In this document: piece by piece, positions 1 to 42,085 of the stretch
Layout: every line of letters begins with the position of its first letter
How positions within the stretch are numbered: the first letter of the stretch is position 1
IMG/VR virus record: IMGVR_UViG_3300027819_000265
Location: 1 to 42,085 of that record
Direction: 5' to 3' (one strand)
DNA from: a virus
Lineage: Duplodnaviria > Caudoviricetes
DNA length: 42,085 nt
Translations under genes and position numbers: made by a program
The notes under the pieces: generated by a model
The model's database searches: none
The model's input: the letters and a program-made list of their open reading frames with translations, nothing else
What the model was told of the DNA's origin: nothing

Positions 1-1
1 A

Positions 2-268
2 CGGTCAAAAATGCTTAAAGCAACCAATCTATTGAAAAAATCACACTTAAAAAGTGAAGAAATAATAGAGATGGGAAACGCTGACTACAAGCCCGCGCTA
101 GAGGATTTATTTTATTCGTATTTTCTTTTCTGTGTGTTAGGCGAAAAGCCGCCAACAGTTGAACAATGTAACCAGTTTGTAACTGATCCTTGCGACTGGC
201 AAGATTATAGTAATAAAATAAGCTTTGGAGTCCACTGTCCTAAAAAAATAAATGAATGGAAGAAATGA
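2..268 (+). CDS. DUF5672-like (glycosyltransferase-associated) protein, C-terminal part, 5'-truncated by window edge
   Basis: Frame open from position 2 (RSKMLKAT...); EDLFYS...PTVEQCNQF...SFGVH resembles the DUF5672 C-terminus; sits at head of glycan locus. Confidence 0.5.
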   Translation, partial: RSKMLKATNLLKKSHLKSEEIIEMGNADYKPALEDLFYSYFLFCVLGEKPPTVEQCNQFVTDPCDWQDYSNKISFGVHCPKKINEWKK

Positions 269-1005
269 TGAAAACGCTAACATTAAGAACTGCTAACGAT
301 GATTATATTGACTTGTATTCTCTACTAAAAGAAGATACAAAAGTCATTCTTGATTACTTTTTTAGTCTTAGGCAAAGTTGGGCAATTGCTGTCTTAGATC
401 AAATAAATAATAGTAAATTATATGACAAATTTTTTACTGGTAAAAAGTATAAAACAGTGATAGATTTGGGGGCACACATTGGACTGTTTTCTTTATGCGT
501 TAAAGATAGCTGTGAAACTATTCATTGTGTTGAACCGACAAAGATTCATTTTGACATTCTTAACCTGCTTACAGAGAAATATGACAATATCAAAAAACAT
601 TACTGTGCCATCTCTAATTATGACGGTAAAGCCGAATTTTTTGAATGTTCAACCAATAACACACAAAACTCTCTCTTAAAACAAGGAAACTTAAATAGAG
701 GAGAAATTGCTTCTCTTGGAACTGTTGATTGTTTTTCACTTCTAACCTTCTTAAATAATAACAATATAGAAAAAGTAGATTTTCTAAAAATAGACATAGA
801 AGGCGGTGAACAAATTCTTTTTGATGATCCAAACTTAGGATGGTTAAAAGACAGGGTAAAAATAATTTTTGTAGAGATACACAATATTGAAAACGGTAAA
901 TATGCTAATCCGCCCGAAGTAAATAAGAACATTTTGCTTGCTAAGTTAAAGAAACTTGGTTATACTACAAAAGTATATAATGATGCCATCTATGCAGAGT
1001 GTTAA
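265..1005 (+). CDS. FkbM-family SAM-dependent methyltransferase
   Basis: VIDLGAHIGLFS, CVEP, VDFLKIDIEGGE motifs; ATGA overlap with upstream stop. Confidence 0.85.
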   Translation: MMKTLTLRTANDDYIDLYSLLKEDTKVILDYFFSLRQSWAIAVLDQINNSKLYDKFFTGKKYKTVIDLGAHIGLFSLCVKDSCETIHCVEPTKIHFDILNLLTEKYDNIKKHYCAISNYDGKAEFFECSTNNTQNSLLKQGNLNRGEIASLGTVDCFSLLTFLNNNNIEKVDFLKIDIEGGEQILFDDPNLGWLKDRVKIIFVEIHNIENGKYANPPEVNKNILLAKLKKLGYTTKVYNDAIYAEC

Positions 1006-1624
1006 AAATTTAAGTGTTAAACAGTTAAGGAGACGGATATATGAAATAAGTTATAAAAACAAACTTTCACATATAGGAAGCTGTATTAGCTGTGTTTCTA
1101 TAATAGACAGAATATATAAGAAAAAAAAAGAACATGAAACATTTTGTTTGGGAAGTTCTCACGCGGCACTTGCTCTTTATGTAATCTTGGAGAAGTTTTA
1201 CGGATTTGATGCTAACGATTTGTATAAACGTCATGGTACACATGCAAATCGCTCCCTTGAAGACAAGATTTATGTAACTGGCGGTTCTTTAGGTTTAGTA
1301 GAAACGATAGCATTAGGAATTGCAGTAGCTAAACCAAACGAAAGAGTATTTTTACTTTCAAGTGACGGGGCCACGACAGAGGGAGTAATTTGGGAAACTT
1401 TAAGATTCAAATCTGATAATAACATTAATAATCTTAAATGGTTTATTAATTGTAATTCTTTAGGAGCTTATTCGTATATTGATACTGATATATTAGAAGA
1501 AAGAGTTCATTGTTTTGATAAATCTGTAAAAATAGTTAGAACAAGTAACAAACTACCATTCTGCGAAGGTTTAAATTCTCATTATCATATAATGTCAGAA
1601 GAAGACTATCAAAAAATAAAATGA
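992..1624 (+). CDS. Transketolase-like protein, N-terminal TPP-binding subunit
   Basis: SHIGSCIS, SHAALALY, GGSLGL, SDGATTEG...WE...N motifs; ATG 992 preferred over track start 956. Confidence 0.85.
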   Translation: MQSVKNLSVKQLRRRIYEISYKNKLSHIGSCISCVSIIDRIYKKKKEHETFCLGSSHAALALYVILEKFYGFDANDLYKRHGTHANRSLEDKIYVTGGSLGLVETIALGIAVAKPNERVFLLSSDGATTEGVIWETLRFKSDNNINNLKWFINCNSLGAYSYIDTDILEERVHCFDKSVKIVRTSNKLPFCEGLNSHYHIMSEEDYQKIK

Positions 1625-2100
1625 GACAGACAGCAAAAGAAGTTTTATTCTCAGCAATGGAAAAAGATGATAGAATTATTCTATTAGTCGGCGATCTTGG
1701 ATTTGGGATGATGGATAAAATAAGAGACAAGTTTTCACCAAAAAGATTTATAAACTGCGGAAGTGCTGAACAATTAATGTTAGGAATGGCGGTCGGACTT
1801 GCTTTATCTGGTAAAATTCCTATTTGTTATAGTATTACATCTTTTCTTATTAGAAGACCTTATGAGATTTGGAAGTTATATCTGAATGATGAAAAAATTC
1901 CTGTTAAGTGTATAGGCGGAGGAAGATCGAAGGACTATTTAGCAGATAAGTTCACACATTGGAGTGAGGATGCAAAATATGTTTTAGATGGATGGGAAAA
2001 TATAGAACAATTCTGGCCAGAAACAAAAGAAGATATTCCTTTATTAATGGATAAATTTCTTTATAATAATAAACCTTCTTTTTTAAGTTTGAAACGATGA
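1621..2100 (+). CDS. Transketolase-like protein, pyrimidine-binding subunit (short, no C-terminal domain)
   Basis: GDLGFG, RFINCGSAEQLMLGMAVGLA, R.YE, THWS; ATGA-type coupling. Confidence 0.85.
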   Translation: MRQTAKEVLFSAMEKDDRIILLVGDLGFGMMDKIRDKFSPKRFINCGSAEQLMLGMAVGLALSGKIPICYSITSFLIRRPYEIWKLYLNDEKIPVKCIGGGRSKDYLADKFTHWSEDAKYVLDGWENIEQFWPETKEDIPLLMDKFLYNNKPSFLSLKR

Positions 2101-2933
2101 AAATAATTGCTACATTTAATTGCGATAGCTGGTTAATGGATTCTTTTGCCGGATATAAGTTAATGAATAGCTGGAAATATTTTCATCCAGAAATTCCTAT
2201 AATCTGGTATAACGAGAACGATACAAACAGAATAATGAAAGAAAATCCAGGGTTTGATAGAGTTTCTTATATGCCTATCATAATGAAAGAAATTAAGAAA
2301 AAATATGATGCAGAATTTATTCTACATCTAGACGCTGATTCGTTAGTTCTTTCAAGATTAGAAGAAATATTAAAAATGGATTATGAAATAGCTGGAGTTA
2401 GAAATAATTCTGATTTTCACACGGGAGATGAAAGACATAATAGACCTCATCCAATAAAAAACCTTCCAAATGAAAAATATGTAAATTGTGGCTGCATTTG
2501 CACTAATAGTAACGATTTTCTTGATGACTGGTATAATCTAAATTTAGAAGTTGTTAAAAGATTCGGCGGAGTAAAAGAATTTTTATGGTGCGAGCAGAAT
2601 ATGTATAATATCTCTTTCCATAGCGGAAAATACAATGCTAAAATTTTAGATGAAAAAGGTGGAAATTTATTTTATGGAACATCAGCAAATATGTATAGTG
2701 ATATTGCTCCCGATTTTGATTATATTACTAAAGAATGGAATACGAAGAACCCGTGGGGAAGTTGGTATGAAATAGAAGAAATTGATAGAAAATGTTTCTT
2801 AAGAGGAAAAGAAATCAAATTACTCCATGCGGCTCACGGTGGAAGTGCAAAGAGTGCTAGGAAAATAGGCTTTGAACTTTTTAATCCAAAATTTAGAGAA
2901 TACGCTAAGAAAATAACAGGACTAAATGAATAA
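2097..2933 (+). CDS. GT-A fold glycosyltransferase-like protein (GT8/nucleotide-diphospho-sugar transferase-like)
   Basis: LHLDADSLV (DxD), YVNCGC, EQ, LLHAA motifs. Confidence 0.65.
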   Translation: MKIIATFNCDSWLMDSFAGYKLMNSWKYFHPEIPIIWYNENDTNRIMKENPGFDRVSYMPIIMKEIKKKYDAEFILHLDADSLVLSRLEEILKMDYEIAGVRNNSDFHTGDERHNRPHPIKNLPNEKYVNCGCICTNSNDFLDDWYNLNLEVVKRFGGVKEFLWCEQNMYNISFHSGKYNAKILDEKGGNLFYGTSANMYSDIAPDFDYITKEWNTKNPWGSWYEIEEIDRKCFLRGKEIKLLHAAHGGSAKSARKIGFELFNPKFREYAKKITGLNE

Positions 2934-3567
2934 ACTAACAGAATTAGCAAACAAATACAATAGCGACAAAGGAGATTCCTATGAGTTATCCAACGGGTTC
3001 ACCATTTATTATGAACCTTTGTTTGAGCCACTAAAAGACTCTAAAGTAAACTTACTAGAAATAGGACTCGCCTTACATAATAAAACCTCAAGTCTTAAAA
3101 TGTGGTATGATTATTTTTCTGCCGCCAACATTTATGGCTTCGACATAAAATCTAACTTAAAGAAGTTTGAGAACGATAGGACAAAAATTTATCGTGGCAA
3201 CCAAGGAAATAGAATAGACCTAGAAAACGCAATTAGAGACTTTGGTTGTAGAAATTTTGACATAATCATAGAAGATGGTAGCCATTTTTGGTGGGATCAA
3301 CAAATGAATTTAGGATACTTATTCCAATTTGTATCTAGCGGCGGCTTATATATAATGGAAGATGTTTCTATTCCTAATATTAAACACCCTTCTGTCAAAA
3401 ACGATCCTACTTATCACATGATACAAGAATATTTTAACCGGCGCGAAATTCACTCTGGAGTAATATTAGAAAATGAGAAAAAACATTTAGAAGAAAATTT
3501 GAAAGAAGTTTCCATAGGAATAAGTAAAAATAAAGACTGTTTGACAGTAATGTTTAGGAAAAAATAA
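2926..3567 (+). CDS. Class I SAM-dependent sugar O-methyltransferase (MycE/TylE-like)
   Basis: LANKYNSDKG, LLEIG, IYGFDI, FDIIIEDGSH, GGLYIMED. Confidence 0.8.
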   Translation: MNKLTELANKYNSDKGDSYELSNGFTIYYEPLFEPLKDSKVNLLEIGLALHNKTSSLKMWYDYFSAANIYGFDIKSNLKKFENDRTKIYRGNQGNRIDLENAIRDFGCRNFDIIIEDGSHFWWDQQMNLGYLFQFVSSGGLYIMEDVSIPNIKHPSVKNDPTYHMIQEYFNRREIHSGVILENEKKHLEENLKEVSIGISKNKDCLTVMFRKK

Positions 3568-3569
3568 AG

Positions 3570-4616
3570 ATGATTAAAGTTGCTGATTATATTGCTGATT
3601 ACTTAGCATATATTGGTGTTAAATATATTCACATATTAATGGGTGGAGGAGCGGCTACTCTTAATGATTCTTTGTGTAAGCATCCTAATCTTGAATATAT
3701 ATGTTATCATTCTGAGTCAATAGCTAGTTATGCTGCTTTTGGAGAAGCTAAATATACTAATAAATTAGCAGTATTAAACACAACTTCTGGAATCGGAACG
3801 GTAAACGCTCTTTCGGGAATTTTGTCTTCTTATTGTGACTCCGTTCCATTGTTAGTTATATCTGGAAATACTGCTCTTAAAAATACTTGTAGATATATTA
3901 GATTAAATCAAGGAGTTAAACTTCGTCAGATGGGAGTTCAAGATAACGATATAATAGAGATGTCAGCCCCAATAACTAAATACTCTGTAACAGTAAAAAG
4001 ACCAGAAGACATTGCTTATGAACTAGAAAAATGTATTTATGAGTGTTGTCACAATCGCCCCGGACCTTGTTTAATAGAAATTCCATCAGATGTAGCAAAC
4101 AGTTTGATAGAACCACGAAAACTAGAGCATTTTGTTATAAATGAAACAACCTGCCAAAACTTTGGAAACGATACATTTTTAGAAGAAAGAATTGGTAAAA
4201 TAAAACAAGACTTGCAAACATATCAAAGACCGCTCATATTAGCAGGCGGGGGTATTAGGCAAAGCAATACAGTAGAACCGTTTAGAGAATTTATAGAAAA
4301 ATATCAAATTCCATTTATACATACTTTCTTAGGGGTTGATTTGGCAGCTTATGATAACCCTCTTTGTCTGGGCAATCTTGGGGTCAAGGGAAAACGCAAT
4401 GCTAATTTTTCTTTACAAAATTGTAATTATCTTCTAATATTAGGAACAGCATTAACTACTTCTCAAATAGGATACTTACCAGACAAGTTTGCCTTTAGAG
4501 CTAAGAAAGTTGCTGTGGATATTGATTATAATGTTTTAGAAAAGACTGGTTTTGTTGAATTAGATGAAAAAATAAATTGTGATTTGAAAGATTTCTTTAA
4601 GTATGTCAATCAATAA
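3570..4616 (+). CDS. TPP-dependent enzyme (acetolactate synthase/YerE-like), N-terminal + central domains
   Basis: VADYIA...GGGA, HSE (catalytic Glu), TSGIG..NAL, RPGP.LIEIP.D, RPLILAGGG. Confidence 0.85.
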   Translation: MIKVADYIADYLAYIGVKYIHILMGGGAATLNDSLCKHPNLEYICYHSESIASYAAFGEAKYTNKLAVLNTTSGIGTVNALSGILSSYCDSVPLLVISGNTALKNTCRYIRLNQGVKLRQMGVQDNDIIEMSAPITKYSVTVKRPEDIAYELEKCIYECCHNRPGPCLIEIPSDVANSLIEPRKLEHFVINETTCQNFGNDTFLEERIGKIKQDLQTYQRPLILAGGGIRQSNTVEPFREFIEKYQIPFIHTFLGVDLAAYDNPLCLGNLGVKGKRNANFSLQNCNYLLILGTALTTSQIGYLPDKFAFRAKKVAVDIDYNVLEKTGFVELDEKINCDLKDFFKYVNQ

Positions 4617-5343
4617 ACAACAATGGCTAGAAAAAGTAGCTTATTGGAAAAACAAGTGGAGTCAATTTTTGCCAGAATATGAAAATGATGATTCAGGAAT
4701 AAATTTATACAAATTTACAGAAATATTAAGTAAAAATCTAAAAGATGATTCAGTAATTATAGCAGATGCGGGGAGTTCGGGGTATGTTTTAGTACAGTCC
4801 TTACAATTAAAAAATAATCAAAGATTTGTTTTAGATTCAGGGCAAATGTCGCTCGGAGCTTGGCCATTGGGAATTGGAGTTTGTCTTGCTAGAAATAAAA
4901 AACAAACAATAATTTGTACTGGCGACGGCTCATTTAATTTTTGTCCTCACGCTTTAGCCACTATTAAAGAGTTAGAATTACCAATTGTTATCTTTGTTTG
5001 GAATAATGGGGGTTATCTTTCTATACGGAACACTTCTGATTCTTTTTATAATGGAAGAAGGTTTGGAACTGATTCTAGCAATGGATTATTTTTTCCTAAA
5101 ATCATACGAATTGCAGAATGTTATGGAATTACTTGGAGAAAAATATCTACCGTGGATAATCTTCAATATGGAATAGAATCGGCCCTATCTTTGAACGAGC
5201 CTGTTATAGTTGAAGTAATATGTGATCCAAATCAAAAAATAGTCCCCGGAATTGCTATGAAAAATGGAAAACCAACAACGCTAGATGATATGGCCCCATA
5301 TATCTCAGATGAAGAAATGGAACGGGAGACAATAAAAGATTAA
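4603..5343 (+). CDS. TPP-dependent enzyme, C-terminal TPP-binding domain (second half of split gene)
   Basis: DAGS, MSLGAWPLGIG, TGDGSFNF...WNNGGYLSIR TPP motif. Confidence 0.85.
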   Translation: MSINKQQWLEKVAYWKNKWSQFLPEYENDDSGINLYKFTEILSKNLKDDSVIIADAGSSGYVLVQSLQLKNNQRFVLDSGQMSLGAWPLGIGVCLARNKKQTIICTGDGSFNFCPHALATIKELELPIVIFVWNNGGYLSIRNTSDSFYNGRRFGTDSSNGLFFPKIIRIAECYGITWRKISTVDNLQYGIESALSLNEPVIVEVICDPNQKIVPGIAMKNGKPTTLDDMAPYISDEEMERETIKD

Positions 5344-5347
5344 CAAG

Positions 5348-6322
5348 ATGAAAACAATCCTAGACTTTCAAAAAGCAAAAAAAACCGGAGATATACTAAG
5401 TTGGATTACTGCTTACACGTTCGATATTGCAATGGCGGCGGAGCAAGCAGGTATTTCTCAAATTTTGGTTGGCGATAGCGGATATATGTGCATAAAAGGA
5501 TTTTCTAGCACTAACTACGCAACCATGAATGGGATGATTGACTTATGCCAATCTGTAAGGAAAGGAGCTAAAAATACTTTCTTATGGGGGGACATGCCTA
5601 GCCAGTCCTATGAAGAGTCTAATCAGGTAGCAATCCACAACGCTTTAAGGTTTATCAAAGAAGGAGAATGCAATGGAATAAAACTAGAAGGAACTACTGA
5701 TCTAATCTGTGAAAGAATAAAAGCTGTAAGTGACTCTAATGTAACATGTTGCGCCCACGCGGGTTTAACTCCGCAATCTAGTGATTCTATGGGAGGTTAT
5801 AAATGCCAAGGAAAAACTTTACAGTCTTTTGAGAAGTTGTATGAAGATTGTATTAAGATTGAAAAATCTGGCGCAAAACAATTACTTTTAGAAGCTGTTC
5901 CGCCACAAGTAACAAAACAAATCTGTAAAACATTATCAATTCCTGTGGCAGGTATTGGGGGCGGTCCCGCCGATATTCAGTTAGTCATTTGCTCAGATTT
6001 ATTGGGCCTATATCCTACTTTTAGACCTAAATTTGTTTCTTGTTATATTCCTAAAGTTTTGCCTGATTTTATATTTTCTTTAGAGAATAAGCCAAAAGAA
6101 ATGTCTCTAAAAGAATATGGGAAAGAAACTCGTTTGGATGGATTATTCTGTCTTTCTAAACTAGCAATAGAAAAATATGTTAATGATGTTAAAAACCAAG
6201 TCTTTCCATCTAAAGAAGAATGTTACAATTTAAAAGAAGAAGATTTAAAAGAATTGCGAAAGTCTAAATACTGGAATATCCACTGGGAGTATCCCGACGA
6301 AACCCCTACTATCTTTCAATAA
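5348..6322 (+). CDS. panB: Ketopantoate hydroxymethyltransferase (PanB)-like
   Basis: TAY, ILVGDS, GDMP..SY, IKLEG, HAGLTPQS, LLEAVP, DLLGL, FP..E motifs. Confidence 0.9.
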   Translation: MKTILDFQKAKKTGDILSWITAYTFDIAMAAEQAGISQILVGDSGYMCIKGFSSTNYATMNGMIDLCQSVRKGAKNTFLWGDMPSQSYEESNQVAIHNALRFIKEGECNGIKLEGTTDLICERIKAVSDSNVTCCAHAGLTPQSSDSMGGYKCQGKTLQSFEKLYEDCIKIEKSGAKQLLLEAVPPQVTKQICKTLSIPVAGIGGGPADIQLVICSDLLGLYPTFRPKFVSCYIPKVLPDFIFSLENKPKEMSLKEYGKETRLDGLFCLSKLAIEKYVNDVKNQVFPSKEECYNLKEEDLKELRKSKYWNIHWEYPDETPTIFQ

Positions 6323-6325
6323 TCT

Positions 6326-7120
6326 TTGAAACCTAAAATCTTAATTACTGGCGGGGATAGTTTTTTATCCAGAAGTTTATATCCTTTATTCAAGAAGGAT
6401 AATTATAATGTTGTTTCTTATTCTAAAGAGAAACTTGATCTTCTAAAGTTAGACAATATAAAAGAAATCTTCAAAAAAGAAAAACCAGAGATAGTAATCC
6501 ATACAGCAACAAAAGGCGGAAGAAGAATAAAATTTGATAGCCCGGACGATTTTTATGATAATTTATTAATGTTAGAAAATATTCTTTCTCTTAATTCTTA
6601 CTATGATAAGTTGTTTACTTTTGGAAGCGGGGCACAAATTTATAATAAAAATAGTTACTATGGTTTCTCAAAATACATACAATCCAAATTAGTAAAAACA
6701 GAAGAAAAAAATACTAACTTATTGCTATTCAATGTCTTTGGCGAATTAGAAACAGAAGACCGTTTTATAAAAACAGCAATAAGAAACTATATCAACAACC
6801 GCCCGATAGAAATATGGGACGATAAGTTCTTCGACTTCTTTTATCACGAAGACGTTTATGAAGTAATAAAGTCTCTCATACATGTAAATTTTTCTTGCAA
6901 AGAGTTCAATTGCTGTTATGATAAAAAACTTAAACTTTCAGAAACCGCTGCTATTATAAATAACTTATCAGATCATAAAGTTCCAATTATGGTAAGAGAT
7001 GATAGCAATAAATCATATACTGGCAATAATACAGTATTGCAAGGTCTAAAATTAAATCTAATAGGACTAGAAGAAGGAATAAAAAAAGAATATAAATGGT
7101 GTTTAGAAAATAGATTATAA
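6326..7120 (+). CDS. NAD-dependent epimerase/dehydratase/reductase (extended SDR)
   Basis: ILITGG..FL Rossmann start, VIHTA, GSGA, YGFSK (YxxxK), NVFG; TTG start. Confidence 0.85.
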   Translation: MKPKILITGGDSFLSRSLYPLFKKDNYNVVSYSKEKLDLLKLDNIKEIFKKEKPEIVIHTATKGGRRIKFDSPDDFYDNLLMLENILSLNSYYDKLFTFGSGAQIYNKNSYYGFSKYIQSKLVKTEEKNTNLLLFNVFGELETEDRFIKTAIRNYINNRPIEIWDDKFFDFFYHEDVYEVIKSLIHVNFSCKEFNCCYDKKLKLSETAAIINNLSDHKVPIMVRDDSNKSYTGNNTVLQGLKLNLIGLEEGIKKEYKWCLENRL

Positions 7121-7129
7121 ATTAAAAAT

Positions 7130-7909
7130 ATGAAATTCGAGAAAATACATGTTTTTTATCGGCAGACCACACATAATAAAATTTCACCAACCAGAGTTCC
7201 GTGGTTTGATTATGAGAGATGTTTTAAATCTTTTCTTGATAGTTTAAATCCAGACCTTACTAAGTTAACAGTATGTTTTGACGGATTTTTAGACGAATAT
7301 GATAATCATTTTACAAGTAAATATCAAAACAAATATAATTTCAGCACACAAATAATAAATACAAATTCATACACCGGACCCTGTTACGAAAACAATGGCT
7401 CTTCAAAATCTTCCTGTTTAGTAGCAGAAATTATTAAAAAAGATAATTTACCAGAAAATTCTCTTATTTTTACATTAGAAAATGATTATATTTTTCAACC
7501 TATTGACTGGGCAACTATTGTTTTAGATTTGTTTAATAATCACATTAATGAAAATCATATAATATCATTATATGACCATTTAGACAAATATATCTTTACC
7601 CAAGACACTAATAATCACTGGGGAATGTATAAAGATTTGAAAAGCAAGATAATTTTAGGAGGATATAATCACTGGAGGGAAGTCCCGAACATTACAAGTA
7701 GCTGGATTCTCAGTAAGAAAATGTTTGATATGTGCTGGCCAGAACTATCACAAGGAATATCAGATAATACCGGAAGCGATATATGGAGTAAAAAATTCGG
7801 GACCAAATATCTGAGTCCTATTCCTAGTATTAACTGCCACTCTGAGTCTTATTTTATAGCTCCTTTTGTTCCGTGGCAACAAATATTAGAAAATGTTGTT
7901 TTACTATGA
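7130..7909 (+). CDS. Glycosyltransferase-like protein (GT-A)
   Basis: IFTLENDYIF, ISLYDHLDKY, SPIPS..CH; context. Confidence 0.6.
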   Translation: MKFEKIHVFYRQTTHNKISPTRVPWFDYERCFKSFLDSLNPDLTKLTVCFDGFLDEYDNHFTSKYQNKYNFSTQIINTNSYTGPCYENNGSSKSSCLVAEIIKKDNLPENSLIFTLENDYIFQPIDWATIVLDLFNNHINENHIISLYDHLDKYIFTQDTNNHWGMYKDLKSKIILGGYNHWREVPNITSSWILSKKMFDMCWPELSQGISDNTGSDIWSKKFGTKYLSPIPSINCHSESYFIAPFVPWQQILENVVLL

Positions 7910-8835
7910 TCAAACCCCTTCTTTTAACCATGACTCAAAACAGAGAAAAAGACATTTCTCTGATGGTTAAAAATATTTATCCTACTTTTGACGGTATTGT
8001 TGGTTTAGTTAATCAACCTTCTTGGGACACAACCTATCACATTCTAAACCAAAACAAAGGAAACGGCAAAATACTAAAAGCCAACTGGACACCAAATCAT
8101 GGTTTTTTAATGAATCATTTATTGTTTTACGGTGGAATTAAAGAAGGAACTTATTGTTTTTTTCTTGATTCTCCAGAGTCAATGACTGATGAATTTATAA
8201 GAATAATTCCCGGACTCTTAGAGGAATTTGAAGAAAAAAATGTATCAGCTTTGTATTGGAACGAAAGACCATATATATTCAAATATAATCAATATATGGA
8301 ATTCCACGGCGCGTACCACTGGGGGCTTCAGGGTCTAAGAGGAAACATAGTTACCTTACCAGATAAAGATAAATACATAATAAACAGAAGAAACGAAAAT
8401 CCCGAAATTTCTTATTGTTTTAATCCTATTAAGTCATATCTTTGTTATCCTCTTTCTAATGAGACAACGATTATGTACTCTAAGTATGGATCAGAAATAT
8501 TAAACAAAGAAGAGAATAAAAGAAGAGAAATAAGAAAATATTTACAAGAAGTGTTAAAACTTGATTTAACAACCCTTGATGATCTTATTTCTTACTTGAC
8601 AAAAATTAAAGATGGAGTTATTGTTCCTGATAGTTATTTTATAGAAGCAATGGACTCAGAATTTAGACTATCTGAGTTGTTCCAGCTTAAGGTCTTAGGA
8701 ATGAAATTTATGGAAGAAATCGTCCCGCGCCGATACAAATTCTCTTTTAAAGATTACCTTGAAAAAGGCGACGGATTTATTAATCCTAATTATTTTTCTA
8801 CTATTCTTAAGTATGATTCTAAAGACTGGACCTAA
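7906..8835 (+). CDS. Putative GT2-like glycosyltransferase
   Basis: S.DTT..IL, FFLDSPE, F.G..HW; ATGA overlap at 7906; context. Confidence 0.45.
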   Translation: MIKPLLLTMTQNREKDISLMVKNIYPTFDGIVGLVNQPSWDTTYHILNQNKGNGKILKANWTPNHGFLMNHLLFYGGIKEGTYCFFLDSPESMTDEFIRIIPGLLEEFEEKNVSALYWNERPYIFKYNQYMEFHGAYHWGLQGLRGNIVTLPDKDKYIINRRNENPEISYCFNPIKSYLCYPLSNETTIMYSKYGSEILNKEENKRREIRKYLQEVLKLDLTTLDDLISYLTKIKDGVIVPDSYFIEAMDSEFRLSELFQLKVLGMKFMEEIVPRRYKFSFKDYLEKGDGFINPNYFSTILKYDSKDWT

Positions 8836-9023
8836 TGAGTGAAGATAAAATATTTTTTCATAATTCAGAAACTTGCCCGAAATGTCAGAATAAAGGACTA
8901 AAATTATGGCAAGTAGAATTAGCAGGAAATTATCCGTATCTTGACGGGCCGGATAATGCAAAATTTGGAAGAAAATATTGTTGTGAAAGTTGTAATCTGT
9001 ATTGGATTATAAAACGCGGATAG
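8835..9023 (+). CDS. Small zinc-finger protein
   Basis: CPKC...CESC. Confidence 0.55.
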   Translation: MSEDKIFFHNSETCPKCQNKGLKLWQVELAGNYPYLDGPDNAKFGRKYCCESCNLYWIIKRG

Positions 9024-9028
9024 TAAAA

Positions 9029-9211
9029 ATGAATTCTGAAACTGTTCTATCTCCAACTGGTCTTCTAACAGGAGAAGAAATTCAAAAAATATTAGAACAA
9101 ACTGACTGGACCGATTTTTGGCAAAAAGTCCACGAAAAATCTTTACCAGAAATTGAAGCATACAGAAAAGCAGAGGCTCTTTCAAGAAACTCAAACCGTG
9201 TTTTTTATTAA
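9029..9211 (+). CDS. Hypothetical protein
   Basis: ATG 9029 after AAAA leader, tight packing. Confidence 0.55.
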   Translation: MNSETVLSPTGLLTGEEIQKILEQTDWTDFWQKVHEKSLPEIEAYRKAEALSRNSNRVFY

Positions 9212-9214
9212 AAA

Positions 9215-9493
9215 ATGACTAAAGTTGTCAATATAAAAACAGATAAATATGACATCTTTATCGGAAGACCATCCGAATATGGAAATCCTTTTCTTATAGG
9301 AAGAGACGGCAACAGAGACGAAGTTTGTGCAAAATATCAAGACTACTTTGATCATAAAATTGCGACAGATAAAAATTTTTATGCCGCCGTTATGGGATTA
9401 AAAGATAAAACTTTAGGATGTTTCTGTAAAAAGAAAAACAAACAAATAAAATGCCACGGAGATACAATAGCTAATTACTTAAACAGTTTATGA
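9215..9493 (+). CDS. DUF4326 domain protein
   Basis: IFIGRPSEYGNPF...LGCFC...CHGD. Confidence 0.85.
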   Translation: MTKVVNIKTDKYDIFIGRPSEYGNPFLIGRDGNRDEVCAKYQDYFDHKIATDKNFYAAVMGLKDKTLGCFCKKKNKQIKCHGDTIANYLNSL

Positions 9494-9639
9494 CCAAAGA
9501 CCAACTAATAACAGAGATTAAGAAAATAAAAGAAGAAGTTTTCGTTTTAAGAATGAGTGTTAATACTCTAACCCCTGACGATTTTAAGAAACAAACCGCC
9601 AAAATTATAAAACATTGTGAAGAATGTTTGAAAGATTAG
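9490..9639 (+). CDS. Hypothetical 49-aa protein (below ORF-track cutoff)
   Basis: MTKDQLITEIKK...CLKD*, ATGA overlap with DUF4326 stop. Confidence 0.55.
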   Translation: MTKDQLITEIKKIKEEVFVLRMSVNTLTPDDFKKQTAKIIKHCEECLKD

Positions 9640-9647
9640 TTTTTAGT

Positions 9648-9866
9648 ATGAAAAAGATAAAATTCCCGCCCGAAATAATAAAAGAATACGGTGAACAAAT
9701 CTGGCGCGATCAAAATTACAATAAAAATGGTTATGACAGTAATTCATATAATGGATCAGAGGTAGCCGCCGCTTGTGGTGAAATTGAAGAAAAAGATAAA
9801 GAAAAATTTAGAAAAACAATCTTAGAATACGCTAGAAAACATAGAAAACCAAAAGGATTTTTCTAA
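9648..9866 (+). CDS. Hypothetical protein
   Basis: ORF track; start re-set to ATG 9648 after upstream stop. Confidence 0.55.
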   Translation: MKKIKFPPEIIKEYGEQIWRDQNYNKNGYDSNSYNGSEVAAACGEIEEKDKEKFRKTILEYARKHRKPKGFF

Positions 9867-9868
9867 AA

Positions 9869-10063
9869 ATGAAAGAACTAATAATTAAATGTGACAAATG
9901 CCAAAAACCCGGCGCAAAACCTTATAGATATATCTATGACCGAGAAATGGACTCGTCGGGAAACGGATATAATAATTGTTATAAATATATTGACCTTTGT
10001 TTTCAATGTGTACAAATTTTTGTATTAGAATGTAAAGGTAACTATAAACTTCAAGAAACGTGA
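9869..10063 (+). CDS. Small Cys-rich protein
   Basis: CDKC...DLCFQC. Confidence 0.6.
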   Translation: MKELIIKCDKCQKPGAKPYRYIYDREMDSSGNGYNNCYKYIDLCFQCVQIFVLECKGNYKLQET

Positions 10064-10251
10064 ATAAAATAACAGTTCATTTCCTAAAAGAAAAATCTTC
10101 AGAGATAGATACTGAAAAATATCTGGCGGCGGGTAAAATTTCTCGTTCTATTACTTTAGATAGTCTTCTCTATATGTTAAAAGGAACAAGAAACGAACAT
10201 TTTTTTACAGAAGATGAAAACAACAATCTTGACGCCTGGTTATTAAAGTAA
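10060..10251 (+). CDS. Hypothetical protein
   Basis: GTGA overlap, packing. Confidence 0.5.
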   Translation: MNKITVHFLKEKSSEIDTEKYLAAGKISRSITLDSLLYMLKGTRNEHFFTEDENNNLDAWLLK

Positions 10252-10464
10252 TTGCAAAACATTCTTTTTACTGTTTATTCTCCTAATATAGAATTACAAG
10301 TTCTTTGTTTTGACGGCGCGAAATTCTATCTAAAAAATAGAGAAAGTGAATTTGTAAGATGGTGGTTTGAAAAACATGGTATAAAAAATTTTTTCCTTGA
10401 TTTTGAAACAATTGATAGTAATGTTAGGAGATATGATGTTTTAGACAGAATAATTTATGAATAA
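10252..10464 (+). CDS. Hypothetical protein
   Basis: TTG start abutting upstream stop. Confidence 0.45.
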   Translation: MQNILFTVYSPNIELQVLCFDGAKFYLKNRESEFVRWWFEKHGIKNFFLDFETIDSNVRRYDVLDRIIYE

Positions 10465-10642
10465 AGAAGAACTAAATAAACTAATCTTACGTTTAAGAGA
10501 AGGAATAGTTCTTAAAGCAAGTATGATGGGTGGTATAGGCGGGGTCAAAATAGATCACGATCTAACAGCTACAAAACAATTAATGAAAGACGCTGCTGAT
10601 AAACTTTCCGAATTAAAAAATGAAATTTTGCCCAAATACTGA
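10457..10642 (+). CDS. Hypothetical protein
   Basis: ATGAATAA overlap. Confidence 0.55.
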   Translation: MNKEELNKLILRLREGIVLKASMMGGIGGVKIDHDLTATKQLMKDAADKLSELKNEILPKY

Positions 10643-10841
10643 TTATAGTGATCTTCTAAATTCTTTAGATACAACAATGGGTGAACTAGAAGAACTAGCA
10701 GAACAATATAGAATCTATGGACAACATAAGCAAGAAAAACAAGTTTATGACTTTGTTAACAAATTAGCTAATCAATTTCATAAAATAGACAAATTTAGAC
10801 TAAAAAATGAAGCCAATATGGATAATAGAAAATCTGACTAA
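10620..10841 (+). CDS. Hypothetical protein
   Basis: ORF track, packing. Confidence 0.5.
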   Translation: MKFCPNTDYSDLLNSLDTTMGELEELAEQYRIYGQHKQEKQVYDFVNKLANQFHKIDKFRLKNEANMDNRKSD

Positions 10842-11631
10842 AGAATCTTCTTACACAGAGTTAATTAACGAAGTTAAGAAACAAGGATATGATTTAATAG
10901 AGATTATAGACGACTTTAAGTATTCTTCTTTAGACCGATTAAAAGGAACAAACCAGTGTGTTATAACCAATGGCTCAATAGAGATGGTTAAACATATAAA
11001 CAAACATATTCCAGACTGTTATCCGGGCGCATACTGTAATTTTAATAATTTTCTTTGTTCTAAATATTATTCTTACTTTGGAAATTATCTTTTTAATGAT
11101 AGATATGCTCTTTTAACGCTAAAAGAAATTCAAAGAAACCGTTTCCAAATATATGCTCGTTTTGGAAAAGAAGCTGTTATCTTTATACGGCCAAATTCAA
11201 GGGATAAATTGTTTCAGGCTCAACTGTTAGACTTAATTGATTTAGATAGGTTCTGTGAAACAAACAAACATTTAGAACATGAATTAATGATAGTTTCTAC
11301 TCCTAAGACTATAAGAGGAGAATACAGATTCGTAGTAAGCAAGAGCAGGGAAATCTTAGGTCACTCAACATATAGATTTCAAGATCAAATATGTAAAATC
11401 CACGCCGTTCCAAAAGAAGCTACGATTTTAGTTGAAAAACTTTTAAAAATAGACTATATTCCTGATTCTGTATTCTGTTATGATGTTTGTGATACACCTG
11501 ACGGGGAATTTTATCTTATGGAGTTGACCAGTTTTAGCAGTTGCGGGTTATATTCGACGGATAAATCTAAGATTGTTTCAGAAGTTTCTAAAATAGCAGA
11601 AGAAGATTGGAAGAAAAAATATAATGTATAA
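10807..11631 (+). CDS. ATP-grasp domain protein (R2K/DUF4343-like)
   Basis: IFIRP...KLF, EYRFVV, YDVC, MEL..FSSCGLY. Confidence 0.75.
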   Translation: MKPIWIIENLTKESSYTELINEVKKQGYDLIEIIDDFKYSSLDRLKGTNQCVITNGSIEMVKHINKHIPDCYPGAYCNFNNFLCSKYYSYFGNYLFNDRYALLTLKEIQRNRFQIYARFGKEAVIFIRPNSRDKLFQAQLLDLIDLDRFCETNKHLEHELMIVSTPKTIRGEYRFVVSKSREILGHSTYRFQDQICKIHAVPKEATILVEKLLKIDYIPDSVFCYDVCDTPDGEFYLMELTSFSSCGLYSTDKSKIVSEVSKIAEEDWKKKYNV

Positions 11632-12802
11632 GTGGCCACTAGCAACAGACTCTTTTACCTTTTGCGACAGACTGAGAGTTGCAGCTTTTATCTTAGATAA
11701 AGACAACCAGCTAACAATGGGTCCAAAGGTTAAAGAATTTGAAGACCTAATGACAGAAAAGTATAGCGTAAAAGCATTGGGTGTTTCATCGGGCAGCGCG
11801 GCAAACCAACTTATCTTTGAACTATATAAACAAAAAAATCCTGATAAATTCAAAAACTCATTAGTAATTTGCCCGGTAGTTAGCTGGATTTCTAGTATTA
11901 GTCCAGCATTAATGGCTGGATATGAAATTAAGTTTTGTGATATTAATTTAGAAGATTTTTCTTTTGATGATAACAAATTAGAGCAAATCTTAGAGGAAAA
12001 CAAACATAGAAATTTAATAATCTGGCCGACCGCTTTAATTGGTTTTTGTCCTAACTTTTTAGTATTAAGAGAATTAGCTAAAAAATATAATGCTGAACTT
12101 TGGGGCGATTTCTGCGAAAATCAATTTTCTACTTATAATGGGAAATCTATTTTTTCTCAAGTAGATATATCATCTTTGTCCTGTTATTTTTCTCATGAAA
12201 TTACTTCTATAGAATTTGGATTTGTTTTCTTTAAGAATGAAGAGAATTATGAATATGCTAAAATGCTAAGAAATCACGGTCTAACAAGATCGTTAGATGA
12301 GAATAGTCGTCTAAAATATAAAATAGAGAAAAATTATTACTATATTGATAAACAATTTTTGTTTGGAGTTTTAGGAACAAACCTACGTCCCACGGACCAA
12401 CATGCAATTTGGGGGCTTCAAGATATGAAGAGGGTTGATAAATATAAACAACACAGGAAAGATATTTATCAATATTATTATAATTCAATAGACAGTCTTA
12501 AATATTATTTACCAGAATATCTTCCTAACAATATACAAGAACATATTGCTTTTTGTTTGCCAGTCTTCAGAGAAGATAGCAAAATAAACTTAGTAAAAGA
12601 AAGATTAAATAAAAATGGAATTCAAACTAGACCTTTAATTGGAGGGTGTCTAACACTACAACCTGTTTTTGAAAAATATAACAACGCAACAGATTTTCCC
12701 AATGGGCTATGGGTTCATAATCATGGTTGCTATGTGGGGCTTAATTATAATCTAAGATATAAAGATATTGATAATCTAATAGAACTTTTAGAAGAAATAT
12801 AA
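11624..12802 (+). CDS. colD: DegT/DnrJ-fold PLP enzyme, ColD-like GDP-4-keto-6-deoxymannose 3-dehydratase
   Basis: WPLA, TMGPKVKEFE, SSGSAAN, DFCE, SCYFSHEITSIEFG with His at the usual PLP Lys, LRNHG, NLRPTD; near gmd. Confidence 0.7.
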   Translation: MYKWPLATDSFTFCDRLRVAAFILDKDNQLTMGPKVKEFEDLMTEKYSVKALGVSSGSAANQLIFELYKQKNPDKFKNSLVICPVVSWISSISPALMAGYEIKFCDINLEDFSFDDNKLEQILEENKHRNLIIWPTALIGFCPNFLVLRELAKKYNAELWGDFCENQFSTYNGKSIFSQVDISSLSCYFSHEITSIEFGFVFFKNEENYEYAKMLRNHGLTRSLDENSRLKYKIEKNYYYIDKQFLFGVLGTNLRPTDQHAIWGLQDMKRVDKYKQHRKDIYQYYYNSIDSLKYYLPEYLPNNIQEHIAFCLPVFREDSKINLVKERLNKNGIQTRPLIGGCLTLQPVFEKYNNATDFPNGLWVHNHGCYVGLNYNLRYKDIDNLIELLEEI

Positions 12803-12970
12803 ATGACCTATAAAACCGCCATCATTCAATGGGAATATGAAGATCAACTACCAGAAGATTTAACAGACGAAGATTTTAAGCTTATGTTTACCGCTTCAGA
12901 AGTTGATGGTGTCAGAATATATCCTTATGTTGAAACAGAAAACGGTGAAAAATATTTCCTAATAGTATAA
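12803..12970 (+). CDS. Hypothetical 55-aa protein (below track cutoff)
   Basis: MTYKTAIIQWEYED...YFLIV*, fills gap exactly. Confidence 0.6.
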   Translation: MTYKTAIIQWEYEDQLPEDLTDEDFKLMFTASEVDGVRIYPYVETENGEKYFLIV

Positions 12971-12973
12971 AAT

Positions 12974-14035
12974 ATGAGTAAAAAAATCATAATTAGCGGC
13001 GTCAGCGGCCAAGCAGGGTCGTTTTTTACAGACTATCTTCTTAAAAATACTGACCATGAAATCTATGGAATGGTCCGCCGACTATCTGTAAAAAATCATA
13101 AAAATATAGATCATATTAAGAATAACAGATTTCATTTAATCAGCGGCGATCTTAATGATAATCATTCTATCTATAAAAACATAGAAGAAATTAAACCTGA
13201 TTTCTTTATAAACTGTGCGGCACAGAGCTTTGTTTTTGAAAGCTGGATTACTCCTGCCAACACCTTTGAAGTGGACTGCGTTTCCATTATACATATTCTA
13301 GAGGCAATTAGAAAGATTAAACCAGAATGTAGATTTGTTAATTTTGGGTCGTCCGAGGAGATGGGGGATGTTCAGTTTTCTCCACAACATGAAAAACATC
13401 CGGCAAGAGCTAGATCAATTTACGGAGCGGCAAAAATTGCCGCCAGACAAATAATTAAAGTATATCGTGAAAGCTATGGAATGTATTGTATCCAGCCGTG
13501 GTGTTATAATTATGAAAGTTACCGACGTGGCGAAGAATTTGTTACCAAAAAAATAACAAAAGGAGTTGCTAGGATATATCATGCTATTAAAAATAATCAA
13601 CCCTTTGAATCTATAAATTTAGGAGAACTATCAAGTCGGCGTGATTGGTCACATTGCGAAGATATAGTTGATGGCGTTTGGAAAATGATTAATCAGGAAA
13701 AAAGTATTAACGAATATATTCTTTCAAGCGGAGAAACCCATTCTATTAAGCAGTTCTGTGAATATGCTTTTAATAAAGCTAATATAGAAGGAGTTTGGAC
13801 AGGAGAAGGATTAAATGAAAAATACGTTCTTCCAAATTATCTTTTAGAAGAGAATATTCCTAAATCACAAGTATTAGTATCAGTTAATCCTAAATTTTTC
13901 CGTCCCGCAGATGTTTTACTACTTCAAGGAGATTCTTCTTTAGCTAGAAAAGAGTTAAATTGGCAGCCAAAACATACTTTTGACGATCTTGTTTCAGAAA
14001 TGGTCAAATGGGATATTGATAATTATGTTTTCTAA
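12974..14035 (+). CDS. gmd: GDP-mannose 4,6-dehydratase
   Basis: SGVSGQAGS, AAQSFV..SW, SSEE.G, RSIYGAAK, ES.RRGEEFVTKKIT, RDW, FRPADV.LL.GD. Confidence 0.93.
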   Translation: MSKKIIISGVSGQAGSFFTDYLLKNTDHEIYGMVRRLSVKNHKNIDHIKNNRFHLISGDLNDNHSIYKNIEEIKPDFFINCAAQSFVFESWITPANTFEVDCVSIIHILEAIRKIKPECRFVNFGSSEEMGDVQFSPQHEKHPARARSIYGAAKIAARQIIKVYRESYGMYCIQPWCYNYESYRRGEEFVTKKITKGVARIYHAIKNNQPFESINLGELSSRRDWSHCEDIVDGVWKMINQEKSINEYILSSGETHSIKQFCEYAFNKANIEGVWTGEGLNEKYVLPNYLLEENIPKSQVLVSVNPKFFRPADVLLLQGDSSLARKELNWQPKHTFDDLVSEMVKWDIDNYVF

Positions 14036-14261
14036 TTTTCTTTCTTATCTTAAATCTTTATATCGTCAAAGATGGAAGCTTAGAGACAACTATCTTTATC
14101 TTCCACCTTTAGAAATTGGTTATGATACAAATTTGAAATATAAAAATGAAATTATATTCTTTGGTTTTACCAGAGAAAAATATTTTTCTTACAGACTTAA
14201 TTGTTATATTGTGTGCTATAAACTGTGTTTGTGGCCATTTTATATCTTTATAGAATTATGA
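14025..14261 (+). CDS. Hypothetical protein
   Basis: ATG 14025 overlapping gmd end. Confidence 0.45.
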   Translation: MFSNFLSYLKSLYRQRWKLRDNYLYLPPLEIGYDTNLKYKNEIIFFGFTREKYFSYRLNCYIVCYKLCLWPFYIFIEL

Positions 14262-14590
14262 GCAGAAAGATAAAATTCAGAGTTTGGAATTTGAAAGATA
14301 AAGAATTTCATAATCCAGCTATTTTAGAAGTTTGGGGTAATCCAATTGAAAACTACATTATTCAACAATTCACAGGCTTACTTGATAAAAACGGTAAAGA
14401 AATATATGAAGGAGATATTGTGTGCGGATTTGATTTCATAGCAGAAGTAATTTGGGAAACAGAAGACTCTGCTTTTCAAATAAGAAGAATAGATAAAACT
14501 CACGGCGGCGCATTTCTAAACACAATGTATATGCAAAATTTTGAAGTAATAGGTAACATCTTTCATAATCCTGAACTAATAAACAAATAA
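14258..14590 (+). CDS. YopX family protein
   Basis: IKFRVW...QFTGLLDKNGKEIYEGDI...EVIGNIFHNPEL. Confidence 0.9.
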   Translation: MSRKIKFRVWNLKDKEFHNPAILEVWGNPIENYIIQQFTGLLDKNGKEIYEGDIVCGFDFIAEVIWETEDSAFQIRRIDKTHGGAFLNTMYMQNFEVIGNIFHNPELINK

Positions 14591-14596
14591 AACAAC

Positions 14597-14923
14597 ATGT
14601 TAATTAAAACTGAAAAACAAATCTATAACGATGACAGATGCAAGGAGATTATCACTAAAATCGGTCCTGACGTACTAAAGATTTTTCAAGAACTGAAAAC
14701 AGAACTAGGAGGAAAATTACCCGCCGAATTATCTTATGGGATTGTTGCAGGATTTTTAAGGGGAAAAGGATATTCCTGGGAAGAGTGTTTTATTGGTATG
14801 GAAAGATTCATATCGGTTACAAATCAACTTTTAGGAGAACCAAACCCTCCAGTTCAAGCAGTTTTTTCAATTATGGGAAAAGAAGACGGCGGAGTAAAGC
14901 TAGATTTCAAAGAAATAAAATAA
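14597..14923 (+). CDS. Hypothetical protein
   Basis: ORF track. Confidence 0.6.
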   Translation: MLIKTEKQIYNDDRCKEIITKIGPDVLKIFQELKTELGGKLPAELSYGIVAGFLRGKGYSWEECFIGMERFISVTNQLLGEPNPPVQAVFSIMGKEDGGVKLDFKEIK

Positions 14924-14926
14924 AAT

Positions 14927-16102
14927 ATGGCTAAAAAAGACAAAGAACTAGATAACAATGTAAAACCAGAGGAGATAAGTAAGAATCTATTAAACTCTCT
15001 TCTGGGCGGATATAAAGATTCTCATTATAACTTCATAGAAACCGCCCCGCAAACTAACATTAGTTCTGGGTCGTTAATCTTAGATAGTTATATCAATGTA
15101 AAAAGCGGTTCCACGATTAGAATTGGCGGCGGACAAGCCGAGTCAGGAAAATCTTCTCAGTGTTTATTGTTTGCCGCTAATTATATGAAGATAATGCCTA
15201 AAAGTAAAACCTTTTTGGTTAACTCTGAAGCGCGTCTTTCCAGCGAGTTACAAAAGAGGAGCGGTCTTAAGTTTGTAACGGATTCAAACGAATGGGACTA
15301 TGGAACGGTGTTTGTATATCATTCAAACATAATGGAAGCATCCTGTCGAACAATTGAGTCATTGCTAAAATCAATGTTTGAACAGGGCGAACATTTGTGT
15401 GTTATCATTGACAGTATTGACATGATGACATTAAAGCAGAATATGGAGGAAAAAGAATTTGGCGAGCCTACAAAAATCGCCGGGGTTCAATTTCTAACCA
15501 AAGAAATCTTTCGGCGAATTGGACACCCAATTAATAGATATAATGCCCTTCTACTCATTACTTCTCAGTATTCTAGCTCTATAAGTCTTGATCCTTATTC
15601 TAAGGAACCGCCTAAGTTAATGCAGGGCACTTCTGCCAACGCTCTAAATCACCAGAGCGATTATGCTATCTACTACCGTCCAAGATACCAAGGGGACTTT
15701 ATCCTTGAAGACCCTGACGAAAAACCCGATAGAATCAAAAATAAGATAGTAGGAGTGTTTGCTACCGTAGAAATAAAGAAATCGGCTACGGATGTTACCG
15801 GAACGGTTCTTAAGATTCCAATTAAGAGAGGTAAAATAGGAAACCAAATTTGGGTTTCCAAAGAAGTTGGAGATATGATTTTAGGATATGGTTTAGCCAA
15901 AAAGGAAAAAAGCACCTTTGTTTTCAGTGAAACTGTCCTTTCTCAAGTAGCAGAAGAAAATCTTTCCAGACCTAAAGACCAAAAAATGGAACTAAAAGAC
16001 AGAATCGTGGGACTAAATAACTTTTATAATTACTTAGAAGAAAATGAACCAATCTGTAACTGGTTTTATAAGAAGTTTACAGATATAAAAAACACAGAAT
16101 AA
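14927..16102 (+). CDS. recA: RecA/UvsX-like recombinase
   Basis: ISSGSLILD, Walker A AESGKS, NSEAR, Walker B VIIDSID, ITSQ. Confidence 0.8.
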   Translation: MAKKDKELDNNVKPEEISKNLLNSLLGGYKDSHYNFIETAPQTNISSGSLILDSYINVKSGSTIRIGGGQAESGKSSQCLLFAANYMKIMPKSKTFLVNSEARLSSELQKRSGLKFVTDSNEWDYGTVFVYHSNIMEASCRTIESLLKSMFEQGEHLCVIIDSIDMMTLKQNMEEKEFGEPTKIAGVQFLTKEIFRRIGHPINRYNALLLITSQYSSSISLDPYSKEPPKLMQGTSANALNHQSDYAIYYRPRYQGDFILEDPDEKPDRIKNKIVGVFATVEIKKSATDVTGTVLKIPIKRGKIGNQIWVSKEVGDMILGYGLAKKEKSTFVFSETVLSQVAEENLSRPKDQKMELKDRIVGLNNFYNYLEENEPICNWFYKKFTDIKNTE

Positions 16103-16129
16103 AATAAAAAGAGCCGTCAAAAACGGCTC
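16102..16129 (-). terminator. Rho-independent terminator for the minus-strand 115-aa gene
   Basis: GAGCCGT(16111-17)/ACGGCTC(16123-29) stem, followed on minus strand by TTTTTATTTT. Confidence 0.75.
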
Positions 16130-16157
16130 CAACTACTTGATTTAGACTAGCTTAGAA

Positions 16158-16505
16158 TTAACTACGTAAATAAGCGGGTACGGCATACAGTTGACCGCTA
16201 GGGCCAGTAAATGGAATCCAAACATTAGGTTCGCCCATAATAGTAGGAATAGTATAGGTTCCAGTTGTACCATAAATATGTCCAGTAGCAAGAGCAACGG
16301 TATTAGTCGGAAAACTAACGGTTCCAGTGGCGGTTATCTGTGCGTTAGCTAAAACAGTTGGTTGAAAGGTACTGGCGACGGTATCAACACCAGCAGAATC
16401 AACAAATCGTAAAATACCGCTTGAATTAACATAATATGAAACAACGCCCGCGCCTGGGGTAGCAACAGCGGAACTTTGAGTTCTGAAATCAGCACATTTA
16501 GCCAT
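16158..16505 (-). CDS. Putative virion structural/decoration protein (Thr/Ala/Gly/Val-rich)
   Basis: AAAAGGAAAAAAAT leader, own terminator, small-residue beta-type composition unlike neighbours. Confidence 0.55.
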   Translation of the reverse strand: MAKCADFRTQSSAVATPGAGVVSYYVNSSGILRFVDSAGVDTVASTFQPTVLANAQITATGTVSFPTNTVALATGHIYGTTGTYTIPTIMGEPNVWIPFTGPSGQLYAVPAYLRS

Positions 16506-16607
16506 ATTTTTTTCCTTTTTTAATCTTAAAGTCTATACTAAATCATTAGTCATTTGTTATTACATTATGTTTCTGTTATTGTGAAATTATTTTTTTAACA
16601 CTTTTTT

Positions 16608-16838
16608 ATGAAATTAAAACAAAAACAAAAATGTTTTCTTAAAGAAGAAACAATAATAAAAATTATAAAAAACTATTTTTTAGCAGAATATAATTTACTA
16701 TTAGAAGATGTAGAACAGTATCATTATGGAAGATTTGTTGGTTACGAATTAATAGCTAAAAATCGCAAAGAATGGGTAAAGTCAGAATTTTGTGAAGAAT
16801 TGGAAGAAAAAAATCCTTATAATCCTTTTGGAAGATAA
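16608..16838 (+). CDS. Hypothetical protein
   Basis: ORF track. Confidence 0.55.
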   Translation: MKLKQKQKCFLKEETIIKIIKNYFLAEYNLLLEDVEQYHYGRFVGYELIAKNRKEWVKSEFCEELEEKNPYNPFGR

Positions 16839-16840
16839 AA

Positions 16841-17773
16841 ATGCTAAAAATAGGTACAACATTTTCAGGAATCGGCGCACCCGAACAAGCATTAAAAAAT
16901 CTAAAAATTCCTCATATCGTAAAATGGGCTTGCGATAACGATAAATATTGTAAACAAACTTATTTTGCTAATCATAGTTGTGAAAAATGGTATGATGATA
17001 TTACAACAATAAATATTGATGAATTAGAATATGTTGATTTATATGTTTTTGGTTTTCCCTGTCAGGACTGTTCTATTAATGGTAAGAAAGATTTGAACAG
17101 TGGAAGAACAATTCTGGTAGAATATTCTCTTAGGATTATTGAAAAAATTAAACCTAAATATTTTATTTTTGAAAATGTTAAAGGTCTTTTAAGTAAGAAG
17201 TTTAGTTTATTTTTTAATTCTATTATAGAAAATCTTTCTCAAAATTATAATTTACAATACAAAATATTAAATAGTAAAAACTTTGAGGTTCCACAGTCAA
17301 GAGAAAGGGTTTTTTGCATTGGTATTAGAAAAGACATTGAACAAAATTTTAATTTTCCGGTCGGAAAAGAGACCTGTCTTAGATTACAAGATATAATTGA
17401 ACATCAAGACAGTAATTTACCAGAAAATCATAAGTTTTATACCTATCCTTTTAGAAAAACTAAAAATTATAGACAGTATGATAGAAGCGGTAAAGGATAT
17501 TCTGGACAACCAGACAGAGTATATTATCCATATTCTTTTTCACCAACTCTTCCTGCGTTTGGAAACGGGATTCCTTTAATATTATTACCAAATGATAAAA
17601 TAAGATATTTAACCACTTTAGAACGAAAAAGATTGCAAAGTTTTCCTGATGACTTTATTTTTCCTGTCAAAGACGGTTTAGCATGGAAACAATTAGGTAA
17701 TACTATAACTGTTAATGTTTTAGAAGCTATATTCAAACAATTATTCAAAGAAGAACATCTTGAGATTCTATAA
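16841..17773 (+). CDS. DNA (cytosine-5)-methyltransferase
   Basis: FSGIG, GFPCQ, FENV, PQSRER, LT..ER.RLQSFPD, KQLGN. Confidence 0.95.
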   Translation: MLKIGTTFSGIGAPEQALKNLKIPHIVKWACDNDKYCKQTYFANHSCEKWYDDITTINIDELEYVDLYVFGFPCQDCSINGKKDLNSGRTILVEYSLRIIEKIKPKYFIFENVKGLLSKKFSLFFNSIIENLSQNYNLQYKILNSKNFEVPQSRERVFCIGIRKDIEQNFNFPVGKETCLRLQDIIEHQDSNLPENHKFYTYPFRKTKNYRQYDRSGKGYSGQPDRVYYPYSFSPTLPAFGNGIPLILLPNDKIRYLTTLERKRLQSFPDDFIFPVKDGLAWKQLGNTITVNVLEAIFKQLFKEEHLEIL

Positions 17774-18185
17774 ACTAGGAAGCGATAAGCAAGTTTTTGT
17801 CAATATCCGACCATATCTTATAGATTGGAATAAGAAATCTGCATCAAATTTTCAAACCAATGTTAAAAAATTCTTGCAAAAGTTTTGGTCTGGACATATA
17901 GTATGTGAAGAAATGAGAATTCCGGGGAGCTTGTTAAGATGTGATTTGGTCAATTTAACCAAGAAAATATGTATTGAATCATCGGGCGGACAGCATTTTG
18001 CTTATAATCCCTTTTTTCACGGACAATCTAGAATGGGTAATTATCTTAAATCTATTAAATACGATATGGCCAAACTTCATTGGATGGAGAAAAACGGCTT
18101 CAAATGCGCGGAAATCTTAGAAGAAGATGTTCCTAATCTGTCTGTTAAGTTTTTTAAGGAGAGGTTTGATATAGATATTATCTAA
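17760..18185 (+). CDS. PD-(D/E)XK-type nuclease (Vsr/DUF559-like)
   Basis: EE..IP...CDL.N....IE..G.QH...PFFH, D..K..W.E.NG. Confidence 0.6.
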   Translation: MRFYKLGSDKQVFVNIRPYLIDWNKKSASNFQTNVKKFLQKFWSGHIVCEEMRIPGSLLRCDLVNLTKKICIESSGGQHFAYNPFFHGQSRMGNYLKSIKYDMAKLHWMEKNGFKCAEILEEDVPNLSVKFFKERFDIDII

Positions 18186-18187
18186 AA

Positions 18188-18463
18188 ATGAGACATTCTC
18201 CAAAAGCTATCGAACGGATAAAGAAAATCGCAAGTATGTCTAGTAAAGATGCTATCAAATTTTTAAGGACTGAACGTAATATACCGCCAATAACAGACGA
18301 ATATCAACCAGCAATCTATAAAGGAATAGAAGGATTTGCCAGAAAATATTACTATGTATCAGACTATAAAGACGAAGAATGTGTTCGATTTAGGTTTTTT
18401 GATCAAGAAAGAAAAGAATGGATAAATTATTTCTGTGATGAAGAAAATGTTAAGATTGTATAG
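18188..18463 (+). CDS. Hypothetical protein
   Basis: ORF track. Confidence 0.55.
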   Translation: MRHSPKAIERIKKIASMSSKDAIKFLRTERNIPPITDEYQPAIYKGIEGFARKYYYVSDYKDEECVRFRFFDQERKEWINYFCDEENVKIV

Positions 18464-18469
18464 TTTGAC

Positions 18470-18535
18470 TGTAAAATCGTTACAATTCTTGTAAAATCAT
18501 TAGAAACATGGTGTTTAATAAAAAAATCATTACAA
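18470..18535. repeat. Three imperfect direct repeats AAAATC(A/G)TTA(C/G)AA, possible operator
   Basis: TGTAAAATCGTTACAA 18470, TGTAAAATCATTAGAA 18490, AAAAAATCATTACAA 18521; first copy is TGTAA-N5-TTACA. Confidence 0.45.
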
Positions 18536-18536
18536 A

Positions 18537-18839
18537 ATGAATAACTCAATTAAAGAAATTTACGAACTAATAGAAAAAAAGAATATTCTTAATTTAATGC
18601 CAGATTACTGCGGCAGTTGTCCATGTGGGAATGTTTTACTTGGAGAAATTAATATAAATATGCACTGTTGGAGGACTTCTTTTGAAAATTGTAACTGTAA
18701 ATACTCTGGTTTGCATATATCATCACAAGACTATGAATGTAAATATAAGCGTAAAGATTTATTGAAAATAGGAAAATTATGCTTAAAACAAATAAGCCAG
18801 TTCTGGCACACAGAATTTGAATTAGTAATAGAAGATTAA
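18537..18839 (+). CDS. Hypothetical Cys-rich protein
   Basis: ORF track. Confidence 0.5.
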   Translation: MNNSIKEIYELIEKKNILNLMPDYCGSCPCGNVLLGEININMHCWRTSFENCNCKYSGLHISSQDYECKYKRKDLLKIGKLCLKQISQFWHTEFELVIED

Positions 18840-18842
18840 AAT

Positions 18843-20318
18843 ATGTCCTTGTACTCCCTTCAAATAGAAAAACATTGTCTTAGCGGTTTACTCAAGAATC
18901 CTGATATTTTCTCCGATGTTGATGCTTTTATTACTGAAAATGATTTTTATAATAAAACACACTGTACTATTTTCTGTGTTCTGCGGTCTTTGATTATATC
19001 AAATGAAAAGTTTGATCATGTTGTTTTGGCACAGAAAATTTCTAATTTAGGCATCAAGTTTTATGAGGAAGTAGATATTTTTCATTATATTGATGATCTT
19101 AATTTTATTCAAATTTCCAGGGATACAGCAATAAAATCTTTTAGAGAGCTTAATAAATTAAAGATAAAAAGAGAAATATGTGAAACAGCTGAGAAAATAA
19201 AGAAATATGTTTCTTCTAATCTTAACTCAGAAACGGACGCTGTAATTGCTGAATGTGATAAAATATATGGAGAAAAAATATCTAACTACGGACTAGAACA
19301 AGAACCCGACGATCTTTTTCAAAATCTCCGTGGCTTCATAGAAGAAAAAAGTAAACACCCCGAAAAAGAAGCTGGATTAATAACACAATATAAAGAATTT
19401 AATGAACATTTCGGCGGCATTAGATCAGGAAACGGTGTTTATGCAATTGTCAGTCGCCCAAAACAGGGAAAATCTTTATGGCTTCTCAATATGGCAATGG
19501 GAACGGTTTCTTTGAATCCTAATTGTAAAGCCCTATATCTTGACACCGAAATGAAACAAGATGTTAATAAGCTACGGGCGGCATCAGCTTTAACTCAGGT
19601 TCCAATGTGGTTCTTTGAAACTGGAAACTGGAAAATGAATCCAGAATATACCACGCGATTTAATAAAAATATTGACAGTGGAAACATATATAAGAATAAA
19701 ATCTTTCATCTCACAGTATCCAATCGACCAATAGAACAAATCTGTTCAACAATAAGACGTTGGTATTATAAATATGTCGGAAAAGGTAATCAAGCTATCA
19801 TTATCTATGATTATATCAAACTAACCGGCGAAAAGTTGTTTAACAACTGGGCAGAACATCAAGCAATTGGCCAGAAAATCAATCTTCTTAATGAAATAGG
19901 TTCTAGTCTTAATATCCCCATTTGGACTTCTTGCCAATTAAATAGGTCCGCCGAATCAGGTACAGATGATAGCTCTGCAATTGCGGTTTCTGATCGTTTA
20001 CAATGGTTTGCTTCGTTTGTTGCCATCTTTAGACAGAAAACTCTTGAAGAAATAGAAGAAGATACCACAGAATTTGGAACACATAAACTTATTCCCCTTG
20101 CTACTCGTTTCCAGGGAAAAAAATCTTATGGTCACAATGATTTAATTAAAATTCCTAACGGAAAAGGAAAATCTAAGTATAAGAAAAATTTTATAAACTA
20201 TGATGTTACAAACTTCTTGGTAACAGAAAAAGGAACTCTAAGAGACATAGTAGAAGCACAAAAATATAAGCCCGATTTGAGTCATACTGCTACTGCCGTC
20301 AATAACGAATTATTATAA
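18843..20318 (+). CDS. dnaB: Replicative DnaB-like helicase
   Basis: DnaB N-domain (E...L..LL, DFY...H..IF), SRPKQGKS, YLDTEM, IIYDYIK, CQLNR. Confidence 0.9.
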   Translation: MSLYSLQIEKHCLSGLLKNPDIFSDVDAFITENDFYNKTHCTIFCVLRSLIISNEKFDHVVLAQKISNLGIKFYEEVDIFHYIDDLNFIQISRDTAIKSFRELNKLKIKREICETAEKIKKYVSSNLNSETDAVIAECDKIYGEKISNYGLEQEPDDLFQNLRGFIEEKSKHPEKEAGLITQYKEFNEHFGGIRSGNGVYAIVSRPKQGKSLWLLNMAMGTVSLNPNCKALYLDTEMKQDVNKLRAASALTQVPMWFFETGNWKMNPEYTTRFNKNIDSGNIYKNKIFHLTVSNRPIEQICSTIRRWYYKYVGKGNQAIIIYDYIKLTGEKLFNNWAEHQAIGQKINLLNEIGSSLNIPIWTSCQLNRSAESGTDDSSAIAVSDRLQWFASFVAIFRQKTLEEIEEDTTEFGTHKLIPLATRFQGKKSYGHNDLIKIPNGKGKSKYKKNFINYDVTNFLVTEKGTLRDIVEAQKYKPDLSHTATAVNNELL

Positions 20319-20355
20319 ATATATTATTAATAATCAACAACTTACGAAAATATTC

Positions 20356-20388
20356 TTTACTTTTTTATAACATGTCCTAATATTAGGA
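20356..20388 (+). promoter_or_regulatory. Putative sigma70-like promoter with overlapping 14-bp palindrome upstream of hsp20
   Basis: TTTACT 20356-61, 16 bp, TAATAT 20378-83; TCCTAATATTAGGA 20375-88. Confidence 0.45.
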
Positions 20389-20424
20389 TGACAACAATAA
20401 AAAAGAAAGGAAAACAAAAATAAT

Positions 20425-20829
20425 ATGAACTCATTAGTAAAAACAAACGACTACAATTATGGAACTCCGCTCGCTCGGCTATGGAATTATTCTGATTTCT
20501 TATCTAGCTGGCGGGACTATGACATTTTTTTTGATTCATTATCTCAGAACATAAGAGAAACAGAAAACGAAACAAATTATATCCTTGAATTTGATATTCC
20601 GGGGTTTTCTAAAGAAGAAGTTAATATTGAAGTAGAAAACAACAATCTTGTTGTTACTGCTCACTCAAAGAGTAATAAAGGACGAAAAGATGCTTATTAT
20701 TCCCTATATGTTGATACTTATTCCTACGATACAGAGAATATTACTAGTAGTCTCCAAAATGGTGTTCTAACTGTAAACCTTCCTAAAACGGCTAAATCAC
20801 AAAAACGAAAAATAGAAGTTACTGTATGA
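20425..20829 (+). CDS. Small heat-shock protein (Hsp20/alpha-crystallin)
   Basis: YILEFDIPGFSKEEVNIEV, LQNGVLTVNLPK, RKIEV; AAAGGA RBS. Confidence 0.92.
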   Translation: MNSLVKTNDYNYGTPLARLWNYSDFLSSWRDYDIFFDSLSQNIRETENETNYILEFDIPGFSKEEVNIEVENNNLVVTAHSKSNKGRKDAYYSLYVDTYSYDTENITSSLQNGVLTVNLPKTAKSQKRKIEVTV

Positions 20830-20838
20830 TTTTAATTT

Positions 20839-21234
20839 TTGAAAAAAAATCTAACATCTCGGCTCAAAGGTGAAATTGCTCATCTAAAAGTCCAGATTCG
20901 TTCAGCAGAAAAAAAATTTATAATCAGTCAACCTGCTATTGATGCCAGGTATGACTTTATTATTGACACTGGGAAAAGACTGTTTAGGACACAAGTCAAA
21001 TATGCTGATTCCTTTGATTCTTCTGGATCATTAAAAATAAGATTAAAAACTAGAACAGGTAGAAATAAAGTCCGCGCCTATAAAAAAACAGATTGTGACT
21101 TAATCTTGGTTTATATTCCTGACAAAGAATATATTCTCAATTTTACACCAGAGATTTTTAATAACAAGTCACAATTAGTAATAAACCTTAAAAGAAAAAA
21201 AAGTGAATTATTCTGGAGAAAATTTATATGGTAA
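20839..21234 (+). CDS. Free-standing PD-(D/E)XK endonuclease (PDDEXK_5/group I intron-associated type)
   Basis: KGEIA...YDFIID...RTQVK...Y....D.I.VY. Confidence 0.75.
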   Translation: MKKNLTSRLKGEIAHLKVQIRSAEKKFIISQPAIDARYDFIIDTGKRLFRTQVKYADSFDSSGSLKIRLKTRTGRNKVRAYKKTDCDLILVYIPDKEYILNFTPEIFNNKSQLVINLKRKKSELFWRKFIW

Positions 21235-21416
21235 CTGAAACGAAATATCTTGACAATCCCATTTGTCCATATTGTGGACATATAGTAAAAGACGCCTGGG
21301 AAATAGATTTTAGAATAAATGATGATCAAGAAACAAACTGCAATCAATGCGGTAAAGATTTTTTAATTTCCAGACATCTTACCGTTACATATTCAACCTT
21401 TAGGATAAATGAGTAA
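21228..21416 (+). CDS. Small zinc-finger protein
   Basis: CPYCG...DAWE...CNQCGK.F. Confidence 0.65.
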   Translation: MVTETKYLDNPICPYCGHIVKDAWEIDFRINDDQETNCNQCGKDFLISRHLTVTYSTFRINE

Positions 21417-21430
21417 GTGTAATATGAAGT

Positions 21431-21556
21431 ATGAAAGAATGTTTTTCTTTTATACATAAAAGATTATGCTTATCATGTCTTGAAAAAGAAGTTTGTCAGT
21501 ATCAAAGATATTGCAACAACTGTTGGCACAAAATATTGGAAATCTTGTATAAATGA
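21431..21556 (+). CDS. Small Cys-rich 41-aa protein (below track cutoff)
   Basis: CLSC...CNNC; ATGA overlap with next gene. Confidence 0.45.
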   Translation: MKECFSFIHKRLCLSCLEKEVCQYQRYCNNCWHKILEILYK

Positions 21557-21759
21557 AAAAAGAAAATAAATTCAAGCTAATAAAAAGCACAGAATTATTG
21601 GACGAAATCATACAATTCAGTCGCGTGGCCGATCACATGGACGAAAAACATAGAAATAATGGAGATAGTTGGGTTACTTTTCATCTTGGAGTTCTTAAGG
21701 AATTAATAGAAAAAGAACAACAAGAAATTCTAAAAAGAATAAAATGTGAATACCAATAA
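21553..21759 (+). CDS. Hypothetical protein
   Basis: ORF track. Confidence 0.6.
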   Translation: MKKENKFKLIKSTELLDEIIQFSRVADHMDEKHRNNGDSWVTFHLGVLKELIEKEQQEILKRIKCEYQ

Positions 21760-22060
21760 CCGCAAAAAACAATACAAACTAGAAGCCTTAAAATTAATAA
21801 GACAATCCAGAATTTTAGACCAATCCATAAAATGGTGGGAAGCGGAAATGCAAAAATCGTTCGTAAAAATGGATTATCTGGAAAATCATTGCTTTGTCCC
21901 AAACAATAAACAAAGAAAACAATTGGAAGACAGAATAAACTATTTAGTAAAAAAAGGAGACTTTGAAAGAAAACAAATAGACATCTTTCATAAAGACCTA
22001 GCAGCTTTCACTCAAAAATGGAAGACAATGCCAGTATTAAATAAAAAAGAAGAAGAATAA
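21746..22060 (+). CDS. Hypothetical protein
   Basis: ORF track. Confidence 0.55.
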   Translation: MNTNNRKKQYKLEALKLIRQSRILDQSIKWWEAEMQKSFVKMDYLENHCFVPNNKQRKQLEDRINYLVKKGDFERKQIDIFHKDLAAFTQKWKTMPVLNKKEEE

Positions 22061-22068
22061 GAAATAAT

Positions 22069-22305
22069 ATGCCATTACCACCTGTAAAAAAGAACGAATC
22101 AGAACAAGAATTTGTTTCGCGTTGTGCCGGGGACTCAATGATGGTAAATGAATATAAAAATCAAAAACAACGCCTTGGAGTATGTTACAGTTTGTATAAA
22201 CAGCACAAAAAGAAAATGTCCAAAGGCTCAATTACAGAAATAAATTGGGACAACGCTAGAGAAGAATTTTTAGAGAGCAATAACCACATCATAATTGAAC
22301 CCTAA
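22069..22305 (+). CDS. Conserved small phage protein
   Basis: MP.P....E....FVSRC....EY...KQR.GVCYS pattern common in tailed phages. Confidence 0.65.
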   Translation: MPLPPVKKNESEQEFVSRCAGDSMMVNEYKNQKQRLGVCYSLYKQHKKKMSKGSITEINWDNAREEFLESNNHIIIEP

Positions 22306-22443
22306 AAAACTTGAAGAAATCAAACATCAAAAACTTGTCAGTCAATCAAGCCTGGATTCTAAAAAGACTGCTAGAAAGTATGGGAGCGTTTAAGAATTAT
22401 CCTAAAAATTTTCAGAAAGAAATAAACAAAAAATGCTATTGTT

Positions 22444-23355
22444 CTAAATAGCTCCTATATCCACGGCATATTGAAAATCAATGGTCCGTGGGTCATTTTC
22501 TAAAGAAAAGACTTTTTCTATAAAATTTACCGCCGCTTTTCGTCCATCAACACAGACAATTTGGCAGTTTAACGGATAATCGTTAATAATTCGGCGGGCT
22601 TGATGAAATATGAAGTCACTCGTAGCTTTTATCTTCTTTGTATGTGGTAAATAAGCTATTGAGTTTATATTGTTGAATTTTTCTTCTACCATTATTATTA
22701 GATACTTATTATCGTTCTTACATCTTTCTAGTTCTCTATTAAAACGATCAAAACCTTGACTTAGGGTGTTGCAAAAATCGTTCAAGCTCTTTCTTTCTAC
22801 AAATATATTATTATTTTTTATTGTATAGTCACCAACATCAAGTTTGGCAATTTCTTTATTAGGAAGATTTAATAGCGACTGCTCGCGGGAGTCTATAATA
22901 AATTCTAATTGTTTGTTTTCTTGAAATTTGATAAGTTGATTATAATCATATCTTGGTAATAATCCTAGTCCTAAACAAATTGTCTCATAGGTGTATTTTC
23001 CATAAAAATTATGAAAAAACTTAATAGAAGGGTAAAAAAGACTTCTACATTCAAACTGTCCCGGCGCGTAAATTAAATTTTTTTCTTTTTTCCTTTTTGC
23101 TAACCAGTTTTTTAGGTATTCTAATCCTTCTTCTTTTGAAACTTTCTTTAACCAGTTACCTAAATTAGTCTTAGTAAGGAAATCAGAATTAAAATACTTA
23201 TCAATATTGCCAGAATAAACAATAGATTCACCAGTTAATTTATCAATCCGTGGCTCATACTTTAGAAGATAGGAAGATAAATCAACTTGATGTTCGCGAA
23301 AAAAATGATTGTTTTTGTCAATTTTTTGCTTGCAAATTTTACAAAAATCTAGCAT
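22444..23355 (-). CDS. ERCC4-domain nuclease with N-terminal Zn-finger-like extension
   Basis: IIDSREQ, LDVGDY, FVERKSLND, RF.RELER; N-terminal CKIC...H....H. Confidence 0.8.
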   Translation of the reverse strand: MLDFCKICKQKIDKNNHFFREHQVDLSSYLLKYEPRIDKLTGESIVYSGNIDKYFNSDFLTKTNLGNWLKKVSKEEGLEYLKNWLAKRKKEKNLIYAPGQFECRSLFYPSIKFFHNFYGKYTYETICLGLGLLPRYDYNQLIKFQENKQLEFIIDSREQSLLNLPNKEIAKLDVGDYTIKNNNIFVERKSLNDFCNTLSQGFDRFNRELERCKNDNKYLIIMVEEKFNNINSIAYLPHTKKIKATSDFIFHQARRIINDYPLNCQIVCVDGRKAAVNFIEKVFSLENDPRTIDFQYAVDIGAI

Positions 23356-23376
23356 ACTGTATAGTATGTTAGATTT
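23345..23376. repeat. 32-bp near-perfect palindrome at divergent gene starts
   Basis: AAATCTAGCATACTGT/ATAGTATGTTAGATTT, 14 of 16 pairs. Confidence 0.75.
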
Positions 23377-23534
23377 AAATAATATCTATGACGGTTCACC
23401 TGAATATGATCAGGTATTGCGGATGGAACGCTTGTAAAGCCGAAGTTCTAAAAATATTAAAGCAACCCTTGCAGAATCTTGATTTATCCTGGGAAACGTG
23501 CGATGAAAGATTTTTAGAGAAAGCAGAATTTTAG
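23366..23534 (+). pseudogene. Probable frameshifted small gene
   Basis: MLDLNNIYDGSPEYDQ (23366) and YCGWNACKAEVLKILKQ...EKAEF* in different frames joining near 23412. Confidence 0.35.
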
Positions 23535-23541
23535 ATTAAAA

Positions 23542-23684
23542 AGTAAAGGAGCGTCTGGAATTAAAGACGTTTGGACCTTCCCGCAAACAAAAAACACTGG
23601 TCATCCTGATTACCAGATAATATTTTAGAAACTGTTAAACATAAAGGCGTTGTTTGTGACCCCTTGAAACGCCAGAACTATTAA
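23542..23684 (+). pseudogene. Relic of an N6-adenine/N4-cytosine DNA methyltransferase
   Basis: DVWTFPQTKNTGHP then frame change to LPDNILETVKHKGVVCDP; no start, no GxG. Confidence 0.55.
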
Positions 23685-23687
23685 AAA

Positions 23688-24047
23688 ATGAGACAACTTA
23701 AATTTAGGGCCTGGGACAGTAAAAATAAAACATGGCCTTTTATTGGTTTTCATATTATTGGTGAATGCACAGCTTTTGATTTACTCAAACAGTATTCGTT
23801 AAAAGAATATAACAACTTAATAATTCAACAGTTTATAGGATTAAAAGATAAAAATGGTGATGAAATATACGAAGGCGATATTGTAAGCTATCAATGGTAT
23901 TCGGGGGAACATCAAATAGAAACCGATGTTTCGGAAGTTGTTTTTAGAGAAGGAATTTTTTATTTTGGTGATTTTGCTACCAATGATAGTAATTTTATAA
24001 AAAAGAGTATTGAAATCAAGGGTAATATCTTTGATAATAACGATTAG
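23688..24047 (+). CDS. YopX family protein
   Basis: LKFRAWD...QFIGLKDKNG.EIYEGDI...IKGNIF. Confidence 0.9.
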   Translation: MRQLKFRAWDSKNKTWPFIGFHIIGECTAFDLLKQYSLKEYNNLIIQQFIGLKDKNGDEIYEGDIVSYQWYSGEHQIETDVSEVVFREGIFYFGDFATNDSNFIKKSIEIKGNIFDNND

Positions 24048-24052
24048 ATAAA

Positions 24053-24433
24053 ATGAATAGAAACCTTAAATTTAGAGCTTGGAGTCCTAGAAGTAAAGAA
24101 TTTGTTTATTCTGATACTTTTGGTCATTTAGGCTATGGTAATAATAAACAAGGTGATGCTAGAAAACTTTGTCAATTTTTTGATTTTAGTGATAAAATAC
24201 AACAATTTACAGGTTTGCTTGATAAAAACGGTAAAGAGATATACGAAGGAGACATTTTATCGTTAATTGGTCCCGATGATTTTGACAATCATGACGGAAT
24301 TGTTATTTTCAAAGAAGGGATGTTTACAATAAGTGGTAATAAATTTTCATCTTATCCATGCTTATCTGTTTGGAATAAATGCTCGGAAATAAAAGGAAAC
24401 ATTTTTGAAAATCCAGAATTACTAAAACAATGA
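24053..24433 (+). CDS. YopX family protein
   Basis: LKFRAW...QFTGLLDKNGKEIYEGDI...GNIFENPELL. Confidence 0.9.
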   Translation: MNRNLKFRAWSPRSKEFVYSDTFGHLGYGNNKQGDARKLCQFFDFSDKIQQFTGLLDKNGKEIYEGDILSLIGPDDFDNHDGIVIFKEGMFTISGNKFSSYPCLSVWNKCSEIKGNIFENPELLKQ

Positions 24434-24618
24434 AAACTTTAATTGGTAAAAAAGTTTTCTTCGGAGAAATTTTAGGTAAAAATAGTGAAATTTTTGGAAC
24501 ACTGGAAGAAAAAGATATAAAAATTTTAACAGACGACCAAGATTTTATTGAAAAATTTGAAAAATTTATTGGTAAATCTACTGGTTATAATCCGTTGCAT
24601 TATATTGATAGAGGATAA
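24430..24618 (+). CDS. Hypothetical protein
   Basis: ATGA overlap. Confidence 0.55.
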   Translation: MKTLIGKKVFFGEILGKNSEIFGTLEEKDIKILTDDQDFIEKFEKFIGKSTGYNPLHYIDRG

Positions 24619-24620
24619 AA

Positions 24621-24806
24621 ATGAAAAAACTATATTTATTGACCAATGAAGAAGTTAAATTTATCAAAAGCGCCATGATCCATTCTGCTAATGTTCATAG
24701 GCTTTTTTGCGAACAAGAAGCCAAAGAGTATCCATTAGAAGAAACCAACAAGTTGATAAATGAAACAAATAGAATAATAACAGAAGTTTTTGAAAATGAA
24801 AAATAA
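24621..24806 (+). CDS. Hypothetical protein
   Basis: ORF track. Confidence 0.55.
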   Translation: MKKLYLLTNEEVKFIKSAMIHSANVHRLFCEQEAKEYPLEETNKLINETNRIITEVFENEK

Positions 24807-25554
24807 AGCTTTTTCTTTAATAGAACTTTTAATTGTTGTTTCTATTATTACTCTCCTCGCTTCTTTAGGAGCTAGTAATCTTTTCTTAGCAAAAGAGAAG
24901 GTAAAAAAAGTAATATGTCAAAACAATATCAGGCAACTAAGTCTATCGTGGCAACTTTATTCCTTAGACAATAGAGATAAATTAGTAAGCAACAAATCAG
25001 GAATAAGCAGCCCCGAAAAATGGTGCAATGGCTGGCTAGATATGTGGGACTCGCCCGATAATACTAATACTTCTTTTTTGGTTGATCCTAATCTGTGTTC
25101 GCTTGGTCAATATACTGTAAATTATAAAATATATAAATGCCCCGCAGACAAGAAGAAAGAAAGAGTAAGAACAATTTCAATGAACAACTGGGTCGGCGGT
25201 GAAACTTGGTATAACTGCGGGGACTTAAATAAAATAAAGAATCTTAAGACTGTAGAAAACATCAATGATTTTATCTCCCCCTCTAAGGTCTTTGTGTTTA
25301 TAGATGAAAGAGAAGACTCAATTAACGATAGAGCTTTCGTTATAGATACTATTAACGAAGCAATGGTTGATTTTCCTGCTAGCTATCATAATAATTCTGC
25401 TAATCTTTCTTTTGCTGACGGTCACATAGGAAGTAAAAAATGGGAAGACATTAGAACAACTCCGCCGATTTCTAATAAGTCTCTTATCTTAAATCAAGAA
25501 CAACTACACAATAAGGATATAACATGGCTCCAGATTCACTCCCAAAACCACTAA
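24796..25554 (+). CDS. Prepilin-type N-terminal cleavage/methylation protein with H-X9-DG domain (DUF1559-like), copy 1
   Basis: MKNKA|FSLIELLIVV, C.NN.RQL, YKCPAD, SMN, DEREDSIND, HNNSANLSFADGH. Confidence 0.9.
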   Translation: MKNKAFSLIELLIVVSIITLLASLGASNLFLAKEKVKKVICQNNIRQLSLSWQLYSLDNRDKLVSNKSGISSPEKWCNGWLDMWDSPDNTNTSFLVDPNLCSLGQYTVNYKIYKCPADKKKERVRTISMNNWVGGETWYNCGDLNKIKNLKTVENINDFISPSKVFVFIDEREDSINDRAFVIDTINEAMVDFPASYHNNSANLSFADGHIGSKKWEDIRTTPPISNKSLILNQEQLHNKDITWLQIHSQNH

Positions 25555-25662
25555 AATGTAGAAAATGTAAAACTGTTGCCTTAAATTTCTGTGTTTAAAG
25601 CACTATCTTGAAATATTGGACAATTTTGAGAAGAAAAGTAGAAAAGCAAATCTAACGGTTTC

Positions 25663-25944
25663 CTAATCTTTTTTCCAGCCGGTTTCCATTATCACCTTAG
25701 CTAGTTCTCTAGCAAATTTTCCCGCCTTCTTTTCTGTTTCTTCCCAACAGAAAGCGTGAAAGCATTCTTCAATCAGTACTTCTAGTTCTCTTTTAGGCTT
25801 CAGTTTTGGATCAATCCAAATCTTAGGTTTCTTACATTCAGGCGGGTCACAAAGCCCCCAGGCATTGTATCTTTTATGAGGTTTTAAGAATATTATATTG
25901 TATTTAACACCTTCAGCATTTTCAAATTTCAATTTTAATGCCAT
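25663..25944 (-). CDS. Small zincin-like protein with degenerate HExxH (EECFH)
   Basis: GLCD.P...I.IDP.L...LIEECFHAF; AAGGAAAACT RBS. Confidence 0.55.
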   Translation of the reverse strand: MALKLKFENAEGVKYNIIFLKPHKRYNAWGLCDPPECKKPKIWIDPKLKPKRELEVLIEECFHAFCWEETEKKAGKFARELAKVIMETGWKKD

Positions 25945-26015
25945 AGTTTTCCTTTTTTAACTGTAATATAGTATATTGTAAGCAACTTATAAAAAAGTCA
26001 ACAAAATAAAAGTGT

Positions 26016-26402
26016 ATGAGCTATTGTCAAAATTGTGGATCAAAACAAGAAATCGGCGCGAATTTTTGTGCTAAATGCGGAACATCATTAAAAGGTTCTC
26101 TAACTATTAAAACCGCCAAAGCCAAAAGAATCATTAATGATGACGAAGAAGGAGAAATAACAGAGTTTTCTACCAATATGGGGGGATTAGATGTAGAAAT
26201 TGATAACCTAAAACCTCAAAAAATAACTATTGGTCAACTAGTAAACACAAGAAAAAAAGAAGAAGTTTTACAAGAATATAAAAACCGCCCAATCGGAAAA
26301 CCGTTGAACAAAGAACAGTTTTGGCAGGAATTCAAAAAAGAAGCTGGCTCCAGGGGTAGAGACTCAAAAATAGAGTCAGAAGTAGGAGAAGATTCTGAGT
26401 AA
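26016..26402 (+). CDS. Zinc-ribbon domain protein
   Basis: YCQNCG...ANFCAKCG. Confidence 0.75.
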   Translation: MSYCQNCGSKQEIGANFCAKCGTSLKGSLTIKTAKAKRIINDDEEGEITEFSTNMGGLDVEIDNLKPQKITIGQLVNTRKKEEVLQEYKNRPIGKPLNKEQFWQEFKKEAGSRGRDSKIESEVGEDSE

Positions 26403-27096
26403 AACAGGAATAAAAATTATCACAAAACCAACATTTGAAGATAGCATAGCGGTAATAGATAAGGAAATAGCCAAGCGAAAATCAAAATGGCAATTAACTG
26501 CCATTGCATGGATGGATTTTGAAGATGTTTCTCAAATAATACGTCTTCACATATTCAGAAAATGGCACATGTATGATCCAACCAAAACATTAGAGCCGTG
26601 GTTAAATGTAATTATATCTAATCAAATAAGTAACTTAATAAGAAATAACTACGGGAATTATTGTCGCCCGTGTCTTAAATGTCCGGCTTTAGAAAGCGAA
26701 GATGGTTGTAGAATTTACGGAAAACAAACTTCTGAATGTTCTCTTTATGCTTACTGGTTAAAAAATAAAAAACAAGCTTATGATACAAAACTTCCACTGC
26801 CGATAGAAAATCATACAGAAGAAGTCCATAGCCTTCCTGATACCGATTTTGATCTTGAAAAAAGCACTCAAAACTTGCACCAAAAAATGCAAGAAATATT
26901 AAAACCTTTTGAGTTTAGAATTTATCGTTATCTTTATATAGATCATAAAACAGAGGAAGAAGTAGCCAAAATAATGAAATATAAGACCACAGAAAAAACC
27001 AGAGAAGCAGGTTACAAACAAATCTATAACATAAAAAGAATAATAATAAACAAAGCCAAGAAAATTTTGTTTTCTGGTGATGTAGATATTGTTTAG
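26395..27096 (+). CDS. Phage RNA polymerase sigma factor (sigma70/ECF-like) with Cys-rich insertion; probable CTG start
   Basis: DFEDVSQ.....IF.KW..YD.....W......NQI.NL.R region 2; C-terminal EEEVAKIM.Y HTH; frame open from 26386, AGGAG then CTG 26395. Confidence 0.7.
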   Translation: MSKTGIKIITKPTFEDSIAVIDKEIAKRKSKWQLTAIAWMDFEDVSQIIRLHIFRKWHMYDPTKTLEPWLNVIISNQISNLIRNNYGNYCRPCLKCPALESEDGCRIYGKQTSECSLYAYWLKNKKQAYDTKLPLPIENHTEEVHSLPDTDFDLEKSTQNLHQKMQEILKPFEFRIYRYLYIDHKTEEEVAKIMKYKTTEKTREAGYKQIYNIKRIIINKAKKILFSGDVDIV

Positions 27097-27105
27097 AGAT
27101 GATAA

Positions 27106-27915
27106 ATGCAAAAAAACAAATCATTTTCCTTGGTAGAATTATTAACCGTAATAGCAATTGTGGTTATATTGCTTTCTCTACTCCTGACCTCTTTAAGTCT
27201 TAGCAAACAGTTGTCTAGAAGGGTTAAATGTATATCTAATCATAAGCAATTAATACTTACATGGCAAATGTATGCTGACGATAATCTGGAAAGATTGGCA
27301 AACAATGGTTATATACCAGGAGGAGGAAATGAAAATATTAAAATGTGGGTTCAGGGATACCTAAACCATGCTTCTTTCTTAAAAGATTCTTTTGATGAAG
27401 AATTACTGATTAATCCCAAATTCGCCCAATTTGGAAACTATATAAAAGAAAAAAAGATATATAAGTGTCCGTCAGATAATAAAACATTTAACCACGATAA
27501 TAAAACATTTGAAAAAATAAGAAGCTATTCTATGAACTGCTATATGGGGTGGGAAAGTTCAATCGGCGGCGGTCCAAATCCCAAGTCTGTATTCTATAAA
27601 CAACAAGATATTAAAGACCCGTCCAACAAACTTGTATTTATAGATGTAAATCCAGAGAGCATTTGCTGGCCATTTTTTGGAATAGAAACACCTATCTGGC
27701 CAATTGAAGGTTTAAGATATAACGATTTTTTTCAAATGTTTCCATCTTCTTTACATTCTAGAAATGCCAACATTGCTTTTTCAGATGGACATGTAGAATC
27801 ACACAGATGGAAAGATAGCAGAACAATAAAACCTGAAAATGTGTTTTGGCATTATCACCGTCACGAATCAAAAGGAAATATAGATTTAGTATGGTTAAGA
27901 GAACGAGCAAAGTAG
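27106..27915 (+). CDS. Prepilin-type N-terminal cleavage/methylation protein with H-X9-DG domain, copy 2
   Basis: MQKNKS|FSLVELLTVIAI, C.SNHKQL, YKCPSD, RSYSMN, HSRNANIAFSDGH. Confidence 0.9.
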   Translation: MQKNKSFSLVELLTVIAIVVILLSLLLTSLSLSKQLSRRVKCISNHKQLILTWQMYADDNLERLANNGYIPGGGNENIKMWVQGYLNHASFLKDSFDEELLINPKFAQFGNYIKEKKIYKCPSDNKTFNHDNKTFEKIRSYSMNCYMGWESSIGGGPNPKSVFYKQQDIKDPSNKLVFIDVNPESICWPFFGIETPIWPIEGLRYNDFFQMFPSSLHSRNANIAFSDGHVESHRWKDSRTIKPENVFWHYHRHESKGNIDLVWLRERAK

Positions 27916-28733
27916 GTTTTAGTTTGATAGAACTTTTAGTAGTAATAGCTATTATTATTATATTAGCTAGTTTATTATTACCAGTTTTATCTAAATCAAA
28001 AACAAAAGCCCACGCAATAAAGTGTTTAAATAATCACCGTCAATTAACATTAGCGTGGAAAATGTATGTTGATGATAATAATGATTATGTTCCCTATGCC
28101 TGGGGGTATAGAGGGAGTCCATTATCAAAATATGCCTGGATTTTAGGAATGCAAGATTTTAGTGATAATAATCCATCTAATTATGATCCTGAATATGATA
28201 TTAAACAATCTCCTTTATGGGGATATTGCGGGAAAAATTTGCAAATATGGAAATGCCCTGCCGATAATTCTACCGCCAAATTTAATGGAAAAGAAGTTCC
28301 GCGTCTAAGAAGCATGAGTATGAATTTTTGGGTTGGTGGACATGAAGGAACAGATGTTGGATTATCAGGACATGAATGGAAGGTATATCTAAAATTATCA
28401 GAAATCATAAATCCTGGACCATCAAAAACATATCTTTTTTTAGACATGAGGGAAGATTCTATAAATAGCGGTTCATTCTATATTGATATGACTGGGTTTC
28501 CAGATAAACCAGAACTAACTAACTTCTATCAAGACTGGCCCGCTGGTTATCATAATAGAGGAGGAGGATTTTCTTTTATAGATGGACACTCGGAGACAAA
28601 AAAATGGTTAGATTCAAGAACTACTCCGGTCTTAAGAAAGAAAAACCATTTACCATTTGATAGACCCGTTCCATCGCCAAATAATAAAGATATAGTTTGG
28701 ATGCAAGAGCGGTCAACAAGAAAAATAAGATGA
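27891..28733 (+). CDS. Prepilin-type N-terminal cleavage/methylation protein with H-X9-DG domain, copy 3
   Basis: MVKRTSKVG|FSLIELLVVIAII.ILASLLLP, C.NNHRQL, WKCPAD, RSMSMN, REDSIN, HNRGGGFSFIDGH; ATG 27891. Confidence 0.92.
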   Translation: MVKRTSKVGFSLIELLVVIAIIIILASLLLPVLSKSKTKAHAIKCLNNHRQLTLAWKMYVDDNNDYVPYAWGYRGSPLSKYAWILGMQDFSDNNPSNYDPEYDIKQSPLWGYCGKNLQIWKCPADNSTAKFNGKEVPRLRSMSMNFWVGGHEGTDVGLSGHEWKVYLKLSEIINPGPSKTYLFLDMREDSINSGSFYIDMTGFPDKPELTNFYQDWPAGYHNRGGGFSFIDGHSETKKWLDSRTTPVLRKKNHLPFDRPVPSPNNKDIVWMQERSTRKIR

Positions 28734-29818
28734 AAGATAAAAAAATAGAATTAACAGACATTCAGAAACTAACTATTCTACAAGAGTGGAATAACGATCT
28801 TGAAAACCCTCCTTCAATTGAAGAATTAAGAAAAGCAATGTTTGGAGAAAAAACATGGGAATCAAGATTTCAGACGAGAGCAATACGTGAATTTCTAGCA
28901 ACTAAAGATTTAACCCCCCGCGATTCACAAAAATATATTCCAAAAGATAAAGTGGTTTTAACCCCAGAACATAAAGAGTTTATTGCTAATAACTGTAGCT
29001 CTATGAAGCTTCTGGAGATGACAAGGACTCTTTTTAATAATCAAAGTCTGTCAATTCTTTCTCAAGAAGGTCGGGCGGTTACAGAATACGCAAGAAGCTT
29101 ACCTAATGTTGTTTTATTCAGTGGAGAAGAAAAAATAGTAGAAGGTGACTACAAACCACCCAAAAGAGTAGATCAAATATGCGCCAAAATCAACCAATAT
29201 GTTCATAGTAGCAACCTAAAAGAAGAAACATTGAAGCCTCACGAAAGAAAATGCGCTCTTGCTCTTATAGGTTACTTACATGTCTTTAGGTTTAAGAATC
29301 AAATTGATACTTATAATTCTGACAATGACAGATCACTTTTTGAATCTGAGTTTATTAGATGTTGTTATGATAAGCCCGATCTTAGCGAAGAAGAGGTTGA
29401 TCAATATATCATTTATGCAAACGAAGTAGTAATGGATTTAAGCACATTAAAAAGAATAGAACAATTCAAGATAAGACTAGATGAAGACTTAGAGGGAGAT
29501 AAAAGACTAAGTAAATCATTGGTTGATTCTATTAAATCAATGACAGAAGAACACAATATGTCTATCTCACGGCAAAATAGTTTATTGAATGATCTTAAAG
29601 GAAAACGAAAAGAAAGAATAAGTTTACTAATAAAAGAAAATAGTAGTCTGGTTCAATTAATTGAGGTTTGGAAAAATGAAGAACAACGAAAACAAATAGT
29701 AGGACTAGCTAAATTACGTAAAGAAAAAATAAAAGAAGAAATAAATAGAATGACCAACATGGACGAAATGAGATTACAAATATGGGGCGTTTCTCCAAAC
29801 GAAATCCTAAACTCTTAG
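28730..29818 (+). CDS. Conserved phage protein upstream of terminase (possible small-terminase role)
   Basis: Helical/coiled-coil C-terminus, directly precedes TerL; ATGA overlap. Confidence 0.5.
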   Translation: MKDKKIELTDIQKLTILQEWNNDLENPPSIEELRKAMFGEKTWESRFQTRAIREFLATKDLTPRDSQKYIPKDKVVLTPEHKEFIANNCSSMKLLEMTRTLFNNQSLSILSQEGRAVTEYARSLPNVVLFSGEEKIVEGDYKPPKRVDQICAKINQYVHSSNLKEETLKPHERKCALALIGYLHVFRFKNQIDTYNSDNDRSLFESEFIRCCYDKPDLSEEEVDQYIIYANEVVMDLSTLKRIEQFKIRLDEDLEGDKRLSKSLVDSIKSMTEEHNMSISRQNSLLNDLKGKRKERISLLIKENSSLVQLIEVWKNEEQRKQIVGLAKLRKEKIKEEINRMTNMDEMRLQIWGVSPNEILNS

Positions 29819-29821
29819 AAT

Positions 29822-31705
29822 ATGGCTTGGTATGATCATAAACAACCTATTCTATCTTACGATAACGTAAACGAAGAAATAGAAAAATTATCTGGCGAAT
29901 TAGATAATATCGCCGCCAAAATAACCTTAGCTAAATTTTTAAGGTCTAATATCGGTTTTTGTTTTGAATTAATGACTGGCGGCAAGAAGCTATTAGAACA
30001 ACAGGAAATTCTTCTAAAATCAATCCTCATAAGAGATAACAGTATGATAGTAGCGGCACGCGGATACTCTAAATCATTTTTGATTGCTGTTATGAGTATT
30101 ATGATGCCTATATTCTATCCTAACAGTAAAGGATGTTTAATATCTTCTAATTTTAGAAATGCTCGTCGAATACTTGAAAATGCCGACGCTATTATAAGAA
30201 GAAAAGAGTCTGTTTTATTACATCAATGTTTTCTTAATAAGCTATCTAAAGTTCCAGATCAATACACTCTTAAACTAGATAATGGGTCCGAAGTTTTTGC
30301 TCTTCCACTTTCTACGGGCGAAAATCTTCGTGGAACCCGCGCACATTGGGTAGTTGTAGATGAAGGACTTTTAATTAGTAAAGAAATTCAAGACAACATT
30401 CTTCGTCCGTTCTTAACTAACAAACAGAACTACGAAGAGGAAATGAAAATAAGGGAAATAGAAAATGAGTTGATAAAAGAAGGCACATTACAGGAAAGTG
30501 ACAGGATTTCATTTCCAAAAAATAAGTTCATAGTTTTTTCTTCGGCTTCTTATAAGTTTCAATATCTGTATGAGATGTTTAGTTACTATGTAGAACAAAC
30601 ACTAAATCCATCAAAAGAAAAAGACGCTCCTACTTACTTTGTTATGCGAGCGTCCTGGGAAGCTATTCCGCAAGATACTAGTATTTTAGATACAACACAA
30701 ATAAGGTCTGCCGCGCAAGCACAAGGGGAGAATTCTGAATCGTTTAAGAGAGAATATAAAGCCTTGTTCTCGGATTCCGGCGACGGTTACTTTAACGCCA
30801 GAAAATTACACGAATGCACAATAAAAAGTGGAGACTTTCCTACAACACAGATAAAAGGAGACAAAGGAAGTGAATATATTCTAGCTATTGACCCTTCTTA
30901 CTCTGGTTCTAAAACGTCTGACTACTTTGCAATGGGTGTTTATCTGATAAACAAAGAAGAACGACGGATTACTTTGGTTCATACCTACGGAAAAGCAGGG
31001 GGGAATATAAAAGATCACTACAATTATCTTACTTATCTTCTTACTTTCTTCAATATTGTTTTTGTTATCCCTGATATTACTAACGGCGCGGATTTTATAA
31101 GTAGTTATAACGAATCCACGGTTTGTAAAGAAAAAAACATTAAACTAGATTTTGTGGAATGTAAATTTGATAATTTAAGTGATCAAGAATATATAGAAGA
31201 AATTAAAAAACTAAAACAACAATATAACAAAATAACTGGCAAAATAGCAATAGGACAGATATTCGGAACTCATAGCGTAACCACTATGAATCAGAATCTT
31301 CAGTTAATGATAGATAAACAGAAGATATGGTTTGCTTCTGCGGTTGGGGCCAACGATGAAATGTTAAACAAATATAAAGGAATAACCTTACCTTTCTCGT
31401 TTACAGATAAATTCGATAAAACTTATCAGGACATAGATTTCTTGGAAGAACAAGATTACTGGATAACAGAGACTAAAGCACAAATAGCTTTAATAGAAGT
31501 AAAAACTACGGCTACGGGAACGCTACAGTTTGATTTGCCGGGGAACTTAAAAAGATCGTCTTCTACCAATCCAAACCGCCCGCGCAAAGATCAATACACT
31601 TGCTGTTTAATGGCTGGCTGGGCGGCAAAGATATATTTTGATATGTTGTTTAACGCTGAAGATGTTAAACCTACTAATAATTTTATGCCTATTATTCTAA
31701 GGTAG
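29822..31705 (+). CDS. terL: Terminase large subunit
   Basis: AARGYSKS Walker A, LRG...VVVDE Walker B, SSA coupling motif, F.REY.A.F, LAIDP....SD, KD nuclease residues. Confidence 0.85.
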   Translation: MAWYDHKQPILSYDNVNEEIEKLSGELDNIAAKITLAKFLRSNIGFCFELMTGGKKLLEQQEILLKSILIRDNSMIVAARGYSKSFLIAVMSIMMPIFYPNSKGCLISSNFRNARRILENADAIIRRKESVLLHQCFLNKLSKVPDQYTLKLDNGSEVFALPLSTGENLRGTRAHWVVVDEGLLISKEIQDNILRPFLTNKQNYEEEMKIREIENELIKEGTLQESDRISFPKNKFIVFSSASYKFQYLYEMFSYYVEQTLNPSKEKDAPTYFVMRASWEAIPQDTSILDTTQIRSAAQAQGENSESFKREYKALFSDSGDGYFNARKLHECTIKSGDFPTTQIKGDKGSEYILAIDPSYSGSKTSDYFAMGVYLINKEERRITLVHTYGKAGGNIKDHYNYLTYLLTFFNIVFVIPDITNGADFISSYNESTVCKEKNIKLDFVECKFDNLSDQEYIEEIKKLKQQYNKITGKIAIGQIFGTHSVTTMNQNLQLMIDKQKIWFASAVGANDEMLNKYKGITLPFSFTDKFDKTYQDIDFLEEQDYWITETKAQIALIEVKTTATGTLQFDLPGNLKRSSSTNPNRPRKDQYTCCLMAGWAAKIYFDMLFNAEDVKPTNNFMPIILR

Positions 31706-31850
31706 TCTCTTTCTCTAATTTTTTCTTCCAGTAATCAAGTTTTTTTATTCTTTGAATATGAAATTCTAATAGTCTTGTGGCTGATTTGTCTTTATTGATT
31801 TGATTTTGAAGTTGGTTTATCAAACATTTAATTGTATTAGATTTGTTCAT
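31692..31850 (-). CDS. Hypothetical 52-aa protein (below track cutoff)
   Basis: MNKSNTIKCLINQ...TTLE*, overlaps deaminase stop. Confidence 0.45.
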   Translation of the reverse strand: MNKSNTIKCLINQLQNQINKDKSATRLLEFHIQRIKKLDYWKKKLEKETTLE

Positions 31851-32256
31851 ACTTTTCAAACTGTCCTTCAGAATTAGAGAAAATTACATTCTTGAAGGAA
31901 AACACCTGAAGTAAATTTTCGCATGAAAAACAGGGACGAGAATTTCTGATTTGATTTTGTTGATTCACTCGAATATTAATCAGTGAACACTTCTTAGAAG
32001 GAATGTTTGTTAAATTCTTTAATTGTTTTATAGCATTTAACTCTGAACAACTACCTCGAATTCCTGAAATATTATACCCTTCTTTGGAAAATCGTGGGTT
32101 TCTCAAATTAACAGGAGTTGTTTTTATTGTATTGTTACTAAATGCAATAATTCGCCCCTTATAAATGATAAAGGAAAAGTGGCAATTCCGCCCGACAAAA
32201 TCACGTTTGTCGAAAGCAAAGGCGATTTCTTTTATTTTTTCTATCTGGTTGTTCAC
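31837..32256 (-). CDS. Cytidine/nucleotide deaminase-like zinc protein
   Basis: HFSFI, CSE (H/C-x-E), SRPCFSC; GTG 32256 overlaps upstream TGA. Confidence 0.7.
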   Translation of the reverse strand: MNNQIEKIKEIAFAFDKRDFVGRNCHFSFIIYKGRIIAFSNNTIKTTPVNLRNPRFSKEGYNISGIRGSCSELNAIKQLKNLTNIPSKKCSLINIRVNQQNQIRNSRPCFSCENLLQVFSFKNVIFSNSEGQFEKYEQI

Positions 32257-32390
32257 AATTTTCTTTTTATTTTCCAATACCAATCTTCTACTCTTAGAGA
32301 GATAAAAACGCAGAACAATAAAAAACAAGACAAAAAATCAAGAATAATGTCTTTTGTTCTCTTAAATAGATTTTTCTTGTGTTTTTTCAA
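32253..32390 (-). CDS. Small membrane protein, 45 aa (below track cutoff)
   Basis: MKKHKKNLFKRTKDIILDFLSCFLLFCVFISLRVEDWYWKIKRKL*; TTGA and GTGA overlaps on both sides. Confidence 0.5.
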   Translation of the reverse strand: MKKHKKNLFKRTKDIILDFLSCFLLFCVFISLRVEDWYWKIKRKL

Positions 32391-32653
32391 GGAAGGGCTA
32401 CTCTGGGAAATATAACATCGTTTTTGTGTTGCTCTTTCCAGTCTCGTTTATATTCGCGGACTTTGCTTTGGTTCTTTTTCTGCCAGTCTGTTACTTGTTT
32501 CTTGATTTTGGACTTGTTTTTATTGTAACGGGCGGTATTATATTCTTTGATACATTGCTTGCAAACATACTTGTAGCCCGTTTTCGCGCCGGATTGTTGA
32601 TTGAATTCTGTTAGTTCTTTTTCTTGCAAACATTTAGTACATTCTTGTGTCAT
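32387..32653 (-). CDS. Zinc-finger protein (HNH/Endo VII N-terminal-like, no nuclease domain)
   Basis: CTKC...EF...CKQC then basic helix; start at ATG 32653 just after promoter. Confidence 0.6.
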   Translation of the reverse strand: MTQECTKCLQEKELTEFNQQSGAKTGYKYVCKQCIKEYNTARYNKNKSKIKKQVTDWQKKNQSKVREYKRDWKEQHKNDVIFPRVALP

Positions 32654-32660
32654 ATTGTTT

Positions 32661-32689
32661 ATACTAACGATGGTTGATAAAAAAGTCAA
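32661..32689 (-). promoter_or_regulatory. sigma70-type promoter, leftward
   Basis: TTGACT (32689-84), 17 bp, TAGTAT (32666-61), ATG 7 nt later. Confidence 0.65.
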
Positions 32690-32697
32690 GAAAAACA

Positions 32698-32726
32698 TTG
32701 ACTCTTCTAAAAAATCATGGTAATAT
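32698..32726 (+). promoter_or_regulatory. sigma70-type promoter with extended -10, rightward
   Basis: TTGACT 32698-703, 17 bp, TGG-TAATAT 32721-26, ATG 6 nt later. Confidence 0.7.
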
Positions 32727-32732
32727 GGACAC

Positions 32733-33608
32733 ATGAGTAACATAAAAATTATTAGAAATAAATATAACCTGGATTTCAAATCTTTTGTTTTTCCAGCGGG
32801 AGAGGTTAGTGTTAAACTAAATCTAAATTCCACAGCTTATTCTGCTAAAACTAATTTTTTTGCCGCCTCCGATCATCAAACAATAATCGCTAAAATTAAG
32901 AATAGTAATGATGTTTTGGAGTTAGCAATGATTACTAACGCTCTTAGAAAAATTGACAACACACCTATTTATCTTTTAATGCCTTACTGTCCTTATTCGA
33001 GACAGGATCGTGTTTGCGATAAAGGAGAGTCTTTTAGTTTGAAAGTTTTTGCTGATTTTATTAATTCTCTAAGATTTGAACAAGTCTGTATTGTTGACCC
33101 GCATAGTAATGTTATTGAAGCTGTTTTTAATAACTTACAAATAATTACTCAGTTTCAAATAATAAATGAGTGGACAGATTTTATTACTAAAATTTGTAAA
33201 AATAAAGGCGTAAAATTTATTTCCCCCGATGCCGGATCAAACAAAAAAACATCTGAGATTGCCGGATTCTTTCAGCATACTGATTTTATTCGTGCCGATA
33301 AGTTAAGAGACTTAACAAATGGAAATATAAAAGAAACCATTGTTTATTGTGACGATTTTAATCAAAAAGATGTAGTTTGCGTGGATGATCTTTGTGACGG
33401 CGGAAAGACGTTTACAGAATTAGCCAAAGTTTGTAAATCTAAAAATTGCAGCAAGTTTATTCTATATGTTACTCATGGTATTTTTTCCAAAGGGATAGAT
33501 ATTCTCATTGAAAATGGGATTGATGAAATATGGACAACTGATAGTTTTTATTCTGGGAATGATAGCAGAGTAAATGTATTAAAACTAGAAGAAAAAATAG
33601 AAACATAA
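32733..33608 (+). CDS. prs: Ribose-phosphate pyrophosphokinase-like protein (NARP1 Adps-type)
   Basis: FPAGE, MPYCPYSRQDR, VDPHS, ISPDAG, K.RD, VDDLCDGGKTF, VTHGIFS. Confidence 0.9.
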   Translation: MSNIKIIRNKYNLDFKSFVFPAGEVSVKLNLNSTAYSAKTNFFAASDHQTIIAKIKNSNDVLELAMITNALRKIDNTPIYLLMPYCPYSRQDRVCDKGESFSLKVFADFINSLRFEQVCIVDPHSNVIEAVFNNLQIITQFQIINEWTDFITKICKNKGVKFISPDAGSNKKTSEIAGFFQHTDFIRADKLRDLTNGNIKETIVYCDDFNQKDVVCVDDLCDGGKTFTELAKVCKSKNCSKFILYVTHGIFSKGIDILIENGIDEIWTTDSFYSGNDSRVNVLKLEEKIET

Positions 33609-33628
33609 TAAACTAAATAATAAAAAAT

Positions 33629-33691
33629 ATGAAAACAAAAATAGTATTCCTTGGTGGGACTTGTAACGGAAGTCTTTGGCAGAATCATTAG
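33629..33691 (+). pseudogene. N-terminal relic of nucleoside 2-deoxyribosyltransferase-like gene
   Basis: MKTKIVFLGGTCNGSLW then stop after 20 aa. Confidence 0.6.
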
Positions 33692-33709
33692 ACATTTTAC
33701 AAAAAACAA

Positions 33710-33738
33710 TTGACAAAATTAAAAAAAATAACTAACAT
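33710..33738 (+). promoter_or_regulatory. sigma70-type promoter
   Basis: TTGACA 33710-15, 17 bp, TAACAT 33733-38, ATG 6 nt later. Confidence 0.7.
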
Positions 33739-33744
33739 AATAAC

Positions 33745-35235
33745 ATGAACATACAACCACTAATTCAAAATGATTTTTATAAACAATCACATTATCGTCA
33801 ATATCCTAATAATACGACAAAAGTTTATAGCAACGTAACTGCTAGAAAAAGTCGCATAGAAGGACTTAATTCTATTGTTGTCTTTGGTTTTCAATATTTT
33901 ATTAAAGCCTATCTAATAGAAGAGTGGAAAAGAAACTTTTTTGATAAACCGTGGCAAGAAGTTGAGTCCAAATATTTAAGAACAATAAATAATACCCTTG
34001 GTCCGAACGCAGTTACAACCACACATATCAAAAAACTTCATGATCTAGGTTATTTACCTCTTTCTATTAAAGCTCTTCCAGAAGGAGTTAGCGTTCCTAT
34101 TAGAGTCCCATGCTTAACTATAACAAATACAGTTGATCATGCTTATTGGTTAGTTAATTATCTTGAAAGCATTCTATCTTGTATTACTTGGCAGCCTATT
34201 ACGAGCGCAACAATTGCAAAAGAATTCAGGAGAGTTTTGAATAAGTATGCGTTAGAAACAGTTGGTAATACTGATTTTTGCCAATGGCAGGGGCATGATT
34301 TTTCATTTCGCGGAATGTCTAGTTTAGAATCAGCCTGTACAAGTGGGGCGGCACATTTGCTATCATTTACCGGAACTGATACTATCCCTGTAATTGAATT
34401 CTTGGAACAATATTACAATGCAGATGTTACCAAGGAATTAATTGGGGCAAGTGTTCCAGCTTCCGAGCACTCGGTAATGTGTTTTGGCGGAAAAGAAGAT
34501 GAAATTAAAACATTTGATAGACTTCTGGATTTATTTCCAGAGGGAATTCTAAGCGTTGTTTCTGATACCTGGAGTTTACCAAACGTAGTATGTGATCTTT
34601 TACCAAGACTAAAAGATAAAATACAGAATAGAAAAGGTAAATTAGTTATCCGCCCTGATTCATTTTGGACAGACCCAGTAGATTGTCTTTGTGGATTTGA
34701 TGGCTATCACCCTCAAATGGAAAAACTAAACGAACAAGAAAAACTTTCTATCAGAAAAGGATTAATTGAATCTCTTTGGGATATTTTTGGCGGAACTATA
34801 AGCAATAAAGGATATAAGATTTTAGCTCCTTGTATTGGTGCAATCTATGGTGATTCAATAACCATTGAGAGAGCAGAAAAAATCTGTCAACGACTAAAAG
34901 AAAAAGGATTTGCTTCTATTAATTCTGTTTATGGAATTGGGTCTTATACTTATCAGTATAATACTAGAGACACTTTTGGTCTAGCAATTAAAGCTACTTA
35001 TGGAGTTGTTGAAAATCAACCCATTGAAGTATTTAAAGACCCGGTAACAGACGATGGAATGAAAAAGTCTGCTAAAGGTTTAATTAAAGTTGAAGGAACA
35101 AGTGGACACTACATCTATAAAGATTGTGTTTCAATAGAAGAAGAGCAGAGCGGTGAACTATTGGAAGTTTTCAGAGATGGTAAATTATTAATTGATTATT
35201 CTCTTTGTCAGATAAGAAACAATATCAATAAATAA
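33745..35235 (+). CDS. nadV: Nicotinamide phosphoribosyltransferase-like protein (NARP1 Namat-type)
   Basis: DFYK.SH..QYP, HDFSFRG, F.GTDT, SVPASEHSVM, VSDT, IRPDS, IYGDSIT, TRDT, KDP.TD.G.KKSAKG. Confidence 0.92.
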   Translation: MNIQPLIQNDFYKQSHYRQYPNNTTKVYSNVTARKSRIEGLNSIVVFGFQYFIKAYLIEEWKRNFFDKPWQEVESKYLRTINNTLGPNAVTTTHIKKLHDLGYLPLSIKALPEGVSVPIRVPCLTITNTVDHAYWLVNYLESILSCITWQPITSATIAKEFRRVLNKYALETVGNTDFCQWQGHDFSFRGMSSLESACTSGAAHLLSFTGTDTIPVIEFLEQYYNADVTKELIGASVPASEHSVMCFGGKEDEIKTFDRLLDLFPEGILSVVSDTWSLPNVVCDLLPRLKDKIQNRKGKLVIRPDSFWTDPVDCLCGFDGYHPQMEKLNEQEKLSIRKGLIESLWDIFGGTISNKGYKILAPCIGAIYGDSITIERAEKICQRLKEKGFASINSVYGIGSYTYQYNTRDTFGLAIKATYGVVENQPIEVFKDPVTDDGMKKSAKGLIKVEGTSGHYIYKDCVSIEEEQSGELLEVFRDGKLLIDYSLCQIRNNINK

Positions 35236-35236
35236 A

Positions 35237-35482
35237 TTGAAAACCGCCGATTTAATTTCACTTAAACACCCCTTTTCACCAAAACGTGAAAAAGGAAGAA
35301 TTACTGAAATACATCCAGATCACCTTATCACAATAGTAAAACTTGATAATTTTCATGAAAATAAAAAATTCTTACTTACCCTGGGAAATAAGCATGTAGG
35401 ATACTTTTTCATTCGTCTATCCGAACAAGAACTAAAAGAAATAGGTAGTCAGGTTTCCTTGGCATTACAGTTAAAAAAATAA
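35237..35482 (+). CDS. Hypothetical protein
   Basis: ORF track, TTG start. Confidence 0.5.
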   Translation: MKTADLISLKHPFSPKREKGRITEIHPDHLITIVKLDNFHENKKFLLTLGNKHVGYFFIRLSEQELKEIGSQVSLALQLKK

Positions 35483-35498
35483 TATATCAAAAAAAACT

Positions 35499-36275
35499 AT
35501 GTTACAAATAACACCCAAAGTCTATCTAATCGGCAGCACAAAGTTTGATAAAGAATCTTTATCTCAGTATCTATCAGAAACAGGAAATAAAGAATTCTTA
35601 GATATTCTGACCGGCGCAGATGAAATGGATATATGTTCTTTCTATGCTAAATTGTGCTATAAGTCTCTTTCATTGGGTCACAATAGAAATGTTTCTAAAA
35701 TAAGAGATATAGAACAAAACTTTATTAACATTATAGAAACCGGCCACGGAAGCATCTGTGAACACGCAACACTAAACTTTGTAGCAGAAAATGTTAGTAG
35801 AGTTTTACACACAGAGTTAGTCCGCCATCGTGTGGGAGTGGCATTTTCGGCAGAGTCCGGTCGGTATTGTTATTCGGGAGAATTAAAAACCTGGACACCT
35901 ACAATATACGATAAATATCCAGAGATAAAGGAAGAATATCTTAAGACTGTTCAATTCTGTGAATCACAAATGAACAAAGTTTATGACAAATATATAAAAG
36001 ACTGTAAAGACTTTCATGAAAAGAAAGAATTAACCAGCGCGATTAGACGTATGAAGCCTTTAGGTTGTGGAGAAACTGTTGGTTTTACAATGAATCTAAG
36101 AACTTTGAGACACGTAATTCACATGAGGACTTCAAGATTTGCGGAAGAAGAAATAAGATTGCTTTTTTCTCAGGTTGCTGATATAGTCAAAGAAAAAGTT
36201 CCATTACTTTTTAACGATGCAAAAATAGAATCAGTAAACGGTATAAATGAATATGTTTTTAATAAAAAAATATAA
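35499..36275 (+). CDS. thyX: Flavin-dependent thymidylate synthase
   Basis: GH.S..EHA, SR....ELVRHR....S.ES.RY, NLR.LRH...R, A.EEIR. Confidence 0.92.
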   Translation: MLQITPKVYLIGSTKFDKESLSQYLSETGNKEFLDILTGADEMDICSFYAKLCYKSLSLGHNRNVSKIRDIEQNFINIIETGHGSICEHATLNFVAENVSRVLHTELVRHRVGVAFSAESGRYCYSGELKTWTPTIYDKYPEIKEEYLKTVQFCESQMNKVYDKYIKDCKDFHEKKELTSAIRRMKPLGCGETVGFTMNLRTLRHVIHMRTSRFAEEEIRLLFSQVADIVKEKVPLLFNDAKIESVNGINEYVFNKKI

Positions 36276-37370
36276 GTGAAAATAAACATACAAACAATAG
36301 ACAAAAAATCTTTCAAGATAAAAGAAGGAGAGATTAATGGGAAAAAAGTCCTATTAATTAACCCTACTGAATTCGATTGTAAATGGACAAAAGACAACTT
36401 AATCTATCGTTCGTTAATGGTTGATACAGAAGGGAATGTTTTGTCTCGCGGATTTAATAAGTTTTTTAATTTTGGAGAAAAACCTGATTTATATCCTAGT
36501 TCTGACAAATATAATGATTTAGTAATAGAAGAAAAAGTTGATGGGTCTTTGTGTGTTTGTGATTGGATTTTTGATCAATTCAATGCAAGAACCCGTGGAA
36601 CGATTTCTTATAAATCATTAGAAAACGCCGCCGATTTTGATTTTGTTTTTAATAAATATCCCAAGATCATAGACATCTGCCGCGCTAACCCAGATGATAC
36701 TTATCTTTATGAAATAACATCTCCAAACCAACGAATAGTTCTTAGTTATGGTAATGAGCCTGATATTAGGTTTTTAGGTTTTATACATAAAGAATCTGGT
36801 TTTTATAATTCTCCTTATTCTAAGGAAGGGCAGTTTATTATAAATCAAATAGGTTGTCAATCGCCAGAGACTTATAAACTTGAAGGCTCTTTATTAGACA
36901 TAATAGAAAATATTAAAAAATGGGAACAAAAAGAAGGCGTTGTTATAAAATATAACGACAACCAAACATTTGTCAAAGCTAAATCTTTGTGGTATCTCAC
37001 AAGACACTCTCTAAAGTCTAAACTAGAGTCTTTGGATAATATTGTTGATTTGTTTATATCTTTAGGTTATCCTAACTATGATAATTTCTTTAAGAATATA
37101 GAAGAAACCGTGGACTTTGAGACCGCCACAGAAAATCGCGGCAGAATTAGTGATATTGTAGATGCTTATAAACAAGTTATACAAATTGAAGAAGGCATGA
37201 TAGAATTTGTAAACAGAATAAAAGATTTGCCACGAAAAGAACAAGCTGAAAAAATCATATCATCATACGGCCAAACAAATAGAGCGTCTTTCTGTTTTAT
37301 CAAGCTTGACAATAAACCATTTGACAGTAAGATAATTAAAAAATTAATCTTTCAATTATTGAAAAAATGA
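36276..37370 (+). CDS. T4 Rnl1-like RNA ligase
   Basis: KFFN, EKVDGSL, TRG, YEI.SP.Q.IV..Y, EGVV, K.KS.WY. Confidence 0.88.
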   Translation: MKINIQTIDKKSFKIKEGEINGKKVLLINPTEFDCKWTKDNLIYRSLMVDTEGNVLSRGFNKFFNFGEKPDLYPSSDKYNDLVIEEKVDGSLCVCDWIFDQFNARTRGTISYKSLENAADFDFVFNKYPKIIDICRANPDDTYLYEITSPNQRIVLSYGNEPDIRFLGFIHKESGFYNSPYSKEGQFIINQIGCQSPETYKLEGSLLDIIENIKKWEQKEGVVIKYNDNQTFVKAKSLWYLTRHSLKSKLESLDNIVDLFISLGYPNYDNFFKNIEETVDFETATENRGRISDIVDAYKQVIQIEEGMIEFVNRIKDLPRKEQAEKIISSYGQTNRASFCFIKLDNKPFDSKIIKKLIFQLLKK

Positions 37371-37786
37371 GAGACGTAATAATAATAAGAGGAACTTCTG
37401 GGTCTGGCAAAAATACCTTCGCAGAAATCTTAAATCATAATTATCCTTTTTATCAGTCTGTTGTTATATGTTGTGCTGATGATTATATGATTAATCAAAA
37501 AGGTGAATATGATTTTAAGCCAGAAAAATTAGGATATGTTCATAAAAAATGCCAAGAAAGATTTGAAGACGCTATTAATGGTGACGTTAATTTGATAATT
37601 GTTTCAAATACAAATACCAAAGAAAAAGACTTTAAGTTTTATATTGATACCGCCCGGAAAAATAATTATAGAGTTTTTAGTTTAGTATTAGAAAATCGTC
37701 ATAACGGAAAAAATATCCACGGGGTTAATAATGAAGTTTTAGACAGACAAGAAAACAATTTGAAAAGTAGTTTGAAATTAAGATGA
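37367..37786 (+). CDS. P-loop polynucleotide kinase-like (AAA_33)
   Basis: RGTSGSGK.T, ADDY, H..CQ, VSNTN, N.HGV. Confidence 0.85.
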   Translation: MRDVIIIRGTSGSGKNTFAEILNHNYPFYQSVVICCADDYMINQKGEYDFKPEKLGYVHKKCQERFEDAINGDVNLIIVSNTNTKEKDFKFYIDTARKNNYRVFSLVLENRHNGKNIHGVNNEVLDRQENNLKSSLKLR

Positions 37787-37995
37787 GAAAATATAATAGA
37801 AATATAAAAAAAACAAACACAGAAATATGTGATCTAGCTTACTCTTCGCTAGAACATTTAATTACTGAATTGGATAGATTGGGCATTAAATCAGAAAATT
37901 ATAAAGATGTTGAATTTGAATTTGATTATTCTTCATGTTTTTACGAGAGTGATACCCCTGGGATTAAAGCGATAATTAAAATTAATAAATGTTAA
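37783..37995 (+). CDS. Hypothetical protein
   Basis: ATGA overlap. Confidence 0.55.
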   Translation: MRKYNRNIKKTNTEICDLAYSSLEHLITELDRLGIKSENYKDVEFEFDYSSCFYESDTPGIKAIIKINKC

Positions 37996-38675
37996 AAACA
38001 TTAAAATTCAACACCAAAGATCAGGGAATATTTTTTGTAAGCGATCTACATTGGAACCATAATCCTAAATGGCCCGTTCCATTGTGGAAAAGCCGTGGAT
38101 ATGAAACATTAGAAGCTCACAATGAGCACATAATAGATCAGATCAACAAACATATTAAACCAAATGACATTTTGTTTTCTGGCGGCGATTTAACCTTAAA
38201 TTGTTCAGAAGATGATTTTGAAAGTTTTATCAAAAGATTAAACTGTCAGAACATTTATTGTTTATGGGGGAACCATCCTAATCCAATGGCCAAAATTTAT
38301 AAACGAGAACTAGAAAAGGCGTGGCTTGATATAAACGATTTATCAGTATCCAACGAAATTTTTTCGGCTAGAGTAGAAGTATATCCTTTTAGATATAAGA
38401 ATATTGTTTTTTGTGGAGACTATCTTGAGTTAATCATAGATAAACAGATAATAGTGTTTTTTCATTATCCTCTTTCTATCTTTAATCACCAGAAATCTTT
38501 AGCATGGTGTCTTTGTGGTCATAGTCATCACGGATTCAAAGCAACTTTACCTTCAAATCTTAATGGTAAAATTCTTGACATCGGCTGGGATGGATACAAA
38601 AAACCTTTGTCTTTTAATGAAATAAAAGAAATAATGGACAAAAAACAGTACATTAAAATAGACGAACATCATTAA
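37989..38675 (+). CDS. Calcineurin-like metallophosphoesterase
   Basis: SDLH..H, GGD, GNH, HYP, GHSH, DIG.D. Confidence 0.88.
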   Translation: MLKTLKFNTKDQGIFFVSDLHWNHNPKWPVPLWKSRGYETLEAHNEHIIDQINKHIKPNDILFSGGDLTLNCSEDDFESFIKRLNCQNIYCLWGNHPNPMAKIYKRELEKAWLDINDLSVSNEIFSARVEVYPFRYKNIVFCGDYLELIIDKQIIVFFHYPLSIFNHQKSLAWCLCGHSHHGFKATLPSNLNGKILDIGWDGYKKPLSFNEIKEIMDKKQYIKIDEHH

Positions 38676-38682
38676 TAAAAAA

Positions 38683-38877
38683 ATGAAACTAAAAATTAAA
38701 AAAGACATTGAACTAAAAGCTTATTCTATTATAAGCGATGCCATAGAAGATGGAATAAATTGGGGCTATAATCATGCTCATAAACATACAGATTCTCCGA
38801 GTAGAGAAGCATTGATAGAACAAATACATAATGATGTTATGAATGAGTTGTGCGAAAAAATAGATTTTGGAGATTAA
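38683..38877 (+). CDS. Hypothetical phage protein
   Basis: IEDGI.WG...AHKHTD.P pattern. Confidence 0.6.
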   Translation: MKLKIKKDIELKAYSIISDAIEDGINWGYNHAHKHTDSPSREALIEQIHNDVMNELCEKIDFGD

Positions 38878-38879
38878 AC

Positions 38880-39299
38880 ATGAACGAAAAACTTGATAAA
38901 CAATTATGCGATAAATATCCTTTATTACTCAAGAATAGACATAATCCTAAGTCTTGTTTTGTTTTTGGATTTGAAGTAAACGATGGCTGGTTTTGGTTAC
39001 TAGATAAAACATTCGGAGTAATAGATAAATATCATAGAGAAAGCAGAGTTCTTGATGATAAAACAGGAAATTATAGACTCAGAACAAATGAAGAGTATCC
39101 ATATATAGAACAAGTAAAAGAAAAATTTTCTTCTTTAAGAATTTATATTAACAATGCAGATGATCATATTCACTCTGTCATTGAGTTTGCCGAATATCTT
39201 TCTAATTTTATATGTGAAGACTGCGGAACCTTAGAAAATGTTTCTAAAAATAAAGAGGGTTGGATAAAAACTTTGTGTGTCAATTGTAGAAAAAAATAA
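38880..39299 (+). CDS. Conserved phage protein (GW...QVKEKF..LR.Y...CE.CG family)
   Basis: Recognisable phage motif string; ATG 38880. Confidence 0.7.
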   Translation: MNEKLDKQLCDKYPLLLKNRHNPKSCFVFGFEVNDGWFWLLDKTFGVIDKYHRESRVLDDKTGNYRLRTNEEYPYIEQVKEKFSSLRIYINNADDHIHSVIEFAEYLSNFICEDCGTLENVSKNKEGWIKTLCVNCRKK

Positions 39300-39302
39300 A
39301 AC

Positions 39303-39536
39303 ATGAAACTAGAACTAACAAACAAAACTCCAAATAAAGAAGGATATTATTGGTATTGTAACTTTGGCGAACATACTCCTACAGTAGTAAGAGTAACAAA
39401 AGATAAACATGGTTTTTATGCTCAAAACGAAGAGTTTTGTTTTATTATATCAAAGGTAAAAGATTTAGAGGAAAAATGGTGTTATATTCCAAATCCAACC
39501 TTGGACGGTAAAGAAATTCTGCCTGATAGTTTTTGA
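39303..39536 (+). CDS. Hypothetical protein
   Basis: P...GYYW pattern. Confidence 0.55.
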   Translation: MKLELTNKTPNKEGYYWYCNFGEHTPTVVRVTKDKHGFYAQNEEFCFIISKVKDLEEKWCYIPNPTLDGKEILPDSF

Positions 39537-39551
39537 TAAAAAAAGATAAAT

Positions 39552-39722
39552 ATGTTTTTGCCAGACTCAAGCATAAGTATCCGTACTACTGATTTTCATA
39601 TTCTTAAAAGAGGAGAACTTTTTAAGTATAAAGGCAAAAAATATAAAAAAACAAGTGATTCCGCCGCGCAATTAATTAGTAGTAAAACCAAAGTAACTTT
39701 CAGCAGACGGTTAAACTACTAA
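39552..39722 (+). CDS. Hypothetical 56-aa protein (below track cutoff)
   Basis: F..LK.GE.F...GK.Y.K pattern. Confidence 0.45.
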   Translation: MFLPDSSISIRTTDFHILKRGELFKYKGKKYKKTSDSAAQLISSKTKVTFSRRLNY

Positions 39723-39893
39723 AATCAATAACAAGAGAAAAATATCTTAAAAAATATCCTTTTCTTGAATACTATAGATAATAACGATAAAGTTACTGAG
39801 ACACAGATTTTTCTTGCCGGAATGAATAACAAAATAAGGTTAAAGTAGATTTTTAGAACTTCTCTTATATGAGAAACGGCGGTTTATAAAAAT

Positions 39894-40352
39894 ATGGAAC
39901 AAAAATACGACTCAACAGAGAACACTAAAAAACATATAAGAAGAGTACAAGAATTGTTATTAGATGTTCAATTAAACTTAAGTCGCCGTGCGGCGGTTCA
40001 CGATCAAAGCAAGTTAGAGTCACCCGAAAAAGAAGCTGCTGATTTTATTGATCCTGAATTGTTTAAGTTAAAATATGGAACCCCCGAATATGAAAAATGT
40101 TTATCTCAGGTTTCAGAGATAAGAAAGCTTCATTTCTCTAAGAATAGACATCACATGGAAGCGCACATTAACGGAACAAAAGATATGAGTTTGTTAGACT
40201 TGATAGAATTTTTAGCAGATGGCCGGGCGGCAAGTGAAAGACCAACGGGAACAACACCAAAAGACGGCTTAGAATACAATATTAAGAAGTATAACATAAG
40301 TGATGAACTAGCAGCGATTTTTAGAAATACACAAAGAGAAATGTGCTGGTGA
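39894..40352 (+). CDS. DUF5662 family (HD-like) protein
   Basis: H...V, HDQSKL..PE, H...NRHH, M.L.DLIE.LAD..AA. Confidence 0.8.
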   Translation: MEQKYDSTENTKKHIRRVQELLLDVQLNLSRRAAVHDQSKLESPEKEAADFIDPELFKLKYGTPEYEKCLSQVSEIRKLHFSKNRHHMEAHINGTKDMSLLDLIEFLADGRAASERPTGTTPKDGLEYNIKKYNISDELAAIFRNTQREMCW

Positions 40353-40368
40353 TTTTATAAATAAAAAT

Positions 40369-40836
40369 ATGAAAATAAATGATCTAAAAATAGGCAACAA
40401 AGTTAAGTTCAAATACTGGGGTATTCAAGAAGGCTATGTAGAAGATATATTTTGTGATCGGGTTAGTGTTCATTTTTCATATACCTCTGATCATAAAGGG
40501 ATGACGACTACAATATCAAAAGAAGATATTATTTCTAAACTAGAACCAATAACAGTAATACAGTATAAAGAAATTCCAATAGAAAAAGAATATGTTGCTT
40601 ATTGTGATAAGTGTAAGAAAACTTTTTTAACAGATAAATATGTTATTGCCGACAAAATTTATACTTGTGAAAAATGTCAAAAACCTCCCATTGGTTTACG
40701 GCCCGATTATGTAAATAATACAAGCCGCCAAAAAGAAATTCTTGAAGCTTGTGGAAGATATATTCAAGTTAGAAAACAAATCCCCTCAGAGTGGATAAAA
40801 GAATTTGAAGAATTAAACAATAAAAACAAACCATAA
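40369..40836 (+). CDS. Hypothetical protein with internal CxxC pair
   Basis: CDKC...CEKC, KPPIGL.P. Confidence 0.6.
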   Translation: MKINDLKIGNKVKFKYWGIQEGYVEDIFCDRVSVHFSYTSDHKGMTTTISKEDIISKLEPITVIQYKEIPIEKEYVAYCDKCKKTFLTDKYVIADKIYTCEKCQKPPIGLRPDYVNNTSRQKEILEACGRYIQVRKQIPSEWIKEFEELNNKNKP

Positions 40837-41088
40837 ATGAATAACAATATTCATAAATATACTTATGTCTTTAAAGATAAGTCAATAATAACACTGGTTT
40901 TTAATTTAGATGAAGAAACCCCACGGATTAAATGTTTGCCGCCGAATACAGTTATAGGAGATAATAATGTGAGAGAATATGACACTTGGCTTTTTAGAGT
41001 TGTGCTGCCAGATATTATGGATAGATTATCCGTTGAACAAATAACAGCTTTATCTAATCTAGCTTTGAAAGATTTATTCAAGACATAA
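40837..41088 (+). CDS. Hypothetical protein
   Basis: ORF track. Confidence 0.55.
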   Translation: MNNNIHKYTYVFKDKSIITLVFNLDEETPRIKCLPPNTVIGDNNVREYDTWLFRVVLPDIMDRLSVEQITALSNLALKDLFKT

Positions 41089-41111
41089 AAACGCTTAAAA
41101 CAAGAATAATA

Positions 41112-41381
41112 ATGACACTAACATTAACAAACAAAGAGTTTCATCTTTTGTTACATTATCTGGACGATCTTTACGGAAGAATGTCTGGTCAGGGGTGCAA
41201 CGATTTATCAAAAGAAATAGAAAAAATGTTTACTAAGAAAGAAGTGAACAAAATATTACAAGAATTTAACAAATATAATAACAAAAATAATTGTAAAGAT
41301 GATAATATTGACTGGCCGATTCCAGATTTTTGTTTATTAAGATGGTTAAGAAATAAAATAGTAAAACAAAATGACGTGTGA
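41112..41381 (+). CDS. Hypothetical protein
   Basis: GCND motif; ORF track. Confidence 0.55.
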   Translation: MTLTLTNKEFHLLLHYLDDLYGRMSGQGCNDLSKEIEKMFTKKEVNKILQEFNKYNNKNNCKDDNIDWPIPDFCLLRWLRNKIVKQNDV

Positions 41382-41394
41382 AAAAAAACACCCC

Positions 41395-41423
41395 TTGACT
41401 ACACACAGAAAGAGTGATATTGT
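41395..41423 (+). promoter_or_regulatory. sigma70-type promoter with extended -10 facing non-coding region
   Basis: TTGACT 41395-400, 17 bp, TGA-TATTGT 41418-23. Confidence 0.6.
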
Positions 41424-41478
41424 TTTGGTAGTTAATAGATAATAATAGTAAATAAGAGAAAACAATGGTAAACAATAG

Positions 41479-41894
41479 AGATTTTTAGAACTTTTGATCA
41501 ATTAATAACCCCGCCGATTATGGAAATATTCTCAGTTCTTTTGCCGTTGGTGTTTTATGTTGGTATTTTCTTTTCAAAATACCGCGCCGATTTTTTTTCT
41601 TGTGACAGTTGCTACCACACCAATCTAAAACCGCCCCGCTGGACATTTAAAGCTATGACAGAAAAAGAGCTTCGTGCTTCTATGAAAGTAGTTATTCTTT
41701 GTTTTTTAGGGTGAAAAGATTTTTAGAAAAATTTTTCTATTGGTTTGTTGTGGTTTTTAAAAAATGGGTTTTTGTTTGTTTTAGAAAGTAAAAGAAATGA
41801 TGTAAAAATATCTTCAAAGAATAAAAGATATAGAGAGTAAAAAAAGACAGAAGGACTAAAAGGAAAACAAAAGAAATAAGGTAGATTTTTAGAA
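41479..41894 (+). repeat. Dispersed 12-mer AGATTTTTAGAA x3
   Basis: Copies at 41479, 41717, 41883 (another at 39847). Confidence 0.6.
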
Positions 41895-41976
41895 AAAAAA
41901 ATAATAGAAAGATTAATAAACACAAACCAGTCCCCCGGCGCGTCCGCACATCGCGAAACGTGCCGAAAATTCCAAA

Positions 41977-42085
41977 AAGGGCAGGCTGGCGACCAAGGGC
42001 AGGCTGGCGACCAAGGGCAGGCTGGCGACCAAGGGCAGGCTGGCGACCAAGGGCAGGCTGGCGACCAAGGGCAGGCTGGCGACCA
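41977..42085 (+). repeat. Perfect GC-rich 18-bp tandem repeat AAGGGCAGGCTGGCGACC, 6 copies, running off window end
   Basis: Units start at 41977, 41995, 42013, 42031, 42049, 42067. Confidence 0.97.

What the first reader, a model, noticed from the sequence alone, without database searches (positions are those of the whole stretch)
24796..28733. Phage carries three prepilin-type H-X9-DG proteins in its sigma factor/terminase region
Seen: three divergent paralogs (24796, 27106, 27891), each with a class III signal (A/S/G|FSL(I/V)ELL + hydrophobic helix), C..N..QL, KCPxD, SMN and an exact H-X9-DG motif; copies 2 and 3 sit between the sigma factor and the pre-terminase gene, overlapping or nearly abutting neighbours, in phage-like AT-rich codons. 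Known: this architecture (TIGR02532 + TIGR04294/DUF1559-like) is massively expanded in Verrucomicrobia, Planctomycetes and Lentisphaerae, is presumed processed by prepilin peptidase, and has no established function; I know of no described phage role. Inference: a phage-encoded pseudopilin system using the host peptidase and T2SS/T4P machinery to remodel or jam the pilus (superinfection exclusion, receptor masking) or to display phage-chosen binding domains. No peptidase or assembly ATPase is in the window, so it would depend on the host.
Basis: partly seen in the sequence, partly recalled or inferred. Interest (0 to 1): 0.88.

Follow-up and report, generated by a model that had tools for sequence, protein, structure and literature searches.

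The report
Phage captured three host pilin-like genes
An uncultured groundwater phage carries three intact pilin-like genes whose separate nearest relatives lie in Verrucomicrobia bacteria, and other phages carry their own copies; the proteins likely slot into the infected cell's retractable surface fibres and would keep further phages, including the phage's own progeny, from attaching.

Summary
The three genes are real, intact and not an assembly artefact. They encode type IV pilin-like H-X9-DG/DUF1559-type proteins in a large tailed phage; relatives have 168-194 kb genomes and no tyrosine integrase.

They are not duplicates. Each falls in a different bacterial subfamily (one clade rejected, AU p=6e-9), so they are likely separate captures from Verrucomicrobiota, probably Limisphaerales. 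Copies 2 and 3 split a sigma/pre-terminase junction that is closed in 103 of 105 relatives. A sister strain differs mostly at silent sites (26 of 33 codons).

Two marine sub-lineages of the same phage group, T4-like phages and a 46-kb phage carry independent copies (dN/dS about 0.1). In the marine sub-lineages these sit behind GTGTAA, the motif that precedes portal and tail genes. The five pilin-bearing phages checked lack a prepilin peptidase; five host genomes have peptidase, PilT and secretins.

Most likely role (0.45, untested): decoy subunits that mask or jam a pilus receptor, like Pseudomonas P-FimU. Main rival (0.3): boosting host binding or uptake. My searches found no paper on phage-borne H-X9-DG genes, but this scan met them before in other phages.

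The parts
24796..25554 (+). pil1: 252-aa prepilin-type H-X9-DG protein; Ala at -1, Glu5, Ser instead of Pro22; last gene of a run that starts with two YopX genes; own host subfamily (best hits 41-46%)
25663..25944 (-). 93-aa gene of no known family; homologues sit directly upstream of the pilin in L088, L096, L106 but also occur in loci with no pilin seen (L004, L007, L010); context only
26016..26402 (+). Zn-ribbon gene, usual neighbour upstream of sigma in the clade; GTGTAT at 26012 overlaps its start codon
26491..27096 (+). phage sigma-70-type factor (PF04542), core gene of the clade; inferred to read the GTGTAA motif
27106..27915 (+). pil2: 269-aa prepilin-type H-X9-DG protein; Ser at -1 (0 of 347 homologues), Glu5, Thr instead of Pro22; second host subfamily (best hits 43-52%)
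27891..28733 (+). pil3: 280-aa prepilin-type H-X9-DG protein; canonical Gly|Phe, Glu5, Pro22; third host subfamily (53-60%); model with a 51-residue N-terminal helix and pilin-like head
28730..29818 (+). conserved pre-terminase gene of no known family; directly adjacent to sigma in 103 of 105 relatives
29822..31705 (+). terminase large subunit; marker of a clade of large tailed phages

Best explanation
The phage carries three selected pilin-like genes from three different bacterial subfamilies, and their products likely enter the host's own type IV filament machines as decoy subunits that would mask or jam a pilus used as phage receptor. Shown: intact genes, pilin signal and predicted pilin fold, separate ancestry, insertion of pil2+pil3 into the sigma-terminase gene run, purifying selection, no peptidase or over-cut-off assembly ATPase in the phages checked, and full retractile-pilus machinery in candidate hosts. 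Inferred steps: (1) expression in the middle-to-late phase with sigma and terminase (pil2, pil3; pil1 timing unknown); (2) insertion in the inner membrane and cleavage by host PilD (likely for pil1 and pil3, doubtful for pil2 with Ser at -1); (3) exchange into filaments during extension and retraction, pil3 as a working replacement, pil1 and pil2 (no Pro22) perhaps as minor-type or stalling subunits; (4) fewer adsorptions by competitors and less loss of progeny on the infected cell or its debris. Step 4 rests on analogy only.
For: Structure matches: the top 20 are all type IV pilins or pseudopilins, weakly (best Z 4.7, rmsd 3.4, 117 aligned; model pLDDT 92). Hosts: PilD-type peptidase, PilT over cut-off and 3-8 secretin matches in 5 of 5 Verrucomicrobiota genomes. 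Phages: no peptidase in 0 of 5 and no T2SSE ATPase over cut-off in 0 of 5 pilin-bearing records. Repeated capture: 305 viral stretches, viral label needs 9 changes on the 172-row tree, pilin-near-terL arises 3 times on the TerL tree. Late control in relatives: GTGTAA directly before the pilin cluster in 13 of 15 sigma/terL loci and before the preceding gene in the other 2, background 39 of 1146 windows; the same motif precedes 68 of 88 portal-like ORFs and portal, tail and virion genes. The marine viral clade has a 49-60 aa C-terminal tail against a median of 8-9 in host homologues, as P-FimU has an extended C terminus (PMC12952977 Discussion). That paper shows pilin replacement blocks adsorption and notes PilA-like genes in virulent phages.
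Against: No experiment, and nothing shows that H-X9-DG proteins are in filaments or that these phages use pili. The marine copies are very conserved (dN/dS 0.07-0.11) and shared at 70-95% identity among unrelated phages, whereas P-FimU is highly diverse. Classical exclusion genes act early (recalled), while the motif points to late expression. The window copies lack the C-terminal tail. The late motif is inconclusive in the window itself (overlaps the ATG; found in only 15 of 80 equivalent positions) and absent before 12 of 22 pilin clusters in other contigs. The 15 loci are only two sub-lineages.
Confidence: 0.45

Rival explanations
1. Host-service cargo: the proteins keep their bacterial job as ligand-binding or adhesive subunits of the pilus or secretion machine, and the phage adds them to sustain uptake or surface attachment during a long infection.
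For: Heads stay host-like: 93-94% of columns conserved in each host subfamily are kept (102 of 109, 61 of 65, 40 of 43). Strong selection across unrelated phages fits a conserved host-side partner. Three different subfamilies in one phage fit three ligands. Pilus-like fibres bind dextran in planctomycetes (PMC5394234 passages), and a type IV-like pilus is tied to glycan uptake in Akkermansiaceae (PMC13174399 passages); neither names this family.
Against: Neighbours of host homologues are a scatter of housekeeping and metabolic genes with no shared glycan or phosphate context (74 and 103 proteins scanned). PhoH next to marine copies is a usual late gene of the clade, also present where no pilin is seen. 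Hosts already hold 8-132 candidate copies. Late expression leaves little time for a nutrient gain (inference).
Confidence: 0.3
2. SNJ2-like use: the phage builds its own fibres on the host, to clump the infected cell with fresh hosts or surfaces before lysis, or to serve a partner virus.
For: SNJ2 provirus pilins use the host machine, dominate the surface and promote biofilm (PMC12426801 abstract and Discussion). Late timing would suit gathering new hosts. Marine phages carry sets of 2-4 pilins.
Against: SNJ2 is temperate; no tyrosine integrase in 0 of 5 near-complete genomes, four of this clade. pil1 and pil2 lack Pro22, present in 334 of 347 protein homologues and 77 of 78 viral ones.
Confidence: 0.12
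3. Virion component: late-made proteins are packaged and delivered to the next cell's envelope.
For: Shares the late motif with portal and tail genes in relatives; pil2 and pil3 lie in the terminase gene run.
Against: The cleavage signal and hydrophobic helix are kept (mean hydropathy 2.2-2.8), which should send them to the inner membrane, away from cytoplasmic assembly. Accessory: none in 146 terL loci and no full-length copy in 4 near-complete clade genomes.
Confidence: 0.05
4. Neutral passengers or an assembly chimera.
For: pil1 and pil2 deviate at Pro22, pil2 at -1; pil1 has a long branch.
Against: Junctions bridged in several runs; phage-like GC3; 26 of 33 changed codons silent against a neutral share of at most 0.34, p=2e-7.
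Confidence: 0.03

Closest known systems
Cellular N_methyl + DUF1559/SBP_bac_10 (PF07963 + PF07596; TIGR02532 + TIGR04294) prepilin-type H-X9-DG proteins of the PVC superphylum
   Same: Same architecture and motifs; 53-60% (pil3), 43-52% (pil2 best hits), 41-46% (pil1 best hits) identity to proteins, the named ones from Verrucomicrobiota. Envelope-fraction proteins in Tuwongella (PMC8567305 passages); function unknown (PMC10632474 passage).
   Different: Phage-encoded, AT-rich codons, placed in a sigma-terminase gene run; pil1 and pil2 lack Pro22, pil2 has Ser at -1; below the curated cut-offs of PF07596 and TIGR04294.
P-FimU of Pseudomonas F10-like prophages and PilA-like proteins of other phages (Sztanko et al., PMC12952977)
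   Same: Phage-borne pilin that depends on the host machine; proposed here to work the same way, by replacing a receptor subunit.
   Different: Other pilin family (250-aa head), other phylum, apparently virulent phage, three separately captured copies, late motif in relatives, conserved rather than diversifying sequences; no function shown.
SNJ2 pleolipovirus pilins PilA1/PilA2 (Xiang et al., PMC12426801)
   Same: Tandem virus-borne pilins without their own machine, acquired from hosts several times.
   Different: Archaeal provirus; pilins shown to form filaments and to serve as receptor for another virus.
Pilus-blocking exclusion proteins Zip, Tip, PfsE (10.1101/2024.03.05.583538 abstract)
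   Same: Proposed outcome: fewer adsorptions and protection of progeny.
   Different: They are not pilins; they bind PilZ, PilB or PilC and are made by prophages.

Membership tests
Type IV prepilin (class III signal) | Short basic leader, small residue at -1, Phe +1, Glu +5, hydrophobic helix | tested here: met
   pil1 A|F, pil3 G|F, all Glu5, hydropathy 2.2-2.8. PF07963 over cut-off for pil1 and pil2, under for pil3 (17.2 vs 21.2).
Type IV prepilin (class III signal) | Gly or Ala at -1 in pil2 | tested here: not met
   Ser at -1; 0 of 347 homologues with a readable signal (of 387) have Ser. Ser occurs in small phage pilins L081, L101, L115.
Type IV prepilin (class III signal) | Cleavage and N-methylation by PilD | not testable with these tools
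   Peptidase present in 5 of 5 candidate host genomes; activity not testable.
Type IV pilin fold | Long alpha-1 helix packed on a C-terminal beta-sheet | tested here: inconclusive
   Helix 12-62 and terminal strands at pLDDT 92; top 20 VIA hits are pilins or pseudopilins but best Z 4.7 is under the trusted level; profile hits to solved pilins cover mostly the N-terminal helix.
Filament-forming major pilin | Pro22 kink in alpha-1 (its role in assembly is recalled) | tested here: inconclusive
   Present in pil3, absent in pil1 (Ser) and pil2 (Thr); 334 of 347 homologues have it.
H-X9-DG / DUF1559 proteins | H-X9-DG motif near the C terminus, with N-terminal prepilin signal | tested here: met
   Exact motif in all three.
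H-X9-DG / DUF1559 proteins | Score over curated cut-off for PF07596 or TIGR04294 | tested here: not met
   PF07596 14.7, 23.0, 13.9 vs 23.3; TIGR04294 15.5 vs 19 for pil1, no hit for the others. The models are weak for this subfamily: 0 of 45 members of alignment A3 hit TIGR04294 at E 0.01, while many close homologues carry PF07596 or the H-X9-DG name. Read as a divergent Verrucomicrobiota subfamily.
P-FimU-type receptor replacement | Homology to FimU | tested here: not met
   No FimU family among NCBIfam or Pfam hits; similarity to other pilins is limited to the N-terminal helix.
P-FimU-type receptor replacement | Incorporation into the pilus and block of phage adsorption | not testable with these tools
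   Needs a host-phage system.
Self-contained T4P/T2SS locus | Own peptidase and assembly ATPase | tested here: not met
   None among the window proteins scanned (not every small ORF); 0 of 5 other pilin-bearing records, 3 near-complete, over cut-off. The window is about a quarter of a genome.

The most novel reading that the evidence does not exclude
Virulent phages of Verrucomicrobiota repeatedly capture H-X9-DG pilins and wire them to late promoters to shut the receptor before burst. That would make the huge unexplained H-X9-DG/DUF1559 expansion of PVC bacteria a library of interchangeable subunits of retractile fibres that double as phage receptors, with this phage mixing one working replacement and two assembly-poor decoys.
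Probability: 0.2. Interest if true: 0.85.

Novelty: new variant of a known kind. Interest (0 to 1): 0.62.

Why it matters
H-X9-DG/DUF1559 proteins are among the largest families of unknown function in PVC bacteria (68 paralogs in Planctopirus, PMC10632474 passage; 8-132 candidates per genome here). Repeated, selected capture by unrelated phages, three times in one genome, picks out which members matter in infection and gives single genes to test for cleavage, filament entry and adsorption. It names a likely host group for a large uncultured phage clade and gives that clade a candidate late promoter (GTGTAA). It would extend pilin replacement from temperate Pseudomonas phages to apparently virulent phages of another phylum.

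Tried and rejected
Single-protein scans of viral contigs with pil3 and TerL found nothing; alignments were needed. No match to the pil3 head among 50,697 INPHARED records. Foldseek against PDB and BFVD gave no hit at E 0.001. The model of a marine B-type pilin was low confidence (pLDDT 56) and was not used. Duplication inside the phage: rejected. Co-capture of a host pil2-pil3 pair: in the loci with two pilins near pil3-like host genes, none of the neighbours scored best against the pil2 type; one contig (L149) holds both subfamilies about 2.8 kb apart, divergent. A phosphate-starvation link, suggested by earlier scan notes: no shared context (one alkaline phosphatase, one GDPD) and no Pho-box pattern seen by eye (not tested statistically). 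My recollection that Boedeker 2017 ties DUF1559 to dextran-binding fibres was wrong: 0 occurrences of 'DUF1559' or 'pilin' in its main text (supplements not read). The TATAAATA count in T4-like G007 does not exceed its reversed control (51 vs 53), so only the position of one site is cited. Sigma-70 promoter and terminator scan was near shuffle level. No RNA holder listed. The family search around G073 held one genome only. No complex prediction was run. Literature: 10 searches showed no paper on phage-borne H-X9-DG/DUF1559 genes; the library lacks most subscription papers, and no supplements were read, including the phage-pilin table S3 of PMC12952977, which could list such genes.
Full report
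1. Observation. The three ORFs, their motifs and their tight packing are as described. The contig is a phage: terminase, DnaB, UvsX-like recombinase, RNA ligase, ThyX-type thymidylate synthase and NAMPT match PHROGs, and GC is 28-39% throughout. Holders are groundwater metagenomes. Overlapping unitigs from runs X1/X2 (possibly the source) and X3/X4 bridge the sigma-pil2, pil2-pil3 and pil3-preterminase junctions without joints, though no single piece spans the whole stretch.

2. What the proteins are. All carry a class III signal and a head of about 240 residues. The pil3 model is confident (pLDDT 92, helix 12-62). Its 20 best structural matches are all type IV pilins or pseudopilins, but weak (best Z 4.7, rmsd 3.4, 117 aligned), and Foldseek found nothing. 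pil3 is 53-60% identical to its 119 best hits, and the hits that name an organism name Verrucomicrobia or Limisphaerales. The best pil2 hits are 43-52% (named ones Verrucomicrobia, Pedosphaera) and the best pil1 hits 41-46% (unnamed). Curated cut-offs for PF07596 and TIGR04294 are not reached, nor is TIGR04294 hit by any of 45 aligned members. So these are a divergent Verrucomicrobiota branch of the H-X9-DG/DUF1559 type.

3. Three captures, not duplication. In a 172-row FastTree (356 rows thinned by identity) and a 47-row IQ-TREE the three copies lie apart. pil2 and pil3 each sit in a starred group of non-viral or unnamed proteins, and pil1 has no starred group. Holding them together costs 153 log-likelihood units, AU p=6e-9. 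The trees are unrooted and most 'P' rows have no named source, so host-to-phage direction is inferred from the family's size in bacteria (8-132 first-look candidates per genome in 41 genomes).

4. Insertion and spread. The terminase belongs to a clade with a Zn-ribbon/sigma/pre-terminase/TerL/ERCC4/portal block; near-complete members are 168-194 kb. No tyrosine integrase was found in 5 near-complete genomes, four of this clade; other lysogeny modes were not tested. Among 146 loci fetched by TerL, none has a pilin hit in the fetched stretch. Sigma and pre-terminase abut in 103 of the 105 loci that show both, so pil2+pil3 are a 1.6-kb insertion. Whole-record searches found no full-length copy in 5 plus 20 clade records, and one headless 85-aa pilin. 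A pilin-led scan found 305 viral stretches and kept 79 loci. In 17 of these the pilins lie beside the same sigma/terminase block, on the opposite strand. Others are in T4-like genomes of 201 and 354 kb (Gp23) and a 93% complete 43-kb record with its own DNA polymerase. Some high-GC loci (e.g. L079) may not be viral. On a 52-row TerL tree, pilin-near-terL appears in three places. The marine copies form their own viral clade (support 100) with two tandem types; the window's copies are outside it.

5. Selection. Marine type A: median dN/dS 0.066 in 75 usable of 325 pairs (250 saturated). Type B: 0.109 in 33 of 36. For the window, short contigs of a likely sister strain in run X1 differ at 33 codons, 26 silent (pil1 7 of 10, pil2 11 of 14, pil3 8 of 9). 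The neutral share is 0.19-0.34, pooled p=2e-7. Caveats: only 90-170 nt per gene, 11 table rows not shown, one site counted in both overlapping genes. Each copy keeps 93-94% of columns conserved in its host subfamily, slightly under the 97-98% median of its homologues. Losses include Pro22 in pil1 and pil2, and pil2 has Ser at -1.

6. Timing. GTGTAA is 56-fold enriched upstream of ORFs in 77 clade loci (152 of 524 windows). It precedes 68 of 88 portal-like ORFs, as well as portal, tail, virion and PhoH genes, so I read it as the late promoter of the phage sigma factor (inference). It lies within 110 nt of the pilin signal in 13 of 15 block-bearing loci and ahead of the preceding gene in the other two; background is 39 of 1146 (L069 and L071 left out as copies of L068 and L070). 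These are two sub-lineages, not 15 events. Of 22 other clusters, 6 have GTGTAA, 4 a TAAATA-type motif (T4 late promoter, recalled; G007 site at 65394-65401) and 12 neither. In the window the test is inconclusive: GTGTAT overlaps the Zn-ribbon start, and only 15 of 80 equivalent positions have the motif. GTGTAA does occur within 2 kb upstream of sigma in 60 of 97 loci against 18 in a control stretch. pil2 and pil3 should follow the sigma-terminase run; pil1 timing is unknown.

7. Machinery. Five Verrucomicrobiota genomes that hold family members all have a prepilin peptidase, 6-18 T2SSE-family matches, PilT over cut-off and 3-8 secretin matches. Five pilin-bearing phage records have no peptidase and no ATPase over cut-off. 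Host homologues are scattered with no shared neighbour, so context gives no ligand.

8. Mechanism. The proteins can only act through the host's type IV filament system. Published parallels are P-FimU, which replaces a tip subunit and blocks adsorption (PMC12952977: abstract, section on other phages, Discussion); SNJ2 pilins (PMC12426801: abstract, Discussion); and Zip, which protects progeny (bioRxiv 2024.03.05.583538, abstract only). I put receptor masking or jamming first (0.45): retractile pili allow subunit exchange, late timing fits protection of progeny, and the marine copies have a P-FimU-like extended C terminus. Against it stand the strong conservation and sharing among unrelated phages, which fit a host-service role (0.3) equally well, and the lack of any evidence that this family is in filaments. 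Other papers were seen as passages only: PMC8567305, PMC5394234, PMC13174399, PMC4807772, PMC10632474, PMC12378983.

9. Novelty. Phage-borne pilins are known and the family is known in bacteria; ten searches showed no paper joining the two. Earlier notes of this scan report phage-borne H-X9-DG genes on other DNA, one with TATAAATA in a 200-kb T4-like phage. New here: three separately captured subfamilies in one groundwater phage, insertion in the core sigma-terminase run, independent capture three times within one phage clade, and the GTGTAA motif. Verdict: new variant of a known kind, interest 0.62.

Noticed in passing
L074:10908-11554, L081:10902-11243, L082, L083, L099, L101, L105, L107, L115, L116, L138 (directly downstream of the large pilin): Small prepilins (80-93 aa mature) ending in CxxCH, the c-type heme attachment motif (recalled); 12 ORFs in 11 loci. 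Atlas cluster of 81 members, 88% viral, only N_methyl annotated. Heme binding untested; not in the window.
   Followed up: partly
clade loci L001-L066, L225-L304; window 21417 and 26012: GTGTAA as candidate late promoter of this large-phage clade; used divergently between PhoH and the pilin-side gene in L068, L072, L098.
   Followed up: partly
L068:9051-10978 and relatives: Virus-only pilin pair with a 49-60 aa aromatic C-terminal tail ending in a WGW[YF]W motif; most type A copies read H-X9-DA instead of DG.
   Followed up: partly
L146:1501-1758 (G003): 85-aa pilin without a head in a complete 194-kb clade genome, like the truncated PilA of Pseudomonas phages.
   Followed up: no
window 256-14035: Sugar and cofactor cluster: FkbM methyltransferase, split transketolase-like and split TPP enzyme pairs, PanB, epimerase, DegT aminotransferase, GDP-mannose dehydratase; possibly virion or host-surface glycan synthesis.
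   Followed up: no
window 32733-38675: PRPP synthetase-like + NAMPT (NAD salvage), ThyX-type synthase, RNA ligase, then a Walker-A protein and a phosphoesterase-like protein (last two by eye): an RNA repair-like set.
   Followed up: no
window 22444-23355 and 31706-33608: Rearranged core block: the ERCC4 nuclease, next to TerL in most relatives, lies 6.5 kb upstream on the other strand, and no portal follows TerL.
   Followed up: no
P0122; L167, L209, L218: Likely mis-binned or mislabelled records: an 86% identical TerL in a MAG named Nanoarchaeota, and H-X9-DG genes on contigs titled Bifidobacterium that group with Verrucomicrobiota rows.
   Followed up: no
L336:1-2340 (G115): pil3-like host match inside an 861-aa open frame: possible fusion or long upstream open stretch; the N-terminal part has no Pfam hit.
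   Followed up: no
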